Assembly: GCF_058153355.1 (NCBI RefSeq)
Contig: NZ_CM177019.1
Direction: 5' to 3' (one strand)
Length of the DNA: 64,000 bases
In this document: in pieces, positions 1 to 64,000 of the stretch
Numbering within the stretch: the stretch's first letter is position 1
Layout of the letters: each line of letters starts with the position of its first letter
The notes under the pieces: model-generated
Seen by the model: the letters and a program-made list of their open reading frames with translations, nothing else
Told to the model about the DNA's origin: nothing
Databases searched by the model: none
Position numbers and translations under genes: made by a program

Positions 1-63
1 ATAGTCCTTCGCTCTCCGGCCACTTGCAGGCTATGATAGTTCTCCAGCCACAGGAGAACGTTA

Positions 64-957
64 ATGAAACCGCAGGTTTATCACGTCGATGCTTTTACCG
101 CTCAACCGTTTCGCGGCAATTCTGCCGGTGTTGTTTTTCCCGCCGATAAACTTAGCGAAGCGCAAATGCAGCTTATCGCCCGCGAATTAGGTCATTCGGA
201 AACTGCTTTTCTGCTGCACTGCGACGACAGCGATGTACACGTTCGATACTTTACGCCAACGGTTGAAGTGCCAATTTGCGGTCACGCAACGGTGGCTGCG
301 CACTATGTGCGTTCAAAGGTATTAGGTTTGGGAAATTGCACGGTCTGGCAAACGTCGCTGGCAGGAAAACATCGCGTGACTATCGAAAAGCACAACGATG
401 ATTATCGTATTTCGCTGGAACAAGGTACGCCGGGCTTTGAGCCACCGCTGGAAGGTGAAACACGTGCGGCGATTATCAACGCATTGCATCTTACCGAAGA
501 CAATATTCTGCCGGGTTTGCCAATCCAGGTGGCAACCACAGGACACTCAAAAGTGATGATCCCGTTGAAACCAGAAGTGGATATCGACGCCCTTTCGCCT
601 GACCTTGCTGCGCTGACCGCTATTAGTAAACAGATTGGCTGCAATGGTTTTTTCCCGTTCCAGATCCGCCCTGGCAAAAATGAAACCGATGGTCATATGT
701 TCTCACCAGCGATAGGTATTGTGGAAGATCCGGTGACCGGGAATGCCAATGGCCCGATGGGCGCATGGTTGGTACATCACAACTTACTACCCCATGATGG
801 CAGCGTGTTGCGTGTTAAAGGCCATCAGGGGCGCGCACTGGGGCGTGACGGCGTGATTGATGTGACGGTGACAATTCGAGATAACCAACCGGAGAAAGTT
901 ACCATTTCCGGCACGGCGGTGATTCTTTTCCATGCTGAATGGGCCATTGATTTTTGA
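64..957 (+). CDS. yddE: PhzF-family isomerase-like protein YddE
   Basis: 297-aa ORF from track; PhzF/DapF-like fold signature (CGHAT motif); conserved position next to nhoA as in K-12. Confidence 0.85.
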   Translation: MKPQVYHVDAFTAQPFRGNSAGVVFPADKLSEAQMQLIARELGHSETAFLLHCDDSDVHVRYFTPTVEVPICGHATVAAHYVRSKVLGLGNCTVWQTSLAGKHRVTIEKHNDDYRISLEQGTPGFEPPLEGETRAAIINALHLTEDNILPGLPIQVATTGHSKVMIPLKPEVDIDALSPDLAALTAISKQIGCNGFFPFQIRPGKNETDGHMFSPAIGIVEDPVTGNANGPMGAWLVHHNLLPHDGSVLRVKGHQGRALGRDGVIDVTVTIRDNQPEKVTISGTAVILFHAEWAIDF

Positions 958-964
958 TACCGTT

Positions 965-1040
965 GCCTGATGCGCTTCGCTTATCAGGCCTACAACCGGG
1001 CTAATGTGGGCCGGTTGTAGGCGTTTACGCCGCATCCGGC
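965..1040. repeat. REP/BIME element (two inverted palindromic units gcctgatgcg...cgcatccggc)
   Basis: Seen in sequence: GCCTGATGCG and its inverse GCCGCATCCGGC flanking a short spacer in the convergent yddE/nhoA intergenic region. Confidence 0.6.
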
Positions 1041-1052
1041 CCCTGGCACAAA

Positions 1053-1898
1053 CTATTTCCCCGCCTCCGGATGCGTATCAAACGCCGCCATCACCAACGC
1101 CAGTTCATCCACAGTAAAGCCATGCTTTGCGTCATCTACGCCCAGACCAAACTGCTCCTGCATCACGGCATATAACGACGCCACATCCGGTAGATTTCGC
1201 TGCTCCACTGCATGTCCATTTTCATAATGGGTGAAATGAAAATTGGTCAGTGTCAGTTTGCCACCGTCCGGCAAATGGCGGCACATCAGCAAATGATGGC
1301 GAAAATGCGATTGCGGCCAGTGCGCAGACCAGAAATTGCCCATTATATAATCGCTTTGTTGCTGCTCGCAGAGATCAAAACGGTACATCGACTGCCAGTG
1401 CTGATGATGATTAAACTGCAACACCCAATCATCACCCTCCTGTAACAACCGATACTCTCCGTGTGGCGTGATCTGCACGAGATCGGGAACTAAACGAATC
1501 GGCGCGGTTAGCGTCTGTCCACCGAAACCGACATCAGCAATCCATTTTTCCCCTTCCAGTTCCACCAACAACAAACGATGGGTGCGCGGCGGTAATGCTG
1601 GCGGATTAGATAACACTACGCGCCCTAACAGACTGCGTACCTGAAAACCCAGCTCGCGTAACACCCGCTCAAACACGCCATTCTGCTCAAAGCAGTAACC
1701 ACCACGCCGGGCGAGCACCAATTTCTCTTCCAGCGATTGATCATCAAGCTGCATTTCTCTCGGCAGTAAAACATCGAGATTTTCAAATGGAATGGTGCAA
1801 TTGTGTTTCAGGTGTAATGCGCGCAGCGTTTCGATATTGACCGCAGCCGCTCCCGACCAGTTAATGCGGGTAAAATAGTGATTCAGAATGGGCGTCAT
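1053..1898 (-). CDS. nhoA: N-hydroxyarylamine O-acetyltransferase
   Basis: 281-aa ORF, arylamine N-acetyltransferase family (catalytic Cys in GGYCFEQN context); expected length and neighbourhood. Confidence 0.9.
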   Translation of the reverse strand: MTPILNHYFTRINWSGAAAVNIETLRALHLKHNCTIPFENLDVLLPREMQLDDQSLEEKLVLARRGGYCFEQNGVFERVLRELGFQVRSLLGRVVLSNPPALPPRTHRLLLVELEGEKWIADVGFGGQTLTAPIRLVPDLVQITPHGEYRLLQEGDDWVLQFNHHQHWQSMYRFDLCEQQQSDYIMGNFWSAHWPQSHFRHHLLMCRHLPDGGKLTLTNFHFTHYENGHAVEQRNLPDVASLYAVMQEQFGLGVDDAKHGFTVDELALVMAAFDTHPEAGK

Positions 1899-2072
1899 CA
1901 GGCGTTTCCGTTTGTGGTTTTCTCAATTTATAACCTGGAATAGACGCCGCACCGGCTATTTTGTGCGATCGCGGACATGCATCACGTTCGCAAATCGCCA
2001 ATCCCGTTAATTTCGTTGCTTATTGCGTTACGAGCTACGCTTTTAAAACACCCTTCATAGCGAGGCGATATC

Positions 2073-2642
2073 GTGAGCCGATTCATCCCTGTCGAATTAC
2101 ACCATGCCAGCCGTCTGTTAAATCATGGCCCAACTGTCTTGATCACCAGTTTCGATGAGCAATCCCAGCGGCGTAACATTATGGCAGCAGCTTGGTCAAT
2201 GCCGGTGGAGTTTGAACCGCCACACGTGGCAATTGTGGTAGATAAATCGACATGGACCAGGGACTTGATTGAACGTAATGGTAAGTTTGGCATCGTTATC
2301 CCGGGTGTTGCAGCAACTAACTGGACGTGGGCGGTGGGAAGTGTCTCGGGTCGAGAAGAAGATAAATTTAATTGCTATGGCATTCCGGTTGTGAAAGGTC
2401 CGGTGCTTGGATTGCCGCTGGTTGAAGAGAAATGTCTGGCATGGATGGAGTGTCGATTGCTACCAGCGACTTCTGCGCAAGAAAAATACGATACGCTATT
2501 TGGCGAAGTGGTATCGGCAGCGGCAGACGCACGAGTATTTGTCGAAGGCCGCTGGCAGTTTGATGATGACAAACTCAATACACTACATCATTTAGGTGCT
2601 GGCACGTTTGTTACCAGCGGGAAGCGAGTTACGGCAGGTTAA
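2073..2642 (+). CDS. yddH: flavin reductase-like domain protein YddH
   Basis: 189-aa ORF; flavin reductase-like fold; K-12 synteny. Confidence 0.8.
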   Translation: MSRFIPVELHHASRLLNHGPTVLITSFDEQSQRRNIMAAAWSMPVEFEPPHVAIVVDKSTWTRDLIERNGKFGIVIPGVAATNWTWAVGSVSGREEDKFNCYGIPVVKGPVLGLPLVEEKCLAWMECRLLPATSAQEKYDTLFGEVVSAAADARVFVEGRWQFDDDKLNTLHHLGAGTFVTSGKRVTAG

Positions 2643-2645
2643 GCA

Positions 2646-2873
2646 TTACATGCTGTAACCAGGTTTCTTTATCAGCGTCTCCATTTGGGGCGCAATTTCG
2701 GCGTCCCAGACAGCTTGCCATGATTCTGGTTGAATCTGCTGTAGAGCAATGCTTATCGAACTGTCTTTACTGTTCAGATGGCGAATAATAACGTCGGTAA
2801 TATCTGCAGCAAGTGCTGCTTTTTGTTGTTCGTCCAGTTCACGTGGAAAACATTTAATGTCTATGTGCGGCAT
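2646..2873 (-). CDS. pptA: tautomerase PptA (4-oxalocrotonate tautomerase family)
   Basis: ORF-track entry 2646..2912 trimmed to internal Met giving MPHIDIKCF... (catalytic Pro1 after Met removal), 75 aa; CAT start codon on minus strand at 2871-2873. Confidence 0.85.
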
Positions 2874-3177
2874 GATTGTGCTCCTTTTGAAAGATGTCAG
2901 TAAAATTAACACACGTTGTGAATGTTATGTGTCCGGTGATGCTTTTTTACGGCAATAATGCCTACTTGAATTTGTACAGATTTGTACTACACCCTTTTAA
3001 ATAAAGCGCCAACAAAAAACGTCAACTTGCAGAATATATTCTTCGCCAACATGCCATTAAGAAACATCAAGTTCCCGGCTTGCCAATTTATTAACGCCCA
3101 TTATAGTTATTCTTGCCCTCACAAAAATTTTCATCCGTAATTACCCCCAATAAAAGTCCATTCTGGAGACGCTTAAG

Positions 3178-5154
3178 ATGCAGCTTAATCATATTGTTAA
3201 AAGTCTGCTAATAACGGGATTATTCACCACCAGTTCTTTGCCACTCCTCGCGGCGGAAGCCCCTAAAGACGCCACCGCAGCCACGCAACAAGCAAACAAT
3301 TTACTCTACAACCAGTTGCCGTTTTCTGATAACACTGACTTTACTGATGCCCATAAAGGTTTTGTTGCCCCTATCCCTCAAGACGTGATTAAGGGCGAAA
3401 AAGGAAATGTTATCTGGGATCCACAACAATACGCTTTTATTAAAGAAGGTGATAAAGCCCCTGATACGGTGAATCCAAGTTTATGGCGTCAGGCGCAACT
3501 GATAAATATCAGCGGATTATTTGAAGTGACTGAAGGTGTCTATCAGATTCGTAACCTCGATTTATCAAATATGACCATCATTGAAGGCAAAGAGGGTATT
3601 ACCATCGTTGATCCCCTTGTTTCAGCAGAAAGAGCCAAAGTGGGTATGGATCTCTATTACAAAAATCGCGACAAAAAACCGGTAGTAGCGGTTATCTACA
3701 CACACAGTCATGTCGATCACTACGGTGGTGTTCGCGGCGTAATTGATGAAGCTGACGTTAAATCAGGCAAAGTTAAAATCTACGCGCCAGCCGGATTTTT
3801 GGAGGAAGCCGTTTCCGAAAATATTATGGCTGGCAATGTGATGAGCCGACGAGCCAGTTATATGTATGGCAACTTATTGAAACCTGATGTTAAAGGCCAG
3901 GTTGGCGCGGGACTGGGAACAACCACTTCAGCAGGAACGGTCACGTTGATTGCTCCTACTAACTACATCACCAAAACCGGACAAAAAGAAACTATTGACG
4001 GGTTGACCTATGATTTCTTGATGGCGCCAGGCTCTGAAGCACCTTCTGAAATGCTGTGGTTTATTGAAGAAAAGAAACTGATCGAAACCGCCGAAGATGT
4101 TACGCATACCCTTCATAACACCTATTCGCTGCGTGGGGCTAAAATTCGCCAACCGCTGCCGTGGTCAAAATATATTAACGAAGCTCTCAATTTATGGGGA
4201 GATAAAGCCGAGATTATTCTCGCTCAACATCACTGGCCAACCTGGGGCAACGATAACGTGGTCAAACTGCTTAAAAGCCAGCGTGATTTGTATCGTTACA
4301 TCAATGATCAAACTCTGCGTATGGCAAATCAAGGGATGACCCGTGATGAAATTGCCGCAAACTTTAAACTGCCCTCTTCACTGGCTAATACCTGGGCGAA
4401 TCGCGGCTATTACGGTTCGGTAAGTCATGACGTGAAAGCAACTTACGTGCTTTATCTCGGCTGGTTTGATGGTAACCCCGCGACGCTTGATGAACTGCCA
4501 CCAGAAGAAGGCGCAAAAAAATTCGTCGAGTATATGGGCGGTGCTGATGCCATTTTACAGAAAGCCAAACAAGATTATGACCAGGGTAATTTCCGCTGGG
4601 TTGCTCAGGTTGTAAGTAAGGTGGTGTTTGCGGATCCAAACAACCAGGCAGCGAGAAATCTGGAAGCTGATGCGCTTGAGCAGTTAGGCTATCAGGCTGA
4701 ATCTGGGCCGTGGCGTAATTTTTATCTCACAGGCGCACAGGAATTGCGTAATGGCGTACAAAAATTACCAACACCAAATACTGCCAGCCCTGACACCGTG
4801 CGTGCAATGACGCCAGAGATGTTCTTTGATTATCTTGCCGTCCATATTAATGGTGAGAAAGCGGCAGATGCCAAAGCTGTACTGAATTTCGATTTTGGTG
4901 AAGATGGCGGCACCTATAAAGTGGAGCTTGAAAATGGTGTTCTCAATCATACCGATGGTGTAAAGGCTTCGGATGCTGATGCCACTATCACTCTGTCTCG
5001 TGATGTATTGAACAAAATTGTACTAAAAGAAGAGACGCTGAAAGAAGCCACGGACAAAGGAGATGTCAAAATTACTGGCAATGCGGAAAAACTCAACGAG
5101 CTGTTAGGTTATATGGATAATTTTGAATTTTGGTTCAATATAGTGACACCATAA
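3178..5154 (+). CDS. secreted alkyl/aryl-sulfatase homologue (metallo-beta-lactamase fold, YjcS/SdsA1-like); accessory gene absent from K-12 at this locus
   Basis: 658 aa; N-terminal signal peptide (MQLNHIVKSLLITGLFTTSSLPLLAAEAP); metallo-beta-lactamase metal motif THSHVDHYGG; overall length and C-terminal region consistent with alkyl sulfatase dimerisation and SCP2-like domains; GGAGA RBS upstream. Confidence 0.8.
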   Translation: MQLNHIVKSLLITGLFTTSSLPLLAAEAPKDATAATQQANNLLYNQLPFSDNTDFTDAHKGFVAPIPQDVIKGEKGNVIWDPQQYAFIKEGDKAPDTVNPSLWRQAQLINISGLFEVTEGVYQIRNLDLSNMTIIEGKEGITIVDPLVSAERAKVGMDLYYKNRDKKPVVAVIYTHSHVDHYGGVRGVIDEADVKSGKVKIYAPAGFLEEAVSENIMAGNVMSRRASYMYGNLLKPDVKGQVGAGLGTTTSAGTVTLIAPTNYITKTGQKETIDGLTYDFLMAPGSEAPSEMLWFIEEKKLIETAEDVTHTLHNTYSLRGAKIRQPLPWSKYINEALNLWGDKAEIILAQHHWPTWGNDNVVKLLKSQRDLYRYINDQTLRMANQGMTRDEIAANFKLPSSLANTWANRGYYGSVSHDVKATYVLYLGWFDGNPATLDELPPEEGAKKFVEYMGGADAILQKAKQDYDQGNFRWVAQVVSKVVFADPNNQAARNLEADALEQLGYQAESGPWRNFYLTGAQELRNGVQKLPTPNTASPDTVRAMTPEMFFDYLAVHINGEKAADAKAVLNFDFGEDGGTYKVELENGVLNHTDGVKASDADATITLSRDVLNKIVLKEETLKEATDKGDVKITGNAEKLNELLGYMDNFEFWFNIVTP

Positions 5155-5165
5155 ATTTACTGTAT

Positions 5166-5192
5166 ACCGGGCAGGTATCCTGCCCTTTTTTG
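5166..5192 (+). terminator. intrinsic terminator after sulfatase gene
   Basis: GGGCAGG-tatc-CTGCCC hairpin followed by TTTTTT, 12 nt downstream of the stop codon. Confidence 0.65.
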
Positions 5193-5200
5193 GTTAAAAA

Positions 5201-6298
5201 ATGGCTGAACAAAGAAAAACGCATCACTCGTGGAAAACCCGCCGCGATATGGTTATTCGCGGCATGACGATTAGTTTGCCATGGTTTGCTTTTATCAATG
5301 TCAGTTTTGCATTGATGATTTTGCTGCGCCGTGTTCTGTTTAATGACCTTACTCCTCCCTGGTTAAATGAAAAAAGCCTTATACATTCTATTGATATATC
5401 TGCAACGGGTATTCTGCTGATTTGCAGTGGTTTACTACTCATCCCTCGGCAAAAAACATTACCTATCCAGGTGCTATTAGTTGCCCTGAGCCTGCTATGG
5501 TCATGGTGTAGTTATCACTTTATTGCGTACTGGACGCTGCAGTTTGCTTATCCACTATGTGTATTATTAATGCTTAGTGGCGTTGTCGCACTTTATTTCC
5601 ATACCCCATCATTGCTCGCATTTGTCATTCCCTTATGGTTCACCACTCCAATAGCGAGCCTTATGCTTAATCAACAGGTTAATATTCATTTTGCTGTTAT
5701 CTGGTGTATTTTTTCACTGGCGTTATATGGTGGGCGACTCATTTTGTTACGTTGGTTTGAAGAAGCATGGGAACAAAACAGCTATAACAACCAGTTAATT
5801 AATCGCCTTGATGCATTAGCACATCGTGATCCTTTAACTGGGATAGCAAACCGACGAGCAATGAACAGTATCTTACACGACGCGATAGATAACGGCGGGT
5901 CATTTGCTCTTATTATGCTGGATGTCGATTTTTTTAAACGCTACAACGACACCTACGGGCATCCTGCTGGGGATCGTTGTCTGATACAAGTTGCCGACGC
6001 TCTACAGCATTCAACTCGCCAGTCGGAGGATGTTGTTGTCCGTTATGGTGGCGAAGAGTTTGCCATCATACTTTTTAATGCAACATTGCCGGAAGCAGAG
6101 ACGGTAGCAGCCAGAGTGAAGCAAGAACTTAAACTGGCAGCTATCCCGCATCAGGCATCTGCTGTTAATGCATTCGTTACGGTTAGTCAGGGGATTACCT
6201 GTTCAGCTCCCGCAAAAACGGCTGAACAAATTATTTCAGATGCCGACGCCGCGTTATACCGGGCGAAAGAAAGTGGGCGAAATCGATGGGAAAAATAA
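5201..6298 (+). CDS. membrane-anchored diguanylate cyclase (GGDEF domain, GGEEF active site); accessory, not one of the K-12 DGCs
   Basis: 365-aa ORF; N-terminal about 200 aa strongly hydrophobic (multiple predicted TM helices); C-terminal GGDEF domain with RYGGEEF motif, DxLTG-like HRDPLTGIANRR upstream; true start may be an internal Met (codon 17 or 22). Confidence 0.8.
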   Translation: MAEQRKTHHSWKTRRDMVIRGMTISLPWFAFINVSFALMILLRRVLFNDLTPPWLNEKSLIHSIDISATGILLICSGLLLIPRQKTLPIQVLLVALSLLWSWCSYHFIAYWTLQFAYPLCVLLMLSGVVALYFHTPSLLAFVIPLWFTTPIASLMLNQQVNIHFAVIWCIFSLALYGGRLILLRWFEEAWEQNSYNNQLINRLDALAHRDPLTGIANRRAMNSILHDAIDNGGSFALIMLDVDFFKRYNDTYGHPAGDRCLIQVADALQHSTRQSEDVVVRYGGEEFAIILFNATLPEAETVAARVKQELKLAAIPHQASAVNAFVTVSQGITCSAPAKTAEQIISDADAALYRAKESGRNRWEK

Positions 6299-6916
6299 TT
6301 AAATGATTCCATTCCTCTTTAGTATCCCTTTTAGCTTTGGTATCTGACATACAGCATCAGCGATCGCACTGATATTCGTGGCATTATCCTGAAACCATTC
6401 ATGCCCAGGCCCCCATGTGCGCATAGTGCAAAGATAACAGTCCACCAGCGTTAGTTGCTCACCAAACGCATAAGGTTCAGCGGTCAATTGTGAATTCAGC
6501 CAGATATAAAGCGATTTGCGATATTCAATAACATTCTTCTTCAACTGTTCAGGTGCGTCAGGAGCCCAACGCTCAGGGTAATCGGCGAAGGTAAACGTTG
6601 GATAGACATTAGCGACCAGCCAGACCAATAACCGTTGAAACTGCTGACGTTCGGCGTGCCCAATCGGTGGCGAAAAATTCGGGTGGCGGTCGAGAACCAT
6701 CAATGCAATCGCCGCTGTCTCCGTCATAATCTCGCCATTTTCCAGCACCATTGTCGGAATCTGGCACAACGGGTTCAGGTTTTTCAGTATCTCGCGAGAA
6801 GTTCCCTCGCGATCAAACCCACTGACATCAACGAACTGATAAGGAATATCAGCCAGTGATAGCATCAGCTCACTGATTGTAGAGCCCCATCCGGGTACGC
6901 CATACACCTTAATCAT
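6299..6916 (-). CDS. yncG: glutathione S-transferase homologue YncG
   Basis: 205-aa ORF, GST fold; adjacent to ansP as in K-12. Confidence 0.85.
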   Translation of the reverse strand: MIKVYGVPGWGSTISELMLSLADIPYQFVDVSGFDREGTSREILKNLNPLCQIPTMVLENGEIMTETAAIALMVLDRHPNFSPPIGHAERQQFQRLLVWLVANVYPTFTFADYPERWAPDAPEQLKKNVIEYRKSLYIWLNSQLTAEPYAFGEQLTLVDCYLCTMRTWGPGHEWFQDNATNISAIADAVCQIPKLKGILKRNGII

Positions 6917-7182
6917 ATGCCCCTCACAATCTTTTAAAGATTAAGTGTAGGACAGTACACAGGTTAACCAGCAAAAGGATTTGTCATTTTTTCGTCAGTT
7001 GTATTATTCCCCTTCAGGATTGTAAGGGGATGTTTTGCATCGTTTATCGATAACGGGTAGGATGCTGCGCCGATAGTTTTATACCCATAAAGAATAATGG
7101 TGATAACTATCATCGCCAGGATGAATAAACATTGTTCATGGCAACTTATATGACTTTTTCATTAAAGCAATCAGGGAGAGCA

Positions 7183-8682
7183 ATGAGTAAACACGACACC
7201 GACACTTCAGATCAACACGCCGCGAAACGTCGCTGGCTTAATGCCCACGAAGAGGGGTATCACAAAGCGATGGGCAATCGCCAGGTACAGATGATCGCCA
7301 TTGGCGGCGCGATTGGCACCGGCTTGTTTTTAGGTGCAGGAGCCCGACTGCAAATGGCGGGGCCAGCACTGGCACTGGTCTATTTAATCTGCGGCCTGTT
7401 TTCATTTTTTATTCTGCGTGCATTGGGTGAGCTGGTGCTACACCGGCCTTCCAGTGGCAGTTTTGTCTCTTATGCCCGTGAGTTTTTAGGAGAGAAAGCC
7501 GCTTACGTTGCAGGCTGGATGTACTTCATCAACTGGGCGATGACGGGGATTGTCGATATTACCGCCGTCGCGCTGTATATGCATTACTGGGGTGCGTTTG
7601 GCGGCGTGCCGCAGTGGGTCTTTGCGCTCGCTGCGCTGACCATCGTTGGCACCATGAATATGATCGGTGTGAAATGGTTTGCGGAGATGGAGTTCTGGTT
7701 TGCGCTTATTAAAGTGCTCGCCATTGTGACCTTTTTGGTCGTGGGTACAGTGTTCCTCGGTAGTGGTCAGCCGCTGGATGGCAACACCACTGGCTTTCAT
7801 TTAATCACCGATAATGGCGGCTTCTTCCCCCATGGTTTGCTACCTGCGCTGGTATTGATTCAGGGCGTAGTGTTTGCTTTTGCCTCCATTGAAATGGTGG
7901 GTACAGCTGCCGGAGAATGTAAAGATCCTCAGACCATGGTGCCTAAAGCCATTAACAGTGTGATTTGGCGTATTGGCCTGTTTTACGTCGGCTCCGTGGT
8001 GTTGCTGGTTATGTTATTGCCGTGGAGTGCGTATCAGGCTGGGCAAAGTCCGTTTGTGACGTTCTTTTCCAAACTGGGCGTGCCGTACATCGGCAGCATT
8101 ATGAACATTGTGGTGCTGACCGCTGCGCTCTCCAGCCTGAACTCAGGTCTGTACTGCACCGGACGTATTCTGCGCTCGATGGCGATGGGCGGTTCCGCAC
8201 CGAGTTTTATGGCGAAAATGAGCCGTCAGCATGTGCCGTATGCCGGGATCCTGGCGACGCTGGTCGTTTATGTTGTTGGCGTATTCCTTAACTATCTGGT
8301 GCCGTCGCGCGTATTTGAGATTGTGTTGAACTTCGCGTCGCTGGGAATCATCGCTTCATGGGCGTTTATCATCGTGTGCCAGATGCGCCTGCGTAAAGCG
8401 ATTAAAGAAGGCAAAGCAGCGGATGTCAGTTTTAAACTGCCTGGCGCGCCCTTCACTTCCTGGCTGACATTACTGTTTTTACTGAGTGTCCTTGTGCTGA
8501 TGGCGTTTGATTACCCGAACGGGACTTATACCATTGCGGCGCTGCCGATTATCGGTATTCTGCTGGTTATAGGCTGGTTTGGTGTGCGCAAACGCGTTGC
8601 TGAAATTCACAGCACTGCGCCAGTCGTCGAGGAAGATGAAGAACAACAGGAAATTGTGTTTAAGCCAGAGACGGCGAGTTAA
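7183..8682 (+). CDS. ansP: L-asparagine permease (APC family amino-acid transporter)
   Basis: ORF-track 7132..8682 trimmed to Met with GGGAGAG RBS (MSKHDTDTS...), 499 aa; 12-TM APC transporter sequence. Confidence 0.9.
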   Translation: MSKHDTDTSDQHAAKRRWLNAHEEGYHKAMGNRQVQMIAIGGAIGTGLFLGAGARLQMAGPALALVYLICGLFSFFILRALGELVLHRPSSGSFVSYAREFLGEKAAYVAGWMYFINWAMTGIVDITAVALYMHYWGAFGGVPQWVFALAALTIVGTMNMIGVKWFAEMEFWFALIKVLAIVTFLVVGTVFLGSGQPLDGNTTGFHLITDNGGFFPHGLLPALVLIQGVVFAFASIEMVGTAAGECKDPQTMVPKAINSVIWRIGLFYVGSVVLLVMLLPWSAYQAGQSPFVTFFSKLGVPYIGSIMNIVVLTAALSSLNSGLYCTGRILRSMAMGGSAPSFMAKMSRQHVPYAGILATLVVYVVGVFLNYLVPSRVFEIVLNFASLGIIASWAFIIVCQMRLRKAIKEGKAADVSFKLPGAPFTSWLTLLFLLSVLVLMAFDYPNGTYTIAALPIIGILLVIGWFGVRKRVAEIHSTAPVVEEDEEQQEIVFKPETAS

Positions 8683-8690
8683 TTGCAAAA

Positions 8691-8718
8691 TTGCCCGGCT
8701 ATGTGCCGGGCAAATTCA
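8691..8718. terminator. bidirectional hairpin terminator between convergent ansP and yncE
   Basis: GCCCGGC-tatgt-GCCGGGC stem-loop flanked by A/T runs. Confidence 0.55.
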
Positions 8719-8794
8719 GATTAGAAACGAGGGTGCCGGATGCGGCGTGATAAAAGTCAGGCAAGTCTCTCAGTTTTCACCCTCGCCATATCTA

Positions 8795-9856
8795 TTACAA
8801 CGCAATACGAATCACATCGTCCGGCTGAGTAGCTTCCTGCTGTTTAGTGGATTTTTGTTTCACACTGACATACAGCGTTTTGCCATCGGCAGACAGCGCC
8901 AGGCTGTTCGGATGGGTCGGCGTATCGAACGTTTTCACCACTTTATAGCTTTTCGCGTCAATCACACTGACTTTACCTGCCTGACGATGCGTTACGTAGG
9001 CTTCATTACGCGCTGGGTTAAACAGCACAGCCAGTGATTCCGGTGCCGCAACCTTCGCCAGAATATTGCCATTACGGGTATCGACCACTAGCACTTCTGC
9101 CGCTTTAGAATCGGTGATAAATGCACGCTGCCTGGCGGTATCGAGGCTGATGTTGATAAAGAAGTGCTCTTTGCCATCATCCAGCAGCTTTTTACGGCTG
9201 AGGATTTTATTGTCGGCGGTGTCGATGGTAATCAATTCACCATCGGCATTAGTGGTGTAAAGACGTTTGCCTTTGCTATCCAGCGCCAGACCGGTACTCA
9301 TTTTACCGGTGTTCTGGATGGCGGTTTTCAGTTTGATATTCTCGCCATCAACGACCCAAATCACGCTCTCTTTACCAATACCACTGATGTAAACGGTGTT
9401 CGTGGCATCATCAGCTACCAGCTCACGCGGTTGCAGCGGGCGCACCTCTTCCGTGCGCTTACGATCATCCAGCACCAGACGGCCTTTCACTTCGCCCGTT
9501 TTGGCATCTATCGCCGTGACCGCGCTGTTTACGGTGTTACCAAACCACAACGTCTGAGTCGTGTTATTGATGGTGGCACCAAACGGCTTGAGATCGTTAT
9601 GGATCGCCTGCGTCACTTCCAGAGTGACCGGATCAAGACGATAAACCACGCCACCTTTATCCAGTTTGCGGCTTTGCGAAGTGGCGAGCCACAGCGCGTT
9701 TTCTTGCTGGCTATAAGCCATTTCGTAGGCACCTTTACCTACCGCTTTACGCAGCATTTCTTCTGCGGCCTGCGTACTGAATGATGAAGCAACAAGCAAT
9801 GAACCTAACAGTAATGAACCACGCAGGCGCGATGAAAACAGATGACGTAAATGCAT
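8795..9856 (-). CDS. yncE: periplasmic PQQ-like beta-propeller protein YncE
   Basis: 353 aa with signal peptide; repeated beta-propeller blades; K-12 synteny. Confidence 0.9.
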   Translation of the reverse strand: MHLRHLFSSRLRGSLLLGSLLVASSFSTQAAEEMLRKAVGKGAYEMAYSQQENALWLATSQSRKLDKGGVVYRLDPVTLEVTQAIHNDLKPFGATINNTTQTLWFGNTVNSAVTAIDAKTGEVKGRLVLDDRKRTEEVRPLQPRELVADDATNTVYISGIGKESVIWVVDGENIKLKTAIQNTGKMSTGLALDSKGKRLYTTNADGELITIDTADNKILSRKKLLDDGKEHFFINISLDTARQRAFITDSKAAEVLVVDTRNGNILAKVAAPESLAVLFNPARNEAYVTHRQAGKVSVIDAKSYKVVKTFDTPTHPNSLALSADGKTLYVSVKQKSTKQQEATQPDDVIRIAL

Positions 9857-9940
9857 GACGACTCCCTTTGATGAACCGATATTTTTGCTGCTTCACAATG
9901 CTTCGCTAAGCGTAATCATCGTTACGCTCTTGTTATAAAT

Positions 9941-9959
9941 GGGAATGGTAATCATTATT
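9941..9959. promoter_or_regulatory. predicted Fur box in yncE/yncD divergent promoter region
   Basis: gggaatggtaatcattatt matches the 19-bp Fur consensus GATAATGATAATCATTATC at 15 of 19 positions; yncE is a reported Fur-regulated gene and yncD is a TonB-dependent receptor. Confidence 0.6.
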
Positions 9960-10097
9960 TTCTCAAATGTGGAGCATTTCTTGCCGTTACGACTACAATT
10001 TTCTCAATTACTTAACGTATTGTGCCGTTTCATTTTCCATAAATTTACAATTTCATTACCATGACGGCGTTTTCCCATTCTTAACCTGGCTTTTTTC

Positions 10098-12200
10098 ATG
10101 AAGATTTTTTCCGTCCGACAGACCGTTTTGCCCGCACTGCTTGTCCTTTCCCCCGTTGTTTTTGCCGCTGATGAACAGACTATGATTGTCAGTGCCGCAC
10201 CGCAGGTGGTTTCAGAACTGGATACCCCAGCAGCAGTAAGCGTGGTGGATGGCGAGGAGATGCGCCTGGCAACACCGCGCATTAACTTGTCCGAATCACT
10301 GACCGGCGTGCCTGGTTTGCAGGTACAAAACCGGCAGAACTATGCGCAAGATTTACAGCTGTCGATTCGCGGATTTGGCTCCCGCTCCACTTACGGTATT
10401 CGCGGTATTCGCCTGTATGTGGACGGTATTCCCGCCACCATGCCCGACGGGCAAGGGCAAACATCCAACATCGATTTAAGCAGTGTGCAAAATGTGGAAG
10501 TGCTGCGTGGCCCCTTTTCTGCCCTGTATGGCAACGCGTCTGGCGGTGTAATGAATGTCACCACCCAGACCGGGCAACAGCCACCAACCATTGAAGCCAG
10601 TAGTTACTACGGCAGTTTTGGCAGCTGGCGCTATGGGCTGAAAGCAACGGGCGCAACGGGAGACGGCACACAGCCCGGTGATGTCGATTACACCGTCTCA
10701 ACCACGCGTTTTACGACCCACGGCTATCGTGATCATAGTGGCGCACAGAAAAATTTAGCCAATGCCAAACTGGGTGTACGCATTGATGACGCCAGCAAAT
10801 TAAGCCTGATTTTCAATAGTGTGGATATCAAAGCAGATGACCCTGGTGGGCTAACCGAAGCAGAATGGAAGGCGAATCCGCAACAAGCGCCACGCGCTGA
10901 ACAGTACGACACGCGAAAAACCATCAAGCAAACTCAGGCTGGGTTGCGCTATGAACGTAGCCTAAGTTCGCAGGATGATATGAATGTGATGATGTATGCC
11001 GGAGAACGAGAAACGACCCAGTACCAGTCAATCCCAATGTCCCCCCAACTTAACCCATCGCATGCGGGCGGTGTGATTACTCTACAACGTCATTACCAGG
11101 GGATAGACAGCCGCTGGACACACCGTGGCGAACTGGGTGTTCCGGTCACGTTCACTACCGGCCTGAACTACGAAAACATGAGTGAAAACCGTAAAGGCTA
11201 CAACAACTTCCGCCTGAACAGCGGTGTGCCGGAGTACGGGCAAAAAGGTGAGTTGCGCCGCGACGAACGCAATCTGATGTGGAACGTCGATCCTTATTTA
11301 CAAACGCAGTGGCAGCTGACCGAAAAACTGTCGCTGGATGCTGGCGTGCGCTACAGCTCCGTATGGTTTGATTCCAACGATCATTACATTACTCCGGGTA
11401 ACGGCGATGACAGTGGTGATGCCAGTTATCACAAATGGCTACCAGCCGGATCGTTAAGATATGCAATGACCGATGCCTGGAATATCTATCTGGCAGCCGG
11501 GCGTGGTTTTGAAACGCCGACGATTAATGAGCTGTCTTATCGTGCTGACGGTCAAAGCGGTATGAACTTTGGTTTAAAACCATCCACCAACGATACAATT
11601 GAGATCGGCAGTAAAACGCGTATTGGTGATGGGCTGCTTAGTCTCGCATTGTTCCAGACCGACACCGATGATGAAATTGTTGTCGATAGCAGTAGCGGTG
11701 GACGTACGACTTATAAAAATGCCGGAAAGACCCGTCGTCAAGGTGCTGAGCTGGCATGGGATCAACGTTTCGCGGGAGATTTTCGCATAAAAGCGTCCTG
11801 GACCTGGCTTGATGCGACCTATCGCAGCAATGTGTGCAATGAACATGATTGTAACGGTAACCGGATGCCAGGGATCGCCCGTAATATGGGCTTTGCGTCG
11901 ATAGGTTATGTACCGGAAGATGGCTGGTATGCAGGCACGGAAGCGCGTTATATGGGCGATATTATGGCCGATGATGAAAATACGGCCAAAGCGCCGTCTT
12001 ATACTCTCGTCGGCTTATTCTCCGGGTATAAATACAATTACCACAATTTAACTGTGGATTTATTTGGTCGTGTCGATAATTTATTCGATAAAGAATACGT
12101 TGGTTCTGTCATTGTCAATGAGTCGAACGGGCGATATTACGAACCTGCGCCCGGGCGAAATTATGGTATCGGCGTGAATGTTGCGTGGCGATTTGAGTGA
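10098..12200 (+). CDS. yncD: TonB-dependent outer-membrane receptor YncD
   Basis: 700 aa; signal peptide; TonB box region; C-terminal beta-barrel ending in aromatic residue (AWRFE). Confidence 0.9.
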   Translation: MKIFSVRQTVLPALLVLSPVVFAADEQTMIVSAAPQVVSELDTPAAVSVVDGEEMRLATPRINLSESLTGVPGLQVQNRQNYAQDLQLSIRGFGSRSTYGIRGIRLYVDGIPATMPDGQGQTSNIDLSSVQNVEVLRGPFSALYGNASGGVMNVTTQTGQQPPTIEASSYYGSFGSWRYGLKATGATGDGTQPGDVDYTVSTTRFTTHGYRDHSGAQKNLANAKLGVRIDDASKLSLIFNSVDIKADDPGGLTEAEWKANPQQAPRAEQYDTRKTIKQTQAGLRYERSLSSQDDMNVMMYAGERETTQYQSIPMSPQLNPSHAGGVITLQRHYQGIDSRWTHRGELGVPVTFTTGLNYENMSENRKGYNNFRLNSGVPEYGQKGELRRDERNLMWNVDPYLQTQWQLTEKLSLDAGVRYSSVWFDSNDHYITPGNGDDSGDASYHKWLPAGSLRYAMTDAWNIYLAAGRGFETPTINELSYRADGQSGMNFGLKPSTNDTIEIGSKTRIGDGLLSLALFQTDTDDEIVVDSSSGGRTTYKNAGKTRRQGAELAWDQRFAGDFRIKASWTWLDATYRSNVCNEHDCNGNRMPGIARNMGFASIGYVPEDGWYAGTEARYMGDIMADDENTAKAPSYTLVGLFSGYKYNYHNLTVDLFGRVDNLFDKEYVGSVIVNESNGRYYEPAPGRNYGIGVNVAWRFE

Positions 12201-12204
12201 TTAT

Positions 12205-12236
12205 CTTGATGCCCGGTATTTGCCGGGCATTTAATT
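12205..12236. terminator. bidirectional terminator between convergent yncD and mcbR
   Basis: ATGCCCGGTATTTGCCGGGCAT perfect hairpin flanked by T runs. Confidence 0.65.
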
Positions 12237-12901
12237 TAACGATTATATTGCTGGTATAACATAGCAACATTTTGTTGCATAATTTCAGCAAGACAATGTC
12301 TGCATCGCTCTTTGTCTTTTACTTTCAACGCGGCGAGTAGTTCATGATAGCTTTCTATACGATCCTGTAATTCCGCTGGATTAATCGCTTCATAGAGATA
12401 ATGTAAACCAGGTCCCATCCTGACCCACAGTTGCTCAATCATCTCACACAGGATGGGCATATTTGAACGATGATAAATCGCTAAGCGAAATAACCTGTTC
12501 GCATTAATGATTTGTTCCATGTCGCCCTTTTCTTGCGCCTGCTGTAATTTATCGAGCAATTTCTGAAGTTCCGCTATATCTTGCGAGGAGAGGTTTTCTA
12601 CAGCCAGAGCAACTGCCATTAATTCCAGTTCGTAGCGGATCCGATTGATTTCGTCTAATTGACCTTTCCCCACTTCCGGTACTGTAAATGCTTGCGCTGG
12701 TGCGACAGAGAGCGCATTCACCGAAACCAGACGTAATAATGCTTCACGCACGGGTGTAATACTCATACCTAATTGCTCCGCCAGATTTTTAGTAATCAGG
12801 CGTGCGCCAGGTTTTAGTGCGCCAATACTTAGTTGATGTTTCAGGTCGTTCTCAACCTGCATAGTCAAACTGACATGTTTCATTTTTTCCGTTCCAGGCA
12901 T
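12236..12901 (-). CDS. mcbR: GntR-family transcriptional regulator McbR (YncC)
   Basis: ORF-track entry trimmed to MPGTEKMKHVSL... (221 aa); N-terminal winged HTH of GntR family, FCD-type C-terminal domain. Confidence 0.85.
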   Translation of the reverse strand: MPGTEKMKHVSLTMQVENDLKHQLSIGALKPGARLITKNLAEQLGMSITPVREALLRLVSVNALSVAPAQAFTVPEVGKGQLDEINRIRYELELMAVALAVENLSSQDIAELQKLLDKLQQAQEKGDMEQIINANRLFRLAIYHRSNMPILCEMIEQLWVRMGPGLHYLYEAINPAELQDRIESYHELLAALKVKDKERCRHCLAEIMQQNVAMLYQQYNR

Positions 12902-13099
12902 TTTACTTCCTTCGCGTGTTTTCTTTCCGACCCTGCCTGCATAGCAGAAGGCGTTCACCTGGTGTGTTAAAATGAATAATCATAAGCCACTCACCTTTGT
13001 AGTTATTAGCAGCAGAACAATGATGTGGTCAGTTAATTAAAGCTGAAAATAAGCTTTTTGCCTGGATTTTTATGGCGGCCTTACGCCGCCGTTGAAACT

Positions 13100-14137
13100 T
13101 TAATCATCATCCGCCACGCGGATCACCACTTTGCCAAAGTTTTTACCCTTCAGCAGGCCGATAAACGTCTGTGGGGCGTTCTCCAAACCGTTGGTAATTT
13201 GTTCACGATAGTGAATTTTCCCCTCTTTCACCCATTGTCCCATCTCCTGCTGAAACTCATGGATACGGTGACCATAATCCTGACCAATAATAAACCCTTG
13301 CAAGCGAATGCGTTTTTTCAGCACCGTTGCCATCAACAGGGGTAAACGATCCGGACCGGGTGGTAGCTCTGTAGCGTTATAGCTGCTCACTAAGCCGCAG
13401 ACGGGAATGCGCGCGGATGTATTGAGTAACGGTAGCACCGCATCAAATACCTTACCGCCAACGTTTTCATAATAAATATCGATACCTTTTGGGCACGCTT
13501 TCGCCAGTTGCTCGGCAAAATCATCCGCGTGATGGTCAAGGCAGACATCGAAGCCCAACACCTCGGTAGCATGGCGGCATTTTTCCGCGCCACCAGCTAC
13601 CCCCACCACTCTGCAACCTTTAAGTTTGCCGATTTGCCCCACCGTCGCCCCCACTGGTCCTGTCGCTGCAGCTACCACCAACGTTTCGCCTTCTTTGGGC
13701 TGACCGATATCCAGCAGGCCCATATAAGCGGTAAAGCCTGGCATCCCCAGCACACCCAGCGACCACGATGGATTTTGCGGATGATCGCCAAGTTTCACCA
13801 AATCATCACCACTGGATATGTCATAGTCCTGCCATCCACTGTAGCCCAGCACCCAGTCACCAGGCTGGTAATCAGGATGATTAGACTCCACAACACGGCT
13901 CACCGTACCGCCGACCATCACGCCGTCAATGTCAACCGGCGGTGAATAAGATGGCTCATCGCTCATACGTCCACGCATATACGGGTCCAGTGACAAATAA
14001 ACTGTGCGCAGTAATACCTGTCCTTCACCCGGTGTGGCGACATCATCTTCTTCAAGACGAAAATTCTCCGCAACCGGCGCGCCATGCGGACGCGAGGCCA
14101 GAACCCAACGGCGGTTACGCTGCTTTTGTTGCCCCAT
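13100..14137 (-). CDS. curA: NADPH-dependent curcumin/dihydrocurcumin reductase
   Basis: ORF-track entry trimmed to MGQQKQRNRRWVLAS... (345 aa); medium-chain dehydrogenase/reductase with AATGPVGATVGQ nucleotide-binding motif. Confidence 0.85.
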   Translation of the reverse strand: MGQQKQRNRRWVLASRPHGAPVAENFRLEEDDVATPGEGQVLLRTVYLSLDPYMRGRMSDEPSYSPPVDIDGVMVGGTVSRVVESNHPDYQPGDWVLGYSGWQDYDISSGDDLVKLGDHPQNPSWSLGVLGMPGFTAYMGLLDIGQPKEGETLVVAAATGPVGATVGQIGKLKGCRVVGVAGGAEKCRHATEVLGFDVCLDHHADDFAEQLAKACPKGIDIYYENVGGKVFDAVLPLLNTSARIPVCGLVSSYNATELPPGPDRLPLLMATVLKKRIRLQGFIIGQDYGHRIHEFQQEMGQWVKEGKIHYREQITNGLENAPQTFIGLLKGKNFGKVVIRVADDD

Positions 14138-14317
14138 AATGCTCTCCTGTGCTTTTGGCATGAATCCATCAATAGTAGCAGGCTCGCAGGATTGGTTTTG
14201 TTTGCAGTCGTCACATCCCCTCTGCAACACGCAATAATTTCATCGAGGAATCCGTTGCTTCGGGCTGTTTTCGATAGTATTGATAACGTCATTATCATTA
14301 TTTTATCGAGGCCAGAC

Positions 14318-14833
14318 ATGTCCATCCGTTTTGCCCGCAAAGCCGACTGTACTGCCATTGCGGAAATTTATAACCACGCCGTGTTGTATACGGCGGCTAT
14401 CTGGAATGACCAAACGGTGGATGCAGATAACCGCATTGCCTGGTTTGAAGCGCGGACCATAGCAGGTTATCCGGTGCTGGTGAGTGAAGAAGATGGCGTA
14501 GTGACGGGATATGCCTCGTTTGGCGACTGGCGTAGTTTCGATGGTTTTCGCCATACCGTGGAGCATTCGGTTTATGTCCATCCTGATCATCAGGGCAAAG
14601 GTCTTGGGCGTAAATTGTTAAGCCGATTGATTGATGAAGCGCGGGATTGCGGGAAGCATGTTATGGTCGCCGGGATCGAATCGCAAAATCAGGCTTCGCT
14701 GCATCTCCACCAGTCGCTGGGATTTGTCATCACCGCACAAATGCCGCAGGTGGGCACTAAATTTGGGCGCTGGCTGGATCTGACATTTATGCAGTTGCAA
14801 CTCGACGAACGCAGTGAACCGGACGCAATCTGA
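14318..14833 (+). CDS. mnaT: L-amino acid N-acyltransferase MnaT (GNAT family)
   Basis: Track ORF 14084..14833 has a long spurious N-terminal extension overlapping curA; real start taken at ATG 14318 (MSIRFARKADCTAIAEIYNH...), 171 aa; GNAT motif HQGKGLGRKLL. Confidence 0.85.
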   Translation: MSIRFARKADCTAIAEIYNHAVLYTAAIWNDQTVDADNRIAWFEARTIAGYPVLVSEEDGVVTGYASFGDWRSFDGFRHTVEHSVYVHPDHQGKGLGRKLLSRLIDEARDCGKHVMVAGIESQNQASLHLHQSLGFVITAQMPQVGTKFGRWLDLTFMQLQLDERSEPDAI

Positions 14834-15282
14834 TGAATCAGTCGCTTACCCTTGCCTTTTTGATTGCCGCAGGGATTGGTCTGGTCGTCCAGAACACGCT
14901 AATGGTGCGCATCACCCAGACCTCCTCTACCATTCTCATCGCCATGTTGCTGAACTCACTGGTAGGGATTGTGCTCTTTGTTTCTATTTTATGGTTTAAA
15001 CAAGGCATGGCGGGGTTTGGCGAACTGGTGTCCAGCGTACGCTGGTGGACACTTATACCCGGCTTGCTGGGATCTTTTTTTGTCTTCGCCAGTATCAGCG
15101 GATATCAGAATTTGGGAGCGGCGACAACTATTGCAGTACTGGTCGCCAGCCAGCTAATTGGCGGTCTGGTGCTGGATATCTTCCGCAGTCATGGCGTACC
15201 ACTACGGGCGTTGATCGGCCCAATTTGTGGCGCAATTTTACTTGTGGTTGGTGCCTGGCTGGTGGCCAGGCGCACATTTTAA
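14833..15282 (+). CDS. ydcZ: inner-membrane protein YdcZ (DMT-like)
   Basis: 149-aa hydrophobic ORF; start overlaps mnaT stop (ATGA). Confidence 0.8.
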   Translation: MNQSLTLAFLIAAGIGLVVQNTLMVRITQTSSTILIAMLLNSLVGIVLFVSILWFKQGMAGFGELVSSVRWWTLIPGLLGSFFVFASISGYQNLGAATTIAVLVASQLIGGLVLDIFRSHGVPLRALIGPICGAILLVVGAWLVARRTF

Positions 15283-15517
15283 TCAGAGGATGGTGCCGCC
15301 TTTGGTTAACTGTTCGTGGCGCGCTTCCATATCCTTCTTTATGCTTGCGACCGTGATGGGCGATCGCTGTGCGCAGACGCTGCTGCTGGGTGTAGCGATC
15401 TTCCCGACTTAACTCCGCGTCATCGCTCAGGGCGATTAATAATTCGTTCATATGGGCAATGACGCTCTCTTCAATCGCGGCATCCACGCGCGCGATGACT
15501 TCATCCAGATGCGACAT
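15128..15517 (-). pseudogene. ydcY: ydcY with +1 frameshift giving altered, extended C-terminus
   Basis: First 61 codons match YdcY (MSHLDEVIARVDAAIEES...HGRKHKE); after an extra C at about 15333 the frame changes. The alternative frame reads DMEARHEQLTKGGTIL-stop, which is the expected YdcY C-terminus (77 aa in K-12, recalled from memory). Confidence 0.6.
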
Positions 15518-15602
15518 ACTTTCTCCTTAGCCACTTGTGAAATTTATCGATTCATCCAAATGATATAAGTCTGCGTGGTGCCGTCAAGCCAGTGCGTAAG
15601 AT

Positions 15603-15776
15603 TTAAAACAGTGAAAACAACAGCGCCACCGGGAAACTCATCGGCCATGTTGCCCCCACCAGAAAGGCGCTTAAGAAACGGATGCGTTTCTTATCGTGAG
15701 AAAGAAACCAGGTGATAAGAAATGCGATTGCTGCCATAACCGCATAAAAAACAAGCATGTGTTGATAGAGAGACAT
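15603..15776 (-). CDS. ortT: orphan toxin OrtT (YdcX), small membrane protein
   Basis: Track ORF trimmed to MSLYQHMLVFYAVMAAIAFLITWFLSHDKKRIRFLSAFLVGATWPMSFPVALLFSLF (57 aa). Confidence 0.8.
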   Translation of the reverse strand: MSLYQHMLVFYAVMAAIAFLITWFLSHDKKRIRFLSAFLVGATWPMSFPVALLFSLF

Positions 15777-15970
15777 GTACGGGCGTCCAGCCAGATGAAT
15801 AAAACGCGCGCAAATATGCGTCATATCTTGACGTGCATCAAGTTTTTTCACCAGTTTGAGAAAAAATCATCAAACAGCAACTTGCCCTTATCCATCTTCA
15901 GAATGAGTATTATTGCGGATTTTCTTAACCCGTACTATACACATAGGGGCAATGATAAAAGGTGGCAAAA

Positions 15971-16066
15971 ATGAATGTTTCCAGTAGAACTGTAGTACTG
16001 ATAAATGTCTTTGCTGCTGTTGGTTTGTTTACTCTTATCTCTATGAGATTTGGCTGGTTTATTTGA
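15971..16066 (+). CDS. yncL: small membrane protein YncL (31 aa)
   Basis: Found by manual translation (below 60-aa track cutoff): MNVSSRTVVLINVFAAVGLFTLISMRFGWFI-stop. Confidence 0.75.
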   Translation: MNVSSRTVVLINVFAAVGLFTLISMRFGWFI

Positions 16067-16088
16067 TGTAGTGATTTTGCACGCAGCA

Positions 16089-16122
16089 CGTACTGTCAGA
16101 GAAATCAACTCTCTGACAGTAC
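16089..16122. terminator. strong hairpin between yncL and patD (bidirectional terminator)
   Basis: CGTACTGTCAGAG-aaatcaa-CTCTGACAGTACG 13-bp perfect stem. Confidence 0.6.
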
Positions 16123-16162
16123 GCAAGATCTTCTCATACTCTTACGATCTGCAATATTATCC

Positions 16163-17587
16163 TTAATGCTTAACCATGACGTGGCGGACGACGGTGTAAT
16201 CCTCCAGCCCATAAAGTGACATATCCTTGCCGTAACCAGAAAGTTTCTGCCCACCGTGCGGCATTTCACTTACCAGCATGAAATGGGTATTGACCCAGGT
16301 ACAACCATATTGCAGCCGTGCGCTGACGCGATGCGCCCTGCCCACATCTTTCGTCCATACCGAAGATGCAAGTCCGTACTGGCTGTCATTCGCCCAGTTC
16401 ACCACCTGTTCTTCATTGTCAAAGGCCGTCACGCTCACCACCGGACCAAATACCTCTTTTTGCACGATGGCATCGTCCTGTAACGCGCCAGCCAGCAGCG
16501 TAGGCGCGTAGTAATAACCATTACCCTTGCGCTTTTCACCACCGGTGATCACTTTGATGTGCCCTGTCTCTTTCGCCTCTTCTACCGCCTTGCTGACACG
16601 TTCGAGATGTGCCAGCGAACTTAACGGTCCAAGCTCTGTGGACTCGTCATCCGGCGCACCCGATTTTAACGTTGCCACTGCAGCACCGAGTTTTTCCACC
16701 AGCGTATCGTAAATACCTTTTTGCGCGTAGATCCGACAAGCCGCAGTACAATCCTGTCCGGCATTGTAATAGCCAAAAGTACGAACACCTTCGACCACTG
16801 CTTCAATATCAGCATCATCAAAAACAATCACTGGCGCTTTGCCACCAAGTTCCATATGAGTACGCTTAATAGACGGCGCTGTATGGCTGATGATGTGCTC
16901 GCCGGTGGCGATAGAGCCCGTCAGCGACACCATCCGCACTTTGGGATGTCCGGTCAGCGGATCGCCCACTGTTTTGCCTCTGCCAAACAGCACATTAATC
17001 ACGCCAGCCGGGAAGATATCTTTCGCCAGTTCAGCCAGCTTCAACGCTGTCAGCGGCGTAATTTCTGATGGTTTAAGCACTACGCAGTTCCCTGCCGCCA
17101 GCGCCGGAGCCAGTTTCCACGCGGCCATCATCAGCGGATAATTCCACGGTGCGATAGAAGCCACGACCCCCAACGGATCCCGACGGATCATTGAAGTATG
17201 ACCTTCAAGGTATTCGCCGGCCGCCAGACCATTGAGGCAGCGCGCCGCCCCGGCGAAAAAGCGAAAGACATCGACAATCGCCGGAATTTCATCATTGAAC
17301 GCACTATGCAGCGGTTTGCCACAATTACGGGACTCCAGTTCGGCAAAAACCTGACCATTTTCTTCAATAACATCGGCCAGTTTCAGCAGGCATTCCGCAC
17401 GCGCTTTCGGCGTGGTTTGCCCCCATTCGGCAAATGCTGCATCTGCCGCGCGAACAGCAGCATCCACCTGCTCTGCGGATGCCTCGGCAATCTCCAGTAA
17501 AACGTCCCCCGTTGCCGGATTATAGACAGGCTGTTTTTCCCCTTCGCCGCTAACCAGTTCTCCGTTAATCAGTAACTTATGTTGCAT
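16163..17587 (-). CDS. patD: gamma-aminobutyraldehyde dehydrogenase
   Basis: 474-aa aldehyde dehydrogenase (catalytic Cys in GQDCTAAC context, ELGGKAP Glu motif); last gene of ydcSTUV-patD cluster. Confidence 0.9.
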
Positions 17588-17608
17588 AGCATATTCCTGT
17601 ATCAGTGG

Positions 17609-18403
17609 TTATTGACCATTGTCGCCTTCGCGGGTTAGCCACCAGGCTCCCAGGATCGGCAAGGTTGTTACCAACATAACCAGCAGTGCCACGACGTTGG
17701 TTACCGGTACATCACGTGGTCGCCCAAGCTGATTGAGCAACCACAACGGTAACGTTCGTTCATGACCTGCCGTAAAGGTCGTCACGATGATTTCATCGAA
17801 CGACAAAGCAAACGCCAGCATTCCTCCTGCCAGAAGCGCCGAACTGAGATTCGGCAACACTACGTAGCGGAAGGTTTGCCAGCCATTGGCCCCAAGATCC
17901 ATTGACGCCTCAACCAGACTCCAGGAGGTGCGGCGAAAACGGGCGATGACATTGTTAAACACCACCACTACGCAAAAAGTCGCATGACCGACCACGATGG
18001 TGAAAAATCCCGGCTCCAGATTGATGGTTTTAAAAGCAGTTAATAGCGCCAGACCAGTGACAATGCCCGGCAGCGCAATGGGCAGCAGCAATAACAATGA
18101 AATGGCGCTTTTACCGAAAAAGTCCCGACGCCACAGCGCAGCAGCGGCCAGTGACCCTAATACCAGCGCAATTAATGTCGCCAGCGCCGCCACTTTAAGT
18201 GACAGTGTCACAGCATCAAGAATATCACTACGCTGTGCTGCCACGCTAAACCAGCGCAGCGTCAGGCCTTGCGGTGGAAAACTAAACGCCGCATCTTCAG
18301 TGTTAAACGCATAGGCGGCGATAATCAGGATGGGGAAATGTAGGAAAACCACGCCGCCCCAAGCCGCCAGTTTGAGGAAAAACGGTGCGCGTTCAGAGTG
18401 CAT
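17609..18403 (-). CDS. ydcV: ABC transporter permease YdcV
   Basis: 264-aa polytopic membrane protein of the binding-protein-dependent permease family. Confidence 0.85.
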
Positions 18404-19334
18404 CGAACGCTCCCAGACGTTTCACGAACGCCAGGTACAGTGCGATGAGAACAATCGGCACCAGGGTGAATGCCGCCGCCATCGGCATATTGCCAATCGC
18501 CCCCTGCTGGGAATAAACCATATTGCCGATAAAATATCCTGGAGGGCCAACCAGCTGCGGAACGATAAAATCGCCCAGTGTGAGTGAAAAGGTAAAGATA
18601 GAGCCAGCGGCAATACCCGGGATCGCCAGCGGCAGCACCACATAGCGAAAGGTTTGCCGTGGACGCGCGCCAAGATCAGCCGACGCCTGCAACAATGACG
18701 GCGGCAAACGCTCAAGCGCCGCCTGCACGGGCAGGATCATGAACGGCAGCCAGATATAGAGAAACACCAGAAAGCGCCCCAGCCCGGAAGTTGACAACGT
18801 GTTACCGCCCACCGCGGGTAATGTAAGGAACGCTGTCAGCAGTGGTTCCAGCCCCAGATGTTGTAAAAACCACTGCGCCACGCCATCTTTTGCCAGCAAT
18901 AATGTCCAGGCATAAGCTTTAACAATGTAGCTTGCCCACATTGGCAGCATCACCGCAATATAGAAGAACGCTTTCATTTTCCCGCTGGTATAGCGCGCCA
19001 TATACCACGCCATCGGAAAAGCCAGAATGGCGCTGGCGATAGTGACAGCCACAGCCATGGTTAGCGTGCGAAGGATGATGTCGTAATTCGCCGGATTAAA
19101 CAGCGCGCGGATATTCGCCAGCGTCAGTTCTGGCGTTACCGACATGGTGAAATCGTCAAAGGTATAAAAGCCCTGCCATAATAGCGTCAGCAGCGAGCCG
19201 AAATAGATGATACCAAACCACATCAGCGGACCAAGCAGCAGCAAAAACAGCCCCAGTCCCGGTTTCCGCCAGAAGAATCCTGACACCTTACCCAGATTTG
19301 GACGTGAAGGTGATTGCAATACGTTCATCGCCAT
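18393..19334 (-). CDS. ydcU: ABC transporter permease YdcU
   Basis: 313-aa polytopic permease; overlaps ydcV start by 11 nt. Confidence 0.85.
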
Positions 19335-20348
19335 TCACCTCTCCTCAACCAGCGGCACCATTACATCGCGCGACCAGGAAACCATCACCTGTTGTCCGGG
19401 CGTGAGCGTGGCAGGCAGTTCTTCGCCTGTGATATTGGCCTGACTCACCAGCAGTTTTTCACCGCCATTCAGTCTCAGTTCAAAACGGGTCGCCGCGCCC
19501 TGATACTGCACCGCCTGGATCGTGCCATTAACTTGCACTTCGCCGGGGGTGTTGAGGCGGATATGTTCCGATCTCAGGGCAAAACTGCCTATCATGCCGC
19601 AAAGATTCTCGGCCATTAGCGGCTCAAAAACGTTGGATGTCCCGACGAATCCGGCAACAAACGGCGTGCGCGGACGCATATAGAGATCGCGCGGGGAATC
19701 GACCTGCTCAATACGACCGTTGTTGAATACCGCAACACGATCGGACATCGATAACGCTTCGCCCTGATCGTGGGTGACGAAAATAAAGGTGATGCCAAGA
19801 GACTATTGCAGCTTTTTCAGCTCCAGTTGCATCTGCTCACGCAGCTTAAGATCCAGCGCGCCGAGCGGTTCATCCAGCAGCAATACGCGCGGTTCATTCA
19901 CTAACGCTCTGGCAATGGCAACCCGCTGACGCTGACCACCAGAAAGTTGTGACGGTTTACGTTGCTGTACAAATCCGAGCGCCACTTTCTCCAGCGCCTC
20001 TTGCGCCATTACGTGTCGCTGTTTTTTATCCACCCCTTTGACCATCAGCCCATAGGCCACGTTGTCAAGAATCGACATATGCGGAAAAAGCGCGTAGTCC
20101 TGGAAAACGGTATTCACGTCCCGCTCCCACGGTGGCAGATTGCTGGCGGGTTTACCAAAGATAGATATAGTCCCGCCGGAAAGCTGTTCGAATCCAGCAA
20201 TCAGGCGCAGGCAGGTGGTTTTGCCGGAGCCAGACGGCCCCAGCATTGAGAAAAACTCACCATCTTTTATCGCAATACTGACACCATCTACCGCGCGCAC
20301 ATCACCATACAGTCGCGATACGTTGTCAAACTCCACTGCGTACGTCAT
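19335..20348 (-). pseudogene. ydcT: ABC transporter ATPase ydcT interrupted by in-frame TAG stop
   Basis: N-terminal 181 codons (Walker A GPSGSGKTT, signature LSGGQRQR, Walker B LLLDEPLGALD) end at TAG (plus-strand cta at 19803-19805); reading continues in the same frame as SLGITFIFVTHDQGEA... through the C-terminal 137-aa ORF. Confidence 0.8.
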
Positions 20349-20365
20349 AAAACACCCCAGCGAAG

Positions 20366-21511
20366 TTAGCGGCCGCCCATAATGGCAATATAATCCTGCG
20401 TCCAGCGACTGTAGGGAACAAACTTGCCCCCTTCTGCTATAGGCGTTTTCCAGAAGGCGATTTTATCGAAATAGTTAAAACCGTTTGTTTCACAACCTTT
20501 TTCGCCTAATAACGGACTGGCTTTACACCCTTCCGGCACTACCGGTAACGAGCCAAACCAGGCCGCCACATCGCCCTGCACTTTTGGCGTTAATGACCAG
20601 TTCATCCATTTGTAGGCGCAAACCGGATGTTTCGCTTCGCTATGTAGCATGGTGGTGTCAGCCCAACCGGTAACGCCCTCCTTCGGGAAAACGGTAGCGA
20701 CAGGCTGGCCTTCGGCTTTCAGGGCGTTGGCCTGATAGGGCCATGCACTGGAAGCAACCACACCCTCGTTTTTGAAATCGCTCATTTGCACGGTAGTGTC
20801 ATGCCAGTAGCGATGGATCAAACTATGTTGATCGCACAGCACTTTCAGCACCGCCTGGTACTGTTCTTCGGTGAGTTGATACGGATCGCTGATGCCCAAC
20901 TGCGGCTGAGTGGCTTTAACGAACAACGCAGCATCCGCAATATAAATAGGGCCATCATAAGCCTGAACGCGGCCTTTATTGCTCTTACCGTCCGGCAGAT
21001 TCTGCGCAACAAAAACCACTTGCCAGCTATCCGGCGGCGTCGGGAAGGTTTTCGTGTTGTACATCAGCAGGTTCGGCCCCCATTGGTAAGGAGTGCCGTA
21101 AACTTTGCCGCCAACGTTAAACCAGTCGCCTTTAACCACGCGCGGATCGAGCGCTTTCCAGTTGGGAATCAATGCGGTATTAATCGGCTGCACGCGTTTA
21201 CCCATAATCAGGCGCAGCGAGGCATCGCCGGACGCCGTAACCAGATCGTAACCCCCTTTGGTCATCAGACTGACCATTTCATCGGACGTCGCGGCGGTTT
21301 TTACATTCACCGCGCAACCTGTCTCTTTTTCGAATTGCGTTACCCAGTCGTATTGTTTATCGGTTTGTCCGCGTTCGATGTATCCCGGCCAGGCGATAAT
21401 ATCCAGTCGCCCTTCCGGTTTATCTAAATTGGTGGGCGGTTCGGCGGCGTGAGCGGTCATTATTATCATGGTGAGCGCACACAGGCTGCTGCGGGCAAAT
21501 GTCTTGCTCAT
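20366..21511 (-). CDS. ydcS: periplasmic substrate-binding protein YdcS (polyamine-type ABC transporter)
   Basis: 381 aa with signal peptide; PotD/PotF-like binding protein. Confidence 0.85.
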   Translation of the reverse strand: MSKTFARSSLCALTMIIMTAHAAEPPTNLDKPEGRLDIIAWPGYIERGQTDKQYDWVTQFEKETGCAVNVKTAATSDEMVSLMTKGGYDLVTASGDASLRLIMGKRVQPINTALIPNWKALDPRVVKGDWFNVGGKVYGTPYQWGPNLLMYNTKTFPTPPDSWQVVFVAQNLPDGKSNKGRVQAYDGPIYIADAALFVKATQPQLGISDPYQLTEEQYQAVLKVLCDQHSLIHRYWHDTTVQMSDFKNEGVVASSAWPYQANALKAEGQPVATVFPKEGVTGWADTTMLHSEAKHPVCAYKWMNWSLTPKVQGDVAAWFGSLPVVPEGCKASPLLGEKGCETNGFNYFDKIAFWKTPIAEGGKFVPYSRWTQDYIAIMGGR

Positions 21512-21755
21512 AAGGTCTTACTCCTGTCGTAATTAATTGTTCAGCCGCCGTGCCGTAAAAATATCTCCTTGTTTAACCATAGACGGCGGCTTGCAGGCAC
21601 ACCTTCGCCCCTGAGAAAATTTAATCAGGTTGTGAGCTACCGCGCATTATGCCGTCTGTGAGGTTATCTTCTGGAGTATAGACAAGGGGTTAGGAAATAT
21701 GACTGCTATTCGAAATTCATATTACCCAACCTAAGAGGAATTAAATTAAACGCTA

Positions 21756-23162
21756 TTACAGCCGTTCTTGAATAAGTTTGCCTAATTGTTTAACCGCCTG
21801 TTCTTCGCGCTCGCCCCACTGCCATGCAGTATTAAAACGAAAAAAACGTGACCAGTTTTCACCGGTAGAAAACATTTTACCCGGCGCAATACTGATATGA
21901 TGCGTCAGTGCTGCCAGGCTTAATTCGCCCGCATCTAACGGCGCGGGGAGTTCCAGCCAGAGAAAATAACCGCTGTCATTATGATGAATTTTCACTTCTG
22001 CAGGCAGATAACGCAGCAGCGCCTGCCAGGCACGTTGTTTACGTTCCGCAAGCTGACGACGTAAACGACGAAGATGGGCGTCGTAACGGCGCGTGGAAAG
22101 ATAATCCACCAGCGCAAGCTGCATCGGTGAACTGGTCGAAAGCGTACTCATCAATTGCAATCGTTGAATTTTGCGTGCGTGTTTTCCGGCGGCGACCCAA
22201 CCAATACGAAAACCTGGCACCAGACATTTCGAAAACGAAGAGCAATGCAAAACGCCATCGTGGCGATCCCACGCTTTCGCAGGCAGCGGTTTTTCCCGTC
22301 CAAAATAAAGTTCGCTGTACACGTCATCTTCAATCAGCGTTACGTTGTACTGATTGAGCAACGCTACCAGTTGTTCTTTTTTCTGCGGCGTTAAGGTAAA
22401 ACCGAGTGGATTCTGGCTATTAGTCATCAGCCAGCACGCTTTCACCGGATACTCCTGCAACGCCAGTTCCAGCGCCTGAAGATCGATCCCTTCGTTAACG
22501 TCCGTCGCCACCGATAACGCCTTCAGCCGTAACCGCTCCAGCGCCTGCAACGCGCCGTAGAAACAAGGATTCTCTACTATCACCCAATCGCCTGGTTCCG
22601 TTACCGCTTGTAAACTGAGGTTTAATGCCTCTAACGCCCCGGCGGTAATGACAATTTCATCAGGAGAAATAGTGATGCCCTGTAAGGCATAGCGACGAGC
22701 AATAGCCTGACGCAGTTCTGCGTTTCCTGGCGGTAAGTTTTCAATCACGCTCATCGCCGTGGCGGTTTTGCTTACCTGCGCCAGCGAGCGGTTTAGTTGT
22801 TGGAGGGGGAAAAGTCGCGGGTCGGGAAAGGCCGAGGCAAACGGAACTACCGACGGATCGCGACTGGCCTGCAACATATCAAAAATATAGGTGTTGATAT
22901 CGACTGCTTCATCTCGAGTGACTGGAATGACTGGCGCTTTCGGCATTTTTATTGCCTGTGGCGCAACGTAATAACCCGACTGCGGTCGCGCGATAATATG
23001 TCCCTGACTTTCGAGCAACTGATAGGCATGGCTGACAGTCATAAAGCTCATGCCAGAAAGCGCCACCTGGTCACGCAACGAAGGTAAACGATCGCCGGGT
23101 TGCCAGATACCCGACGCAATCTGCTCGCGTAATTGTTCTGCAAGCTGCTGGTATTTTTTCAT
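21756..23162 (-). CDS. ydcR: MocR/GabR-type regulator YdcR (GntR HTH fused to PLP aminotransferase-like domain)
   Basis: 468 aa; N-terminal winged HTH, C-terminal fold-type I aminotransferase domain. Confidence 0.85.
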   Translation of the reverse strand: MKKYQQLAEQLREQIASGIWQPGDRLPSLRDQVALSGMSFMTVSHAYQLLESQGHIIARPQSGYYVAPQAIKMPKAPVIPVTRDEAVDINTYIFDMLQASRDPSVVPFASAFPDPRLFPLQQLNRSLAQVSKTATAMSVIENLPPGNAELRQAIARRYALQGITISPDEIVITAGALEALNLSLQAVTEPGDWVIVENPCFYGALQALERLRLKALSVATDVNEGIDLQALELALQEYPVKACWLMTNSQNPLGFTLTPQKKEQLVALLNQYNVTLIEDDVYSELYFGREKPLPAKAWDRHDGVLHCSSFSKCLVPGFRIGWVAAGKHARKIQRLQLMSTLSTSSPMQLALVDYLSTRRYDAHLRRLRRQLAERKQRAWQALLRYLPAEVKIHHNDSGYFLWLELPAPLDAGELSLAALTHHISIAPGKMFSTGENWSRFFRFNTAWQWGEREEQAVKQLGKLIQERL

Positions 23163-23240
23163 TATCGAATCGTTATTATGTGCAGGTGATTCGGCAGTCT
23201 ATATCAGTTGTTAAAAATGACAACTTTTCATTAACTGTTA

Positions 23241-23480
<240 letters not shown>

Positions 23481-23655
23481 TTACCTCCGTGTGTAATGTG
23501 CTCGAAAATAGCACTTAATCGCCGCAACGGCAGAATGCAATGCAAAATCAGGAAGGAAGATTCCAGAATTTCTTTGCGCTAATTTGCAAAACTGAATAAT
23601 AACCTCAAGAAACGATCGGCATCATAGCGGCAAAAGGTGAGAAAAAGGTGGCGGG

Positions 23656-23886
23656 ATGTTTACGAAGGCGTTATCGGTTGTCTTATTAACGTGTGCGCTG
23701 TTCTCAGGACAACTCATGGCAGGGCACAAAGGACATGAATTTATGTGGGTAAAGAATGTGGATCATCAGCTACGTCATGAAGCGGACAGCGATGAATTGC
23801 GTGCCGTGGCGGAAGAGTCGGCGGAAGGTTTGCGCGAGCATTTTTACTGGCAAAAATCGCGCAAACCAGAAGCGGGACAACGTTGA
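23656..23886 (+). CDS. yncJ: uncharacterised secreted protein YncJ
   Basis: 76 aa with signal peptide (MFTKALSVVLLTCALFSGQLMA). Confidence 0.8.
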   Translation: MFTKALSVVLLTCALFSGQLMAGHKGHEFMWVKNVDHQLRHEADSDELRAVAEESAEGLREHFYWQKSRKPEAGQR

Positions 23887-23895
23887 GTCATTTAT

Positions 23896-23930
23896 TTATT
23901 GCCGGATGCGGCGTGACGCCTTACCCGGCC
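23896..23930. repeat. REP element
   Basis: TGCCGGATGCGGCGTGACGCCTTACCCGGCC palindromic unit downstream of yncJ. Confidence 0.55.
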
Positions 23931-23981
23931 GACAAGATCATGCAGATTCAATAAGTTGTGAGTAACCAGAAAACTGGCGTT

Positions 23982-25943
23982 TTACCCTTTTCGCTTCGGC
24001 AATGTTTTCAGCAGCTCATCCGGACTAACGGATGCCACTACGCTTCCCGGTAACGGCATTTTCAGTATGTGATTTTTGATTTTGCCAATGACGTGCATCT
24101 CACATGGGCGACAATCGAACTTTAGCGTTAATACTTCATCGCCATTAACCAGTTGCATTGGCGTCGCCTTCCAGCTTTTGATGTTACCTTTTGCCTGTTT
24201 CGGACACAGATTGAAGGCAAAGCGCAGACAATGCTTGGTGATCATTACCGGCACTTCCCCCTTCTCTTCATGCGCTTCATACGCCGCATCAATCAGTTGC
24301 ACACCATAGCGATGATAAAATTCACGCGCTTTCTGGTTGTAAACGTTCGCGAGGAAACTCAAATGCGTTTGCGGATAAACCGGCGCAGGGTCAGCAACCG
24401 GTTTACGACTGCCGCGCTGATAACTGACAAGACGCGCAGCATCCAGCATTTCGGCGGCCTCACGGCGGAACTGATTTAACAGACTGTTCGGTACAAACAG
24501 CGCACCAGGCAGGTTAATTTGCACATCGCGGGCGTAATAGATGGTTTGCCCCAGCTTAGCCAGACCATCTTTCAGGTTATTAAGCGCTTTTTCGGCGTTA
24601 TTAGCTTCGTCGAATTGTCCATCCAGCGTATGCGTGACGCTGACGCCCTCTTCACTGGTCAGGGTCAGAATCAGTTGTTCATGCCAGCCGCCCAGTTCAA
24701 TGTCTACCGCTACGCGACGTTCGCTGGATGTTTTGGTCAACGCCTGCTGCCAGTTATGGTCCAGATTACGATTAAGCGGATGATGCGGACGAATTTTATG
24801 CAAATCCGCAGGCATCTCATTTGGCCAGACGCGGTACTGATTTTGCCCGGTTTTTTCGACTGTATTGGCGCGAAAGCCAACCACTTCACGTTTAATCATC
24901 ACATTCAGACCATCGCCATTTGCTAACGGCTCGGTGACGGCAACATCAATATGATCTTTCGCTACTTTCAATACTTCGCCCACCGGCAGGCCAATGAATT
25001 TCGGTGAATCGAACGCGCCAATATCGCCTTTACGCGCGTTAACAAAGTAGTCTGTGCTGCCTCGGTGGAAAGTCTTTTCCGTCGACGGGACAAAGAAATG
25101 TTCAGTACGACCTGATGACGCACGCGCCAGATCGCCACGTTCTTCAATAATGGCATCCAGCATCTGGCGATAATGTGCGGTGATATTCTTCACGTAACTC
25201 ATATCTTTGTAACGCCCTTCAATCTTGAAGGAGCGCACGCCAGCATCAATCAGCGCGCCGAGGTTGGCAGTCTGATCGTTATCTTTCATCGACAGCAGAT
25301 GTTTTTCATAGGAAACCACCCGCCCCTGATCGTCTTTCAATGTGTATGGCAAACGGCACGCCTGCGAGCAATCGCCACGGTTGGCGCTACGCCCTGTTTG
25401 CGCATGAGAAATGTAGCACTGACCAGAATAGGCCACGCACAATGCACCATGAATAAAGAATTCAATGGTCGCGTCCGTGGCCTGGTGAATCGCGCGGATC
25501 TGCTCAAGATTCAGCTCTCGCGCCAGCACAATCTGCGTAAAGCCAACATCAGAGAGGAACTTCGCTTTTTCTACTGTGCGAATATCGCACTGCGTACTGG
25601 CGTGCAGTTCAATCGGCGGAATATCAAGTTCCAGAATCCCCATATCCTGAACAATCAGCGCATCGACGCCGGTCTGGTAGAGGTCGGTAATCAGCCGTTG
25701 CGCAGGTTCCAGCTCATCATCATGCAAAATGGTGTTAAGCGTGACGAAAATTTTTGCACCATAACGATGGGCAAACGGCACCAGTTCGGCAATATCTTTC
25801 AGGCTATTACTGGCATTATGACGGGCACCAAAACCAGGGCCGCCGATATAAACAGCATCGGCACCGTGCAAAATAGCTTCGCGGGCAATGGCGGCATCGC
25901 GTGCCGGGCTTAACAGTTCAAGACGATGAGAAGATACGGTCAC
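23982..25943 (-). CDS. rlhA: U32-family peptidase homologue RlhA (YdcP)
   Basis: Long ORF of U32 peptidase family; start placed at GTG (25941-25943) to give 653 aa; the track ORF extends 14 codons further upstream. Confidence 0.8.
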   Translation of the reverse strand: MTVSSHRLELLSPARDAAIAREAILHGADAVYIGGPGFGARHNASNSLKDIAELVPFAHRYGAKIFVTLNTILHDDELEPAQRLITDLYQTGVDALIVQDMGILELDIPPIELHASTQCDIRTVEKAKFLSDVGFTQIVLARELNLEQIRAIHQATDATIEFFIHGALCVAYSGQCYISHAQTGRSANRGDCSQACRLPYTLKDDQGRVVSYEKHLLSMKDNDQTANLGALIDAGVRSFKIEGRYKDMSYVKNITAHYRQMLDAIIEERGDLARASSGRTEHFFVPSTEKTFHRGSTDYFVNARKGDIGAFDSPKFIGLPVGEVLKVAKDHIDVAVTEPLANGDGLNVMIKREVVGFRANTVEKTGQNQYRVWPNEMPADLHKIRPHHPLNRNLDHNWQQALTKTSSERRVAVDIELGGWHEQLILTLTSEEGVSVTHTLDGQFDEANNAEKALNNLKDGLAKLGQTIYYARDVQINLPGALFVPNSLLNQFRREAAEMLDAARLVSYQRGSRKPVADPAPVYPQTHLSFLANVYNQKAREFYHRYGVQLIDAAYEAHEEKGEVPVMITKHCLRFAFNLCPKQAKGNIKSWKATPMQLVNGDEVLTLKFDCRPCEMHVIGKIKNHILKMPLPGSVVASVSPDELLKTLPKRKG

Positions 25944-26015
25944 TTTCTTATCCAGTAGCTGAAAAATGGCGGCTATTTTAGCCACAAGCGCGACGTTGCG
26001 AAATAGTTTTCCCGC

Positions 26016-26552
26016 TTAACTGCGTGGGTAATGGATGAGGGAATGAAAATGTACGATTTGCTCCCCACCATTACGATAGACATGCGTAACGTCTGCAGCA
26101 AATCGAGCGCCTTCTCCACAATTAAGGCTCTGCCATTCACCATCAACGCACAGATCAAGTTGCCCATCAATGACGACAACATGTTCGATTACTCCCTTCT
26201 CATGGGGCGTCGATTCACTTATTGCACCAGGTGCCATCTGAATCGAGAATTGTTCAAAGCAGAGTTGTGGATCATAAGGAAACAGCGAAGTGATCACCAT
26301 CGCCTGCTGTTGCGGATCATAAACTGAAGGCGTAGCGGACTGCGGCGGAGAAATAAATGTCGAAAATGGCACATTCAACCCGGTGGCAATTTTCCATAAT
26401 GTCGCGACCGTCGGGCTGGATTCATTACGTTCAATCTGCCCTAACATCGCTTTAGAAACACCCGTCGCTTCTGCCAGTCGCGAAAGACTCCAACCGCGCT
26501 GCTGACGTAGTTGTTTAAGTGTGGTGGATAAAAAGCGAGTGAGATTTTCCAT
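26016..26552 (-). CDS. sutR: XRE-HTH plus cupin transcriptional regulator SutR (YdcN)
   Basis: 178 aa; N-terminal XRE-type HTH, C-terminal cupin domain. Confidence 0.8.
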   Translation of the reverse strand: MENLTRFLSTTLKQLRQQRGWSLSRLAEATGVSKAMLGQIERNESSPTVATLWKIATGLNVPFSTFISPPQSATPSVYDPQQQAMVITSLFPYDPQLCFEQFSIQMAPGAISESTPHEKGVIEHVVVIDGQLDLCVDGEWQSLNCGEGARFAADVTHVYRNGGEQIVHFHSLIHYPRS

Positions 26553-26643
26553 GTGACTCCTCCGGCAAAGCGGAAGTTTATCACTTGTGCGTTATAACGG
26601 ACAAATGCTACGGTACCTGTACGCTATAACGCACGAGGTGACC

Positions 26644-27816
26644 ATGCGTCTGTTTTCTATTCCTCCACCCACGCTACTGGCGGGGTTTCTGGCGGTATTA
26701 ATTAGCTACGCCAGTTCAGCGGCAATAATCTGGCAAGCAGCGATGGTCGCCGGAGCCACCACTGCACAAATCTCTGGCTGGATGACGGCGCTGGGATTGG
26801 CAATGGGCGTCAGTACGCTGGCTCTGACATTGTGGTACCGTGTGCCTGTTCTCACCGCATGGTCAACGCCGGGCGCAGCTTTGCTGGTTACCGGATTGCA
26901 GGGACTGACACTTAACCAAGCCATCGGTGTTTTTATTGTCACCAACGCGTTAATAGTCCTCTGTGGTATGACGGGATTATTCGCCCGTCTGATGCGTATT
27001 ATTCCGCACTCGCTGGCAGCGGCGATGCTGGCCGGAATTTTGTTACGCTTTGGTTTACAGGCGTTTGCAAGTCTGGATGGTCAGTTTACGTTATGTGGCA
27101 GTATGTTGCTGGCGTGGCTGGCGACGAAAGCTATTGCGCCACGGTATGCGGTTATTGCGGCGATGATAGTTGGGATCGTCATCGTTATTTTACAAGGTGA
27201 CGTTGTCACAGGGGATATTGCCTTTAAACCCGTTCTCCCCGCTTATATTGCCCCTGAATTTTCGTTTGCTCACAGTCTGAGCGTTGCACTCCCCCTTTTT
27301 CTGGTGACGATGGCATCGCAAAACGCTCCAGGTATCGCAGCAATGAAAGCAGCCGGATATTCGGCTCCTGTTTCGCCGTTGATTGTATTTACTGGATTGC
27401 TGGCGCTGGTATTTTCCCCTTTCGGGGTTTATTCCGTCGGTATTGCAGCAATCACCGCAGCTATTTGTCAAAGCCCGGAAGCGCATCCGGATAAAGATCA
27501 ACGTTGGCTGGCAGCTGCCGTCGCAGGCGTTGTTTATTTGTTTGCAGGTCTGTTTGGTAGCGCCATAACTGGAATGATGGCCGCGCTGCCCGTGAGTTGG
27601 ATCCAGATGCTGGCAGGTCTGGCGCTGTTGAGTACCATTGGCGGCAGTTTGTATCAGGCGCTGCATAATGAGCGTGAGCGCGACGCGGCGGTGGTCGCAT
27701 TTCTGGTAACGGCAAGTGGACTAACGCTTGTCGGGATTGGTTCTGCGTTTTGGGGATTAATTGCCGGTGGCGTTTGTTACATGGTGTTAAATTTAATCGC
27801 TGACAGAAACCGATAA
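26644..27816 (+). CDS. ydcO: BenE-family inner-membrane transporter YdcO
   Basis: Track ORF trimmed to MRLFSIPPPTLLAG... (390 aa), highly hydrophobic. Confidence 0.8.
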   Translation: MRLFSIPPPTLLAGFLAVLISYASSAAIIWQAAMVAGATTAQISGWMTALGLAMGVSTLALTLWYRVPVLTAWSTPGAALLVTGLQGLTLNQAIGVFIVTNALIVLCGMTGLFARLMRIIPHSLAAAMLAGILLRFGLQAFASLDGQFTLCGSMLLAWLATKAIAPRYAVIAAMIVGIVIVILQGDVVTGDIAFKPVLPAYIAPEFSFAHSLSVALPLFLVTMASQNAPGIAAMKAAGYSAPVSPLIVFTGLLALVFSPFGVYSVGIAAITAAICQSPEAHPDKDQRWLAAAVAGVVYLFAGLFGSAITGMMAALPVSWIQMLAGLALLSTIGGSLYQALHNERERDAAVVAFLVTASGLTLVGIGSAFWGLIAGGVCYMVLNLIADRNR

Positions 27817-27850
27817 TAAAAAGCGCCATCTTACGATGGCGCGACTGGAA

Positions 27851-28519
27851 TTACTTTTTGTTAACGTCAAACATGGTGGCATCGGTCGCCATGTCATCAA
27901 TAACTTGCTTAATATTCTCGAAAGCCATTGGCGTACTTTCATTATTCAGGTCTTTACCTTCGCCCTGACGAACGACTTTGATAACCGGTTTATTAGTAGC
28001 TGCATCAATCAGCTCACCTTCAAAATACAGGCGAGTATCCATGGTACGGTGGCCCGTCGCCATTTGCGTCCCCGCGACCACTAATGCGACAGGAACCACT
28101 TCATAGAATTGCAGCCCTTCTTTGCTGGTATCTACACCGGTAATGGCCCCACGGAAAATCAGACTACGCGGCCCAGCGGTGGTAACCAGTGGTTTACGCT
28201 GCGCAATCGCTTCTTTCATTTCAGTGTTGGTATAGCTCAAAATTTTATCCAGAACTTTCTGCCCTACCTGAGTAGAAGGTTTCGGCACCGGATAATAAGT
28301 GATTGGGTTCCAGACGATGCTGTCATATTTACTTTGATCAAAACTTGGGTCTACCCAACGTAAAACAGGCTTACCCGTTGCAGAATTTGTTTCTTTTAAA
28401 TCAGAGTAATTGTTTAAAAAGCCAGAATATTTATCTGGCTGGGTGATTTTAGAGGCACAACCAGACAGAGCCAACAAGCCGCATAAAGCTGCAACTTTCG
28501 CAAATGATGTGGTACGCAT
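27851..28519 (-). CDS. ydcL: lipoprotein YdcL
   Basis: 222 aa; lipobox LSGC in signal peptide. Confidence 0.8.
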   Translation of the reverse strand: MRTTSFAKVAALCGLLALSGCASKITQPDKYSGFLNNYSDLKETNSATGKPVLRWVDPSFDQSKYDSIVWNPITYYPVPKPSTQVGQKVLDKILSYTNTEMKEAIAQRKPLVTTAGPRSLIFRGAITGVDTSKEGLQFYEVVPVALVVAGTQMATGHRTMDTRLYFEGELIDAATNKPVIKVVRQGEGKDLNNESTPMAFENIKQVIDDMATDATMFDVNKK

Positions 28520-28616
28520 GAATAGTTTCCTGAGATGATTATATTACTTTTTAAGTTATAGCAAAAAGCACCGCTTCGTGTTGTGGCAAAAAAAGTGTTG
28601 GTGAAAATAAATTTTT

Positions 28617-28659
28617 CAGCCCCTTTTCAGACGACATAGTCAATGCCGAAAAAGGGGCT
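28617..28659 (-). terminator. hairpin downstream of tehB (putative tehAB terminator)
   Basis: AGCCCCTTTTC ... GAAAAGGGGCT inverted repeat; on minus strand followed by a U-rich tract. Confidence 0.45.
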
Positions 28660-28821
28660 AAGTCAATCATCAGTAGTTAAATTTCAGTAAGTTAAGCTGC
28701 TAAAAAACTTCGACTACTGTGATTAATTTCACATCCATTCGATAAAAAATATGCTTACCGAAAAGAAGAACAGTAGACCATCTCAGCGTGGGGAATTTTC
28801 ACGCGCCTTGTTCTTACCAGG

Positions 28822-29415
28822 TTATTTTTTACGTGCCAGCATCGTGGCGAAACGCAGTTTAATACGATTACCGTTGGCGTCGGTGCGGTGCAGCTCGCCG
28901 ACGTCTTCATTGTATTTCACCATCTCCCAGCCTTCGTAATATCGACGTAATTCTCCCTCTTTGAAGGCAAACGGGAAGCCGACGGTACATGGATAATCAG
29001 CGGTATCCATCGCCGCCACAATCAGGTTGTAACCGCCAGGTTTAGTGCAACGTTGCATATTGGCAATCAGCCCAGGGATGGTTTTAGCCTCAAGGAACAT
29101 CAGCACCACAGTCGAAAGAATAAAATCGTATTGCCCATCAAACGTGAGGTTATTCAGATCAACGACCCGGGTATGTAAATTATCCAGATTTTCAATGGAT
29201 TTAATGCGCTCGACGTTGGCGATACTCATGGCATTTTTATCCCATGCGTCAACTTCATAACCATTGGCTGCCAGGTAAAGACTGTTACGACCATTGCCAC
29301 AGCCCAGATCCAGCGTTTTACCGGGTTTAACCACTTTCACCGCTTCCAGTACTTCAGAGTGTGTGCGGGTTAATTCATATTTTTCAGTAAAATAGTTTTC
29401 GTCACGGATGATCAT
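28822..29415 (-). CDS. tehB: tellurite methyltransferase
   Basis: 197 aa SAM-dependent methyltransferase (motif [11 protein letters not shown]). Confidence 0.9.
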
Positions 29416-30404
29416 TCTTTGTCCTCAGCTTTCATTAAAACAGCGCGCTCTGTTTTGATTAACAATTTCCCCTGCATCAGAAGCGCGAAAGTACGGATAA
29501 GCAGTATTGCTATTATAAAATTGGTAAAGATAAACAGCGGCACCGCCAGGGTATGGAAAAATCCATTATTGCTGCCACTCCCCAAATGCAAACCGGTGGT
29601 TGCCAGTGCAGAAACGCCGAACGAGAAACTCCAGAATGAAGCATTAAATGGTTGGGAGAGATACCATGGCATCAGACGTAGCATAAACAGCAGTTGCAGC
29701 AGTCCATAACCGAAAAGCATTTTTGCCAGCGTGTCCCCCTCGCCGCCGTTGACGCTTAGCCAGGCACTACAGGCCACCAGCGCAGGAGCGAGCTGAATGC
29801 CGAGTGATGTCCGCAATGCCGTGGGTAACTCTCCCGAACTGCGCAGACGCTGAAGGATCACCGGTTCCAGACTTAACCATGAGAAAACGCCTGCGCCTAA
29901 AAACACCAGACCGGCGTCGGTGTAGCCCAGTGCACCACAGGCCATTGCGCTGATAAAGTTGTTGGCAACTGTCGGCAGATACAGTCCAGGCGTGGTGGCT
30001 TCTTCAGGGTGTGATCCGCGCCATAATCCCGCAGTTTGCCAGGCGGCATAAGCCAACTGAACCACGACGCCAAAACTGAACAGGCACACAGCCAGTGGGC
30101 GAAACCACGGAACAAAACCAATCGCTACCAGCATCGTCGTTGCAGGAAACAAACTCACAAAACTGCTCATCACTGGATGGCGCACTTCCGCCAGCACGCT
30201 ATGCGGAAAACGTATGAGTCGGGTAATAAATGCGCTAGCCAATAATCCCCAGATGATCATCGCCAGAATCACTAGCCCATCCCCTAACCAGTGGCTGACC
30301 TGCCAAACCTGGCTGGCATAGCGCCAGGCAAATCCCATCCCTATCGTCCCCAACACAATACCAAAGTAGCCTGCCGGCAAATTGAGCACTTTATCGCTCT
30401 GCAT
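29412..30404 (-). CDS. tehA: tellurite resistance/dicarboxylate-type membrane transporter TehA
   Basis: Track ORF trimmed to [14 protein letters not shown]... (330 aa); overlaps tehB start by 4 nt. Confidence 0.85.
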
Positions 30405-30527
30405 CTTCTTACTCATTTTGTTTAATTTATAAAGTATATTTGAAATACATTTTATGGAATTTTCTCGAGCATAGCCAGAGCCGCAGAATTTGCTACGGTT
30501 ATAGTAAGTCACCTGTGGGAAAACGCT

Positions 30528-31508
30528 ATGCGCAAATATCGTCTAAGTGAAGAACAGCGAGCCTTTAGTTATCAGGATGATGGCACTAAAAAAAGTGTGT
30601 TATTACGGCAAATTATCGCCATGAACGATTTTAACGATGTGATAGCAGGAACCGCTGGCGGCTGGATCGATCGCGAAACGGTGTTAGCGCAGGAAGGAAA
30701 TTGCTGGATTTACGATCAGAATGCTATTGCGTTCGGCGGAACGGTGATTTCCGGTAATACGCGTATCACCGGCACCAGCGTCCTTTGGGGAGAGGTTTAC
30801 GCAACGGATAACGTCTGGATCGATAATAGTGAAGTCAGTCAGGGTGCATATATAAGTGACAGTGTCACCATTCGTGACTCATTAGTTTGCGGTCAATGTA
30901 GAATATTTGGTCACGCCTTAATTGATCAACATTCTATGATCGTCGCCTCGCAAGGCTTAACCTCCGACCATCAACTCCTGCTACAAATTTATGATCGCGC
31001 AAGGGTTAGCGCCTCGCGTATTGTCCACCAGGCACAAATTTATGGCGATGCCGTCGTCCGGTATGCTTTTATTGAACATCGCGCCGAAGTTTTTGATTTT
31101 GCCAGTATTGAAGGTAATGAAGAGAACAACGTCTGGCTATGCGATTGCGCTAAAGTCTACGGTCACGCGCAGGTGAAAGCTGGCATAGAAGAAGATGCCA
31201 TTCCGACAATTCATTACAGTTCGCAGGTAGCGGAATATGCCATTGTAGAAGGTAATTGTGTGTTAAAACATCATGTCTTGATTGGCGGAAAGGCAGTGGT
31301 ACGTGGCGGACCGATTCTGCTCGACGAGCACGTTGTAATACAAGGTGAGAGCCGTATTACAGGTGCGGTGATAATTGAAAACCATGTGGAGTTGACCGAC
31401 CACTCCGTCGTTGAAGCCTTTGATGGCGACACGGTTCATGTCCGTGGTCCAAAAGTCATTAACGGCGAAGAGCGCATTACGCGAACGCCGCTGGCAGGGT
31501 TATTGTGA
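30528..31508 (+). CDS. ydcK: left-handed beta-helix repeat protein YdcK
   Basis: 326 aa with repetitive hexapeptide-like segments. Confidence 0.8.
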
Positions 31509-32039
31509 ATCGATAATACGCGCGTATAAGTTCACATCATCATAGGCATCATTCAGAAACTCAGCCTGTTTCAGGCAACCTTCAAGGATAAAACCATTGC
31601 GCAAAGCGACCTGGTTGCTTTGCGCATTATCCACCCGACATTTGATCACGAAGCGTCTAAGTTCACCAGACTGAGCGTAATGATGAATCAATGCCTGCAG
31701 CGCCTGAGAAATGATCCCCTGCCCCTGATGAGATTCGTCCAGCCAGTAGCCGATTTCAGCGGTTTTATTCAGTGGTTCAATACGATTAAACGAGATAACG
31801 CCGATAAGTTGATCTTCTTTGAAAATCATGAACATTTTGGCATAGCCGCGTTGATGCAACATTACATTGCCCTGCACCGTTTTTCGCGTGTCCTCTTCAC
31901 TTTGAACAAACTGCGGCCAGTTTAGCGACTGCTGTAACCAGGTTCTATTTTTACAGATTAACTGATAAAGAGGTGTGACATGACTTTCTGCAACAGCATG
32001 TAATTCAAGTGATTCACTTACTTTTATCGTTTCAGCCAT
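31500..32039 (-). CDS. rimL: ribosomal protein L7/L12 serine N-acetyltransferase
   Basis: GNAT fold; start trimmed to MAETIKVS... (179 aa). Confidence 0.85.
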
Positions 32040-32101
32040 CTTATCTCCAGTCAATCCATACAGTTGTTAAAAAAGCCGCCTGGCTGGCGGCTTAGGAAAG
32101 T

Positions 32102-32326
32102 TTACACCTCTTTGACGCTCTCCTGCTGCAGGATTTTGAGCATCTCATCTTTTAACTGTAGCTTTTGTTTTTTCATGCGGACCACTTCCGCATTGTACCC
32201 TCGACCGTCGGAACCTTCCTTTCTGGCAATTTCATGATCAAGTTTATTGTGTTTATCGAACAAGGACATAAAGCGAGGATTTTCGTTTTTCAGACGGGAT
32301 ATTAAATCTCGGTATTCTGGAAACAT
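32102..32326 (-). CDS. ydcH: small uncharacterised protein YdcH
   Basis: 74-aa ORF (MFPEYRDLISRLK...), coiled-coil-like. Confidence 0.7.
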   Translation of the reverse strand: MFPEYRDLISRLKNENPRFMSLFDKHNKLDHEIARKEGSDGRGYNAEVVRMKKQKLQLKDEMLKILQQESVKEV

Positions 32327-32465
32327 ACGCACTCCCTGTTAGTGGCTGACAAGGTGTATCTGAAATACACACTATCAGATTACTCATTTAACTTAGGGAA
32401 AAATGCGAGCGGGATCGTGTTTAACCAGACGGCACCTCCCGAAGAAGGTGCCGAAGAAAAAACGA

Positions 32466-34121
32466 TTAACTCATCACGCGGTCGTCAACATACTGACGTT
32501 TATCCGGCGCTGGCGGGAAATACTGATACAGCCATGTTTCACTGATAGCGTCGCCCTGACAACGCAGATACATCCGCATATCGACCGGATCAGTGGAGTC
32601 CGAAGTCGGATACCAGTCAAACTGAATACGATAACCATCAATGGGTTCAATATAGAGAATTTCGATTTGCTTCGCTTCCCCACTGGAAAGCGTAATCACC
32701 GGCTCAATGCCTTTTGGTGCGGCAGCTTTCAGATCACCACCAACGAAATCGACGGCAAAACGACGCGCCCATTTTTCAAGATAGTGTTCACCAGGCGCCC
32801 AACCTTCCGGGAAACCGCCCATGCCGGTACGCGTTGCCATAACGCGCGCTAATGGGCAATGAACAGGCGGTTGCGCACTCCAGTACAGACGATACTGGAA
32901 TGCAAACTCATCACCCGCTTTTACAGCTTTTTCTGGCTGCCAGAAGCAGACAATGTTATCCAGCGTTTCGCCCGTTGTTGGGATTTCCATCAGGCCGATG
33001 GTGCCCTTACCCCACTTGTTACGCGGTTCCACCCACAGACTTGGGCGTTTGTTATACCAGCCCATAATGTCCTGATAATGAGAGAAATCACGATCCAGTT
33101 GCAATAAACCAAACCCTTTCGGGTTGTTGTCGGTGTAAGCATTGAACTGCAATTTTTGCGGATTATTCAGCGGACGGCAAATCCACTCGCCGTTGCCCCG
33201 CCACATGGACAGACGATCAGAGTCATGGATTTGCGGATGAATGGTGTCGCACATCCGACGTTCATTAGTGCCGCAGCTGAACATGCTGGTCATCGGCGCA
33301 ATGCCCAGCTGTTTAATGTCTTTGCGCGCATATAGGTGATTTTCCACATCCATAATCACCTGACTTTTCTCACAATGGATAGTGAACTTATAGGCACCAG
33401 TAATGCTGGCGCTATCGAGCAACGCATAAACGGTAAAGGTGGTTGCCCCCGGTTTTACCGTATCAAACCAGAAGGCGGTAAAGTCGGGGAACTCTTCTTT
33501 ACTGTCGGTGTAAGTGTCGATCGCCAGGCCGCGAGCCGACAAACCGTATTGATATGTATCATCAACCGCGCGGAAATAACTCGCACCGAGGAATGATACG
33601 ACATCACGGCGCGCCAGTTCGGGGGCTTTAAACACGCGAAAACCGGCAAAACCGAGATCGCTTTGCCCTTCTAATTGTTTGGTATCAACACCCGCATCGT
33701 TGTATTTGAACAACTCCGGGCGAAAGTGAATTTCACGCGCCAGATGTGTTGCGGGATCAACAGAAAACATACGAACGCGGCGACGGAATCCCATTCCCAT
33801 ATGGAAGAACTGAGCGTCCAGTTGACGGTTCTCAACGTTATGCCAGAGCGATTTTTCGGCGTCGTATTGAATACTGTTATAAGCCTGCGGCGTCATTGTC
33901 GCCAGAGTGTCAGGTAACGGACGCGGCGCACCACGCCACGCGGTTTGCGCTAAGTCGTGCGCCATTGACTGTAGAATGGAGAAGTCAAAACGCTGGGTTT
34001 GCCCGTCGGCAATATCAGAATCTGCCGCGAATGCCGCCTGAGAAAAAAGAGAAGCAATGCCGCTGGTACCGCACACGGCGGCCATAGCCATTGAACCTTT
34101 AATAAATCGTCTACGATCCAT
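32466..34121 (-). CDS. opgD: glucans biosynthesis protein D (periplasmic, Tat-exported)
   Basis: 551 aa; twin-arginine signal [10 protein letters not shown]; MdoG/MdoD family. Confidence 0.9.
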
Positions 34122-34345
34122 ACCTGAAAGTGAGTCCTTCTGGTGTTGTGAATGGTCCCGCGCTGGTCGTTTTCAGCGGCAAGAAAGTGCTTATTTATGA
34201 CCGCTCACTCTAGACAATATTTATTAATAATCCAATTGTTGAACTCAGAGAATATGCATTAATCGGCAATTTTTTTATGTCGATGGGATGAGCCTGATTC
34301 GTTTGTAAAATCAGGCAAATTTTTGCAAAGGCGGATGGTCAGAAT

Positions 34346-35689
34346 TTAAAGCAAACCACAGCGACGTTTACTGCGTTCTTCCGCTTCCTGATAAAGCTGG
34401 AACTCATCCAAAACCGGGCAGCCCAACGCCTGCTCAAATGCTTCGCGACTGGCATTACCGTGACTGCGTGCCTGCGTTTCATTACCCAGATTTGACTGGA
34501 AGATCCCCGCCGCGCTAACGGGCAAGAAATCTTCATAGGTAATGGGTTGCGCCACTATCCAACCACGTTCAATTAAGGGCTGTGGATCGTCTCCGGGATG
34601 AATCGCCTGACGATGCGCCTCACCTGAAGGCGTCAGACGGTACCGGAACCATGCCAACCCTTGCTGACGCATTAAAAACTCACTGTCAGGAAAAGTGCGG
34701 AAGGTTTCCTGTAAATGCATTTGGTGAGTGAGATTATCCTGCCCGGTTCCAGCGTTCCGCAGTAGATCATCATACAGTTGTCGTCCTTTCGGCGTTAATG
34801 CCACGCCACGCTGCTCTATTTCACCAAAGCGCGCGGTATGCGTGCCCTGTTTCTGCCCCGCAAACAACACCTTCTCTTCCAGTGCTTTAAAGCTGGTCTG
34901 GCGTAGTAAAATCGGTACCTCGCGGCGCGGCGGCCCTTCGATCAGAATTTTGGGTTCAATTCCGCATTCAGGCATCATCGACTGCACACGGTCAATATCC
35001 AGCGTACGTGGCGTCAGGTGGTTGATATGGCATCCAGGAAAACAGACCACATCAGCAATCAGCCGATGTTCGTTATGCAAGGCGCGATAGGTTACTTCAT
35101 CCACCGTTGCTGACTGGTGCCAGCGAAACGTTTCCAGGGCTTCCTGCACAAACTCCTGTGCCTGTGTTTCGTTAAAACCGCCCAGCTGCTCATACTCCTC
35201 TAACAGTTGTCGACAACGTGGGGTGAAGATATCGCGCTGACGCAGAATCTCCGCCGCTTTCTGGCGCAAAAATTCGTTCTCGATAAGCTCCAGGCGGAGT
35301 AATGAGGTAAAAACGCGGAAGGGATTACGCGCCAGAGAAGCATCATCAATGGGCCGAAATGCTGTGGAATGTACCGGCACGCCCGCCTGCGAGAGATCGT
35401 AATAGCTCACCGGGTACATCCCCATAATGGCAAACATCCGCCGAAGAGTAGCAAGCTCTTGTGCGGTCCCGACGCGAATTGCCCCATGACGTTCAACATT
35501 CAGTCGCGCCAGCTCGTCTGCATTTACCATTTTTTCGTGCAGTTGAGGATTGTTTTCCAGCACAGCCAGATTCACATCAGCTACCAGTTCCAGCAGCGTG
35601 CCGTACTGCGGAACTTCTTGCTGGTACATGGCTGACATTGCCTGCGAAAACTGTTCCCGAATCTCATCCGCCGTGATGCTGTCCGCCAT
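34346..35689 (-). CDS. ydcJ: uncharacterised protein YdcJ
   Basis: 447-aa ORF in conserved position between opgD and ydcI. Confidence 0.8.
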   Translation of the reverse strand: MADSITADEIREQFSQAMSAMYQQEVPQYGTLLELVADVNLAVLENNPQLHEKMVNADELARLNVERHGAIRVGTAQELATLRRMFAIMGMYPVSYYDLSQAGVPVHSTAFRPIDDASLARNPFRVFTSLLRLELIENEFLRQKAAEILRQRDIFTPRCRQLLEEYEQLGGFNETQAQEFVQEALETFRWHQSATVDEVTYRALHNEHRLIADVVCFPGCHINHLTPRTLDIDRVQSMMPECGIEPKILIEGPPRREVPILLRQTSFKALEEKVLFAGQKQGTHTARFGEIEQRGVALTPKGRQLYDDLLRNAGTGQDNLTHQMHLQETFRTFPDSEFLMRQQGLAWFRYRLTPSGEAHRQAIHPGDDPQPLIERGWIVAQPITYEDFLPVSAAGIFQSNLGNETQARSHGNASREAFEQALGCPVLDEFQLYQEAEERSKRRCGLL

Positions 35690-35905
35690 AATGTCTGCCT
35701 CCAGTGGTCAGTAATCTGGAGTGTAGGTAACCGCATTCACTCTGGCGGGAAGAATTTGCAAACTGTGATCTCGCCGCGAAAACATCAATATTATCCATTT
35801 TGCTGTAACACAATTGCTTTAATTGTTAATAATATTTTGCAATCAAGTTATCATGATCAAACAACTTCACTTGTCAGCGACACCGCTTCGTTTTTAACAT
35901 CGCTT

Positions 35906-36829
35906 ATGGAAAAAAATAGTCTGTTTAGTCAGCGCATCCGTTTGCGCCACCTTCATACATTCGTAGCTGTTGCACAACAAGGAACTTTGGGGCGCGCAGC
36001 TGAAACCCTTAATTTGAGTCAACCTGCGCTCTCCAAGACATTGAATGAACTAGAGCAATTGACAGGTGCTCGCTTGTTTGAGCGTGGTCGTCAGGGGGCG
36101 CAACTTACCTTACCCGGCGAACAATTTTTAACACATGCCGTCAGAGTTCTTGACGCTATTAACACTGCCGGACAGTCGCTTCATCGTAAAGAAGGTCTTA
36201 ACAATGATGTCGTCAGGGTAGGTGCATTACCTACCGCGGCGCTGGGAATATTACCTTCGGTTATAGGTCAGTTTCATCAGCAACAAAAAGAGACGACCTT
36301 GCAAGTTGCGACAATGAGTAACCCTATGATTCTGGCGGGTTTGAAGACCGGCGAAATCGATATTGGCATTGGTCGGATGTCAGATCCTGAACTGATGACC
36401 GGGCTTAATTATGAACTGCTGTTTCTTGAATCGCTGAAGCTGGTTGTCCGCCCTAATCACCCGCTACTTCAGGAGAACGTAACGCTAAGCCGGGTGCTGG
36501 AATGGCCGGTTGTTGTATCACCAGAAGGCACTGCGCCACGCCAGCATTCAGATGCATTAGTGCAGAGCCAGGGCTGTAAAATTCCTTCGGGCTGTATCGA
36601 AACACTGTCTGCTTCGCTATCTCGTCAACTTACGGTTGAATACGACTACGTGTGGTTTGTTCCATCTGGCGCTGTAAAAGACGACCTGCGTCATGCCACG
36701 CTGGTGGCCCTGCCTGTTCCGGGGCATGGTGCAGGCGAACCGATCGGAATATTGACCCGCGTAGATGCGACGTTCTCTTCCGGTTGCCAATTGATGATTA
36801 ACGCTATTCGAAAATCAATGCCGTTCTGA
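35906..36829 (+). CDS. ydcI: LysR-family transcriptional regulator YdcI
   Basis: Track ORF trimmed to ATG 35906 (MEKNSLFSQRIRLRHLHTFVAV...), 307 aa; LysR HTH plus substrate-binding domain. Confidence 0.8.
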   Translation: MEKNSLFSQRIRLRHLHTFVAVAQQGTLGRAAETLNLSQPALSKTLNELEQLTGARLFERGRQGAQLTLPGEQFLTHAVRVLDAINTAGQSLHRKEGLNNDVVRVGALPTAALGILPSVIGQFHQQQKETTLQVATMSNPMILAGLKTGEIDIGIGRMSDPELMTGLNYELLFLESLKLVVRPNHPLLQENVTLSRVLEWPVVVSPEGTAPRQHSDALVQSQGCKIPSGCIETLSASLSRQLTVEYDYVWFVPSGAVKDDLRHATLVALPVPGHGAGEPIGILTRVDATFSSGCQLMINAIRKSMPF

Positions 36830-36832
36830 AAA

Positions 36833-36862
36833 GTAAGGGATCTTTCGATCCCTTCTTTGATA
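36833..36862. terminator. bidirectional terminator between convergent ydcI and trg
   Basis: GGGATC-tttc-GATCCC hairpin with T-rich flank. Confidence 0.55.
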
Positions 36863-36865
36863 TTT

Positions 36866-38506
36866 TCACGCTGTTGCGAAACTAACAGACTCACCAGCTC
36901 CGCGTGATTCTGCCAACACAGAATGTTTGTTCAGGCGGAAAACGTCTACCGCCTCAGTTAATCGTGCAGCCTGTTCTTCAAGGGATAGCGCCGCCGCAGA
37001 AGCCTCTTCTACCAGAGAAGCATTCTGTTGCGTCACCTTATCCATTTCGGAAATCGCCTGGCTCACCTGCGTTATGCCTGTACTTTGTTCATCCGAGGCG
37101 GCGGCAATCTCCTGCATGATATGTGTGACACTCGCGACGGCATCAACAATCGTGCTCATGGTTTTCCCTGCCGTTGCCACTTCAACCGACCCCAGGTCAA
37201 TTAACCTGACTGATTCACTGATCAAGCCTTCAATCTCTTTCGCCGCTTGGGCGCTGCGACTTGCGAGTGTCCGTACTTCGCTGGCGACAACGGCAAATCC
37301 ACGTCCTTGCTCACCCGCTCGCGCGGCTTCAACGGCAGCATTCAGCGCCAGAATATTTGTCTGGAAAGCAATGCTGTTGATGACGGCAGTGATCTCGGAA
37401 ATTTTCTTTGAACTCGTGGAGATTGCTCCCATCGTTCTAACTACACCGGAAACCGTCTCCCCGCCATCGCTGGCTTTAATGGAGGCCTCCTGCGCCAGTT
37501 TGCTGGCATGATGCGCGTTATCTGCATTCTGTTTCACCGTCGCAGTGAGTTGCTCCATGCTGGCGGCAGTTTGTTCAATTGCCGCCGCTTGTTCTTCGGT
37601 GCGAGATGAAAGGTCCGCATTGCCAGCGGAAATTTCGCTGGTGCCACGATAAATCTCTTCCGCGCCCTGTCGAACAGTCCCGACTGTCATCCCCAGTGAA
37701 TGCTGCATTTGCTGTAAATGACGACTTAAGCGACCGATTTCATTACGACCCGCCGGTTCATCATTCATCGTCAGATCGCCACTGGCAATTTTTTCAATCC
37801 GTTGTGCGGCATGTTGCAGTGGACGAATGACGATCCGACGTAGCACCATAAATGTTATCAGCGTCATGACCACGGCAAGCACAAACGCGCCAATCATAAA
37901 CATCACACCCAGGCGGGTACGCTGATGGGCCTGTTCCGCCAGTTGGTTGGCTCTGGTGCTACGTATCTTAACGGCTTTGCTCAAAATATCGGTATAAGCA
38001 TTATCCAGCGGTCGGATCTGCTCACTTTCATGATTGATAATCGCCTCAAACATGCCATTTTTGGCATATTTCAGCATGGGTTGGATACCCGTGATATAAG
38101 CCTGGAAACGTTGATTTAATTCAGCCTCGAGAGCTTCATCAGCAGGTGTTTTCACCGGCCGACTCCGGTAAGCCCGATAACCTTGCTGCGACTGTTTAAT
38201 CTCCGATTCGGCTTGCGCAATATTTCGCTTCATTGCTTCCATTTCCGCAATACGACTCGCGGCCCCGGCCTGAATCATATTGATCCGGGCCGAACGCAAA
38301 AAATCTGAGCTGTTCGCTAACCCGGTCCGAACCTCAATCTCTGCAGTCACATCACGCTGATCGCGATCGGCCTTCCAGAGGAAATAGCCAGCCAGGGCTG
38401 AACTCAAGGCAAACAGAAGTAAGATACCGCCAAGAATGCAGGCAAATAACGGAACCAGCCTGATGTGATGCAAAAAACCTAATCGCTGTGAGGGAGTTGT
38501 ATTCAT
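36866..38506 (-). CDS. trg: methyl-accepting chemotaxis protein III (ribose/galactose sensor)
   Basis: 546 aa; two TM segments, HAMP, conserved MCP signalling domain with methylation sites. Confidence 0.9.
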
Positions 38507-38784
38507 TACCGTTGTCTCTCTTCCAGGTTTACTCCTGATAGAAAGTCATCGGCATTTGACGGTAATTACTTACGACTAAAAACCTCTTTGCGTCACATTT
38601 TTACAACAATTATTGCAGAGAAGATTAATGCCATTGGATTGAAGAAAGTGAGGAATGGTTAAACTGGCTAACCCGAATGACGAAAAATTCTGGAAAACAG
38701 CACGCTATTTCGTGAAGTGATTATTTTCGTCCCTAAGGAAACCTCATAGGATGCTCACGGGTGCCTGAGACTTTCTGTTTTCAG

Positions 38785-38846
38785 GCTAACCGGGAATCAG
38801 AAAGACGAAGGCCCCGACCGATATTTCTATCAACCGAGGCCAACGA

Positions 38847-38850
<4 letters not shown>
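38785..38850 (-). ncRNA. sokB: predicted sokB antisense RNA of the hokB/sokB type I toxin-antitoxin locus (approximate position)
   Basis: Inference from hok/sok architecture: the antitoxin RNA is antisense to the mok translation-initiation region; boundaries not determinable by eye. Confidence 0.3.
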
Positions 38851-39054
<204 letters not shown>

Positions 39055-39125
39055 GGGCAAGCGCGGGGATTTTCCCCGCGCATCTGACTAGCGGATTCAG
39101 TTTCTCATGGCACCCCTTTTACACT

Positions 39126-39299
39126 TCAGTTAGTGCATGTTTTTTTCGATGCACTAATAGAACCATCATTACAGACAAATTTGCCGCCTGCCGTACAGTG
39201 TGAGATCCCCCCTTTCGAACCAGAACAGGGTTTGCGCCCGGCATCGGCATAAAAGGAAACAAGCGCTCCCATAACCAAGATAAGTGCCAATTTTTTCAT
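39126..39299 (-). CDS. ydcA: small secreted cysteine-rich protein YdcA
   Basis: Manual translation of minus strand: MKKLALILVMGALVSFYADAGRKPCSGSKGGISHCTAGGKFVCNDGSISASKKTCTN (57 aa); below track cutoff. Confidence 0.8.
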   Translation of the reverse strand: MKKLALILVMGALVSFYADAGRKPCSGSKGGISHCTAGGKFVCNDGSISASKKTCTN

Positions 39300-39469
39300 A
39301 TAACCTCCATGATTTATCGAATCTTATGTTCGATTTGAACGTTATACGCTGGTTTATTTTGATACCGTTGATGAGATCAAAGATCGGGTGAATTGATTAA
39401 AGATAAGCCAGATGGACATATGGACAAGGATTATGGTTTTATTTGTCATACAAATAAATATAATAGGCG

Positions 39470-39534
39470 CTTCCGATGTAGGCCCGTATTCTTCGCCTGT
39501 ACCACGGGTCGGTTTTAGTACAGGCGTTTTCTTT
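39470..39534 (+). ncRNA. rydC: Hfq-dependent small RNA RydC
   Basis: Sequence CTTCCGATGTAGGCCCGTATTCTTCGCCTGTACCACGGGTCGGTTTTAGTACAGGCGTTTTCTT matches remembered RydC; ends in CCTGTAC...GTACAGG hairpin plus U tract; lies in the cybB-ydcA intergenic region as in K-12. Confidence 0.7.
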
Positions 39535-39543
39535 AAATATCCT

Positions 39544-40074
39544 TCAGGAACGTTTACGCGGCATCATGCGTAGAAGTGTGTTGTCCTTCCAGAAATAGTG
39601 GTGTGCCAGTGCAGCCGCAGCGTGCAACCCGATGACAAAATATCCCAGATTCGCCAGCGTCTCATGCCACCACTTTAAGCTATCAACCCGTTCGAAATTG
39701 GCCTCTGCTGCATAAGGCATTGTCATACCAAACGCAAACCACGGGTTGCCCCGGTTATACATCATCACCAAACCAATCACTGGCAGCGCAATAAACAGGA
39801 GATAGATCACCAAATGTCCCAAATGTGCCAGTCCCGTCATCATCGGTTTTGGTTTAGGTACAATCGGCGGAGTTGAGTATTTAAGCCTTAGCAAAAGACG
39901 AACAACCATCAGCACGAGAATTGAGATGCCACAGGAAACATGAATCATGTTGATGAGCGGCCGATCGCTACGTGGGAAGAAACCACGAAACTCCATTGCG
40001 CAATACGCTGCGATAACCAGCAAAAAGACCAGCCAGTGAATGCTGATTTGTAACCTTGAGTATTTATTTTCCAT
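39544..40074 (-). CDS. cybB: cytochrome b561
   Basis: Track ORF trimmed to MENKYSRLQISIHWLVF... (176 aa); four TM helices with conserved His ligands. Confidence 0.9.
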   Translation of the reverse strand: MENKYSRLQISIHWLVFLLVIAAYCAMEFRGFFPRSDRPLINMIHVSCGISILVLMVVRLLLRLKYSTPPIVPKPKPMMTGLAHLGHLVIYLLFIALPVIGLVMMYNRGNPWFAFGMTMPYAAEANFERVDSLKWWHETLANLGYFVIGLHAAAALAHHYFWKDNTLLRMMPRKRS

Positions 40075-40262
40075 AACATTTCCTGCTTTAAAACAATTTG
40101 CCGTTAACATAACGAGCTTTTCTTAAAATTTCATTAAATATTGTTCACCCGTTTTCAGTACGTTACGTTCCACGGCAAGAATGTAGATTGCCCATCCCGC
40201 CATCCTGGTCTAAGCCTGGAAAGGATCAATTTTCATCCGAACGTTCCTGACAGGAGAAGACC

Positions 40263-41264
40263 ATGAGTAAAGTTGGTATTAACGGTTTTGGTCGTATCGG
40301 TCGACTGGTGTTGCGTCGATTACTTGAAGTCAAAAGTAACATAGACATTGTCGCTATTAATGATCTCACTTCCCCAAAAATTCTCGCCTACCTGCTGAAA
40401 CATGATTCAAACTACGGACCGTTCCCTTGGAGCGTTGATTTTACGGAAGATTCACTTATCGTTGATGGAAAAAGTATCGCGGTTTACGCCGAAAAAGAGG
40501 CTAAAAATATTCCATGGAAAGCGAAAGGCGCAGAAATCATTGTCGAATGTACTGGCTTTTATACCTCCGCCGAGAAATCGCAGGCGCACCTTGATGCTGG
40601 TGCGAAGAAGGTGTTGATTTCCGCCCCTGCCGGTGAAATGAAAACCATCGTTTATAACGTCAATGACGACACACTGGATAGCAACGACACCATTGTTTCC
40701 GTGGCGTCATGCACCACTAACTGTCTTGCACCGATGGCCAAAGCCTTGCACGACAGTTTCGGAATAGAAGTCGGCACGATGACGACCATTCATGCCTATA
40801 CTGGCACCCAGTCACTGGTGGATGGCCCGCGAGGTAAAGATCTACGCGCTTCACGTGCAGCGGCAGAAAATATCATTCCCCACACTACAGGCGCGGCAAA
40901 AGCCATTGGTCTGGTGATCCCAGAACTGAGCGGCAAACTGAAAGGTCATGCGCAACGCGTACCCGTGAAAACAGGTTCGGTGACTGAACTGGTGTCTATT
41001 CTTGGAAAAAAAGTGACTGCCGAAGAGGTGAACAACGCGCTTAAAAACGCGACAAACAATAACGAGTCATTTGGTTATACCGATGAAGAAATAGTCTCTT
41101 CTGATATCATTGGCAGCCATTTCGGGTCGGTGTTTGATGCCACGCAAACCGAAATTACCGCCGTGGGCGATTTACAGTTGGTGAAAACGGTCGCCTGGTA
41201 TGATAACGAATATGGCTTCGTCACGCAGCTTATTCGCACCCTCGAAAAATTCGCTAAACTCTGA
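40263..41264 (+). CDS. gapC: glyceraldehyde-3-phosphate dehydrogenase C (intact; pseudogene in K-12)
   Basis: Uninterrupted 333-aa GAPDH: NAD-binding NGFGRIGR, catalytic ASCTTNCL. Confidence 0.9.
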
Positions 41265-41269
41265 CGAGC

Positions 41270-41300
41270 AAAGGCGGAGGGAAAAGCCTCCGCCTCTTTC
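41270..41300. terminator. bidirectional terminator between convergent gapC and aldA
   Basis: AGGCGGAGG-gaaaag-CCTCCGCCT hairpin plus T-rich tail. Confidence 0.65.
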
Positions 41301-41305
41301 ACTCA

Positions 41306-42745
41306 TTACGACTGTAAATAAACCACCTGGGTCTGCAGGTATTCATGCAAGCCATGTTTGCCATCTGCGCCGCCAATACCGGATTTACGCCATCCGGCGT
41401 GGAATCCTTGCATAGCTTCGAAGTTTTCACGGTTGATGTAAGTTTCACCAAACTTCAGCCCTTTAATAGCTTTCATCGCGACGTTCAGATTTTGGGTATA
41501 GAGTGATGAGGTCAGGCCGTAATCACTGTCATTAGCCATTGCGATAGCCTCTTCCAGCGTGTCAAATGCGACCACTGGCAGCACCGGGCCAAAGGTTTCC
41601 TCGTGCATAATCGACATTTCCTGACGAACATCCAGTAGCAATGTCGGCGGATAATAATATCCTTTCCCCTCTACTGCCTTGCCCCCCAACGCCACTCTCG
41701 CCCCCTCTTCGACTGCGCGCGCCACTTTTTGCTCGACCCTTTCCAGCGCCGCGGCGTTAATCAACGGCCCCATCGCAATGTCGTTGCGTTCAGCGGGGTT
41801 ACCAAATTGAACCGCCTGCATCGCTTCACCCAGCCGATTGACGAACTGATCATAAATGCCTTTCTGTACATAAACACGTTCTGCACAGTTACACACTTGC
41901 CCACTATTAATGACGCGTGAATCAACGATGGCTTTGACTGCCAGTTCAAGATCGGCATCGTCCATTACAATAGCTGGTGCTTTCCCCCCCAGCTCAAGAC
42001 ACACTTTGGTGATATTTTTCGCTGCAGTCGCCATGATCTTCTCACCAGCAGAAACACTGCCTGTCATACTGACCATTGCGACCTTTGGGTTACCCGCCAG
42101 TTCTTGCCCAACGGTTTCACCACGCCCCAGCACAAGGTTAAACACACCGCGTGGAAGGCCTATTTCATCGACAATTTTGGCAAAAGCAATCGCATTGTTT
42201 GGCGTAAATTCACTGGGTTTAATGACGATAGTATTACCGGTCAAAAGAGCGGGAGCCATTTTGCGGGCAATGAGGAAGAACGGGAAGTTCCACGGCAGAA
42301 TGCCGGTAGTCACGCCAAGCGCACGTTTAAACAGAAGAATATTTTCTCCTGGACGATCGCTTTGAATAATCTCGCCTTCATAACGCCGTGCCCACTCCGC
42401 CATGTAATCGATATAGTCCGCAGTAAAAGCCACTTCGACTTCAGACAGCTGCTGGATCTTGCCCCCTTCTTCAACAATCAGCGCACTAATTTCACTGGCG
42501 CGTTCGCGGATCCCGGCGGAGATTTTGCGCAACCAACTGGCGCGTTCAATGGCAGGCAACGCTTCCCATTCTGGTTGTGCACGTTCTGCTGCATCGATTG
42601 CCTTACGGGCATCCTCGGCCTGACCATCGGGAATGCGGGAAATGACCGCCTCTGTAGCAGGGTTTACCACATCAATCCATGCGTCTCCACGCCAGGTAAC
42701 AAACTGTCCATCTATATACATAGGATGTTGAACGGGTACTGACAT
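41306..42745 (-). CDS. aldA: lactaldehyde dehydrogenase
   Basis: 479-aa aldehyde dehydrogenase (ELGGKAP, catalytic Cys in GQVCNCAER). Confidence 0.9.
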   Translation of the reverse strand: MSVPVQHPMYIDGQFVTWRGDAWIDVVNPATEAVISRIPDGQAEDARKAIDAAERAQPEWEALPAIERASWLRKISAGIRERASEISALIVEEGGKIQQLSEVEVAFTADYIDYMAEWARRYEGEIIQSDRPGENILLFKRALGVTTGILPWNFPFFLIARKMAPALLTGNTIVIKPSEFTPNNAIAFAKIVDEIGLPRGVFNLVLGRGETVGQELAGNPKVAMVSMTGSVSAGEKIMATAAKNITKVCLELGGKAPAIVMDDADLELAVKAIVDSRVINSGQVCNCAERVYVQKGIYDQFVNRLGEAMQAVQFGNPAERNDIAMGPLINAAALERVEQKVARAVEEGARVALGGKAVEGKGYYYPPTLLLDVRQEMSIMHEETFGPVLPVVAFDTLEEAIAMANDSDYGLTSSLYTQNLNVAMKAIKGLKFGETYINRENFEAMQGFHAGWRKSGIGGADGKHGLHEYLQTQVVYLQS

Positions 42746-42940
42746 GGGCGACTCCTGTGATTTATATGTTTGTTTTTGGTAAATGCATTGTTAATTAACA
42801 TCAATCATCATAGAGACGGCATCGTGAAAGGACAATTCTGTGAAGGGCTTCATAAAAACAAGTGTAAAAGGAATAAAAGGCAGAAATAAACGTCAGGAGT
42901 CATGCCCGTTTGCAAACAGTTGTTCTCAAACGGGCAATTT

Positions 42941-43741
42941 TCAACGTAGCGAGCGACTTTCCATCGCCTCGATAAGCACAGCATCGTGTTTCAGCCTTTG
43001 CCATGCCTGGGTGACTTCTGCAGGAAAATCAACGTGAACGATAAAATCTCGCCCGCGTGGACCGTAGCCATCGCTATCATCGCGTAAACGTGGCAGCTCG
43101 CCAGTGAGTAGTGAGAGATAACGCTCAACCGGCCATAATCCTTGCAACGGATTAACAAAGATTACACTGTCTGCGTTGTTTCCTAGCTGAGGAACGAATC
43201 CGGGATAACTTAACCAGCGAGGTGCATCTGGATTGTCCCCGGTCATACGGCGGAACGTCGCCATCGTGCGCCGCTGCATGGTGGGGTCCTGAACAACGAT
43301 AGCCGTATGAACTCTTTCTACGGCCTGATTCAATAGCGCGATGCTAAAGCGTGCGTTTTCACCGCAGTTTGTTGACTGGTCTTCAATCCAGATTTTTTCA
43401 TGCGGAATGTGCCAGAACTGATGAGCGATATCCGCCAGGATGGTAGCTTCTGCTCTGCCAGTGGTGCGGATAGTGTTGTAGTGCGGATGCTGTGCGATGG
43501 CGCTATACAAAAAAGTTGTCGAGTGACCGATACCACCACTAATCAGTAGAGGAATTTGCTGATCGCGGGCAATCTTACATGCCGCATCGATAGTCGGCAT
43601 AACCGCATTGCCTGCAAGGATCACGCAATCGGCCTGATATGGCTCCTCTCCGGAGAAATCATCCTGCGCCAGCCACTGTCCGATAACATTTATGGCATCT
43701 ATGGTTGCCGTCGAAAGCGTCGGAAACGGGGTAATGTTCAT
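42941..43741 (-). CDS. ydcF: DUF218-family protein YdcF
   Basis: 266-aa ORF in conserved position downstream of hrpA. Confidence 0.8.
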
Positions 43742-44155
43742 GGTTCCTCCTTATAGTTCCCTTAAGAATACTGCGTGAGATAATAATGAGAAGCGGAGCC
43801 ATCTGAAAGGTAGTTGATGCTTTTTCTATCGCGCCATCGCGAACCAGACACTTGTTTAAGTCATACACTATTTGCGGAGAAACTGTTGATAAAACATCAA
43901 TAACATAATGTTCTATCATTTTTAAATGACAGATAATCTGGTGTGATATTTATATAATATTCATTCTTATATTTCTCAATCAAGGGGAACATTTGGTATC
44001 CAGTGTATCGTCCTCATCAACCAGATGTGTTATAAGCACTTTACCTCGTTAATTTTAATATTACGAGTTACAGGACAAAACATCACTCGAATTTAGTCCA
44101 GTAACTCGTAGTAGCCAGAGTATACGTACCCATTGATAAAATGTCTGGCAATAAA

Positions 44156-45013
44156 TTAACCAGCTATACTCGCACTCGTCGGCCCTGTTTCAATACTACC
44201 CACAATATCAATAATGTGCCCCCAGAACATATCATCATCGTTATAATATAATGAATAATCTCTATTATAATCCATAGTCAACTCAACAAGATTTATTCTG
44301 CTAACAAACATATCTTCTGTAATTTCTTCATCTTCTTCATCTTGAAGCCAGTCATTGGCCAATTCAGTTAATTGTTCTGCGGCATATTGCCTAAACTCCT
44401 GATCTTTTTGTTGCATATGACTACATAAAAATCGCAGATTTTCAAAAGCCTGTTGCCAGGTATATCTATCATTCTTATCTACTTCCATAGATACAGAAAT
44501 ATTCTGATCATTCCATTTCACTTCCCCGCTAAAACAGGAGTAGTCTTTATTAAGCACGAAAGTCCCCAATTGCTGATCTTCAACAACAACTGGTTTGCGA
44601 TATTCTTTCTGAATATTGAGCAGTTCCTCACACTGAACATGACTTTCAAGAACCTCAAGAACATAAAACCGATTATAAAACTCGGCTAACTTTCCTTCCG
44701 GCACGGTCCTGTCAATCAAATCTCGTACTCTCAGGCGATATATACCACCAGACTGCATATTAAACGGCCACGCACAGCCTTGAGTTTTCTCATTTTCTTC
44801 TGTTATCAACCAGTTGAGTCGTCCATCTCCAACGTGAATTTCTCCCGTCGTCAGACTCTTCCAGGCGAGTAAGTGTTCAACCGCTGTCCAGTAATTATCA
44901 CCGTTACTCTTACCCGCGCCACCGCCAGTATCACTAAGAAGAACGATAATTTCTTCTTCTGTATCTTTAAATGTATGACTAAATTTTTTGTATTCTTCAG
45001 AATTTAAGTCCAT
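44156..45013 (-). CDS. orphan hypothetical protein (285 aa, acidic, cytoplasmic) in low-GC islet; no family assigned
   Basis: Uninterrupted 858-nt ORF with own promoter space (45014-45163) downstream of the hrpA terminator; no signal peptide or TM segment; Asp/Glu-rich with acidic stretch QDEEDEEITEDMF; AT-rich codon usage unlike flanking core genes; no K-12 counterpart at this position. Confidence 0.65.
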   Translation of the reverse strand: MDLNSEEYKKFSHTFKDTEEEIIVLLSDTGGGAGKSNGDNYWTAVEHLLAWKSLTTGEIHVGDGRLNWLITEENEKTQGCAWPFNMQSGGIYRLRVRDLIDRTVPEGKLAEFYNRFYVLEVLESHVQCEELLNIQKEYRKPVVVEDQQLGTFVLNKDYSCFSGEVKWNDQNISVSMEVDKNDRYTWQQAFENLRFLCSHMQQKDQEFRQYAAEQLTELANDWLQDEEDEEITEDMFVSRINLVELTMDYNRDYSLYYNDDDMFWGHIIDIVGSIETGPTSASIAG

Positions 45014-45163
45014 TTTTGCCCCGGTGAAAAATAAATTTGATCAATAACATTGAGTGCCGCAGTAATGAATGTGTTATCGATAATTCAAAAATGACTGCGT
45101 ACGCCACAAGCCTACTCCCTACGCGACGTAAGGAGTACCGCCCTTGCTATTTTTCAGAATTCA

Positions 45164-45199
45164 TAAAAAAACCCGGCGCTAAATGCTTACCGGGTTTTA
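45164..45199 (-). terminator. hrpA intrinsic terminator
   Basis: ACCCGG...CCGGGT hairpin; on minus strand followed by a 7-U tract, 24 nt after the hrpA stop. Confidence 0.7.
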
Positions 45200-45222
45200 G
45201 ATTTATCAGGCAAATAGCAGTG

Positions 45223-48200
45223 TTAACCGCTAATCTGTTCCATCGCCTGCAGAATACGCTTATCTGAAATCGGATAGGGTGTACCGAGTTGTTGGGCAAA
45301 ATAGCTGACGCGCAACTCCTCTATCATCCAGCGTATCTCTTTCACGTCTTCATCCTCACGACGTGCAGGCGGCAGTTTGTTGATCCATTGCTGCCACGCC
45401 TGCTGGACGTTTTCAACTTTCAGCATCTGAGCACGGTCACGGTGCGGGTCAACCGCCAGTTTTTCCAGACGCTTTTCAATCGCCTGCAAATAACGCAGCG
45501 TGTCGCCCAGGCGTTTGAAGCCATTACCAGTGACAAAACCGCGATACACCAGCCCACTCATCTGCGCTTTAATGTCAGAAAGCCCCAGCGCCATGGTCAT
45601 ATCCACCCGCCCTTTCAGGCGTTTGTTGATATTGAACACCGCTGTGAGGATTTGCTCGACCTGCTTCGCAATATCCACCACCGTGTCGTTCAGTTCAGCG
45701 CGCACTTTTTCATGCAACGCAGCAAAGCCTTCTTCCGTCCAGACCGGGCCGCCCGCCTCATCAATCAATTTATCAACACCGCAGGAGATGCAGTCGTCAA
45801 TAAGATCCAGCACTTTACCGTACGGGTTAAAGTAGAGACCCAGCTTTGCTTTATTCGGCAGTTTCTCATGCAGATATTTAATTGGCGACGGAATGTTCAG
45901 CAACAGCAAGCGACGCAAACCACGCCACATAGCCTGCTGTTGTTCCTGCGGGTTATCAAAAAGCTTAATCGCTACGCTGTCACGCTCATCCACCAGCGCA
46001 GGCCAGGCCTTCACTTTGTAGTTGCCACGTTTCTGCTCGTAGTGATCCGGTAAATTACCGAAGCTCCAGATATGTAACCCGCTTTGCTCAATACCATCAT
46101 CGGCAACGGCGGAAAGCGTTTCCTGCACTTTGCCTTTCAGGGCATCTTTCAGATCCTGTAATGAGCGCCCTTCTTTTAGCTTCTTATTTTTGTCGTCCAC
46201 CACGCGGAAGGTGATTTTCAGGTGATCAGGCACCTGATCCCAGTGCCAGTCTTCGCGGTCAACGGTAACGCCGGTCATCCGCCGTAGCTCGCGCTCAAGG
46301 CTGTCGAGCAACGGCAGTTCCAACGGCGTGACGCGACCTAAAAACGCTTCGGCGTAGTTTGGCGCGGGCACAAAATTACGCCGTACCGGTTTCGGCAACG
46401 ATTTGATTAGAGCAATCACCAGTTCACGGCGCAGGCCTGGGATCTGCCACTCAAACCCGCTTTCCTCAACCTGGTTAAGTAACGGCAGCGGAATATGCAC
46501 GGTCACACCGTCAGCATCCGCCCCCGGCTCAAACTGATAGCTTAAACGCAGCTTGAGATTGCCCTGATGCCAGAAGTTCGGGTAATCCAGCTTGCTGATT
46601 TTTTCCGCCCCTTCTTTGATCAACATGCTCTTTTCAAAGTTGAGCAAATCAGGTGTTTCGCGGCTGACTTTTTTCCACCAACTATCAAAGTGTCGTGCGG
46701 AAATCACATCGTGGCTGATGCGCTGGTCGTAAAACTCAAACAACGTTTCGTCATCCACCAGAATATCGCGGCGACGTGATTTGTGTTCCAGTTCTTCCAC
46801 TTCTGCCCGTAGTTTCAGGTTTTCACGGAAGAATGCGTGACGCGTCTGCCAGTCACCTTCCACCAGCGCGTGGCGAATAAAAAGTTCACGACACAGCGCA
46901 GGATCAATCTGGCTGTAGTTGACCTTACGCGCAGCAACAATCGGCAACCCGTAAACGGTGACTTTTTCAGTTGCCATCACCGCGCCCTGCGCCCGTTCCC
47001 AGTGCGGTTCGCTGTAGGAGCGTTTAATCAAATGCTGGGCAACTGGCTCTACCCATTCCGGATCGATGCGTGCCGCAATGCGCCCCCACAGGCGGCTGGT
47101 TTCTACCAGTTCCGCCACCATTGCCCATTTCGGCGGCTTCTTGAATAAACCAGAACCGGGGAAGATGGAGAAACGCGCGTTACGTGCGCCGGTATATTCC
47201 TGTTTATCGGCATCTTTCATGCCGATATGCGAAAGCAAACCTGTCAGTAAGGCGATGTGAATTTCGCGATACTCCGCCGGTTCGCTGTTAACCGGAATGC
47301 CAAGTTCTTTCACCACCTGGCGCAACTGGGTGTAGATATCCTGCCATTCGCGCACGCGCAGATAGTTAAGGTAATCGGTACGGCACAGGCGACGGAAGGC
47401 GTTTGAAGAGAGCGCCTTTTGCTGCTCGCCGAGATAATTCCACAGATTTACAAACGCCAGGAAGTCGGATTCTTTATCGTGAAAGCGACGATGTTTTTCG
47501 TCCGATGCCTGCTGCTTGTCCATTGGCCGCTCACGCGGGTCCTGAATAGAGAGCGCGGAAGTGATAATCATCGCCTCACGCACGCAGCCATGTTTCTGCG
47601 CTTCCAACACCATTCGCGCCAGACGAGGATCGACTGGCAGTTGCGAGAGCTGGCGACCGAGCGGCGTCAGTTTATAGGCGCTGGCCTGTTCATCAGTGGT
47701 GATCGCGCCCAGCTCTTCGAGCAGACGCACGCCATCCTGGATATTGCGTTTATCCGGCGCTTCTACAAACGGGAACGCAGCGATATCGCCCAGCCCCAGC
47801 GCGGTCATCTGCAAAATAACCGAGGCCAGGTTGGTACGCAGAATCTCCGGATCGGTAAATTCCGGGCGCGAGAGGAAATCGTCTTCGGAATAAAGACGAA
47901 TGCAGATCCCTTCTGACACACGACCACAGCGGCCTTTACGCTGATTAGCTGAAGCCTGCGAAATGGGCTCAATCGGCAGACGCTGTACTTTGGTGCGATA
48001 GCTGTAGCGGCTAATACGCGCCGTACCTGGGTCGATAACGTATTTAATCCCCGGCACGGTCAGCGACGTTTCCGCGACGTTAGTCGCCAGCACAATGCGC
48101 CGTCCGCTGTGCGACTGGAAGACGCGGTTCTGCTCGCTGTTCGAAAGCCGTGCATAAAGCGGAAGAATTTCCGTATGGCGTAAGTTCAGCTTGTTCAGCG

Positions 48201-49125
48201 CATCGGCGGTATCGCGAATTTCTCGCTCGCCGCTCATAAAAATCAGAATGTCGCCAGGGCTTTCCTGGCTCAGTTCATCTACGGCATCGAAAATCGCCTG
48301 CAACTGGTCGCGCTCGGTGTCATCAGCTTCTTCAACAATCGGGCGATAGCGCACCTCCACCGGATAGGTACGACCGGAGACTTCGATAATCGGCGCATTA
48401 TTAAAGTGGCGCGAAAAGCGTTCCGGGTCGATAGTCGCGGAAGTGATAATGATTTTTAGGTCAGGACGCCGCGGCAGTAACTCTTTCAAATAACCGAGGA
48501 GAAAATCGATATTCAGGCTGCGTTCGTGCGCTTCGTCAATAATGATGGTGTCGTACTGCATCAGCAGGCGGTCTTGCTGGAGCTCCGCCAGCAGGATACC
48601 GTCGGTCATCAGCTTGACCATCGTGTTATCACTTACGTGATCGCTGAAACGCACTTTATACCCGATGCAACCGCCCGGCTCCGTTTTCAGCTCTTCCGCA
48701 ATACGGTTCGCCACCGTTCGTGCCGCCAGACGACGCGGCTGGGTATGGCCGATCAGCCCTTTAATCCCGCGGCCCAGTTCCATACAGATTTTCGGTAGCT
48801 GAGTCGTTTTCCCGGAACCCGTTTCCCCGGCGACGATCACCACCTGGTGATCACGGATTGCTTCGAGAATGTCCTGCTTTTTCTGACTAACCGGCAAATT
48901 GTCTGGATAAGTGATTTCCGGTCGTACTGCTTCACGCAGCAGGACTTTCCCTGCCGCCTGGTCAATCTCTTTCGCCATCTCCTGGAAAATGGCCTGTTGT
49001 GCATCAGGATTTTTAACCTTCTTCACGCCGTGCAGACGGCGGGAAAAACGCAGTCTGTCACGCAGCATCAGCGAATCCAACCGTTGCTGCAAGGCCGTAA
49101 AGGTCAATTTTTGTTGTTCTGTCAT
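45223..49125 (-). CDS. hrpA: ATP-dependent RNA helicase HrpA (DEAH box)
   Basis: 1300 aa; Walker A GETGSGKTTQ, DEAH box IIIDEAHERS, helicase C-terminal and OB-fold regions. Confidence 0.95.
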   Translation of the reverse strand: MTEQQKLTFTALQQRLDSLMLRDRLRFSRRLHGVKKVKNPDAQQAIFQEMAKEIDQAAGKVLLREAVRPEITYPDNLPVSQKKQDILEAIRDHQVVIVAGETGSGKTTQLPKICMELGRGIKGLIGHTQPRRLAARTVANRIAEELKTEPGGCIGYKVRFSDHVSDNTMVKLMTDGILLAELQQDRLLMQYDTIIIDEAHERSLNIDFLLGYLKELLPRRPDLKIIITSATIDPERFSRHFNNAPIIEVSGRTYPVEVRYRPIVEEADDTERDQLQAIFDAVDELSQESPGDILIFMSGEREIRDTADALNKLNLRHTEILPLYARLSNSEQNRVFQSHSGRRIVLATNVAETSLTVPGIKYVIDPGTARISRYSYRTKVQRLPIEPISQASANQRKGRCGRVSEGICIRLYSEDDFLSRPEFTDPEILRTNLASVILQMTALGLGDIAAFPFVEAPDKRNIQDGVRLLEELGAITTDEQASAYKLTPLGRQLSQLPVDPRLARMVLEAQKHGCVREAMIITSALSIQDPRERPMDKQQASDEKHRRFHDKESDFLAFVNLWNYLGEQQKALSSNAFRRLCRTDYLNYLRVREWQDIYTQLRQVVKELGIPVNSEPAEYREIHIALLTGLLSHIGMKDADKQEYTGARNARFSIFPGSGLFKKPPKWAMVAELVETSRLWGRIAARIDPEWVEPVAQHLIKRSYSEPHWERAQGAVMATEKVTVYGLPIVAARKVNYSQIDPALCRELFIRHALVEGDWQTRHAFFRENLKLRAEVEELEHKSRRRDILVDDETLFEFYDQRISHDVISARHFDSWWKKVSRETPDLLNFEKSMLIKEGAEKISKLDYPNFWHQGNLKLRLSYQFEPGADADGVTVHIPLPLLNQVEESGFEWQIPGLRRELVIALIKSLPKPVRRNFVPAPNYAEAFLGRVTPLELPLLDSLERELRRMTGVTVDREDWHWDQVPDHLKITFRVVDDKNKKLKEGRSLQDLKDALKGKVQETLSAVADDGIEQSGLHIWSFGNLPDHYEQKRGNYKVKAWPALVDERDSVAIKLFDNPQEQQQAMWRGLRRLLLLNIPSPIKYLHEKLPNKAKLGLYFNPYGKVLDLIDDCISCGVDKLIDEAGGPVWTEEGFAALHEKVRAELNDTVVDIAKQVEQILTAVFNINKRLKGRVDMTMALGLSDIKAQMSGLVYRGFVTGNGFKRLGDTLRYLQAIEKRLEKLAVDPHRDRAQMLKVENVQQAWQQWINKLPPARREDEDVKEIRWMIEELRVSYFAQQLGTPYPISDKRILQAMEQISG

Positions 49126-49316
49126 AACGTTAGTGGGCAGCAGGCTGCCTGATTAATTTTCTTTTAAATGATAGATATAGAGTACCACATTGCGGCTTTC
49201 TATGCGTTGTTCAATAAATTCGAACATAGGCTTCGATTTATTGCGCTATCTCTGTGGCAGGATTGTGAATAAAGTGTCAACAAGCAACGGGGCATCGCCC
49301 ATTCAAACATCTATAA

Positions 49317-49931
<615 letters not shown>

Positions 49932-49945
49932 CCGGACACGATCTT

Positions 49946-49975
49946 GATGTGGACTGTAGATATTCAGTCCACATC
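49946..49975. terminator. bidirectional terminator between convergent azoR and ynbD
   Basis: GATGTGGACTG-tagatattc-AGTCCACATC hairpin. Confidence 0.6.
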
Positions 49976-49984
49976 TCAATCCGC

Positions 49985-52747
<2,763 letters not shown>

Positions 52748-52762
52748 TTTCTCTATTTTCCT

Positions 52763-53659
52763 TCAGTAACAGCAGTAGCGAATAAAATAAAAAAATACCG
52801 GAGCGGTGAAAATTAATGAGTCAATCCTGTCAAGGAGTCCGCCATGTCCTGGTAATAGTTTTCCACTATCTTTAACACCAATATCTCGTTTGATGGCTGA
52901 CATCACTACATCGCCGCAAAAACCACTAATACCAATTAACAAACCCGCTAATAATGCCTGTAATGTATCTAGCGGTGTCAGCAACGGTCCAATAATCAGT
53001 GACGCAATCATGGTGGTGATTACGCCGCCCATCAGACCTTCCAATGTTTTTCCCGGGCTGACTTTAGGGACCACTTTTCTTCTGCCGCAGGATTTTCCCC
53101 ATAAATACTGTGCAATATCGTTTGACTCGGTTAATGCCAAAAGAAATAACACCAGTAACGCCCCGCCCTGGATATTTGTGGTTGGCAACATTAATAACCA
53201 GGCGGCATGACTCAAGGCGAAAACGGTCATTATCCAGCCCCAAAAAATGGCGCTCACGGTATGCAGAAAACCAGAGGGGTCACCCACTAAAACTCGCCAG
53301 GTGGCTAATATCAGAAACCCAGCCAAAGGTATAAATAACAGAAACAGCTCAAAGCAATTAAAACCGATAAGCAAATAGTTAAGAGGAATACCCCAATATA
53401 ACCAACGCGGAAAATGTACAGATATAAGCGTACAATATTCTTTCAATGCCAGAAAACTTATCAGCGCAAAAAACGTCAACGTCATCCAGCGTGGACCTGA
53501 AATCACCATTGAAAAACAAATGACGATGCCCCACCAGGTACGAATACGTAATGTAACCTCACCCCCTTTTCTCTCCGGTAACCGCCATATCAGAAAACGG
53601 TTTATCAGCGTTGCTAAAATTAACAACGCGAAAAGTGTTGCCAGAGATTTTTCCAGCAT
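52763..53659 (-). CDS. ynbB: CDP-diglyceride synthase paralogue YnbB
   Basis: 298-aa polytopic membrane protein, CdsA-like. Confidence 0.8.
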   Translation of the reverse strand: MLEKSLATLFALLILATLINRFLIWRLPERKGGEVTLRIRTWWGIVICFSMVISGPRWMTLTFFALISFLALKEYCTLISVHFPRWLYWGIPLNYLLIGFNCFELFLLFIPLAGFLILATWRVLVGDPSGFLHTVSAIFWGWIMTVFALSHAAWLLMLPTTNIQGGALLVLFLLALTESNDIAQYLWGKSCGRRKVVPKVSPGKTLEGLMGGVITTMIASLIIGPLLTPLDTLQALLAGLLIGISGFCGDVVMSAIKRDIGVKDSGKLLPGHGGLLDRIDSLIFTAPVFFYFIRYCCY

Positions 53660-54264
53660 TATCTTTCAGCACTCATAAAAAGCACACTCCGACAACGATT
53701 AATCGCAGTCCAGAGAAGCAGAATTGAAGCAATGCTCCATAAAAGATTATTCCATTGCATCCACTGTGGATAAATGGCAACGGCCAGCCCCCACAAACCA
53801 AATATTAACGCGCGATCGCTTTTGCCAAATGGACCGGCATAACTGCGAATACCGTTAATCGTCTGCGCGAGTAAACCACAAAACTCAGTCAATATGGTGC
53901 AAAATAACATGAGTATTACGAGTGATGCGTTACTTTCCGGTAAAAATAAAAACGGTAAATAGAGCGCAATATCGGAAATAACATCGCCAGTTTCATTCAA
54001 AATCGCCCCCAGACGTGTTTGCTGATTGCACTCACGCGCCAACATGCCATCCAGCGCATTGAGCGCCATACGGATAAAAAGCACGATGGGCAATAGCAAA
54101 AAGAGGATGGGTCGTGCCACCAACATCAACAGCAATCCGGTAAGAAGAGAAAGCGCCAGTGCAGCAAGAGTGATGTGATTCGCTGTAACGTGGTGCTTAT
54201 AAAGCCAAAACATCGTCGGCCTTAACAGCGACTGAAAGAGCGGTTTTATCTGGTAGAGCGTCAT
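53659..54264 (-). CDS. ynbA: CDP-alcohol phosphatidyltransferase-family protein YnbA
   Basis: About 201 aa; motif ALNALDGMLARE resembles CDP-alcohol phosphotransferase signature D-G-x2-A-R. Confidence 0.8.
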   Translation of the reverse strand: MTLYQIKPLFQSLLRPTMFWLYKHHVTANHITLAALALSLLTGLLLMLVARPILFLLLPIVLFIRMALNALDGMLARECNQQTRLGAILNETGDVISDIALYLPFLFLPESNASLVILMLFCTILTEFCGLLAQTINGIRSYAGPFGKSDRALIFGLWGLAVAIYPQWMQWNNLLWSIASILLLWTAINRCRSVLFMSAER

Positions 54265-54434
54265 TATCAATCCTTGATAATTCGGTTTGCGCTATGGTGC
54301 ATCAATTCCCCTGACGGAGATATCGCAACACGCCGCTTCATTAAAAATTCAGAATATATCAAGGTATTGGGGACTCACTGTCAGGAATGATTATCCCCAA
54401 TAGATCAAGTGGTTAAAAATTATTACGCTGTTAT

Positions 54435-56741
54435 TCAATACAACTCATCAAGTTTTCTCATCGCTTGTTCCCGTATTGCGCGCGTCTTACCGTTAAGCGC
54501 CAGCTGGCGAACTAAATCCAGTTCAGGGTTAACAAGCTCTAACGCCAGCAAAGGATTACGTTTCAGCCTCGCCTTCAATACATCAACTGGAAAGCGGGGA
54601 TTATTCATCGCCACAATCCACCACTCGGGATCAATTTCTGCCGCCAGTACTGCAGGCGGTGTGTGGCGGTTGCTAAGTGCGCCGAACTTGAAAAATGTGA
54701 GATTGCTTTTCGCCAGTGTACTCCACCATATACGATCCGGTTGTTTTGCCAGTACATCCAGTTGTGCTAACGCATCGGGGTCGAGTGCATAATAAACACG
54801 TAACGCTTCGTTAACCTGCGCACGGGAACTGTTTTCCTGCCTCAGAAAAAACTTCGCCCAAATATCATTGCGTGGCATGTTTTGCTGTAATTCCTTGAGA
54901 ACAACAGCGGGTAAATTATCCCAACTAATTAATGCACTCTCTAAAAAGTCCCAGTCGTCCGAACGTATCAGAGAGGTGGCATTTAATAGCATCTGGTCAT
55001 CAACTTCACCGTAGCTGATAAGCTCAGACAAAATCATATCAGCGCTGGTTTCATATGCATCTGAATCTGCTTTGGGATTATTTTTCCGATGCGATAAAGC
55101 ACGTTGCCAAATTTTTTGTTTCATCGACGTGCTCAGAAACTGATTTTTCGCCAGATTACTCCACCCCTCAGGATCGTTGAAACGTGTCAATAACCGTTGT
55201 AGAGCAGCGTCAGAGTGAATTACCTGCATATCCCGACAGCAAAAGTAGGCAGGGGATTTTTTCTCCATCCTTTTAACAAAATTAAACTGTAAGTTATCTG
55301 GCAATGCTAAAAATAACACACGTATTAGATCATCGTCATTCTCGAATTTTTGGTATAAATAGGCTGCAACTTTGTCACTCTCTTGTGGCGTCATCCGCAA
55401 TAATTGACCATGGTGTTTCATCTCTGCCAGCTTGAACGCTAAGCTTGTGACAACATTGTTTGATGAATCGTTCGCCAACTGCATTGCCTGATTGTAGGTG
55501 AGTTGTCCTCCAGCACCGACCTGACGAATAGAGGAATCATCACTGCGGATATAGCCATCAATAATGGATTCAGGCAATAACCACGCATCTTTATAAAGCT
55601 CCTGAATGATCATATCCCAATCTCTTTTCGCCAGAGTCATGACGATATCCAGAGGGAGATTTTCACGTAGCGCAAGATTCAACGGACCGACACCATCAGG
55701 TAGACGACTCATTCGCGTCATTATTTCGACAGAGAGCGGTTCACGGTCGAGCAACCCCAGAACAACAGGCTGGTAACCCAATTGCTGATCGGTCAACTCC
55801 AGAATCTCATTGTCAGGCATATATCTCGCCATACTTGCAATCGTTTGTTCATCATTGCTATTAATAAGTTGTTTGCGTAGGTTAGCTGAAATTCCTTTAA
55901 GCCTTGGGAGAGTTCGCATTACGGCAAGATCAAATGTCGCAATGTCTCGTCCTTCAAATGCAGCAACGTTGCCTTCATCCAGCATTTGCAATTCCTGCAC
56001 TAACTCAGGAGAAGGCTTAGGGCGAAACAGCGCTTCTTTTTTCATCTGATTACAGACATTCCCTGCCATGCGAATATTGCTTCGCTTAAAAATTTCTTTC
56101 AGAGCATCTTCATCATTTATTAGACCCCAATAATATGCATCAGGATTTATTATCATCAGCGCTTTTTTGACATTTTCAGTGTCATTTTTGTCACTCGCAC
56201 GGACCATGAATTCACTATTTGTCGAAGACGCAACAACAGGTGCAATTATGTCATTGATAAATATCCCACGCGCATTAATACTCCCCTTAATCGTAGACGG
56301 ATTATCGTAATATGAATCGATAAATACCAGTCCACTTGCATTTATCGAACCGGTAATTAACAGTGGTGAATCCGTAACTATATTCGTTGCCGTCACGTTA
56401 CCGAGAATAACCCATGGATTAGAAAGAGAGAAAGTGGAAATATTACCTTTGACTGTCAAATTACCAAGAACAATCAATTTTTGATTACTCTCTATATTAC
56501 CGTCTACCACTAAATCGCCACGATGCACTTTCCAGTCCGATGCAGATAAACCGAAGGGGACAAGATTCACGCTACTGTTGATAGCTTGTTCAACTTGCTG
56601 TTTATCTTCAGCGGTAGCCGCAGATAAAAATGGATTAATATCAACTGCATTTGCAACACATCGAAGTTCCGCCTGTACTGGAAGACTCAGGATAAACAGG
56701 GGAAGTAAACGTATCCAGCCGCAAATCCTGGCCTTAAACAT
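54435..56741 (-). CDS. ydbD: uncharacterised protein YdbD (signal-peptide-bearing, about 768 aa)
   Basis: Long ORF with N-terminal signal sequence; position between ynbA and ydbC as in K-12. Confidence 0.8.
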   Translation of the reverse strand: MFKARICGWIRLLPLFILSLPVQAELRCVANAVDINPFLSAATAEDKQQVEQAINSSVNLVPFGLSASDWKVHRGDLVVDGNIESNQKLIVLGNLTVKGNISTFSLSNPWVILGNVTATNIVTDSPLLITGSINASGLVFIDSYYDNPSTIKGSINARGIFINDIIAPVVASSTNSEFMVRASDKNDTENVKKALMIINPDAYYWGLINDEDALKEIFKRSNIRMAGNVCNQMKKEALFRPKPSPELVQELQMLDEGNVAAFEGRDIATFDLAVMRTLPRLKGISANLRKQLINSNDEQTIASMARYMPDNEILELTDQQLGYQPVVLGLLDREPLSVEIMTRMSRLPDGVGPLNLALRENLPLDIVMTLAKRDWDMIIQELYKDAWLLPESIIDGYIRSDDSSIRQVGAGGQLTYNQAMQLANDSSNNVVTSLAFKLAEMKHHGQLLRMTPQESDKVAAYLYQKFENDDDLIRVLFLALPDNLQFNFVKRMEKKSPAYFCCRDMQVIHSDAALQRLLTRFNDPEGWSNLAKNQFLSTSMKQKIWQRALSHRKNNPKADSDAYETSADMILSELISYGEVDDQMLLNATSLIRSDDWDFLESALISWDNLPAVVLKELQQNMPRNDIWAKFFLRQENSSRAQVNEALRVYYALDPDALAQLDVLAKQPDRIWWSTLAKSNLTFFKFGALSNRHTPPAVLAAEIDPEWWIVAMNNPRFPVDVLKARLKRNPLLALELVNPELDLVRQLALNGKTRAIREQAMRKLDELY

Positions 56742-56804
56742 ATGCACTCCATGCCATTAAAAAAGAAACAAAAGGGAAATGCATCTTTCCCTTTTGTATA
56801 TTCG

Positions 56805-57665
56805 TTATTCTCGCGAAATACCATCCAACGTAGACAACACGTCCGCAGAAAGATGCAATTTTTCTGCGGCCATATTCTCCCGTAAATGAGCAACAGAAGA
56901 CGTTCCTGGGATCAGCAAAATATTCGGTGAACGCTGTAAAAGCCACGCCAGCGCCACCTGCATTGGTGTCGCATTAAGGCTCGCAGCAACATCGGAAAGC
57001 GTGGAGGATTGCAGTGGCGTAAAGCCCCCGAGCGGGAAGAACGGCACGTAGGCAATACCATCGCGGGCCAAAGCATCAATCATTGCGTCATCAGCACGAT
57101 GAGCAATGTTGTATTCGTTCTGCACACAGACAATTTCGGTAATCTTACGCGCCTCTGCAACCTGCGTCGGTGTGACGTTGCTCAGGCCAATATGTTTTAC
57201 CAGGCCTTGTTGTCGCATCTCTGCCAGCACGGTCAGGCTGGCTTCAATCGATCCTTCCGCTGGGCCATGACCATCCCCCATCATAACGCGCAGGTTAACC
57301 ACATCCAGTACGTCCAGTCCGAGATTACGTAGATTATCGTGTACCGCTTTTTGCAACTCTGCCGGAGAAAATGCAGGCAACCAGGAGGCGTCCTCTCCAC
57401 GCCGCGCCCCAATTTTAGTAACAATGGTCAGGTCGTCAGAGTAAGGATAAAGCGCTTCGCGGATAATCTGATTGGTGACGTGTGGACCATAAAAGTCACT
57501 GGTATCAATGTGATTAACGCCTAATGCCAGCGCCTCGCGCAGCACGGTTATAGCGACGTGGCGATCCCTTGGGGGACCAAAAACTCCAGGACCTGCCAGT
57601 TGCATCGCGCCATAACCAAGACGGTTAACGGATTTTGTACCGAGAGTAAATGTGTTGCTGCTCAT
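56805..57665 (-). CDS. ydbC: aldo-keto reductase YdbC
   Basis: 286-aa AKR-fold ORF. Confidence 0.85.
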   Translation of the reverse strand: MSSNTFTLGTKSVNRLGYGAMQLAGPGVFGPPRDRHVAITVLREALALGVNHIDTSDFYGPHVTNQIIREALYPYSDDLTIVTKIGARRGEDASWLPAFSPAELQKAVHDNLRNLGLDVLDVVNLRVMMGDGHGPAEGSIEASLTVLAEMRQQGLVKHIGLSNVTPTQVAEARKITEIVCVQNEYNIAHRADDAMIDALARDGIAYVPFFPLGGFTPLQSSTLSDVAASLNATPMQVALAWLLQRSPNILLIPGTSSVAHLRENMAAEKLHLSADVLSTLDGISRE

Positions 57666-57796
57666 CGCACCCTGCCCTGTAATAAAACGGATTAAGAAAA
57701 ATCAGTATAGAAACGAAAAGAGTTAAATAATGCGAAGGCGTAAACAAGATTACTGGATGAGTTCCTCTATTGTCCTGAAAAACACCAAAACAAAAC

Positions 57797-57818
57797 GCGT
57801 CAAGCGCCGCATCCGGCA
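57797..57818. repeat. REP-like palindromic unit
   Basis: CAAGCGCCGCATCCGGCA motif between ydbC and ydbA. Confidence 0.45.
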
Positions 57819-57853
57819 ATAAAAAACCGCAACCTGTATCAGCGTTGCGGTTT
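57819..57853 (-). terminator. ydbA intrinsic terminator
   Basis: AACCGCAAC...GTTGCGGTT hairpin; on minus strand followed by a run of U. Confidence 0.65.
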
Positions 57854-57872
57854 ATGCATCACATACTAAAAA

Positions 57873-60800
57873 TTAGAACGTTTTCTTGAAGTTCAGCATC
57901 ACGCCTTTATCGCTGATACCATCCTCTTTCCAGTGGTAAGCATCCAGATTCAGCGAACTTTCTTTGCTGCTGTACTTCACGCCGACGCTTGCCAGACTGT
58001 TGATGCCGCCGCCCTTTTGCCCATCATCGACATTAAAGTGCTGGCTGCCTGCGCCTGCCAGGCTTGCCGTGCGCTGGCTCTTCGTGTAGCTCAGGTTCGG
58101 GCCGCCTTCCAGCGTGGCGTTCGCGCTCCAGCCGTCTTTGCCTGCGTAGTCCAGCTTCAGCCCGACGATACTGTCCACCGCCGTTTCGCTGCCGCTGTTC
58201 ATGCTCAGGTTAAAGTCTCCGGCATTACGCTCCTGATAACCGCCTTCCAGCGTGTGACGCAGTTTCACACCCGCATATGGCGTGATTTTCAGCCCTTCGC
58301 GCGGTTCAAAGGTTTTCGCCCCTTCGCTGCGGAACTCCAGGTACTGCTGTTTCACGTTGGTATCCGCCGTTTTGCTAACGTCGCCGTAAGCCACCGAACG
58401 GCTGCTGTCCAGTTGGTGAATATCGTAACGCAGCGCGTTATTCCAGCTCATACCGTTGTCAAAGGACATCTGATGCTTCAGGCCAAAGAACTGGCTGTAG
58501 CCGCCTGTAACACCATTATCACCCGCTTTCTGCGCACCATCGCCGTCCAGACGGGCGATACCGTACTCCAGGCTCATGGTCTGGTTTTCGCTCAGGTCGA
58601 GGGTTTTGCGCAGCGCCAGCATGTCGTACTCGGTATTATTCCCCAGCTCTGCACGCGGATCGCCTTTCGCCACCACGTTAAATGCCAGACCGTTGCCCAT
58701 CTTCGGTGCTGCGTCCGCCAACATGCTGAAGCGGTTACTCAACACGCGGGCCTCACGAAATACCGTGGTAGCCTGGCTCCCGCTGACTTGTTTCAGCGCG
58801 CTGTTCAGCTCTGCAGTGGTGCCAACGTTCAGACTGGTATACAGCTCGTTGTTGGTGTAACCCGCATCCAGCGCTTTTGCCACGTCATTCACTGAGGCAT
58901 CCGTCGCCACATCGGTGTAGGCGTTTTTGCTCATGGTCACGTCAACGTTGCCGCTGGCGTCGGTACTGCCTGTCGCCTGCCAGACAACAGATGTCGAAGT
59001 GATCGCTTGCGCATCAGTCAGGTTGCTGCCTTGCACCACATCATCAAAGCTGACGGTTTTGTCCGCCGTTCCCGCCGCAAAATCGGTGTTGATCTCCACG
59101 CCGTTCATACTGGCGTTATTGAGCATCAGCTTACCGGCGCTACCGTCGGCGTTCGTCCCCACCACGTAACCATTGAGGTTGTTCATGCCATCGTTGCGGC
59201 TAACGGAAGAAGAATGGGTGCCGTCGTATGGCGTAATGGTGGGTTCTTCCGGCGCGGTAAAGTCGACATAGTGCACTTCCGTACCGTCTCCGCCTTCGCC
59301 ACTACCCTCCATCGCCGTGCCAGATTGTTTAATTAATCCGGAACCATTCACGCTGTCGTCAATATAAACAGTGCCGTTGTTAACAATATGACCATTGCTC
59401 CCGAGCTTGCTGAAAGCCCAGGAGTTATTGGCGTAGATATTAATCGTACCGTTGTTTTCAACCACACCATCCGCTTTCGCGTCCGATGCTAATTGCATTC
59501 CAACCATACCTGTATGCGAAGTGCCTTCGCTACCAATATTGATAGTGCCATTGTTGACCATTTTTGCGCTGCCGTGCGCATTCATGGCGATGGTATTATT
59601 TTTATCAATATTGATAGTGCCATCGTTAATTGCCCGGCTACCGGCGTTATTATTTGGCGTCGTAACCTGGCCGTTAATCACACCTGTCGTACCGTTATAC
59701 AACGTATGCCCATTACCGCTGGTAGCGATATCAGCATCACCATTCACTGTACCCCAGTTGTTGAAATGCCCAGCCCAAAGTCCGTTATCAAGAAGATCGA
59801 CAACACCACCGACCAGGTTATTAAAGGTCGCGTTTTTATCAACCGAACCACTGTGAACCGTTCCTGCGTTATTGAAAGTGGCTGCGGCAGAAAAATTCAC
59901 TTTATTGACCGTTCCATCCGCTTCGTTATTCATCACGGCAGAAGCTGAGGCCCCTTTCCAGGCTGTTACCGTCCCGGCGTTATAAAACGTACTGGCCCAT
60001 TGTTCAACAGTGTTCATGGTGCCGGAATTGTTGATAACAGAACCCGCAACGGTTGTACCTACCAACCCGGTCACCGTACCTTCGTTAGTGAACACGCCGC
60101 CATCCACAGAAACGGTTTTTGTCGTGCCCTTATTGGTGTATTCCCCACCGGTTGCGATATCAACCTCATTAATACTGCCCGTGGTTTCATTGACCAAACG
60201 GCCAAAGTCAGCCACGGTGACAGGCCCCCCGGTAACCGTACCCGCGTTGGTTACCAGGGTTTCGGCGGTTGCCGTGATATCAGTCGTACCGCCATATGAA
60301 GACAGGTTAAGCGTTTCCCCGTCAGCCGAAATAATGTCACCATTTCTCCAGCTTAATGAAACAAACCCGTCAGTCGGGTTATAGGCGTTATTGTCCTGGC
60401 ATTTCCCAAAAGTACAGATGGTTCCGTAATTAACAATAGTCCCGCTGCCATCGTTATAGAACGCCTGCCCGTTTTCGGCATTGATATTGATGATGCCAGT
60501 CTGATCATTAATCGCAGTGGCACCATTGTAAACAGCCATGCCGACCAATTTATTTGGCCCCAGCGTATCATCATCATTTTCATTTACTTCCAGATTTATA
60601 GTTCCCTGGTTAATAATAATGTTACCTGGCTTCATCGCGGCCATACCGGCACCGGAATTATAGAGTGTTATTTCACCACCCTGCTGGTTAATGGCGGTAG
60701 AATTAACGCTGGCACCAGAACTGTCTGTACCCACAGCCATCCCGACAGCATAATCTTTGGCGCTGTCATGAGCGATATTGGACGCCAGACTGGAAGTATC

Positions 60801-63371
60801 GTTTTCATCAACCCATAATGCGTCAATGAAAATCTTACCCATATTGTCAATGGTTGAATTATTGGAGGCCAGCATGCCAACACTCCCCCGGCCGTACATT
60901 TGGATCTCACCGGCAGTATTATTTGAAGCGGTGCCATTGTTGCCTGCCGTCATCCCCGTCAGACTAATGACTTGATTATTAAAAATTAAAGGGTCACTCA
61001 AACCTTGAGCGTTCAGACTATTGAAAATACGTCCCTGCGCGAGTACCTTACTGGTGATGGCACTGTTATTAACAACTCGACCACCATAGACGCTCAAATA
61101 CGCAGAACTAGCAGAGTCTGATGTATTCCCCTCTACGCCGTAGATAGAAATCGTTACGTTGTTATTATTTACAGCTAGCGACTCTTCACCAGTAGCCCTG
61201 GCAAAGCCAATATTACCCAGTTCTACATCACCATTATTTATCATCTGCGAACCGGAATTCACCAGTACAACCTGTGATGTGTCACTATTATAATGATCAA
61301 ATGTATTTATATCTTTTAGGATAAAAGTGGCGTTGCGGCCAAGTTCTAAATGGGCTCGGTTATTCAGTTGAATGATATCGCCTAATCCAAGCGGAAAAAC
61401 ACCACTGATTGTTGAATCCCCATTTAGATACAGAGTAGAGTGCCCATCGATTTTGATAACAGGCGTATCGCCATAACCATTACGTTTTAAAGCAGGTGTG
61501 GAGCCATCCTGTAGAGTATTTTCTTCGCCAGCTAAATGGATACCACCATTAATTTCGACGGTATTACCGTCACCCGACACAACCAGACCATTAATATTTT
61601 CCTGGCTGCCATCCATTTCATTATAGATACGAGAAGTGACTTCACTGTCAGCAACAACGGTAAGATTGCCATTTAATACGATATTATTGTCGTGTCCCTG
61701 CACCTGAATGCCAACAGAAGGGGTAAAAAAGTCATTTATTGAATGCTCTCCGGCCTGATTTTTATCCACCAGAATATTACCGGTAATTTCAACTTCATTG
61801 CCATCACCGGCTACATTTACCCCTGTCGCAACACTGCCGGTCACATTAAGCTCATTTGTCGCCAGCGTCATGGCGTTATTATTTCCAGAGACATCCAGAC
61901 CGGTTGAATAATCCCCTACATCCACACGGCCAGCCAGAGAAATCAGACCATCATCTCCGATGATGCGAATCCCGGTACTGAAATTATCAGCAATGATGTC
62001 CCCCACATTGATAAGGGTAGAATGATTACCCTCAATCAGAATCCCTGTCGCATTGGCCTCTGAACTACCATTACTGACGGAAATATCCCCCCTGTTAATG
62101 AACGTCGACGCATCACCACTGAGAGAAACACCCTGCGAATTTTCATCCACGACCGTTATATTTCCTTTGTTGCTGACGATCGCGCCATTACCCTCAACAT
62201 CAATACCCCGTGCAGCATTGCTAACGTATAAATCCCCTTCCTGTATAACCGTCGCATTATTACCAACGATTTTGCTGCCCGTTGAATTTTGCCCATCAAC
62301 CGTCATATGTCCTTTATTATCGGTCCTGACATCATTACCGCTAATAACGGCCCCTATTCCGCCGTTATTGACAGTGGAGTCGCCAGTGTTATTTAAGATT
62401 GTACGATCGCCATTGACGATAACCGCCGTGCCAGCATCGACCACCGTCTGACCGTTATTATTGATGGTTATATTATCGCCGGTCAGGATACCGACCACCG
62501 AACCTTCACCGACAGCCTCTGTTTTACCCTCGTTTGTCAGCGCAATGTTGTTACCATTAATCATCATCACCGTGCCGCCATTCAGGGCCGTGTTACCGCC
62601 CTGGTCAGTGATAATCGCATCATTAACGGTAATTATTCTGCCCGTTGTTCCATCAGACACGACACTGGCTAACTGTGTGACGTGGAGTTTACCTTCGTCA
62701 TCGTAGCGCCATTCCATATCACCTGTGGTACTCACACCACTAAACATGGCGGTATGAGTCTCTTCATGGTTTTCCCACTCAGTCACAATGGTTTTTCGGC
62801 CATCTTTTGCCGTCAGCGTGTAGCTACCATCTTCATTTTGGGTATAAGTGAACGTCGCCCCGCGAATCTTCAGGGTTTGCGCGTCCTCGTCCCATGTCAC
62901 ATTGTTATCAAAGACAACGGGTTCTGTTCTCGGGGGGTCAACATCATCACCGCTATTGTCGGGTGGAGTAACATTACCGCCGTTATCTGGCTTTACAGGT
63001 ATACCTGAATCTTCATCACTGGGAACGGGTAGCGGTAGAGGGCCATTATCATCTGGCGGTATGGGCTGGGGAAAAGAAGAGTGAGCAGAATGATCATTGT
63101 CATGAGACAATTCAATCACTGCGAGTGTTGCCAGTACCGCCGTGGCACCTAATGCCAGTAACGAGCTGAAACCATTATTTGTAACAACAGCACATTTTTC
63201 TGGCACTGTTTTCAACTTCGTTGACGGTCGGGCGTGCCCTTCTGACTGACATGTCATTTGAGAGCTTCTGCGCATACTGTCTGCACTCTCGCCTTCTGTT
63301 ATTTCCGCCCCCCAGCTTTGGCCACTTAACGCTATAGCGATACACGCTGATAATAACGTTTTCTTTTGCAT
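57873..63371 (-). CDS. ydbA: large AIDA-I/Ag43-type autotransporter adhesin YdbA, apparently intact
   Basis: 1832-aa uninterrupted ORF; signal peptide MQKKTLLSACIAIALSGQSWGA; long Gly/Asn/Thr-rich passenger with degenerate beta-helix repeats; C-terminal beta-barrel ending ...LNFKKTF; no IS sequence inside. Confidence 0.85.
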   Translation of the reverse strand: MQKKTLLSACIAIALSGQSWGAEITEGESADSMRRSSQMTCQSEGHARPSTKLKTVPEKCAVVTNNGFSSLLALGATAVLATLAVIELSHDNDHSAHSSFPQPIPPDDNGPLPLPVPSDEDSGIPVKPDNGGNVTPPDNSGDDVDPPRTEPVVFDNNVTWDEDAQTLKIRGATFTYTQNEDGSYTLTAKDGRKTIVTEWENHEETHTAMFSGVSTTGDMEWRYDDEGKLHVTQLASVVSDGTTGRIITVNDAIITDQGGNTALNGGTVMMINGNNIALTNEGKTEAVGEGSVVGILTGDNITINNNGQTVVDAGTAVIVNGDRTILNNTGDSTVNNGGIGAVISGNDVRTDNKGHMTVDGQNSTGSKIVGNNATVIQEGDLYVSNAARGIDVEGNGAIVSNKGNITVVDENSQGVSLSGDASTFINRGDISVSNGSSEANATGILIEGNHSTLINVGDIIADNFSTGIRIIGDDGLISLAGRVDVGDYSTGLDVSGNNNAMTLATNELNVTGSVATGVNVAGDGNEVEITGNILVDKNQAGEHSINDFFTPSVGIQVQGHDNNIVLNGNLTVVADSEVTSRIYNEMDGSQENINGLVVSGDGNTVEINGGIHLAGEENTLQDGSTPALKRNGYGDTPVIKIDGHSTLYLNGDSTISGVFPLGLGDIIQLNNRAHLELGRNATFILKDINTFDHYNSDTSQVVLVNSGSQMINNGDVELGNIGFARATGEESLAVNNNNVTISIYGVEGNTSDSASSAYLSVYGGRVVNNSAITSKVLAQGRIFNSLNAQGLSDPLIFNNQVISLTGMTAGNNGTASNNTAGEIQMYGRGSVGMLASNNSTIDNMGKIFIDALWVDENDTSSLASNIAHDSAKDYAVGMAVGTDSSGASVNSTAINQQGGEITLYNSGAGMAAMKPGNIIINQGTINLEVNENDDDTLGPNKLVGMAVYNGATAINDQTGIININAENGQAFYNDGSGTIVNYGTICTFGKCQDNNAYNPTDGFVSLSWRNGDIISADGETLNLSSYGGTTDITATAETLVTNAGTVTGGPVTVADFGRLVNETTGSINEVDIATGGEYTNKGTTKTVSVDGGVFTNEGTVTGLVGTTVAGSVINNSGTMNTVEQWASTFYNAGTVTAWKGASASAVMNNEADGTVNKVNFSAAATFNNAGTVHSGSVDKNATFNNLVGGVVDLLDNGLWAGHFNNWGTVNGDADIATSGNGHTLYNGTTGVINGQVTTPNNNAGSRAINDGTINIDKNNTIAMNAHGSAKMVNNGTINIGSEGTSHTGMVGMQLASDAKADGVVENNGTINIYANNSWAFSKLGSNGHIVNNGTVYIDDSVNGSGLIKQSGTAMEGSGEGGDGTEVHYVDFTAPEEPTITPYDGTHSSSVSRNDGMNNLNGYVVGTNADGSAGKLMLNNASMNGVEINTDFAAGTADKTVSFDDVVQGSNLTDAQAITSTSVVWQATGSTDASGNVDVTMSKNAYTDVATDASVNDVAKALDAGYTNNELYTSLNVGTTAELNSALKQVSGSQATTVFREARVLSNRFSMLADAAPKMGNGLAFNVVAKGDPRAELGNNTEYDMLALRKTLDLSENQTMSLEYGIARLDGDGAQKAGDNGVTGGYSQFFGLKHQMSFDNGMSWNNALRYDIHQLDSSRSVAYGDVSKTADTNVKQQYLEFRSEGAKTFEPREGLKITPYAGVKLRHTLEGGYQERNAGDFNLSMNSGSETAVDSIVGLKLDYAGKDGWSANATLEGGPNLSYTKSQRTASLAGAGSQHFNVDDGQKGGGINSLASVGVKYSSKESSLNLDAYHWKEDGISDKGVMLNFKKTF

Positions 63372-64000
63372 GAGAAATCCTTTTCAATGAATGACATTTC
63401 AAATAATAAAATATGAGTAATAGATAAGAAATAGCCACAGGCTGTGTCATGATTTAATGCCTGCTCTTGAAATTTTATTTAGCAATCCCAGAACATTCAA
63501 CTTAATTAGTATTTCGAAACCTCAATGTAGACACATAAAAAACAAATTATTCGATTACTTAGGCTATTTGTTGCATTAATACACATCCTCTAACAATAAT
63601 CAGACAAAAAGCAATGTCAGCGTCAAATTGGGTAGCTGATTCATATTACTGACCACTCCGGAAATTCATTCATCGTGAAAATATTAACATTTCAACCATG
63701 TTCCATTTAATCAACCCACTGAAAATCTGGAGGTTATCTACTGCGGTTTGTTGTTGACTGCCCCTGACAGGTTTACCAGGCGTTGACAGAAGATGAGGCT
63801 TGCAAGATGCTAAAAACAATGTGGTGTTACAAGCAATCCCATAAACCTCGTAACTTCACTTAAATGAGCGATGCCGTCCATATTTGGGTTGACTATAAAA
63901 ACCCTTAATATTGAGGTTGATGATGATATTCATGATGGCATTGGAAAAATAGGACACCCATAAAATATCTATACAGCCTTTAAATTAAATCATTGAAATA

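Follow-up and report, generated by a model that had tools for sequence, protein, structure and literature searches.

An alkyl sulfatase–dgcY gene pair in the pptA–yncG interval of Escherichia coli: predicted ancestry, transcription, and a possible link to c-di-GMP signaling

The interval between pptA and yncG in the DNA analyzed here, a 64,000-nt stretch of NZ_CM177019.1 (the window, to whose positions all coordinates refer), carries an allele of a gene pair that is already catalogued in the c-di-GMP pangenome of E. coli, according to the SalmoNet2 paper. The pair encodes a predicted exported alkyl sulfatase and the predicted membrane diguanylate cyclase DgcY, and sequence comparison identifies it as the ancestral occupant of this interval in the genus Escherichia. 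We consider the overall explanation developed below to be probable, namely that this is the dgcY locus, that it is ancestral, that dgcY would be transcribed by read-through, and that the pair would function in surfactant sensing.

Results

The locus has two conserved flanks: on the left pptA, encoding a tautomerase (2646–2873, minus strand; assigned from its open reading frame and the RefSeq annotation at the orthologous locus), and on the right yncG, of the glutathione S-transferase family (6299–6916, minus strand). Between them, all on the plus strand, are an AT-rich intergenic region carrying the predicted sulfatase promoter (2874–3177; 37% GC), the alkyl sulfatase gene (3178–5154; 658 aa; recognized by its open reading frame, Pfam, and PDB matches), a hairpin resembling an intrinsic terminator (5169–5191), and dgcY (5201–6298; 365 aa; recognized by its open reading frame, Pfam, topology, and alignment), the stop codon of which abuts that of yncG. 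A preliminary description of this DNA had called the pair low in GC and free of flanking mobility genes, and both observations stand. The GC content of the sulfatase and cyclase genes is 44.9% and 44.0%, respectively, compared to 48.8% for the whole window and about 50–52% for the flanking genes; their GC3 values are 0.42 and 0.39, compared to 0.46–0.60 in the flanks. The difference is modest (44–45% vs. about 50–52%), and pptA, a neighboring core gene, is as low in GC as the pair. No mobility genes were found among the open reading frames of window positions 1–10000, and neither tRNA genes nor direct repeats flanking the pair were found in the same region.

Domain searches agree with the earlier proposal that the first gene encodes an alkyl sulfatase. 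Its product matches Lactamase_B (E = 9e-17), Alkyl_sulf_dimr (E = 1e-62; 139 of 139 profile positions covered), and Alkyl_sulf_C (E = 4e-44; 125 of 125). The motif THSHVDHYGG spans residues 175–184 (nt 3700–3729) and includes the zinc motif HxHxDH in the form HSHVDH (residues 176–181, nt 3703–3720). The N-terminus, MQLNHIVKSLLITGLFTTSSLPLLAAEAP, contains a basic n-region, a hydrophobic core, and LLA-AEA, and resembles a Sec signal peptide of approximately residues 1–25; solved homologs start at residues 26–29. End-to-end PDB matches were obtained to 7tl5 (1184 bits), 4nur (PSdsA; 1039 bits), and 4pdx (YjcS; 705 bits), as well as to 2yhe (Pisa1) and 2cfu (SdsA1). We place the protein in the SdsA1/SdsAP/YjcS family of type III alkyl sulfatases, which have a metallo-beta-lactamase (MBL) fold, and predict it to be zinc-dependent, exported through Sec, and periplasmic. 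It shares with SdsA1 of Pseudomonas aeruginosa, PSdsA/SdsAP of Pseudomonas sp., Pisa1, and K-12 YjcS the MBL catalytic, dimerization, and SCP2-like C-terminal domains, the HxHxDH motif, a predicted export signal, and length, and by bit score is nearer to 7tl5 and PSdsA than to YjcS. Orthology to YjcS was rejected: the two are paralogs of 49% identity, and K-12 yjcS, unlike the sulfatase gene of the window, is flanked by alsK and ytcA-mdtNOP and has no GGDEF gene beside it. The SMS-3-5 protein encoded at the same site as ours is 99% identical to it (7 substitutions).

The second gene encodes a polytopic membrane GGDEF protein, as had been proposed. Pfam assigns MASE5 (E = 5e-45; nt 5273–5818) and GGDEF (E = 2e-48; nt 5819–6286) domains, and hydropathy and an AlphaFold model agree on six membrane helices joined by very short loops. 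The model of the MASE5 domain is of medium confidence (pLDDT 71), and its comparison with solved folds returned no match; there is no sign of a ligand site. The active site is intact (RYGGEEF, nt 6041–6061; GGEEF, nt 6047–6061) and invariant across the 17 homologs aligned. The RxxD motif marks product-inhibited cyclases and is not defining for the GGDEF family; in the alignment, this canonical inhibitory site, expected five residues before GG(D/E)EF, is not present in the cyclase, where the position reads R-Q-S-E-D (RxxxD; family consensus R-x-P-E-D). RefSeq places the start codon at the ATG at 5249 (349 aa), and the upstream start at 5201 gives 365 aa. The N-terminal residues that are gained in this way (W and R ahead of MV) are kept across genera, even with a TTG start codon, and we therefore fixed the start at 5201. 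The protein is identical to that at the same locus of SMS-3-5 at 342 of 349 positions (98%; 7 substitutions), with the flanking genes alike. DgcY is thus a predicted diguanylate cyclase, with the six-helix, membrane-embedded MASE5 domain as its sole predicted sensor.

A promoter scan predicted a sulfatase promoter in the upstream region (−35 TTGCCA, 3080–3085; −10 TATAGT, 3102–3107), and this block is kept in divergent Escherichia lineages and also in Enterobacter, Lelliottia, and Citrobacter. A perfect 12-bp palindrome, AGAATATATTCT (3031–3042, without strand), is a candidate regulator-binding site; it is kept in the divergent Escherichia lineages where the intergenic sequence around it has diverged, and no copy was detected ahead of the sulfatase gene in other genera. 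Downstream, 14 nt past the sulfatase stop codon, the hairpin at 5169–5191 (GGGCAGG-TAT-CCTGCCC, then T6; folding energy −13.5 kcal/mol) has a 7-bp stem with six G-C pairs and a 3-nt loop. A hairpin with T6 of this kind is a respectable terminator that could insulate the genes, and a weak or non-consensus promoter is conceivable. Hairpins of differing sequence occupy the equivalent position in all 23 distinct intergenic sequences between co-oriented pairs (23/23; from Escherichia and from Enterobacter-, Lelliottia-, and Citrobacter-type loci), and the T-tract is interrupted in many homologs (TTTCCTG, TTTTCTG), as leaky terminators would show. The spacer between the two genes measures 46 nt, only 10 nt of which separate the end of the T-tract from the cyclase ATG, and the promoter scan found no sigma-70-like site in 5100–5260. 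The preliminary description had read this as a clean terminator with probably separate transcription; the hairpin and its T6 tract stand, and separate transcription is unlikely given the 10-nt gap and the empty scan. Since the gap leaves no room for a promoter, we infer that dgcY is more likely reached by terminator read-through than from its own promoter. Both genes would share the one promoter that precedes the sulfatase gene (−35 at 3080, −10 at 3102), and the hairpin would act as a partial terminator, yielding plentiful sulfatase and, through read-through into dgcY, scant cyclase.

Homology with K-12 ends at 2962, in the upstream region of pptA, and resumes at 6301, at the stop codon of yncG; the left edge of the difference is at 2963, not at 2913 as previously given. 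The contrast itself was correctly drawn, since the site in K-12 is occupied not by the pair but by a 6.1-kb interval comprising yncH, rhsE′, ydcD, yncO, yncI′, and ydcC. The full pair is present in 438 of 5426 complete E. coli genomes (8%), 86 of them with the direct dgcY–yncG junction seen here, and the best match to the 3.4-kb segment among the complete genomes in the collection is not above 98.4%. In MS 69-1, an ISAs1′-immunity-RHS core-ISAs1′ arrangement lies between dgcY and yncG. Strain 98203 keeps window positions 2913–3247, with the initial 70 nt of the sulfatase gene, joined to ISAs1 ydcC, and IAI39 keeps 2913–3502, followed by an IS3 element. Because ISAs1/Rhs-bearing strains keep such truncated sulfatase gene stubs, K-12 is read as the derived state at this interval.

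The pair is also present in Escherichia lineages whose DgcY proteins are 94, 83, 80, and 77% identical to that of the window. Three of these (94, 80, and 77%) have the full order nhoA-yddH-pptA-sulfatase-dgcY, and the 83% lineage is represented by a contig carrying just the two genes; nhoA, yddH, and pptA are 92–98% identical where DgcY is 77–94% identical. Named sulfatase orthologs occur in E. albertii, E. fergusonii, E. marmotae, E. ruysiae, and E. whittamii. In another enterobacterial genus, a DgcY relative of 65% identity lies between yddH and yncG, without the sulfatase. The original suggestion that the two genes are inherited together is supported. Loss of the pair probably began with insertion of an Rhs element with ISAs1 (H-repeat) copies between dgcY and yncG, and ISAs1-associated deletions would then have removed it from K-12 and most other E. 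coli.

At least six genomic contexts place the sulfatase beside a MASE5 cyclase, in three orientations: co-oriented, divergent, or convergent with three intervening genes. Such pairs were found in Escherichia, Enterobacter/Lelliottia-type loci (between tynA and feaB), Citrobacter sp. Q6884, one further locus (L147), Pantoea/Hafnia-type loci, and Salmonella, where the genes are divergent and occur both on the chromosome and in the nin region of a lambdoid prophage; Buttiauxella has a degraded MASE5 gene remnant near the sulfatase. In Serratia fonticola and Yokenella, the same sulfatase has non-homologous GGDEF genes as neighbors (GAF-GGDEF in the former, GGDEF plus GGDEF-EAL in the latter). Outer-membrane channels of the FadL/TodX type, for hydrophobic substrates, lie beside the sulfatase in Pantoea, Hafnia-like loci, and Buttiauxella, and an MscS-type channel is an equally recurrent neighbor of the cyclase. 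A GGDEF or MASE5 gene lay within about four genes in 7 of 11 sulfatase-side contexts sampled outside Escherichia, compared to a rough expectation of a few percent per context derived from about 20 GGDEF genes per genome, with contexts losing phylogenetic independence if the two genes travel together. The sulfatase and the cyclase are not always associated. In many Enterobacter-type loci the cyclase is present but the sulfatase is not, the ~2.1-kb sulfatase cassette being a presence/absence polymorphism at these loci, and no GGDEF neighbor of the sulfatase was found at loci of K. aerogenes, Rahnella victoriana, a C. portucalensis plasmid, Sinorhizobium, or Cupriavidus. The recurring sulfatase–GGDEF neighborhood nevertheless provides comparative support for a plausible link between sulfate-ester hydrolysis and c-di-GMP signaling.

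Discussion

The pair is not the unrecognized accessory module for which it was first taken, since it corresponds to the published dgcY locus of SMS-3-5 and CE10. The SalmoNet2 paper (bioRxiv 10.1101/2021.12.20.473597), citing Povolotsky & Hengge (J Bacteriol 2016), states that these two strains provided the first joint description of yreP (dgcY in E. coli) and the alkyl sulfatase EcSMS35_1714; we adopt the name dgcY through that citation. The SMS-3-5/CE10 locus shares with ours the order pptA–sulfatase–GGDEF–yncG and the MASE5-GGDEF architecture, with allelic differences only. The Salmonella pair (yreP), unlike that of the window, is divergent with a common regulatory region and prophage-borne. 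The finding in the window is in itself ordinary, the difference from K-12 reflecting loss in K-12 rather than gain here.

By analogy with SDS-induced, SiaD-dependent aggregation in P. aeruginosa, we infer a pathway in which long-chain alkyl sulfate esters (SDS-like surfactants) reaching the periplasm would be cleaved by the sulfatase to sulfate and fatty alcohol. The amphiphile or its alcohol product would partition into the inner membrane, where MASE5, nearly devoid of periplasmic loops, may sense it and switch on the GGEEF domain; the resulting increase in c-di-GMP would promote aggregation or matrix production as protection. SDS itself is a synthetic compound, which counts against this pathway. 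In P. aeruginosa, SiaA/SiaD mediate SDS-induced, c-di-GMP-dependent aggregation, and this organism degrades SDS with an SdsA1-type sulfatase. SiaABCD thus resembles the proposed pathway in tying surfactant exposure to a diguanylate cyclase and aggregation, whereas SiaD differs from DgcY in being soluble, under phosphatase/kinase partner-switch control, without MASE5, and encoded away from the sulfatase gene. Membership of DgcY in SiaABCD was rejected in favor of analogy only, its similarity to SiaD being confined to the GGDEF domain (153 bits vs. a cut-off of 290). DgcX of enteroaggregative E. coli and O104:H4 is likewise a membrane diguanylate cyclase that belongs to the E. coli pangenome but not to K-12, and adjoins lambdoid prophages as the Salmonella version of the pair does. 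It has an eight-helix N-terminal domain common to YcdT and YeaI and an intact RxxD, and lies at attB or beside prophages, whereas DgcY has six helices in its MASE5 domain, lacks a canonical RxxD, and in Escherichia occupies a fixed site that is not a prophage.

The title of the preliminary description implied a different history, in which the pair is a recently gained low-GC islet and the Rhs region of K-12 is older. We regard this as highly improbable. It would suit a GC content of 44–45% against about 50% in flanking genes, the presence of the pair in only 8% of complete E. coli genomes, and the prophages and plasmids that carry related pairs in other genera; however, order and site are identical in divergent Escherichia lineages, in step with the flanks, a 65% DgcY ortholog occupies the same site in another genus, truncated sulfatase stubs persist in Rhs/ISAs1 strains, and no integrase, repeats, or tRNA lie beside the pair. 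Horizontal acquisition is contradicted by the stubs, the presence in sister lineages, and flanks without mobility genes, and of the hallmarks of such an islet only the atypical base composition is seen; what had been described as an insertion relative to K-12 is best read as the ancestral state of the genus, displaced by Rhs/ISAs1 in K-12. With regard to transcription, we think it unlikely that dgcY has its own promoter and that the hairpin merely ends the sulfatase message. A hairpin with T6 is a clean terminator, and in Enterobacter-type alleles without the sulfatase, expression of the cyclase must come from the ~95 bp after the tynA terminator, so the cyclase can be expressed without the sulfatase promoter. 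Yet in Escherichia only 10 nt lie between the T-tract and the conserved dgcY start codon, a transcript from a promoter farther upstream must still cross the hairpin, the scan of 5100–5260 returned no sigma-70-like site, and the interrupted T-tracts of many homologs fit leaky termination. Read-through from the sulfatase promoter is therefore the likelier route.

Adjacency may also say little about function: the genes could be neighbors only by descent and joint mobilization, as cargo (e.g., a prophage moron), with the sulfatase scavenging sulfur or carbon from sulfate esters and DgcY answering an unrelated membrane signal. This is possible, though we doubt it. Carriage of the Salmonella pair in the nin region of a lambdoid prophage means that physical co-transfer could spread the adjacency; moreover, either gene is often found without the other, a terminator separates them, and the MscS-type channel recurs beside the cyclase just as much. 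Such a history is harder to reconcile with adjacency that persists through changes of locus and orientation, with 7 of 11 contexts having GGDEF or MASE5 nearby where a few percent each is roughly expected, and with the GGDEF genes of different sensor domains beside the same sulfatase in S. fonticola and Yokenella, which are not explicable by co-transfer of one ancestral pair.

We tentatively suggest that, across Enterobacterales, the SdsAP-type sulfatase and a membrane cyclase might constitute a conserved c-di-GMP module that responds to surfactants. Its cyclase would usually be a MASE5 protein (DgcY/YreP) sensing alkyl sulfate or fatty alcohol in the membrane, whereas Serratia and Yokenella would each have recruited other GGDEF proteins on their own. 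The pair of E. coli would represent the smallest version of a cluster that elsewhere also comprises a FadL-like outer-membrane channel, YicS, a 263-aa outer-membrane-like protein, and an MscS-type channel, and the Salmonella module would be carried on prophage and enriched in invasive serovars. To our knowledge, the input signals of most diguanylate cyclases, including MASE5 proteins, are unknown. The recurrent neighborhood with one alkyl sulfatase and channels for hydrophobic substrates leads to the hypothesis that alkyl sulfates or long-chain alcohols are the signal of DgcY/YreP. According to the SalmoNet2 paper (bioRxiv 10.1101/2021.12.20.473597), Salmonella orthologs are enriched in typhoidal and extraintestinal serovars, and this signal could therefore matter for host adaptation.

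Gene content of the pptA-yncG interval

The genes in positions 1-10000 are ordered yddE, nhoA (minus strand), yddH, pptA (minus strand), a 658-aa ORF (3178-5154, plus strand), a 365-aa ORF (5201-6298, plus strand), yncG (minus strand), ansP, and yncE (minus strand), and RefSeq annotation of orthologous loci agrees with this order. The 658-aa protein contains Lactamase_B, Alkyl_sulf_dimr, and Alkyl_sulf_C/SCP2 domains, the full architecture of an MBL-fold alkyl sulfatase, and retains an intact HxHxDH motif. It matches end to end the solved structures 7tl5 (1184 bits), PSdsA (4nur; 1039 bits), and YjcS (4pdx; 705 bits), as well as the solved alkyl sulfatases Pisa1 and SdsA1. Its N-terminus resembles a Sec signal, with residues 26-29 marking the start of the crystallised homologues; judged by this predicted signal, the sulfatase looks to be exported to the periplasm. 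Since it shares only 49% identity with K-12 YjcS, we regard it as a paralogue of the core gene yjcS.

The 365-aa protein comprises MASE5 and GGDEF domains. Both hydropathy and an AlphaFold model give six membrane helices joined by short loops of 3-15 residues, and its N-terminal tail is basic and should therefore face the cytoplasm. The GGEEF active site is intact, and the inhibitory RxxD position reads RQSED (family consensus RxPED). A Foldseek search of the PDB with the model of MASE5 (pLDDT 71) returned no match with E < 0.7, so that structure offers no mechanistic clue. NCBIfam offers no specific model for either protein; the sole results were the GGDEF domain and hits below threshold. The cyclase is not DgcX, whose N-terminal domain has eight helices and is common to YcdT and YeaI; DgcX also keeps an intact RxxD and sits at attB or beside prophages.

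These genes are a known pair. According to the SalmoNet2 paper (bioRxiv 10.1101/2021.12.20.473597), which cites Povolotsky and Hengge (2016), the first joint description of yreP ("dgcY in E. coli") and the alkyl sulfatase EcSMS35_1714 was in strains SMS-3-5 and CE10. SMS-3-5 carries pptA, an alkyl/aryl-sulfatase, a GGDEF protein, and yncG at exactly the same site, and the proteins encoded here are identical to its own at 651/658 (sulfatase) and 342/349 (cyclase) positions. The SMS-3-5 cyclase gene spans 1,723,321-1,724,370 (WP_000236738.1). We use the name dgcY as assigned in this secondary source; no database source gives the protein the name DgcY. GC content is 44-45% for the pair versus approximately 50% for the flanking genes. 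Domain searches, ORF analysis, composition, and hairpin prediction thus bear out the two gene identities, the low GC content, and the intergenic terminator-like structure given in the preliminary description. Close to the far end of the window lies a minus-strand ORF of 1832 aa (57873-63371).

The pair is ancestral at its site

Homology between K-12 and the window ends at 2962 and restarts at 6301, and between these breakpoints K-12 carries yncH, rhsE', ydcD, yncO, yncI', and ydcC. The contrast with K-12 drawn earlier is therefore real, but its reading as an accessory gain is not upheld: stubs of the locus and synteny in divergent lineages show that the pair is ancestral at this site and that the K-12 state is derived by loss. 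Two strains retain stubs. In strain 98203, the surviving stretch is 2913-3247, which takes in 70 nt from the 5' end of the sulfatase gene and is joined to ISAs1 ydcC; in IAI39 it is 2913-3502, beyond which come an IS3 element and a large deletion. Adjacent sulfatase and dgcY genes occur in all of the non-E. coli lineages whose DgcY is 94, 83, 80, and 77% identical, and the order nhoA-yddH-pptA-sulfatase-dgcY is complete in the 94, 80, and 77% lineages, the contig of the 83% lineage being too short to include the flanks. Named sulfatase orthologues come from E. albertii, E. fergusonii, E. marmotae, E. ruysiae, and E. whittamii. Another enterobacterial genus encodes a 65%-identical DgcY between yddH and yncG, without the sulfatase.

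At least 80% of 2913-6298 is present in 438 of 5426 complete E. coli genomes. The direct junction of dgcY and yncG found in the window is shared by 86 of these 438; the remainder are similar to MS 69-1, in which the two genes are separated by an Rhs element made up of ISAs1', a pentapeptide immunity gene, an RHS core, and ISAs1'. In MS 69-1 (locus L176, 17462-24849), the RHS core protein is apparently intact at 4.2 kb, both bracketing ISAs1 copies are defective, and yncG beyond the element is frameshifted. This arrangement looks like an intermediate between the state of the window and the rhsE remnant of K-12. Three steps suffice for the simplest history: at the pptA-yncG site the pair would be old, an Rhs/ISAs1 element would have arrived beside it, and ISAs1-associated deletions would then have removed the pair from most E. 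coli.

The window strain's alleles around the site are unusually divergent. The left flank (yddE-nhoA-yddH-pptA, 1-2962) is 92.1% identical to K-12 and the right flank (yncG-ansP-yncE, 6301-10000) 96.4%; among complete E. coli genomes, the best match to the 3.4-kb pair is at most 98.4%.

Transcriptional signals

A sigma-70-like promoter is predicted 5' of the sulfatase gene (TTGCCA-16-TATAGT, 3080-3107) and is kept in the divergent Escherichia lineages and in Enterobacter, Lelliottia, and Citrobacter. A perfect 12-bp palindrome, AGAATATATTCT (3031-3042), is situated approximately 38 bp ahead of the -35 element of this promoter. It is kept across Escherichia lineages although the adjoining intergenic bases have diverged; the sulfatase upstream regions of other genera do not contain it. 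We know of no operator consensus that fits AGAATATATTCT, and on its conservation we consider it a candidate operator. An Rfam scan of 2600-7200 found neither a riboswitch nor a known leader.

The intergenic hairpin (5169-5191) has a 7-bp stem followed by T6 and a predicted energy of -13.5 kcal/mol. The preliminary description took it to separate two probably independently transcribed genes, which now appears doubtful. The N-terminal extension of the cyclase is kept as protein across genera, even with a TTG start codon, and because of this conservation we place the start at 5201, 10 nt past the T-tract. A scan of 5100-5260 found no promoter-like site, and a transcript from any promoter further upstream must cross the hairpin. 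Every co-oriented pair examined has a hairpin at the same position, differing in sequence, and in many of them the T-tract after the hairpin is interrupted. From this arrangement we infer that the sulfatase gene and dgcY probably form an operon with an internal leaky terminator. At the other end of the pair, dgcY and yncG are convergent and their stop codons abut at 6298/6299 with zero spacer; neither gene therefore has its own terminator, and each transcript would enter the other gene antisense.

Genomic neighbourhoods in relatives

Relatives were surveyed from both the cyclase and the sulfatase side. For the cyclase, a profile from a MASE5-only alignment was used to scan metagenome contigs, together with contig look-ups; patterns from the full-length alignment were generic to GGDEF proteins and drew in 80 unrelated cyclases. 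The sulfatase gene lies directly upstream of the cyclase gene and co-oriented with it in Escherichia, in the tynA-feaB interval of Enterobacter/Lelliottia-type loci, and at a third locus in Citrobacter sp. Q6884. The two genes face away from each other in Salmonella enterica subsp. indica and at locus L147. In Hafnia-like loci and on a Pantoea agglomerans megaplasmid they are convergent and three genes apart, separated by genes for a FadL/TodX-like channel, YicS, and a 263-aa outer-membrane-like protein. In Salmonella Enteritidis and Sandiego, the sulfatase and MASE5 cyclase genes form a divergent pair carried as cargo within the nin region of a lambdoid, Gifsy-like prophage (L178, 4474-7980; L179; L186, 2475-5980), flanked by replication genes/DUF977 and by DUF1367/NinG/antiterminator Q. 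The pair is reported to be enriched in typhoidal and extraintestinal Salmonella serovars (SalmoNet2 paper).

C-di-GMP genes adjoin the sulfatase elsewhere as well: a divergent membrane-sensor GGDEF gene in Pantoea sp. S18, a GAF-GGDEF gene in Serratia fonticola, and a GGDEF gene plus a GGDEF-EAL gene in Yokenella regensburgei; in Buttiauxella, a degraded MASE5 remnant lies nearby. The sulfatases beside the non-MASE5 genes of S. fonticola and Y. regensburgei (L180, 4659-5630; L182, 2654-5637) belong to the same subfamily and are 84-86% identical. Overall, a c-di-GMP gene lies within about four genes of the sulfatase in 7 of 11 non-Escherichia contexts, where we estimate a chance expectation of roughly a few percent.

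The link between sulfatase and GGDEF genes is not obligatory. The sulfatase occurs on its own in K. aerogenes, Rahnella, a Citrobacter plasmid, Cupriavidus, and Sinorhizobium, and the association with GGDEF genes is absent for the 74%-identical Cupriavidus and Sinorhizobium sulfatases and for an Enterobacter hormaechei plasmid copy. The sulfatase is missing from many Enterobacter-type loci. In loci of this type it is a presence/absence cassette of approximately 2.1 kb (promoter, gene, and hairpin; L120, 3766-5905, versus L116, 5853-5908), with the tynA terminator on one side and the cyclase gene on the other; alleles without it carry a sequence, CTTGCTTATAGTTA, that is similar to the sulfatase promoter in collapsed form.

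Outside Escherichia, the neighbourhood of MASE5 cyclase genes repeatedly includes a gene for an MscS-family mechanosensitive channel of approximately 540 aa (L099, 7153-8775; L194, 10616-11869; L196, 9029-10636; also L145, L152, L153, L159, L162, and L163), often accompanied by the FadL/TodX-like outer-membrane channel, YicS, and the 263-aa outer-membrane-like protein. The E. coli pair looks like a remnant of a larger envelope or hydrophobic-substrate cluster.

Possible coupling of sulfatase and cyclase

The case for a functional link, and not just an inherited one, rests most strongly on the recruitment of unrelated GGDEF proteins beside the sulfatase, and we put the chances of some functional coupling between sulfatase and cyclase at about even. 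One specific mechanism can be proposed tentatively, though we think it rather unlikely. The exported sulfatase would cleave long-chain alkyl sulfates in the periplasm, and the inner membrane would take up the amphiphile or its alcohol product; MASE5, with nearly nothing exposed beyond the bilayer, would respond and activate the GGEEF domain, and the resulting rise in c-di-GMP would promote aggregation. In Pseudomonas aeruginosa, SDS induces aggregation in a manner dependent on SiaA/SiaD and c-di-GMP; this response is a precedent for the proposed mechanism, not a homologue. Of the preliminary interpretation, then, the observation, the gene identities, and the plausibility of a link stand, gain relative to K-12 does not, and separate transcription is doubtful. 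The suggestion that sulfatase action on surfactants may be connected to c-di-GMP signalling is better supported by the recurrent neighbourhoods and is a reasonable hypothesis.

Follow-up and report, generated by a model that had tools for sequence, protein, structure and literature searches.

The closest described counterpart of the gene considered here is the accessory cyclase gene dgcY. The SalmoNet2 preprint, and also its journal version, cite Povolotsky & Hengge 2016 for 'yreP (dgcY in E. coli)' and the alkyl-sulfatase 'yjcS (EcSMS35_1714)' having first been described together, in strains SMS-3-5 and CE10, and report that typhoidal and extraintestinal serovars of Salmonella are enriched for the sulfatase-yreP pair. 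Another accessory protein of this kind, DgcX, has a domain of about 270 aa with eight TM helices that is common to YcdT and YeaI, a type named MASE4; it retains a canonical RxxD motif at the inhibitory site (I-site), and its gene adjoins lambdoid prophage DNA, mostly at attB. In Pseudomonas aeruginosa the membrane cyclase ImcA forms homodimers by means of its TM domain, on which activity depends, and a membrane-bound partner, IsmP, controls it. The locus analyzed here matches the first of these in gene content and order, departs from the second in domain type, TM count and location, and finds in the third its best available mechanistic analogy, albeit one that need not extend to homology of the TM domains.

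Identity and genomic setting of the gene

The gene occupies positions 5201..6298 (+ strand) of the window, by which we mean the whole 64,000-nucleotide stretch of contig NZ_CM177019.1 that was analyzed. The ORF list gives it 365 codons from an ATG at 5201, with the stop codon included in the interval, just as the first-pass annotation had it, and the frame ends one base before the convergent yncG. Given the strong Pfam matches to both a MASE5 and a GGDEF domain, this ORF is not a chance reading frame, and its product is 98% identical to the SMS-3-5 protein WP_000236738.1 encoded at the same locus. RefSeq annotates a shorter form of 349 aa (a 1050-nt CDS) beginning at the alternative start codon M17 (5249..5251, +). 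Comparison with homologues favors the 365-aa form from 5201 over this start, since residues 1-16 appear conserved: W11, six residues before the Met, recurs in the long forms from Enterobacter, Hafnia and Salmonella, and a 64%-identical homologue likewise starts with MA.

The gene order in the window is yddE, nhoA, yddH, pptA, alkylsulfatase, dgcY, yncG, ansP and yncE. E. coli SMS-3-5 shows the same arrangement of pptA, an alkyl/aryl-sulfatase (WP_001176575.1), the GGDEF protein (WP_000236738.1, found in strain CM2 too), yncG and ansP. The window protein is 98% identical to an E. coli cluster of 475 members; the names given in the protein-cluster source are generic ('GGDEF domain-containing protein'), with the name DgcY absent, and the exact protein is absent from a collection of 15 billion sequences. 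In K-12, the interval between yncG and pptA holds yncH, rhsE', ydcD, yncI' and ydcC, an Rhs remnant, and dgcY is absent at this locus, in agreement with the earlier proposal that the gene adds to the K-12 set of cyclases. On the strength of the synteny and of the secondary citation in SalmoNet2, the window gene is orthologous to dgcY (called yreP in Salmonella), an accessory cyclase of MASE5-GGDEF architecture already known from Escherichia. The first-pass annotation had left its identity among the accessory cyclases undecided, naming DgcX-type and DgcY-type proteins for comparison; the assignment to this group stands, with DgcY as the member concerned. DgcX was rejected on domain type (MASE5 in the window protein), on the number of TM helices (six versus eight) and on location, as no prophage genes are present at the yncG-pptA locus in the window.

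Elsewhere in the window, a 285-aa ORF between ydcF and hrpA (44156..45013, - strand) combines DUF7021 and DUF2262 domains and has no NCBIfam match. In SMS-3-5, ydcF and hrpA are just ~270 nt apart, which makes this ORF an extra gene in the lineage of the window.

The MASE5 sensor and the cyclase domain

The N-terminal ~200 residues had been noted as several hydrophobic helices resembling no sensor domain that could be named. The helices are confirmed: hydropathy delineates six TM segments (residues 24-42, 63-81, 91-109, 115-133, 138-156 and 165-183), and AlphaFold2 predicts six helices (14-41, 55-80, 86-111, 116-131, 135-157 and 162-207) in the full-length and domain-alone models alike, with a pLDDT of 84-86. 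The region does have a name, namely the Pfam membrane sensor domain MASE5 (PF17178, E 5e-45, model positions 2-192 of 192), which covers residues 25-206 (5273..5818, +). In the AlphaFold2 model the sixth TM helix continues as a single stalk helix (162-207) into the GGDEF domain. This stalk carries a conserved WF[DE]EAW motif, of which W185-F-x-E-A-W190 is invariant in a family alignment of 26 sequences with identities down to 47%. Six K/R among 23 residues make the N-terminus basic, and by hydropathy all loops of the domain but one have at most nine residues. The N-in topology combined with six helices places the cyclase domain in the cytoplasm and leaves no periplasmic domain. From this absence of a periplasmic domain we infer that perception of the signal has to occur within or at the membrane, unless the signal comes from another membrane protein.

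MASE5 is a small family: of 1.84 billion cluster representatives, 57 match at E <= 1e-3, most of these being fragments, and every full-length relative found ends in a GGEEF domain. A fold search of AFDB50 recovered the six-helix module in cyclases of Klebsiella, Serratia, Citrobacter, Salmonella, Hafnia, Photobacterium, Aeromonas and Legionella, together with weaker matches to histidine kinases. The corresponding search of the PDB with MASE5 alone gave no significant match, the top TM-score being 0.51 (E 1.3), to the six-TM domain of ImcA.

The GGDEF catalytic domain spans residues 207-362 (5819..6286, +; Pfam PF00990, E 2e-48, model positions 1-161 of 161) and far exceeds the cut-off of the generic NCBIfam GGDEF model TIGR00254 (157 versus 37.4 bits). 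Among the NCBIfam equivalog models (SiaD, DgcN, DgcQ, AdrA and others) none comes near its cut-off for DgcY; SiaD, the second-best NCBIfam match of the domain, reaches 153 of the 290 bits required and thus falls far under its cut-off. The A-site GGEEF (G283-F287; 6047..6061, +), read from the sequence and invariant in 26 homologues, lies within the motif RYGGEEF (residues 281-287, nt 6041-6061), which is intact as previously noted, and the substrate- and metal-binding residues are kept. Indeed D241, N249, D258, R281, G283-F287 (E285 and E286 included), K356 and R360 are all invariant in the family alignment. We take D241, N249, D258, R281, K356 and R360 to correspond to PleD D327, N335, D344, R366, K442 and R446, which serve in metal, guanine and phosphate binding. 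Since the residues that bind metal, guanine and phosphate are all invariant, DgcY is expected to be a catalytically competent cyclase.

A conserved variant of the inhibitory site

Upstream of the A-site the protein reads T-R273-Q-S-E-D277-V-V-V-R-Y-GGEEF. A gap-free HMMER alignment of the segment ...HSTRQSEDVVVRYGGEEF of DgcY with ...GCSRSSDLAARYGGEEF of WspR (3bre, 3i5c) lays the R-S-S-D of WspR on Q274-S-E-D277. The position of the canonical Arg is thus held by Q274, and R273 stands one residue upstream of it. This bears out the earlier reading of RQSED as a non-canonical RxxxD (R273-D277; 6017..6031, +): the Asp is in the canonical register, five residues before GGEEF, and the Arg is displaced to D-4, with Gln at D-3 and no RxxD at the correct register. 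A shifted-register RxxD/RxxE motif (R273...E276) was rejected, in that position 276 varies (A, D, E, H, N, V) and D277 is invariant. The third primary I-site residue has a putative equivalent in R305 (6113..6115, +), an invariant column of the 26-sequence alignment, which we take to correspond to PleD R390 by counting the register ungapped from GGEEF against the PleD sequence. All three of R273, D277 and R305 are invariant columns set between variable ones.

The arrangement R-x-x-x-D, five further residues and GGEEF recurs in 120 of the 120 best homologues, and the RxxxD spacing is kept even in the five most distant MASE5 representatives, which are 25-38% identical in the sensor domain. For background we used 93 GGDEF motifs from 80 unrelated genome loci; these came from a profile scan of genome contigs with the family alignment, a scan dominated by matches to the generic V[ASV]RYGGEEF pattern, in which only E. 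cloacae and one Arcobacter locus supplied full-length relatives. Canonical RxxD accounts for 68 of the 93 motifs and RxxxD alone for seven (~7%), six of the seven belonging to non-MASE5 proteins. The non-MASE5 proteins with RxxxD only, from Aeromonas caviae, Burkholderiales MAGs, the cyanobacterium Spirulina subsalsa and Rhizobium (five loci), mostly keep the downstream Arg. In the literature covered, a search on RxxxD and c-di-GMP returned nothing on a variant GGDEF I-site.

Judged by this pattern of conservation, the RxxxD of DgcY is a conserved minority variant of the whole family rather than the decay of one gene. The term 'degenerate', which the first-pass annotation had applied to the site, is accordingly the wrong word, because R273 and D277 are invariant and the RxxxD is family-wide. 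The site is best described as a variant that appears to keep two of the three primary I-site residues along with a neighboring basic residue. Because R273, D277 and R305 are strictly conserved, it seems likelier that the site retains some function than that it has none, be it contact with a partner or the binding of c-di-GMP in a changed geometry or at a changed affinity. Thus the conservation would speak for some I-site function, whereas the missing canonical Arg would speak for a feedback that is weakened or lost.

Association with an alkylsulfatase and transcription signals

The description of the cyclase gene as an orphan is doubtful. It starts 46 nt downstream of a gene for an alkyl/aryl-sulfatase of the metallo-beta-lactamase type (658 aa; 3178..5154, +; identified from the RefSeq annotation of its orthologue), and the two co-occur in E. 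coli: among 5,426 complete genomes dgcY is found in 443 (~8%), in 436 of them near full length, and the sulfatase is full-length in 439. The pairing is repeated in Leclercia adecarboxylata, where the sulfatase lies 40 nt upstream of a MASE5-GGDEF gene within the tynA-feaB locus, and in Salmonella, where it is the divergent neighbor of the MASE5-GGDEF gene at yet another locus. The Leclercia and Salmonella sulfatases combine Lactamase_B, Alkyl_sulf_dimr and Alkyl_sulf_C domains and are 85% identical to that of the window. That the pair recurs in three genera, each time at a different locus, is a hint that the two genes are functionally coupled. It is not obligatory, since no sulfatase stands beside the MASE5-GGDEF homologues of Enterobacter, Hafnia, Pantoea, one metagenomic relative and the 64%-identical relative. 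By eye, the sulfatase has an apparent signal peptide at its N-terminus, and the enzyme is probably periplasmic. The two partners evolve at very different rates, the sulfatases being 85% and the cyclases 48-51% identical across genera (L091, 2984..6050; L085, 2736..6128).

In the gap that separates the sulfatase and dgcY coding sequences, a hairpin scan identified a strong element resembling an intrinsic terminator (5169..5191, +), GGGCAGG-TAT-CCTGCCC followed by TTTTTT, with a stem of seven pairs (six of them G-C) at 5169-5185 and a T-run that ends 9 nt before the ATG. It is kept in SMS-3-5, and Leclercia has a GC hairpin without the T-run at the equivalent spot. A scan of the + strand upstream of dgcY found no sigma-70-like promoter. 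The gene may be transcribed by read-through from the sulfatase or from a non-consensus promoter.

Distribution and divergence

Among complete E. coli genomes the closest copy of dgcY is 98.1% identical, and for the core neighbors yncG-ansP-yncE the best identity is 97.7%, so that dgcY has diverged in step with its surroundings. From these values, which concern positions 1..9856, the window seems to derive from a somewhat divergent Escherichia lineage, about 2% away from every complete E. coli genome. The 64%-identical homologue is flanked immediately by yddH and yncG, with no sulfatase at its side. The in-step divergence and the position of this homologue suggest that dgcY is a long-standing resident of the locus that was lost in many E. 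coli lineages, rather than a recent acquisition.

Several further observations concern the fate of the pair in E. coli. In about 85 additional genomes the sulfatase is represented by short partial matches alone, the examples listed consisting of its first ~70 nt (3178..3250) at 100% identity; this remnant looks like a deletion scar of the sulfatase-dgcY pair. In one chicken isolate (NZ_CP033635.1, 2246262-2248135) dgcY is split by an IS1A element, shortened forms of the protein of 328 aa and 243 aa are common clusters, and one of 447 dgcY matches is on a plasmid.

Proposed mechanism and alternative explanations

Taken as a whole, we hold it very probable that the gene is a dgcY orthologue in which a six-helix MASE5 domain is joined to an intact cyclase with a family-wide variant feedback site, and that it forms a unit with the alkylsulfatase. 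By analogy with the general GGDEF mechanism and with the ImcA homodimer, the TM and stalk helices would mediate dimerization of DgcY. Perception of a signal in or at the membrane would then shift the register of the stalk, and this shift would bring two GTP-loaded GGDEF domains together to yield c-di-GMP. The feedback site would be formed by the family-wide R-x-x-x-D plus R305, and dgcY and the upstream alkylsulfatase constitute a two-gene unit at the variable yncG-pptA locus.

The conservation of the I-site could be read in other ways. Conceivably, and we give this a tentative place beside the preferred reading though with less confidence, the shifted Arg abolishes binding of c-di-GMP at the site, leaving DgcY and the MASE5 family insensitive to feedback and able to drive high c-di-GMP, along the lines of the relieved product inhibition suggested in the first-pass annotation. 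Mutagenesis of PleD and DgcA reportedly showed the canonical I-site Arg to be needed for inhibition, and at that position (D-3) 119 of the 120 closest homologues have Gln, Thr or Ser, one having the canonical Arg in addition to the displaced one. A survey of Pantoea YR343, moreover, gives its MASE5-GGEEF protein no '(RxxD)' flag, unlike others. A dead site should nevertheless drift, yet R273, D277 and R305 have stayed invariant among their variable neighbors; and at D-4, where DgcY has R273, 28 of the 68 canonical RxxD proteins of the background sample carry Lys or Arg, so that this position may itself face the ligand. That the invariant residues instead form a surface for protein-protein contact, and no feedback site at all, strikes us as unlikely. 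Such a use of an I-site has a precedent in P. fluorescens, where that of GcbC reportedly serves in contact with LapD (Dahlstrom et al. 2016), and ImcA, the nearest structural analogue, is itself under the control of a partner. Nonetheless, no partner gene other than the sulfatase is conserved in the nine gene contexts inspected, and the sulfatase is apparently exported and would thus have no access to a cytoplasmic surface.

A different kind of doubt concerns the gene as a whole, which might be a poorly expressed relic that makes little c-di-GMP and is being lost from E. coli. The terminator-like hairpin directly upstream and the failure to find a promoter-like site would fit this, as would the small fraction of complete E. 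coli genomes that keep the gene, the IS1-interrupted copy, the 243-aa and 328-aa forms and the more than 80 genomes in which only the ~70-nt sulfatase remnant is left. We nevertheless consider it unlikely: the ORF is intact, its divergence is like that of the flanking core genes, all catalytic and family-invariant residues are kept, and according to the Pantoea YR343 survey the promoter of the Pantoea homologue is active in biofilm and on roots.

Returning to the reading of DgcY as a working cyclase with a modified feedback site, its association with the sulfatase allows a bolder extension, which by analogy would cast the pair as a surfactant-response circuit. The exported sulfatase would act on alkyl sulfates, and MASE5 would sense the amphiphile, its alcohol product or the perturbation of the membrane and thereby turn on c-di-GMP production, as an enterobacterial counterpart of the detergent-induced aggregation of Pseudomonas; the RxxxD plus R would then represent a distinct class of allosteric site in GGDEF domains, differing in its feedback properties and present also in the unrelated Aeromonas, Burkholderiales, cyanobacteria and Rhizobium. 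We regard this scenario as speculative and rather improbable. As a hypothesis only, an input from amphiphiles or membrane stress might suit a loop-less membrane sensor.

With regard to annotation three points are settled: this is dgcY rather than dgcX, the sensor is MASE5, and the non-canonical I-site is a trait of the family and not of the strain. Since DgcY had been described before, its sensor is a named domain and its I-site spacing is common to the family, there is little out of the ordinary in the finding. To judge from the literature searched, neither the family-wide RxxxD variant nor the repeated partnership with a sulfatase has been documented yet, and we offer both as modest leads. 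The conserved RxxxD + R triad provides a natural test of how far the GGDEF feedback site tolerates changes in spacing, and the recurrent pairing with an SDS-type alkylsulfatase is the sole available hint to the signal of MASE5. Both would alter the picture of c-di-GMP signaling only if experiments on them turned out positive.

Comparison with known systems

An SDS-type alkylsulfatase and a c-di-GMP cyclase also occur in one organism in P. aeruginosa, which reportedly undergoes an SDS-induced, SiaD-dependent aggregation as part of its SiaD/SdsA1 detergent response. SiaD, however, is soluble, is governed by SiaABC partner switching and is not known to adjoin the sulfatase, so that the likeness to the dgcY locus is one of analogy and not evidence of homology. 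PleD and WspR share with DgcY the GGDEF fold, the Asp five residues before GGEEF and the putative R390-type downstream Arg. DgcY differs from them by the displacement of the other Arg one residue upstream (RxxxD), by the lack of a receiver domain and by its input from a membrane domain. DgcX, known from EAEC and O104:H4, belongs like DgcY to the accessory GGDEF proteins of E. coli, is anchored in the membrane and has an intact A-site, but its eight-TM MASE4-type domain, its canonical RxxD and its proximity to prophage DNA have no equivalent in DgcY.

Closer in overall architecture is ImcA (PDB 8wcn), the best PDB match to DgcY by both sequence and fold, in which six TM helices are likewise followed by a GGEEF domain. 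The sequence match (E 6e-32; profile E 6e-45) is aligned from TM5 onward only, and the TM domains have a weak fold likeness, as noted above; Foldseek aligns 369 columns of the full-length DgcY model with ImcA. The I-site of ImcA reads RRPLD, a canonical RxxD with an extra Arg upstream, and a flexible hinge is present in ImcA where a continuous stalk helix is predicted for DgcY. Closest of all is the DgcY of SMS-3-5 and CE10 (YreP in Salmonella), which the window gene resembles in locus, gene order, MASE5-GGDEF architecture and 98% identity; the public annotation of that protein places the start codon 16 residues further in than that of the window ORF.

Follow-up and report, generated by a model that had tools for sequence, protein, structure and literature searches.

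A Fur operator over the yncE promoter and a conserved leader hairpin adjoining a predicted RyhB pairing site in Escherichia coli

Positions 9905-9965 of the window, the whole 64,000-nucleotide stretch of DNA that was analyzed, most probably combine a Fur operator lying over the yncE promoter with a hairpin in the yncE mRNA leader that adjoins a predicted pairing site for the small RNA RyhB. The segment would thus carry two layers of iron control for a single gene, yncE, which is read from the minus strand. The Fur box is a genuine operator for yncE and was known before this analysis. Comparison of orthologous leaders gives good support both for the existence of the hairpin and for its strand, and its function is one that we infer.

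Gene layout and the Fur operator of yncE

Sequence comparison identified the window as E. coli DNA, with 99.8% identity to K-12 MG1655 and 100% identity to one strain. According to the list of open reading frames and the RefSeq annotation, yncE (8795..9856, minus strand) encodes a periplasmic 7-bladed beta-propeller of 353 aa and is separated by a 241-bp intergenic region (9857-10097) from yncD, also called pqqU (10098..12200, plus strand), which encodes a TonB-dependent PQQ importer. A gene for a GntR-family regulator, mcbR, is located nearby. The supplementary table of Kim et al. 2012 (PMC3415461) gives the yncE TSS as 1521251(+), with 489 reads and a 5′ UTR of 80 nt, corresponding to position 9936 on the minus strand, and the upstream sequence printed in that table, ...GATTACCATTCCCATTTA, is identical to the window. 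The published yncD TSS, 1521118(-), with 11 reads and a 29-nt UTR, falls at 10069 on the plus strand and has a -10 element, TACCAT, at 10057-10062. The two mapped starts are divergent and 133 bp apart, so the head-to-head overlap of the yncD and yncE UTRs suggested in a review finds no counterpart in the published TSS dataset.

We propose TACCAT (9945..9950, minus strand), 8 nt upstream of the TSS, as the yncE -10 hexamer; it is conserved in the alignments and reads TACTAT in most other genera. TCCACA (9968..9973, minus strand), 17 nt upstream of the -10, would be the -35 hexamer, an assignment made from spacing and from conservation, the block CTCCAC at this place being nearly invariant across the 79 aligned species. 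The leader itself is similar in length among orthologues, with an inferred UTR of 74-84 nt in 75 of 78 leaders and a conserved -10/-35 block. Its Shine-Dalgarno sequence, AAAGGGAG (9862..9869 on the minus strand, or +68..+75), was read from the sequence and is nearly invariant in the alignment.

The Fur box, a 19-mer without strand assignment, is GGGAATGGTAATCATTATT at 9941-9959, which matches the consensus GATAATGATAATCATTATC at 15 of 19 positions; its distance upstream of the yncE ATG is 85-103 bp. A preliminary description of this DNA had reported such a match about 100 bp upstream of yncE, and both its score and its place are correct. At the scale of the window, the match by itself is only suggestive: three sites of at least 15/19 were seen where dinucleotide shuffles of the 64-kb window predict 0.23, and one or more such sites turned up in 17% of the shuffles. 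Scaling the window rate arithmetically gives about 0.001 such sites expected per 241-bp intergenic region, and the box scored 13-16/19 in all 79 of the enterobacterial orthologous promoters. Given the published TSS at 9936, the 19-mer spans -5..-23 and contains the -10 hexamer, so that it covers this hexamer together with the spacer and overlaps the core promoter.

Published data on Fur agree with this arrangement. The Fur ChIP-exo peak reported for MG1655 at 1521238-1521250 (NC_000913.2) maps to approximately 9937-9949 and overlaps the box, binding upstream of yncE was also observed by Fur ChIP-seq, and a PRODORIC weight-matrix scan placed a Fur box upstream of yncE too. Expression of yncE increases in fur deletion strains (log2FC of +3.10 in MG1655 and +8.14 in W3110) and by 16-fold under iron limitation, and the gene is counted as a member of the conserved core Fur regulon. 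Since the box covers the -10 hexamer and the spacer, Fe2+-Fur blocks RNA polymerase at high iron, and repression of yncE under iron-replete conditions is shown jointly by ChIP and expression data from the literature and by the promoter geometry and the conservation described here. The Fur ChIP data for E. coli that the preliminary description had named as a check thus exist as peaks over the box, and its proposal of iron regulation through this site holds; in this respect, yncE is a textbook case within the core Fur regulon and the box brings nothing new. The TonB-dependent receptor gene on the other side, which had been taken as corroboration, lends none: yncD encodes the PQQ importer PqqU, is reported to be neither iron- nor Fur-regulated, and showed a log2FC of 0.12 in the MG1655 fur deletion. 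It is not part of the Fur/RyhB module of yncE.

The hairpin at the start of the yncE mRNA

Beside the box lies a perfect palindrome that had been described as GCGTAA-tcatcg-TTACGC at 9910-9927 and as the possible site of a second regulator. These coordinates are right, and the arms are in fact 7+7 nt long (AGCGTAA/TTACGCT, 9909-9915/9922-9928) around a 6-nt spacer. The distance of about 20 bp that had been given between palindrome and Fur box is approximate, the true values being 12 bp from edge to edge and about 31 bp from centre to centre. The idea of a regulator site fared worse, as the half-sites are unconserved, the pairing tolerates G.U, and the palindrome sits at +9..+28, downstream of the TSS. 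Most likely, it reflects a conserved hairpin that the yncE mRNA forms near its 5′ end and is not a second protein site. In the minus-strand RNA, the stem-loop extends over 9908..9929 (+8..+29 of the yncE mRNA), with the 5′ arm at 9922-9929, the loop CGAUGA at 9916-9921, and the 3′ arm at 9908-9915. Its 8 pairs include one G.U, and as an isolated element it has a dG of -8.8 kcal/mol and a z-score of -3.35.

Taken on its own, the E. coli palindrome does not exceed chance expectation: among shuffles of the 241-bp region, 8.7% contained a perfect inverted repeat of 7 nt with a loop of 3-10 nt, and 33% contained one of 6 nt. The case for a real structure comes from covariation across species. Among 73 distinct orthologous leaders, pairing of the stem was kept in 95.3% of 511 pair cells, while the two arms occurred in 46 sequence combinations, every stem position was variable, and compensatory (double) changes were found at 7/7 stem pairs. 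The covariation score of the hairpin was 0.749 versus 0.327 in shuffles (0/500), and controls slid along the alignment were 33-57% paired. An independent RNAalifold prediction also gave this helix, with covariation contributing -2.31 kcal/mol. On the yncE tree, we counted at least 91 pair-state changes; of these, 71 replaced one standard pair by another, and 39 were double changes on one branch.

The same alignment distinguishes the strands. G.U cells in the stem numbered 66 in the yncE sense versus 8 in the antisense, and pairing reached 95.3% in the yncE sense versus 84.0% on the other strand and 82.4% when strictly Watson-Crick pairs were required. We therefore read the palindrome as an RNA stem-loop and not as an operator, because its arms vary yet pair, its G.U cells are biased toward the sense strand, and it lies inside the mRNA. 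The loop has the family consensus C-N-A-U-G-A, in which the first C and the fifth G are nearly invariant. In the ensemble of the full-length E. coli leader, the central pair of the hairpin had a probability of 0.33, the median across species being 0.73, and the fold of yncE +1..+110 was no stabler than shuffles (z = 0.54). A scan of 9700-10250 with the Rfam covariance models at a permissive threshold returned nothing better than E = 2.2. No description of a yncE leader hairpin or of a mapped RyhB site was found in the part of the literature that was searched. More generally, a perfect palindrome may adjoin an operator without being bound by a protein, and covariation combined with the strand asymmetry of G.U pairs separates the two readings cheaply.

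Several known types of RNA element were also considered for the hairpin and not adopted. An intrinsic terminator or attenuator does not fit, as the sequence after the stem on the yncE-sense strand is UAGCGAAGC, which has no U run. Kissing of the loop (CAUGAC) with the start region (GUCAUG) is not supported: the CAUG core is self-complementary, and leaders with the changed loops CCAGGA and CAACGA have no compensating change at the start region. A CsrA-type loop would need a GGA that is present in just 6 of the 73 leaders, and an IRE-like loop is disfavored by the missing AGU pseudo-triloop and bulged C.

Predicted RyhB pairing and alternative readings of the hairpin

RyhB is known to activate yncE from published Ribo-seq, lacZ and GFP fusions, RIL-seq, and qPCR, and it raises both the mRNA level and translation. 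The predicted pairing site, GCGAAGCAUUGUGAAGCAGC (9887..9906 on the minus strand, +31..+50 of the mRNA, and 1523257-1523276 in K-12 coordinates of NC_000913.3), is complementary to RyhB nt 41-59, with a hybrid energy of -20.1 kcal/mol in E. coli. Pairing was computed with the E. coli RyhB for all species, using a verified RyhB sequence and, as the core, the conserved part of Rfam RF00057. In 72 of the 73 leaders, the best duplex with this core lay 0-7 nt 3′ of the hairpin, and its energy averaged -22.3 kcal/mol versus -12.0 +/- 1.2 kcal/mol for shuffled cores. The nearly invariant alignment columns GAAGC..TGT fall within the predicted site. One clade (L029, L035, and L037) has lost hairpin and RyhB site together and kept the Fur box; two other leaders (L007 and L049) have kept the hairpin and have a poor RyhB site. 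According to a review, the CopraRNA net energy for RyhB and yncE is just about -5 kcal/mol, and target-prediction software ranked yncE poorly. We regard +31..+50 as a candidate direct pairing site for RyhB, to which the hairpin is putatively linked.

When the 5′ arm was made unavailable in silico, the opening cost of the RyhB site rose by 4.3 kcal/mol in E. coli; across leaders, the accessibility effect of the same arm was small (mean of 0.70 +/- 1.47 kcal/mol) in a comparison without a matched control. Holding the RyhB site open gave an ensemble ddG for the RBS of 0.72 versus 0.50 in the control (p = 0.07) and of -0.25 in E. coli. In the E. coli minimum free energy structure of +1..+110, UGUGAAGCA is paired with the start-codon region, but neither the centroid nor the RNAalifold structure contains this pairing. 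Because opening of the RyhB site does not clearly free the RBS, the classical anti-antisense model of activation by RyhB is not supported by these predictions.

The hairpin could also act independently of RyhB, as a 5′ element that guards the yncE mRNA from decay by RppH/RNase E in the manner of the ompA and papA leaders or that sets basal stability or translation. We consider this unlikely. Its position near the 5′ end (+8..+29), its conservation by covariation, and the published tiling-array finding that yncE mRNA abundance is altered in RNase mutants would all suit such a role, and the retention of the hairpin in L007 and L049 despite their poor RyhB site suggests that its role may be RyhB-independent. 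However, hairpin and RyhB site are contiguous in 72/73 leaders and one clade lost both, and the E. coli stem is preceded by 7 unpaired nt, which is beyond the 5′-end tolerance of ompA-type elements. Another reading involves translation: the conserved element would be a small upstream open reading frame that begins at the AUG of the loop and is coupled to yncE in the way that uof is coupled to fur. In E. coli, this frame would start with the A at window position 9919 (K-12 1523244), encode MITLSEAL, and stop at a UGA inside the RyhB site; an ATG occurs in the loop of most leaders (CCATGA, CGATGA, or CAATGA), Escherichia and Citrobacter share an 8-codon frame that stops at the same place, and a purine-rich AAGAG/AAGG lies 7 nt upstream. 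The wider comparison makes this reading very improbable, since 10 of 78 distinct leaders are without any ATG in their first 34 nt, the loop is CCAGGA, CGAAGA, CAACGA, or CCACGA in several genera, and the frames differ in length (2 to more than 40 codons) and in their phase with respect to yncE, with no conserved peptide among them. The K-12 annotation has no small gene at this place.

That the palindrome should be the operator of a second dimeric transcription factor for yncE and/or yncD is a reading we hold to be far-fetched, even with a perfect 7+7 repeat and a 6-bp spacer in the divergent control region of E. coli, the GntR-family gene mcbR close by, and MarA cited as listed for yncE in RegulonDB. 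An operator would be expected to keep its half-site, but the leaders show 46 arm combinations among 73; dyad symmetry of the duplex fails, with 82.4% strict Watson-Crick pairing against 95.3% once sense-strand G.U pairs are admitted; the repeat lies downstream of the TSS at +9..+28 and, as a single sequence, within chance; and the sole marbox-like sequence is elsewhere, at 10010-10028. Another alternative is a second, weak Fur site, by which Fur polymerization would extend downstream from the main box. Both this box and the palindrome contain GTAATCAT, at a distance of 36 bp (6 x 6), the best 19-mer overlapping the E. coli hairpin reaches 12/19 (located by hand at 9905-9923), and ATGA(T/C)T, made up of the conserved loop and the base after it, is similar to a portion of the main box. 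Across the 79 orthologues, however, the best score over the hairpin is 7-12/19 (median of 9), no higher than the 9-11 found elsewhere in the leaders and below the 13-16 of the main box, the MG1655 ChIP-exo peak at approximately 9937-9949 is away from the palindrome, and binding of Fur would leave the compensatory arm changes unexplained; we give this reading very little weight. We attach next to no credence to a functionless chance repeat or to a part of a plus-strand transcript, such as a terminator-like element. A repeat of this kind does arise in 8.7% of shuffled intergenic regions, and a simple scan yields a terminator-like hit and, at 9892-9919, a promoter-like match, both on the plus strand, but such plus-strand hits occur at shuffle frequency, no mapped plus-strand transcript crosses the palindrome (TSSs at 9936, minus, and 10069, plus), pairing was kept through many independent compensatory events, and the G.U asymmetry favors the minus strand.

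Proposed mechanism and comparison with known systems

Our preferred reading remains that of an RNA hairpin in a Fur- and RyhB-controlled leader. At the DNA level, Fe2+-Fur bound to 9941-9959 shuts out RNA polymerase at high iron. At the RNA level, for which the evidence is comparative or thermodynamic throughout, the 80-nt leader would present the stem-loop at +8..+29 followed by the RyhB-complementary sequence at +31..+50, and the hairpin would be a structural part of this RyhB-responsive leader. By locking up its own 3′ arm, it might keep the adjoining RyhB site available, and it may also provide a defined structure for Hfq or for the 5′ end of the mRNA. At low iron, yncE would be switched on twice, by the loss of Fur repression and by RyhB, itself Fur-repressed, so that the double control by Fur and RyhB would form a coherent feed-forward loop.

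A more specific version, which we put forward tentatively and regard as possible though somewhat less than an even prospect, is that the hairpin and the RyhB block form a conserved cis-regulatory RNA module through which RyhB activates yncE without unmasking the RBS, unlike at shiA. RyhB could then block an RNase E entry site, or the binding of Hfq could be remodeled with the hairpin and its C-N-A-U-G-A loop serving as a docking or insulating element. If true, yncE would become the third case in which RyhB acts positively, and one with a distinct mechanism. RyhB has few positive targets, and a conserved leader with no predicted RBS unmasking would make yncE a reasonable system in which to study activation by small RNAs, for which a concrete leader map is now at hand (TSS at 9936, hairpin at +8..+29, putative RyhB site at +31..+50, and Shine-Dalgarno sequence at +68..+75). 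Control of yncE expression is also of some practical interest, as YncE is a vaccine antigen in E. coli and, in Salmonella Typhi, marks carriage serologically.

In its transcriptional control, yncE is essentially the same as the classical Fur-repressed promoters of E. coli (fhuA, cirA, ent/fep, and ryhB), whose operators likewise lie over the -10/-35 region; like them, it is bound by Fur in vivo and increases in fur deletion strains and at low iron. It differs in that its product has no established role in iron uptake and that its divergent neighbor yncD/pqqU is no iron transporter and shows no Fur response in MG1655.

Structured elements in other leaders offer partial parallels. The 5′ stem-loops of ompA and papA are, as in yncE, short stable hairpins near the mRNA 5′ end in which structure is conserved over sequence. 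Protection of the ompA type requires a stem essentially at the mRNA 5′ end, whereas 7 unpaired nt precede the stem in E. coli yncE, and the conserved C-N-A-U-G-A loop of yncE would be needless for a pure stabilizer. The IRE-like hairpins bound by apo-aconitase share with yncE an iron-regulated mRNA and a 6-nt apical loop with a near-invariant first C and fifth G. In a canonical IRE, the loop is CAGUGN, its AGU forms a pseudo-triloop, and a C is bulged out five pairs farther down the stem; the yncE hairpin, in contrast, combines its C-N-A-U-G-A loop with a 7-8 bp stem that has no bulge, and we treat the likeness as only a resemblance and do not classify this element as an IRE.

The closest functional counterparts are the shiA and cirA leaders, which, like that of yncE, respond positively to RyhB under iron limitation and have their pairing site, predicted in the case of yncE, in the 5′ UTR upstream of the RBS. 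Transcription of cirA is repressed by Fur too, which creates a feed-forward loop of the kind proposed here. At shiA, the accepted mode of action of RyhB is the opening of a structure that hides the RBS. No conserved RBS-hiding structure is predicted for yncE, in contrast, and opening of its RyhB site barely alters the predicted accessibility of the RBS. What distinguishes the yncE leader from both shiA and cirA is that its conserved structure is a separate 5′ hairpin that excludes the site at which RyhB is predicted to pair.

Fur control of the yncE promoter

The window is E. coli DNA: the stretch queried shares 99.8% identity with K-12 MG1655 and 100% with one sequenced strain, and K-12 coordinates (NC_000913.3) at this locus equal 1533163 minus the window coordinate. 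Here, yncE (8795-9856, minus strand) and yncD, now pqqU (10098-12200, plus strand), diverge from a 241-bp intergenic region; the comparative sample comprised 80 orthologous Enterobacteriaceae loci, 79 of them usable. The 15/19 match to the Fur consensus recorded in the preliminary description is present at 9941-9959 (GGGAATGGTAATCATTATT), and is suggestive by single-sequence statistics: the 64 kb contain three sites scoring at least 15/19 versus 0.23 expected, with one or more in 17% of shuffles. The palindrome reported beside it is also present and somewhat longer than described, with 7-nt arms (AGCGTAA/TTACGCT, 9909-9915/9922-9928) around a 6-nt spacer. By itself it is not remarkable, a perfect 7-nt inverted repeat being found in 8.7% of intergenic-region shuffles and a 6-nt repeat in 33%. 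Outside evidence was required for both elements.

For the Fur box, such evidence came from published genome-wide data. The yncE transcription start site (TSS) was mapped to 1521251 in NC_000913.2 (489 reads, 80-nt UTR; Kim et al. 2012, supplementary table, PMC3415461), and the upstream sequence quoted with it, ...GATTACCATTCCCATTTA, is identical in the window, which puts the TSS at minus-strand position 9936, with a proposed -10 hexamer (TACCAT) at 9945-9950 and a proposed -35 hexamer (TCCACA) at 9968-9973, both likewise minus. The Fur 19-mer thus spans -5 to -23, the classical promoter-occluding position. Fur ChIP data, named as a check in the preliminary description, agree: an intergenic yncE ChIP-exo peak in MG1655 at 1521238-1521250 (Fur pan-regulon study, supplementary table, PMC10164565) corresponds to about 9937-9949 in the window, the gene columns of that table being off by one row and the assignment settled via neighbouring genes. 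Further ChIP-seq studies also report Fur binding upstream of yncE and place the gene in the conserved core regulon. Moreover, yncE rises upon fur deletion (log2FC +3.10 in MG1655 and +8.14 in W3110; PMC10164565), the box scores 13-16/19 in 79/79 usable loci, and the aligned block AATAATGATTAC(T/C)ATTC is nearly invariant. The initial Fur reading of yncE control was therefore right, and the box is real, functions as expected and was previously known.

The divergent neighbour yncD and other sites

The presence of a TonB-dependent receptor gene next door had been offered as support for the Fur box, an argument that fails. PqqU (YncD) is a TonB-dependent importer of pyrroloquinoline quinone, yncD is reported as neither Fur- nor iron-regulated, and its log2FC upon fur deletion is 0.12 in MG1655 versus +2.95 in W3110 (PMC10164565). 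In nine Citrobacter genomes (yncE upstream loci L008, L009, L011, L013, L016, L018, L019, L023 and L077), the 1.5 kb preceding yncE contain no yncD, and promoter, Fur box, hairpin and RyhB site of yncE are all kept. Since yncD is reported not to be Fur-regulated and the yncD-less loci keep the box, the latter belongs to yncE. A second MG1655 ChIP-exo peak (1520944-1520980 in NC_000913.2; PMC10164565) falls within yncD itself, towards the 5′ end of its coding sequence, at about 10207-10243 in the window, just downstream of a 13/19 Fur-consensus match (10178-10196).

The yncD TSS, weak with 11 reads, maps to 10069 on the plus strand (PMC3415461), 133 bp from the divergent yncE TSS, and a review's remark on overlapping yncD/yncE UTRs does not fit this arrangement. 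From these 11 reads only, a yncD promoter TTTCCA-17 nt-TACCAT can be placed at 10034-10069 (plus), TACCAT being the -10 hexamer of both genes. Elsewhere, a 14/19 Fur-consensus match (AATAATGGTGATAACTATC, 7093-7111) is located between yncG and ansP, some 75-90 bp before the start of ansP, a gene with a log2FC of -1.39 upon fur deletion in MG1655 and no fall in W3110 (PMC10164565). Matches of 15/19 are also found at 51670-51688, inside a 376-aa ORF (51617-52747, minus strand), and at 63919-63937, near the window end.

A marbox-like site, ACGGCACAATACGTTAAGT, occupies 10010-10028 in minus-strand orientation, with one mismatch to the MarA/SoxS/Rob marbox consensus AYNGCACNNWNNRYYAAAY; the window holds three such sites versus 0.77 expected. 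The core GCAC-N5-GTTAA is kept in most loci with yncD as divergent neighbour, and no ACnGCAC...GTTAA-type box was found in the nine Citrobacter loci lacking yncD (0/9). RegulonDB, as cited, lists MarA as a yncE regulator. The marbox-like site stops 5 bp short of the proposed -35 hexamer of yncD, on its upstream side, and is at -74 to -92 relative to the yncE TSS; its target may therefore be yncD/pqqU and not yncE.

The palindrome read as RNA

The preliminary description had proposed the palindrome as a site for a second regulator, which the comparison of 73 distinct leader sequences (sequence-only MAFFT alignment) does not support. The arms vary yet stay complementary, with 46 combinations among the 73 leaders, for example AGCGTAA/TTACGCT in E. 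coli, AGCAAAA/TTTTGCT in Citrobacter, GGCAAAG/CTTTGCC in Enterobacter, CGCAAAG/CTTTGCG in Klebsiella and CGCGGTG/CGCCGCG in Kluyvera. Standard pairs fill 95.3% of 511 pair cells, two-sided changes affect 7/7 pairs (123 cells), and the covariation score of 0.749 was reached by 0/500 shuffles (0.327 ± 0.019). Pairing falls to 33-57% when the 3′ partner is slid by 1-3 columns, and RNAalifold independently yields the same helix. Parsimony on a neighbour-joining tree of yncE coding sequences gave at least 91 pair-state changes, of which 71 exchange one standard pair for another and 39 are two-sided on a single branch, so the covariation is not a single inherited event.

Pairing reaches 95.3% when the element is read as yncE-sense RNA; the antisense RNA gives 84.0%, and strict palindromic DNA symmetry holds for 82.4%. 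G.U cells number 66 in the yncE sense versus 8 on the opposite strand, an asymmetry that identifies the yncE-sense strand. In a protein operator the half-site sequences would be conserved and G.U pairs would be of no use; the element is therefore read as an RNA stem-loop. With the TSS at 9936, it lies at +8 to +29 of the yncE mRNA; in E. coli it has 8 pairs including one G.U (ΔG -8.8 kcal/mol, z = -3.35). Its 6-nt loop has the conserved consensus C-N-A-U-G-A, with 35 leaders carrying CCAUGA, 12 CGAUGA, 6 CCAGGA and 5 CAAUGA. A literature search found no description of a yncE leader hairpin.

Other readings of the hairpin were rejected. A second Fur site over it scores at background across species; an intrinsic terminator lacks a U tract after the stem; a plus-strand element is contrary to the G.U asymmetry and the mapped TSSs. 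An upstream ORF from the loop AUG to a UGA inside the RyhB site (9893-9919, minus; eight codons, MITLSEAL in E. coli) occurs in Escherichia and Citrobacter, and neither start codon, length nor frame is conserved in other genera. No known RNA family matched the hairpin region. The octamer GTAATCAT, present in the palindrome (9912-9919) and the Fur box (9948-9955) at a spacing of exactly 36 bp, is Escherichia-specific and appears coincidental. Within yncE, codons 3-6 (UUA CGU CAU CUG, 9839-9850, minus), UUA being a non-preferred Leu codon, hardly vary in nucleotide sequence from genus to genus. This may be a sign of constraint on the RNA, although RNAalifold predicted no conserved pairing partner for these codons.

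The RyhB site and a proposed mechanism

The best-conserved leader part after the hairpin, GGAAGC(A/G)AUGU.., is complementary to the RyhB core GCACGACAUUGCUCACAUUGCUUCCAGU, the conserved part of RF00057. The RyhB sequence used has a 90-nt match at 100% identity in E. coli genomes, lies between yhhX and yhhY, and is assigned to RF00057 by Rfam. The predicted pairing site spans +31 to +50 (9887-9906, minus) and would pair with RyhB nt 41-59 at -20.1 kcal/mol in E. coli. In 72/73 leaders, the best core duplex begins 0-7 nt past the hairpin, with a mean energy of -22.3 kcal/mol versus -12.0 ± 1.2 with shuffled cores. Comparative sequence analysis strongly supports a conserved stem-loop at +8 to +29, immediately followed by a RyhB-complementary site that is likewise conserved. 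In Pseudescherichia vulneris and two relatives (yncE upstream loci L029, L035 and L037), the 35-39-nt leader has neither hairpin nor RyhB site and retains the Fur box and Shine-Dalgarno sequence, a natural deletion of the entire RNA module.

RyhB raises yncE translation and mRNA by Ribo-seq and lacZ fusion (PMC4666370), and raises yncE by RNA-seq, GFP, qPCR and RIL-seq (PMC8896160); our literature search found no mapped pairing site on yncE. According to a review, CopraRNA gives only about -5 kcal/mol for this pair, a value compatible with a -20 kcal/mol hybrid set against a cost of 6.3 kcal/mol for opening the site and whatever further cost the opening of RyhB carries. The likeliest reading of the palindrome is a conserved RNA hairpin belonging to the RyhB-responsive leader of yncE. 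Published data combined with the geometry show Fe2+-Fur on the yncE -10 hexamer, and RyhB, itself Fur-repressed, activates yncE as published by others. The simplest role for the hairpin would be to tie up its own 3′ arm, leaving the adjacent RyhB site unsequestered; with the 5′ arm barred from pairing in silico, opening that site cost 4.3 kcal/mol more in E. coli and only 0.70 ± 1.47 more on average. The main rival is a stabilising element acting without RyhB.

As for the RyhB-responsive leader, our folding gave no support to the classical model of activation, unmasking of the ribosome-binding site: leader folding including RNAalifold yielded no conserved structure masking that site, and constraining the RyhB site to stay open lowered the cost of opening the ribosome-binding site by 0.72 versus 0.50 for the control (p = 0.07), the E. 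coli value being -0.25. RyhB could possibly act through RNase E protection, remodelled Hfq binding or another mechanism.

Follow-up and report, generated by a model that had tools for sequence, protein, structure and literature searches.

A one-base insertion that very likely disables ydcY in a rare E. coli clone and carries its reading frame into the convergent gene ydcZ

The window analyzed here, a continuous stretch of 64,000 nucleotides, contains the ydcY locus in the gene order that is standard for E. coli, namely patD, yncL, ortT, ydcY, convergent ydcZ, mnaT, and curA. The placement of ydcY between ortT and ydcZ is kept, and the ydcY product is 129 aa long here instead of the 77 aa of the normal YdcY protein (DUF2526). 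The features of the locus are collected in Table 1, together with the remnants of a second broken gene of the window, ynbC. One sigma-D promoter has been predicted for ydcY (Islam et al., 2015, PMC4344625), and a promoter-like site was found 5' of the gene in the window. The stop codons of ydcZ and of the native ydcY frame abut with zero spacer (TAA|TCA at 15282/15283). The only terminator-like hairpin (15251-15273) sits within the coding end of ydcZ. With this hairpin inside a coding end and no spacer between the genes, the ydcZ and ydcY transcripts probably overlap in normal strains too.

Table 1. Coordinates of the features discussed, numbered from the first nucleotide of the window.
Feature	Position	Strand	Description	Basis
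Frameshifted ydcY ORF	15128..15517	minus	ATG start, 129 codons and TAA stop at 15130..15128	ORF list
Native YdcY codons 1-61	15335..15517	minus	Includes the invariant R49-x4-H54 motif	Alignments
One-base insertion site	15333..15334		CC versus C in relatives on the plus strand; GG versus G on the coding strand	Alignments
Displaced native ydcY 3' end	15283..15333	minus	DMEARHEQLTKGGTIL and stop; +1 frame, untranslated from the ATG	
Out-of-frame extension	15128..15282	minus	Antisense to the final 155 nt of ydcZ	ORF list, Pfam, composition
ydcZ	14833..15282	plus	DMT family transporter, 149 aa, intact, convergent	ORF list and annotation of relatives
Promoter-like site	15560..15587	minus	TTGACG-16-TATCAT, 5' of ydcY	Consensus match only
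GC-rich palindrome	15251..15273	both	Just beyond the native ydcY stop; terminator-like for plus-strand ydcZ	
Leftover ynbC ORFs	51617..52747 and 51291..51602	minus		

A first-pass annotation of this DNA had read the first 61 codons as YdcY, followed by a frameshift. Residues 1-61 of the product (MSHLDEV...HGRKHKE) are indeed identical to E. coli YdcY, and the remainder (GYGSAPRTVNQRRHHPLIKMC...VLQ) is unrelated to it. We aligned the gene with ydcY of EC42405, the complete genome closest to the window at this locus, and observed a single difference over 261 nt. It is an additional coding-strand G that follows codon 61 and converts AAAGAA-GAT into AAAGAAGGAT (GAAGAT to GAAGGAT). Its plus-strand counterpart is an additional C at 15333/15334 within the stretch ccatatccttc, in agreement with the one extra plus-strand C that had been placed near 15333. 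The displaced native ending, DMEARHEQLTKGGTIL followed by a stop, was also found, at 15333..15283. Its frame had been given incorrectly, since it is +1 relative to the ATG and not -1, with the native stop at 15285 falling in frame 1. The 129-codon ORF (15128-15517) that had been described as entering the 3' end of convergent ydcZ is present in the ORF list, and it overlaps ydcZ by 155 nt (15128-15282), in line with the earlier figure, because the next stop in the antisense frame happens to lie there. How far the extension reaches depends on that stop alone and carries no meaning in itself.

The Pfam family DUF2526 (PF10735) matched the mutant product with 127.9 bits against a cut-off of 25 (E = 1.7e-37), and the match spanned residues 1-63 only, corresponding to positions 1-63 of the 77 in the profile. 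The new 68-aa tail, encoded from 15334 downwards, had no Pfam match (hmmscan against Pfam-A). It is basic and proline-rich (pI 11.7; 10 Arg, 9 Pro, and 5 His), which is the composition expected from antisense read-through of a membrane-protein gene. By comparison, almost all of the best 120 YdcY homologues listed were 77 aa long, and 26 homologues from several genera of Enterobacteriaceae (Salmonella, Citrobacter, and Enterobacter among them) were 82-96% identical to E. coli YdcY. Within residues 62-77, positions A65, R66, L70, T71, K72, G73, G74, T75, and I76 were invariant or nearly so in these 26 homologues. This conserved C-terminal pattern, A-R-x3-L-T-K-G-G-T-I-L, is missing from the product of the window and is displaced to the +1 frame.

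An AF2 model of YdcY (pLDDT 87.5) comprised three helices, at residues 3-17, 20-31, and 38-72. As residues 38-72 form one long helix, the shift at residue 62 removes its final third; the sequence that replaces the end of helix 3 starts with GYGSAP, and the GGTIL end is lost. At residues 61-77 the confidence of the model is only 55-71, which leaves the contribution of the lost tail to the structure uncertain. The R49-x4-H54 motif, being encoded 5' of the frameshift, is still present, and a residual or altered activity of the product is therefore possible.

The allele was then looked for in other genomes. With a 461-nt query, matches were obtained in 5,415 of the 5,426 complete RefSeq E. coli genomes, and the top three differed from the window by one gapped position. 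A 71-mer centered on the insertion never reached 100% identity in these 5,426 genomes; its best matches, including K-12 MG1655, which lacks the extra base, aligned 70 record bases to the 71 query bases (98.6% identity) with exactly one base different. A 42-mer centered on the insertion, for which each 28-base seed word has to span the inserted base, had no exact match in the same 5,426 genomes either. Similarly, an exact 43-mer over the insertion had no match in the GTDB species representatives or in the JGI metagenome contigs. On these comparisons, the long 129-codon form is not the native gene, and the frameshift reading of the first-pass annotation holds, since no exact match to this sequence was found in K-12 or in any other genome of this set of 5,426. 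In Logan, a set of assemblies of public sequencing runs, three contigs encoded the exact 129-aa product, which makes the Logan assemblies the sole carriers of the ydcY allele of the window among the collections searched. Literature searches on one of these runs, SRR8656992, and on DUF2526 returned no paper in which the run or the strain is named.

Different +1 alleles of ydcY were observed in public data. One of them (P0100/P0093) has an extra A after codon 67 (GAACAG to GAAACAG) and encodes 129 aa, using the same antisense-ydcZ frame and the same stop as the window. It was present on about 20 contigs, including GCA_900450225.1, and had no match in the RefSeq complete genomes. The neighboring genes patD and ydcZ are also broken in the assemblies with the extra A, whereas the window assembly is otherwise clean. 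Another allele (P0003/P0005), found in SRR19580888, has an extra G in the ydcY stop codon and likewise leads to 129 aa through the same frame and stop. Because the insertion positions differ, these alleles represent independent events in different E. coli backgrounds. Variants of YdcY of 83-100 aa, with a lost stop or an altered N terminus, also occur in public assemblies.

Larger regions were also compared. Across ydcSTUV (18000-21000), 24 of 5,414 genomes were at least 95% identical to the window, the other 5,390 being between 90 and 95% identical. The best full-coverage matches over 25 kb were about 95.7% identical, and the nearest complete genomes only about 98%. Judging by these identities, the window is from a rare E. 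coli lineage. The gene ydcT (19335-20348, minus strand), which encodes an ABC-transporter ATPase, has a CAG to TAG nonsense change at codon 182 of 337 (Q182*; 19803-19805), and the closest relative differs in the surrounding 41-mer at that base only. The nonsense allele was not found in the complete RefSeq E. coli genomes and was present on the SRR8656992 contig from Logan. In ynbC, a 301-bp frame-shifting deletion at 51652/51653, as compared with strain 2020CK-00188, leaves a product of 376 aa instead of 585 aa; the deletion junction was not found in the complete RefSeq E. coli genomes. Together with the ydcY insertion, these make three inactivating lesions in 64 kb, which suggests gene decay in this clone and renders a real ydcY mutation more plausible.

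A length change of one base with no match among the complete RefSeq E. coli genomes could point to a sequencing or assembly artifact in a strain with a normal 77-codon ydcY, and the public extra-A allele, sitting beside broken patD and ydcZ, does resemble indel noise. Several observations speak against such an origin for the allele of the window. Of the three Logan contigs with the exact 129-aa product, the one from SRR8656992 was that on which the ydcY nucleotides were examined. This contig (contig 28, approximately 91 kb) aligned without gaps with the 20,390 nt at positions 5128-25517 of the window (99.99% identity), and its 2 mismatches lie away from ydcY, at 18957 and 20145. Three Logan contigs likewise encode the truncated YnbC of the clone, and SRR8656992 and SRR28786219 are the sources of two of these. 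The accession numbers of these two runs are far apart, and the same contig of approximately 91 kb, recovered from both, carries the ynbC deletion. We infer that the three assemblies with the truncated YnbC are the three with the ydcY allele. All three runs may come from one strain, and they therefore document a reproducible base call and not the spread of the allele in a population. Moreover, in a census against three relatives, the ydcY insertion was the only 1-2 nt indel disrupting a coding region across the 64-kb window; all the others were intergenic or the break lay in the relative. Since the Logan contigs agree, no second coding indel disrupts a gene, and the change from G to GG involves no long homopolymer run, the extra base is probably not an assembly error. 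An artifact is accordingly unlikely, with a small residual doubt, and the possibility of an indel error, which had been raised with the first-pass annotation, is largely answered.

If the insertion is real, its product could still be more than debris. The 129-codon allele might be alive, in the sense that a neofunctionalized YdcY would combine the conserved R49-x4-H54 motif, which it keeps, of a putative HEPN RNase with an Arg/Pro-rich basic tail, and its activity or partners would be altered. Another possibility is that ydcZ expression is modulated by translation through the palindrome at 15251-15273, which ribosomes on the extension would cross. The recurrence of such alleles could be taken as a selected route, since the 129-codon frame has been opened at least three times independently by +1 insertions within the final ~50 nt of ydcY. 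We nevertheless consider functional novelty very improbable. The tail is without a family match and is merely the antisense of ydcZ, and the alleles are rare, scattered, and limited to few assemblies each, which fits mutational and sequencing noise in the very many E. coli data sets. The effect on ydcZ is no more convincing, given that wild-type ydcY and ydcZ already abut, so that convergent transcription at this site is not new, and that the minus-strand hairpin is weak. On this strand, the palindrome folds into a hairpin of 7 bp that lacks a U tract and does not reach significance (-15.5 kcal/mol; z = -1.44), and on the same grounds a minus-strand terminator after ydcY was rejected.

Two ways in which translation might bypass the lesion were also considered. 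Internal restart at Met63 was rejected on the basis of the sequence: the insertion creates a Shine-Dalgarno-like AAGGAT immediately 5' of the ATG, and the spacing of 1 nt would be too short to initiate translation. Programmed +1 recoding at AAA-G, by which the P-site tRNA-Lys in CAU-AAA-GAA-GGA could conceivably re-pair from AAA to AAG and continue in the native frame, restoring the native tail (...HKKDMEAR...) and a near-normal YdcY, is hardly credible, as there is no stimulatory element, the A-site codon GAA is neither rare nor a stop, the site is not conserved, with the allele confined to one clone, and any slippage would be at background level. The codon GAA is decoded by an abundant tRNA, and programmed frameshift sites are conserved across relatives. 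Genes with prfB-type programmed +1 frameshifting have a conserved site, a slow A-site codon, and a stimulator, none of which is found in the ydcY of the window.

Taken together, the evidence makes it very likely that ydcY truly carries the extra base as a heritable insertion, private to a rare E. coli clone, and that this insertion inactivates or cripples YdcY. According to this mutational reading, the extra G after codon 61 would shift the ydcY frame in this one clone, and the resulting protein would retain helices 1 and 2 and about two thirds of helix 3, lose the conserved last 16 residues, and gain 68 residues of antisense-ydcZ read-through. The aberrant 129-aa protein is likely unstable and would be subject to misfolding and proteolysis. 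YdcY function is thus most likely lost or severely impaired, ydcY would be a young pseudogene, and the 155-nt overlap with ydcZ would be a passive by-product of the shift.

In practical terms, the annotation of this ORF should read "ydcY, frameshifted", a pseudogene, in place of a 129-aa protein that overlaps ydcZ. The case illustrates how a frameshift can produce a seeming overlap of two genes, here of 155 nt, as a by-product. The clone is a natural ydcY mutant, with additional lesions in ydcT and ynbC, and could help to find a phenotype for the conserved YdcY protein. Beyond annotation, the significance is small: a known small gene has most likely been disabled by a mutation of an ordinary type, and this is not a new kind of gene.

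Regarding known systems, DUF2526 has been listed as a family of the HEPN superfamily with a conserved motif (Table 1 of Anantharaman et al., 2013, PMC3710099), a link that was based on HHpred-type searches. As in the Rx4-6H RNase fold of HEPN proteins, YdcY carries an R49-x4-H54 motif in which a polar residue follows the arginine; both R49 and H54 were invariant in 27 sequences. In our own searches, no HEPN family matched YdcY (hmmscan against Pfam-A at E ≤ 1), and the only match of a PDB profile search with the same threshold was a spurious one to RPA. No RNase experiment on YdcY or DUF2526 was found in the literature searched. The second known system is the orphan toxin OrtT (YdcX), encoded by the small co-oriented gene that adjoins ydcY upstream. 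According to Islam et al. (2015, PMC4344625), YdcY is made as a protein; tested experimentally as a candidate antitoxin, it did not neutralize OrtT, and its gene does not share an operon with ortT. For these reasons, OrtT is not expected to be unleashed by the loss of YdcY. Finally, the closest reference is ydcY of E. coli K-12 (b1446), which has the same locus and gene order. Codons 1-61 of the gene of the window are identical to the common E. coli protein; this gene differs from K-12 ydcY by the extra G, by a product of 129 aa instead of 77 aa, and by the missing conserved DMEARHEQLTKGGTIL tail.

Follow-up and report, generated by a model that had tools for sequence, protein, structure and literature searches.

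Precise steady-state RNA 3′ ends have been described directly past stable stem-loops that are not followed by U-tracts (Dar and Sorek, 2018, NAR 46:6797). Transcripts of this class are terminated by Rho downstream and then trimmed by exonucleases, and their rut sites lie just past the structure (Dar and Sorek, 2018). Here we examine an unannotated palindrome beside two small membrane protein genes, ortT and yncL, and propose that it is probably a 3′ stem-loop of this kind.

OrtT is an orphan toxin that damages the membrane, causes growth arrest when expressed, makes ATP levels fall and is induced by the stringent response and by heat (PMC4344625; Islam, Benedik and Wood, 2015). It is not neutralised by YdcY, by GhoS, by the intergenic RNAs of either flanking region or by a genomic library (PMC4344625). 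In a Pantoea strain, ortT was reported on a plasmid, where it affects fitness (PMC11467524).

YncL is induced by minimal medium and heat shock, and cells that produce it show membrane depolarisation, a condensed nucleoid and lower viability (PMC12542507). The protein is cleaved by RseP in vivo, and yncL mRNA is a partner of RprA and KilS in RNA-interactome data. The Salmonella orthologue was first catalogued as the sRNA STnc1110, and its expression requires sigma-S (PMC5437024).

The hokB/sokB type I locus is alike in that it encodes a small hydrophobic peptide that depolarises the membrane. It differs from ortT and yncL in its antisense RNA antitoxin, as no such RNA was found here. YncL is not an obligatory partner of OrtT, since most genera that carry ortT are without yncL; for the same reason, YncL is unlikely to be a missing OrtT antitoxin.

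Gene layout

We analysed a 64,000-nucleotide stretch of E. coli DNA (the window), in which the region of interest corresponds to K-12 b1441-b1448 in reversed orientation (Table 1). About 1.1 kb around ortT and yncL has a match in 5,415 of 5,426 complete E. coli genomes (95-99.5% identity), and RefSeq annotates ydcY, ortT, yncL and patD over this region in genomes that are 99% identical. ortT and yncL are divergent and separated by 194 bp (15777-15970), which agrees with the spacing of about 190 bp given in a first-pass annotation of this DNA, and an 85-bp spacer separates ortT from ydcY downstream of it. The two genes are independent, divergently transcribed single-gene units in the standard E. 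coli ydcY-ortT / yncL / patD arrangement. Their products are small membrane proteins that each lower the membrane potential when made. The first-pass annotation had also counted three small membrane-toxin-like genes in the window by including hokB, and hokB is indeed present.

Table 1. Positions of the genes and elements discussed, in window coordinates.
Feature	Position	Strand	Basis or remark
ortT (ydcX, b1445), 57-aa orphan membrane toxin of the GhoT/OrtT family	15603..15776	-	100% identity to K-12 OrtT
FNR box TTGATGCACGTCAA	15828..15841	-	matches the consensus at 9 of 10 positions; centred some 58 nt 5′ of the ortT start codon
Putative yncL promoter: -35 TTGCGG (15913-15918), 17-nt spacer, C at -13 (15935), -10 TATACA (15936-15941)	15913..15941	+	
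yncL Shine-Dalgarno sequence AGGTGG, 5 nt 5′ of the ATG	15960..15965	+	GGTGG invariant in the alignment
yncL (b4598), 31-aa stress-response small membrane protein	15971..16066	+	K-12 YncL with F13V
14-bp perfect stem with 7-nt loop, 22 nt past the yncL stop codon	16089..16123	+	predicted protective 3′ stem-loop of yncL mRNA
Tract of 52 nt, poor in G and rich in C/U (4 G, 14 C, 19 T), candidate rut site	16124..16175	+	composition and conserved motif
Equivalent of the K-12 mature yncL RNA 3′ end	16126	+	third nucleotide past the stem (...GUACG-CAA); base-by-base coordinate transfer
patD (ydcW), gamma-aminobutyraldehyde dehydrogenase	16163..17587	-	convergent with yncL
hokB	38905-39051	+	100% identical

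The OrtT protein encoded here matches Pfam PF10753 (Toxin_GhoT_OrtT) over model positions 1-55 of 55 (96.9 bits, cut-off 22.1). Together with its identity to K-12 b1445 and the published work on that protein (PMC4344625), this match bears out the description of the gene in the first-pass annotation as a 57-aa orphan membrane toxin. The gene lies in the same context as in K-12, with 194 bp upstream and 85 bp downstream before ydcY. Two bases in its leader (15825 and 15827), just downstream of the FNR box, differ from K-12. We rejected an 82-aa product extended in frame from a GTG at 15851: 66 of 80 related loci have a stop codon within the added segment, and the 57-aa OrtT is thus the conserved product. 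No ghoS-like or other partner open reading frame is conserved beside ortT in the 80 loci.

The neighbouring ydcY shows features of its own. A sigma-70-like promoter match (TTGACG-16-TATCAT, 10 of 12 positions) occurs at 15560-15587 on the minus strand, inside the ortT-ydcY spacer. This match is consistent with a separate ydcY promoter, as the OrtT paper states. No terminator-like site was found in the spacer between ortT and ydcY. At the convergent ydcZ/ydcY junction, a GC-rich hairpin (GTGCCTGGCTGGTGGCCAGGCGC, 15251-15273) lies within the 3′ end of ydcZ and coincides with the published K-12 primary 3′ end of ydcY (1517918+).

The ydcY gene itself (15284-15517, minus strand) has an extra C at 15333 relative to K-12 (ATATCCTTC vs ATATCTTC). 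The frame is lost after about codon 61, leaving a 129-aa open reading frame that runs to 15128 and overlaps the end of ydcZ, and the Pfam DUF2526 match covers only model positions 1-63 of 77. The exact 69-nt stretch at the frameshift occurs in none of the 5,426 complete E. coli genomes. Either the strain carries a private pseudogenising mutation or the extra C is a sequencing error.

The yncL gene and its putative promoter

YncL matches the NCBIfam equivalog NF000537 over model positions 1-30 of 30 (72.5 bits, cut-off 35). Its alignment to b4598 shows the single difference F13V, at a position where other Escherichia, Citrobacter and Salmonella more often have valine or leucine. With the published characterisation (PMC12542507), these matches confirm that the open reading frame is the stress-induced membrane protein named in the first-pass annotation. 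Relative to the known gene, the length, position and strand are the same, and the promoter, the Shine-Dalgarno sequence and the 3′ hairpin are kept.

We aligned 23 sequences from four genera (Escherichia, Citrobacter, Salmonella and Intestinirhabdus). The putative -35 and -10 elements, the Shine-Dalgarno sequence and the open reading frame are conserved among them, and the promoter elements TATTGCGG and CGTACTATAC are invariant or nearly so. The elements resemble a promoter of the sigma-S/sigma-70 type, from which transcription would be expected to start near 15946-15948.

A single-copy perfect hairpin past yncL

The two arms of the palindrome (16089-16102 and 16110-16123) are 14 nt each, are 100% complementary and are 7 nt apart. 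The first-pass annotation had described a perfect 13-bp hairpin that ends at 16122. The hairpin is perfect, but its stem has 14 bp and ends at 16123, and the 13-bp stem is that of the K-12 allele. The RNA of the plus strand is predicted to fold with -23.6 kcal/mol (z = -8.0) and that of the minus strand with -26.7 kcal/mol (z = -6.7), and none of 200 shuffles was as stable.

The hairpin is unannotated. Of 5,426 complete E. coli genomes, 5,411 carry it, in a single copy (median one place per genome). The allele of this window, with its AATCAAC loop and 14-bp stem, is found exactly in 949 E. coli genomes. The K-12 allele (ACT to GTG at 16108-16110, giving 13 bp and a 9-nt loop) is found exactly in 4,283. 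Other Escherichia species have a loop like that of the window, and the K-12 allele thus looks derived.

No T-run or U-tract follows the stem on either strand (the tail reads CAAGATCTTCTC), and a consensus terminator scan called no site at the hairpin. An Rfam scan of 15200-16400, with E-values up to 10, found no known RNA family, STnc1110 included, and returned as chance matches only rli32 (13.6 bits) and an HBV element.

The hairpin follows yncL across genera

We scanned species-representative genomes for OrtT and obtained 80 loci from many enterobacterial genera. Among these loci, yncL adjoins ortT only in Escherichia, Citrobacter, Salmonella, Intestinirhabdus and, in a diverged form, Pluralibacter. 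ortT occurs without yncL in Enterobacter, Kosakonia, Lelliottia, Leclercia, Phytobacter, Pantoea, Mixta, Cedecea, Buttiauxella and others. The distribution of ortT is far wider than that of yncL, and only the Escherichia/Citrobacter/Salmonella group carries the two genes as a pair.

In the Escherichia, Citrobacter and Salmonella loci, every yncL gene is followed by a hairpin, which lies 21-33 nt past the stop codon. The arm sequence in this window is CGTACTGTCAGAGA. Other Escherichia have ACGCACTGTCAGAGA / TCTCTGACAGTGCGT and also ACATAC... / ...GTATGT, Citrobacter has TGGCAGAGAG / CTCTCTGCCA, and Salmonella has GGCGGGGAGG / CCTCTCCGCC. In the alignment, 11 of the 16 stem pairs have changed on both sides, among 23 sequences that are related and hold only a handful of independent compensatory events. 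The number of paired cells, the number of double changes and the covariation score each exceeded all 500 shuffles and all slid controls. Counts of G·U against A·C pairs, which bear on which strand's RNA is selected, had few informative cells. Loop length varies from 3 to 9 nt across clades, which argues against a protein operator of fixed geometry.

Two observations connect the structure with yncL. First, several Citrobacter species retain the hairpin and the motif GATCTTCCCAC although the gene convergent with yncL is not patD but, for instance, one of AraC type. Second, in genera without yncL, patD is followed 9-13 nt past its stop by unrelated GC-rich hairpins. The hairpin thus stays with yncL in the absence of patD, and patD without yncL has other hairpins, from which we conclude that the structure belongs to yncL. 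On this sequence evidence, the hairpin appears to be a conserved, covarying, yncL-linked element. What our analysis adds is the comparative evidence and the assignment to a known class. The two genes, the RNA 3′ end, the Rho region, the FNR site and the listing as an excludon had all been made public before.

Transcript ends point to a probable protective stem-loop

The transcript data used here all come from K-12, in which the hairpin allele differs in its loop (13-bp stem, 9-nt loop). In Term-seq, a 3′ end with a very strong signal maps to 1517039 of the yncL strand (minus in K-12) and is listed three times in supplementary file 1, where each growth condition has its own tab; two of the scores given there are 75,265 and 536,300 (Adams et al., 2021, PMC7815308). 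The same source places a region of Rho termination at 1516753(-), on the yncL strand and antisense within patD, with a score of 16.6 (p = 5e-21) that is based on 800-nt windows and does not imply that every yncL transcript passes through the hairpin (PMC7815308). This region corresponds to about position 16412, some 290 nt downstream of 16126. The PMC7815308 entries listed include no 3′ end on the patD strand at the hairpin, and the TERMITe supplements list no 3′ end for this site.

The tract between the stem and the Rho region is also conserved in part. The motif GATCTTCYCAC (16127-16137), which holds a Dam GATC site, is conserved in both Escherichia and Citrobacter, with or without patD as a neighbour, and we consider it part of a candidate rut site. 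A second block (AAATTATCCTTAAT, 16152-16170), likewise past the yncL 3′ end, is kept in the same two genera even without adjacent patD.

The hairpin resembles the class of Dar and Sorek (2018) in its stability, its lack of a U-tract, the precise RNA end, the C-rich, G-poor tract and the probable Rho-dependent read-through beyond it. It differs from that class in the unusual length and perfection of its stem (14 bp). The stable stem without a U-tract, the 3′ end at +3, the downstream Rho region and the G-poor tract are together in keeping with this class. On this basis we interpret the palindrome, with a probability of about 0.7, as a 3′ stem-loop that protects a Rho-terminated yncL mRNA.

The proposed mechanism would run as follows. 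Transcription of yncL would start near 15947, at the conserved sigma-S/sigma-70-like promoter. The polymerase would pass the 31-codon open reading frame and the hairpin and continue into patD in the antisense direction. Rho would load on the G-poor, C/U-rich RNA just past the hairpin and terminate transcription a few hundred nucleotides further on. Exonucleases acting 3′ to 5′ would then trim the RNA back to the 14-bp stem. The stem would halt trimming 3 nt past its base, and the product would be a stable yncL transcript of about 180 nt. In this scheme we infer that the RNA is trimmed, that the tract is a rut site, and that transcription begins at the promoter and start site given, and we assume that the K-12 data hold for this strain. 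Our literature search found no experiment with PNPase, RNase II or other exonucleases, or with Rho, on yncL specifically.

Alternative readings of the hairpin

The most plausible alternative, which we nevertheless consider unlikely, is a bidirectional intrinsic terminator that serves both yncL and the ydcSTUV-patD operon, and whose patD-strand side shields yncL and the co-oriented ortT. As in intrinsic and bidirectional terminators generally, the hairpin lies between convergent genes (stop codons at 16066 and 16163), has a strong GC-containing fold and is very stable on both strands. An outer helix (GAUUUUGC/GCAAGAUC) would also place UUCUC beside the base of the stem. At the orthologous Salmonella site, a T-run (CTATTTTTTC) replaces the GATCTTCYCAC block, which suggests intrinsic termination there.

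Several observations argue against such a terminator in this window. The U-tract is absent on both strands, and the consensus scan called no terminator. Intrinsic release usually leaves 7-9 nt past the stem. The mapped end at +3 is hard to square with direct intrinsic release of this kind, although partial release at the hairpin itself is possible. The published data point to strong Rho-dependent read-through downstream on the yncL strand, where Rho would be needed as it is not at an intrinsic terminator. The PMC7815308 entries listed for the patD strand show no 3′ end at the hairpin. Finally, the cross-genus linkage of the hairpin is to yncL and not to patD.

A related idea, which we consider unlikely, is that the hairpin and the C/U-rich motif act together as a barrier in both directions, with its main effect on the patD strand. 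The barrier would block ydcSTUV-patD read-through, which would otherwise run antisense over yncL and then in the sense direction into ortT. If this were true, OrtT would be controlled by transcriptional isolation together with the conserved FNR box, with no antitoxin. In a weaker variant, YncL and OrtT could be functionally coupled as a co-induced, divergent pair of membrane-depolarising stress proteins.

It is improbable that the hairpin is a processing site for RNase III (or RNase E), in or near the double-stranded overlap of patD and yncL, with the 3′ end as a cleavage product. Such a site would be in keeping with the output of ExcludonFinder, which gives patD-yncL as a convergent pair with overlapping transcripts (an excludon) in 50% or more of 58 transcriptomes, and the 14-bp perfect helix nears the length of an RNase III substrate. 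The level of yncL RNA is also altered in RNase E/III mutants on tiling arrays, with confirmation by northern blot, but the text of that paper names neither the RNase responsible nor the direction of the change. The mapped 3′ end lies outside the helix, at +3, and the stem is kept in Citrobacter species that have another convergent neighbour; both observations weigh against processing of this kind.

That the palindrome acts as DNA, either as the operator of a dimeric regulator or as a repeated or mobile element such as a REP, is very improbable: as an inverted repeat it is perfect, and a DNA palindrome too would be kept by compensatory changes, but its arm spacing (3-9 nt) and its arm sequence differ between genera in a way that fixed geometry would not tolerate, its one copy per genome makes no repeat family (we rejected a REP, which would need many copies), it lies at 3′ ends and not at a promoter, an abundant RNA ends directly past it, and it has no Rfam match.

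These comparisons leave the protective 3′ stem-loop as our preferred reading, and they bear on the suggestion in the first-pass annotation that the palindrome likely insulates patD. That suggestion is right only in part. The hairpin is part of the yncL unit, to which it is linked across genera, and marks the yncL 3′ end in K-12. We do not regard it as primarily a patD insulator, and published data indicate that it is Rho, and not the hairpin, that limits transcription into patD. The exclusion of yncL transcription from antisense patD depends, as these data indicate, on Rho further downstream.

A conserved FNR box upstream of ortT

The ortT upstream region carries a second conserved element. 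An FNR box that matches at least 9 of 10 consensus positions is present in 64 of the 80 ortT loci, which span many genera, and is perfect in 35; the background rate is about 1%. In the loci that have it, the box always lies 54-60 nt from the ortT ATG. The K-12 box was reported as an FNR ChIP-chip target without an assigned role (PMC1802558). In anaerobic nitrate/NO profiling of strain CFT073, ydcX was 11.85-fold up (PMC5320621).

The box overlaps the likely -35 element of ortT (TTGAT-N17-CATATT). This overlap suggests that FNR represses ortT, which encodes a toxin without an antitoxin. The same conserved block could also be read as a sigma-32-type promoter (CTTGAT...CGCATAT).

A weak K-12 Term-seq 3′ end (score 848) maps to the ortT leader at about position 15808 on the minus strand, 32 nt upstream of the ATG. 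It lies at GCGCATATTTGCGCGCG followed by TTTTATT, and has an intrinsic terminator score of 3.18 and a Rho score of 0.5. This end could reflect a leader attenuator or be caused by promoter-bound RNA polymerase. We did not retain the attenuator, as the signal is weak and the promoter and FNR box better explain the local conservation.

Implications

The useful outcome for yncL is a corrected reading of an unannotated palindrome, as a probable yncL 3′ stem-loop in a Rho-dependent context and not as a patD insulator. The hairpin would serve as a clear illustration of the Dar and Sorek class, with little import beyond annotation. For ortT, the combination of a toxin that has no antitoxin with a deeply conserved FNR box on its promoter offers a testable handle on how the toxin may be silenced.

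Follow-up and report, generated by a model that had tools for sequence, protein, structure and literature searches.

YdcT is the ATP-binding subunit of the YdcSTUV ABC transporter, and its best solved homologue, once the interruption described below is repaired, is Escherichia coli PotA, the ATPase of the spermidine/putrescine importer (8zx1 and 8y5f, E = 4e-77, residues 9-249). The two proteins share the layout of Walker A, Q-loop, LSGGQ signature, Walker B, D-loop, and H-loop, and both carry a C-terminal regulatory domain. However, YdcT scores 353.9 bits with the NCBIfam PotA equivalog NF006987 (cut-off 482) and 340.7 bits with the polyamine subfamily model TIGR01187 (cut-off 355.6). Because these scores fall under the curated cut-offs, YdcT is best classed as PotA-like rather than as PotA, that is, as a paralogue and not an orthologue; the comparison with PotA-type ATPases made in the first-pass annotation of this DNA holds as a resemblance only. 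In E. coli K-12, the reported loss of natural plasmid transformation is 6.7-fold for ydcS and 9.5-fold for ydcV, with a loss of less than half in the ydcT mutant, and YdcS has been reported to be a periplasmic PHB synthase (review PMC6135910).

Here, we describe a ydcT gene that is interrupted by an in-frame amber codon. It is located within a window, the whole stretch of DNA that was analyzed, of 64,000 nucleotides. The features of the operon are given below in the direction of transcription; the motifs from Walker A to the D-loop were placed by alignments to PotA and to orthologues.

20366 to 21511, minus strand: ydcS, periplasmic substrate-binding protein, intact, 381 aa (98.2% amino acid identity to SMS-3-5, no stop)
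19335 to 20348, minus strand: ydcT, ABC-transporter ATP-binding subunit, read as a pseudogene (translation, synteny, SMS-3-5 alignment, Pfam)
19803 to 20348, minus strand: N-terminal fragment of ydcT, 181 aa (ORF list; exact product called on Logan contigs)
20240 to 20217, minus strand: Walker A, G37-T44
Within the N-terminal fragment: Q-loop, Q83
19946 to 19932, minus strand: signature LSGGQ, L135-Q139
19883 to 19869, minus strand: Walker B, L156-E160
19859 to 19851, minus strand: D-loop, A164-L165-D166
19803 to 19805, minus strand: amber codon TAG, codon 182, from CAG (Gln) (CAG in relatives; T also in SRR8656992 and SRR11661570)
19335 to 19802, minus strand: remainder of ydcT, codons 183-337, predicted to be untranslated (ORF list, Pfam, alignments)
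19772 to 19770, minus strand: H-loop, H193, 3' of the stop (alignments)
19580 to 19356, minus strand: TOBE_2 domain, 3' of the stop (Pfam)
18393 to 19334, minus strand: ydcU, permease, intact, 313 aa (ORF list, SMS-3-5 alignment, annotation of syntenic genes)
17609 to 18403, minus strand: ydcV, permease, intact, 264 aa (ORF list, SMS-3-5 alignment, annotation of syntenic genes)
16163 to 17587, minus strand: patD, gamma-aminobutyraldehyde dehydrogenase, intact, 474 aa, the last gene of the cluster (99.4% amino acid identity to SMS-3-5)

The identity of the gene as ydcT, which had been proposed on first pass, agrees with both synteny and the SMS-3-5 alignment. The locus runs from ydcR into ydcS-ydcT-ydcU-ydcV-patD, as in annotated RefSeq genomes; its flanking genes and gene lengths agree with those of SMS-3-5, MFDS1022581, and 2017-02-2CC, and the ydcT DNA has matches in 5412 of 5426 complete E. 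coli genomes. With Gln restored at the stop, the protein contains the Pfam domains ABC_tran (PF00005, residues 21-162, E = 5e-34) and TOBE_2 (PF08402, residues 257-331, E = 3e-15). The gene is like K-12-type ydcT in locus, gene order, length (337 codons), and encoded protein (about 96% amino acid identity to mainstream YdcT), and is closer still to clade-I ydcT alleles, with about 99% nucleotide identity. It differs from the other aligned YdcT alleles in having TAG instead of CAG at codon 182 and in two replacements, P260S and M306I, found in none of them.

On the minus strand, positions 20348 to 19335 translate as 337 codons in a single frame with a sole internal stop at codon 182. The context reads ...CTG CAA TAG TCT CTT GGC..., where TAG occupies 19805-19803 (CTA at 19803-19805 on the plus strand), and the encoded peptide is ...LELKKLQ-stop-SLGITFIFVTHDQ.... 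The lone in-frame TAG was reported in the first-pass annotation at exactly these coordinates, and translation confirms it. In the ORF list, the gene appears as two pieces, 19803 to 20348 (181 aa) and 19335 to 19748 (137 aa, starting at Met201, the first start codon in frame after the stop). A chance pair of ORFs was rejected because the two halves align to YdcT of E. coli SMS-3-5 in one frame, over residues 1-337 at 96.4% amino acid identity, with exactly one stop. The stop arose by a C>T transition at position 19805 of the coding strand, seen as G>A on the plus strand. The NBD frame is interrupted by this TAG, and as it stands ydcT reads as a pseudogene of the ABC_tran/TOBE_2 family rather than a functional member.

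All six NBD motifs, from Walker A to H193, are present in the ydcT DNA and are invariant among orthologues, with H193 located after the stop. The invariant strand ITFIFVTHDQ, which includes H193, is also downstream, and the alignment to solved PotA continues past the stop through ...LGITFVFVTHDQ.... An earlier placement of the stop ahead of both the D-loop and the H-loop holds for the latter; the D-loop is upstream, so the stop falls between the two. The companion claim, that the H-loop and the C-terminal domain are lost, stands, since H193 and TOBE_2 both lie downstream of codon 182. ATP hydrolysis by MalK, HisP, HlyB, and other ABC ATPases depends on the H-loop histidine, and the strand that carries this residue belongs to the core sheet. 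Translation of the window's gene would terminate at the TAG and release a fragment of 181 residues that keeps the nucleotide-binding motifs up to the D-loop and is without the H193 strand and the whole of TOBE_2. Because the H-loop histidine and a core-sheet strand are missing, this fragment should be inactive and is probably unstable, which would leave the YdcS-YdcU-YdcV importer without its motor. The YdcSTUV transporter would most likely be without a working ATPase.

The host had been taken to be E. coli. The window's ydcT shares 92.6% identity with most E. coli alleles but 98-99% with about 15 genomes, a pattern that argues against a typical E. coli and for an Escherichia of cryptic clade I (about 99%). 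Across the 7-kb operon, identity is 98.2-98.6% to most of the close genomes fetched, 97.8% to 2017-02-2CC, 98.4% to strains EC42405 and 2013C-4282, and 95.3-95.5% to the mainstream strains 2 HS-C and SMS-3-5. EC42405 and 2013C-4282 are cryptic clade I (C-I) strains, and the ANI is >98.3% within C-I and >95.9% between C-I and E. coli sensu stricto (PMC10100065). The window shows the values that mark cryptic clade I (about 98% or more to C-I, about 96% to E. coli) as local identity rather than as whole-genome ANI, and the clade-I-like pattern is repeated across 25-kb blocks. Because this pattern matches that of the C-I strains in PMC10100065, we assign the window to an Escherichia cryptic clade I strain that, judged by its sequence, is not among the complete RefSeq genomes.

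The comparison with clade-I genomes also brought out variable sites elsewhere in the window. At 23244-23528 (minus strand), hicA is missing and hicB survives only as a remnant covering residues 44-138 (82% identity, with a stop). Clade-I-type genomes carry the same remnant, annotated there as a partial pseudogene, whereas hicAB is intact in mainstream E. coli such as SMS-3-5. In several clade-I genomes (L001, L005, L011, L013), patD and yncL are separated by an additional gene for a CatB-related O-acetyltransferase, which is missing from the window (about 16100-16165), EC42405, and SMS-3-5. A large autotransporter gene at 57876-63371 (minus strand; about 1845 aa in 2017-02-2CC) has a protein identity of only 85% to its counterpart in the closest genome, far below the 96-100% of its neighbours. 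Positions 1-6300 (yddE, nhoA, yddH, pptA, a sulfatase, and a GGDEF gene) are collinear with SMS-3-5. Since their place beside yncG is taken in the clade-I genome 2017-02-2CC by type VI secretion genes (Vgr, PAAR, DUF2169), this left end appears to be a variable junction within clade I.

The ancestral state of codon 182 is clear from the relatives. The codon is CAG in all 11 that were aligned (nine C-I-type and two mainstream), as the first guess at the replaced codon had it. The closest of them, MFDS1022581, has 9 differences over 1014 nt. Gln182 is invariant in 20 orthologues drawn from at least 10 genera of enterobacteria (Escherichia, Citrobacter, Trabulsiella, Kosakonia, Lelliottia, Enterobacter, Yokenella, Scandinavium, Phytobacter, and Salmonella). 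A conserved sense codon has thus been replaced by a stop, and the same TAG is found in independent assemblies.

One of these assemblies represents a second clade-I background. The SRR11661570 contig has the ydcT TAG, yet it differs from the window at 351 positions over 20.5 kb, 12 of them inside ydcT. Over the operon, just 6 SNPs in about 6.8 kb set it apart from the complete genome Z0117EC0005, in which the codon is CAG. Both carry a ydcS frameshift (148 + 238 aa, with the RefSeq label 'frameshifted'; positions 8839-9983 of contig L006 from SRR11661570 and 1839-2983 of L002 from Z0117EC0005). In this second lineage, the operon had been inactivated before the ydcT TAG arose in SRR11661570. The two TAG haplotypes differ by 1.4% across the operon, and the flanking differences at 19877 and 19776 limit the tract that they have in common around the TAG to no more than 100 bp (19876-19777). 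Because Z0117EC0005, a near-identical relative of SRR11661570, has CAG, Q182 TAG probably arose twice by independent C>T transitions, the second time in an already broken operon; a very short recombination tract may be the alternative. Inheritance of an old TAG allele by descent was rejected on the grounds of the same 6 SNPs between SRR11661570 and a CAG-bearing genome. The TAG is absent from all 18 C-I-type ydcT alleles in complete genomes, and the exact allele was not found in GTDB species-representative genomes or, with a query degenerate enough to match both mainstream and clade-I backgrounds, in metagenome contigs from JGI. A contig of SRR20034954 (L008) looked like a third carrier because the lookup used the exact protein sequence; it was rejected since its sequence stops at the C of an unmutated CAG, and it has 17 synonymous differences in the N-terminal half of ydcT. 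Contigs L017 and L018 were rejected as contig-end partials of the same kind.

Our reading is that, in this cryptic clade I strain, ydcT very likely became a pseudogene among intact neighbours through a genuine nonsense mutation of recent evolutionary origin. If the TAG were instead a sequencing or assembly error, the true codon would be CAG and ydcT would be intact. Single-base substitutions are the commonest type of error, and the allele is found in no complete RefSeq genome, the best match being 99.1% identical with CAG. However, the exact 181-aa and 137-aa products are recorded in Logan assemblies of public sequencing runs. A Logan contig of SRR8656992 that is 99.99% identical to the window has the same T and differs at 2 of 20,546 positions (20145 and 18957), so that it represents a separate data set. 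The window-type C-terminal ORF is found on three contigs in all (SRR8656992 and two similar ones), and the TAG is present in a different strain, SRR11661570. Since an independent assembly and further contigs have the window allele, an error at this codon is very unlikely; the comparison with other ydcT alleles and independent data, which had been put forward as a check, supports T at codon 182. A literature search on the accessions SRR8656992 and SRR11661570 gave no match. A real TAG could still be read through, by a supE-type glnV suppressor tRNA or in a context-dependent manner, to give full-length, functional YdcT. Consistent with this, the two halves are in frame and nearly unchanged, a Gln-inserting suppressor would give back the exact ancestral residue, and the identical TAG occurs in two backgrounds. 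We regard readthrough as quite improbable nonetheless. The 64-kb window contains no tRNA genes, although an amber-suppressor tRNA could sit elsewhere in the genome, and suppressor alleles are characteristic of laboratory strains derived from K-12 rather than of wild isolates. Downstream of the stop, P260S changes a residue that is invariant in 20 other orthologues. Moreover, the earlier ydcS frameshift of the second background fits neutral decay better than a gene maintained by readthrough, and the allele is absent from the 18 clade-I-type complete genomes. Finally, an active ATPase might be formed from the 181-aa fragment and a C-terminal fragment re-initiated at Met201, given that gene prediction yields both pieces, the first with ABC_tran and the second with TOBE_2, and that the ATG at 19748 is 55 nt 3' of the stop. 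Such a split gene is extremely unlikely, because residues 183-200, with the ITFIFVTHDQ strand and H193, would be absent from both pieces, and Met201 is without a good Shine-Dalgarno (upstream sequence ATCAGGGCGAAGCGTTATCG). At best, re-initiation at Met201 could give a TOBE fragment.

A further possibility accepts the nonsense mutation and questions its neutrality: either loss of YdcT is selected, with truncation just after the D-loop being favoured, or Gln181/Gln182 is unusually mutable. A selected truncation could, for example, uncouple the functions of YdcS and YdcV from ATP hydrolysis or stop unwanted import. In support of this idea are the two TAG haplotypes with their short common tract, the close CAG relative of the second haplotype, and a stop at the adjacent codon, since codon 181 is TAA (CTG TAA CAG, followed by the same 137-aa C-terminal ORF) in two ENA metagenome scaffolds of mainstream-type E. 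coli (L015 3001-3543 and L016 405-947). Against it, an exact-protein search recovers only truncations at codon 182, which is an ascertainment bias, and the truncated-YdcT cluster of 224 members has many end points, from 75 to 297 aa among those listed. The mutated C is not in a Dcm (CCWGG) site, the second TAG sits in an already dead operon, and the allele was not recovered from the GTDB species representatives or JGI metagenome contigs. We therefore consider selection or a hot spot improbable, and the recurrence of TAG in two C-I backgrounds is an only mildly unusual point, a small curiosity beside an ordinary loss of ydcT by nonsense mutation.

The remaining genes of the operon are intact. 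The products of ydcS, ydcU, ydcV, and patD are 98-99% identical to those of SMS-3-5, and none of the four shows decay. The ATG of ydcU is directly 3' of the ydcT TGA, and because the two adjoin, translation of ydcU may normally be coupled to that of ydcT; the 468 nt upstream of ydcU would now be untranslated. A search of these 468 nt in 78-nt windows revealed no C-rich, G-poor rut-like stretch (C/G ≤1.2), and a crude scan of the coding strand of the operon revealed no internal sigma-70-like promoters; neither result is decisive. Polarity on the genes downstream of ydcT is possible but unsupported, and the first-pass suggestion that it affects ydcU, ydcV, and patD remains speculation, given the C/G values after the stop and the intact downstream genes.

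Besides the TAG, 16 substitutions in 7 kb are private to the window lineage when it is set against nine other C-I alleles. Because the neighbours are intact and this private divergence is low, the sequence points to a recent lesion in ydcT. All five private substitutions in ydcT other than the TAG lie downstream of codon 182, and they include P260S (19571), at the invariant proline, and M306I (19431), at a site that is variable among orthologues. The position of the five, together with P260S, gives a hint of relaxed constraint after the stop, in small numbers. Over ydcSTUV, four replacements and the nonsense codon stand against nine synonymous changes, which are too few to prove relaxed selection.

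Two further lineage-specific lesions are present in the window. In ydcY (DUF2526, normally 77 aa; 15128-15517, minus strand), a 1-bp insertion near 15333 (AAAGAAGGATATGG versus AAAGAAGATATGG in SRR11661570 and SMS-3-5) shifts the frame at about codon 62, so that the ORF grows to 129 aa and extends into the antisense of ydcZ. The insertion is about 4 kb from ydcT, and because it is also present in the independent SRR8656992 assembly, the frameshift is real and specific to the lineage. In ynbC (51291-52747, minus strand), a deletion of about 301 bp with a junction near 51650 and 2 nt of microhomology removes residues ~367-466 (relative to the 585 aa of 2017-02-2CC) and puts the rest of the gene out of frame, so that ORFs of 376 aa and 103 aa remain. 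ynbC is probably a second pseudogene in the window.

Loss of ydcT is already known from other lineages of E. coli and Shigella. Natural pseudogenes include a 131-aa frameshift product on 353 contigs and 5'-truncated products of Shigella sonnei on 73 contigs, to which the Q181 TAA allele of mainstream-type E. coli can be added. These lesions are distinct by lineage, and that of the window is Q182 TAG in cryptic clade I, an ordinary gene-inactivating event. The reported roles of YdcS and YdcV may not need YdcT, which could explain why ydcT is more easily lost. For annotation, ydcT should be recorded as a pseudogene in this strain, and a working YdcSTUV should not be assumed in metabolic or transport reconstructions. 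Beyond annotation, the significance is small: the allele adds a further case to the repeated natural losses of ydcT in Escherichia and Shigella, a pattern suggesting that many niches do not require the ATPase.
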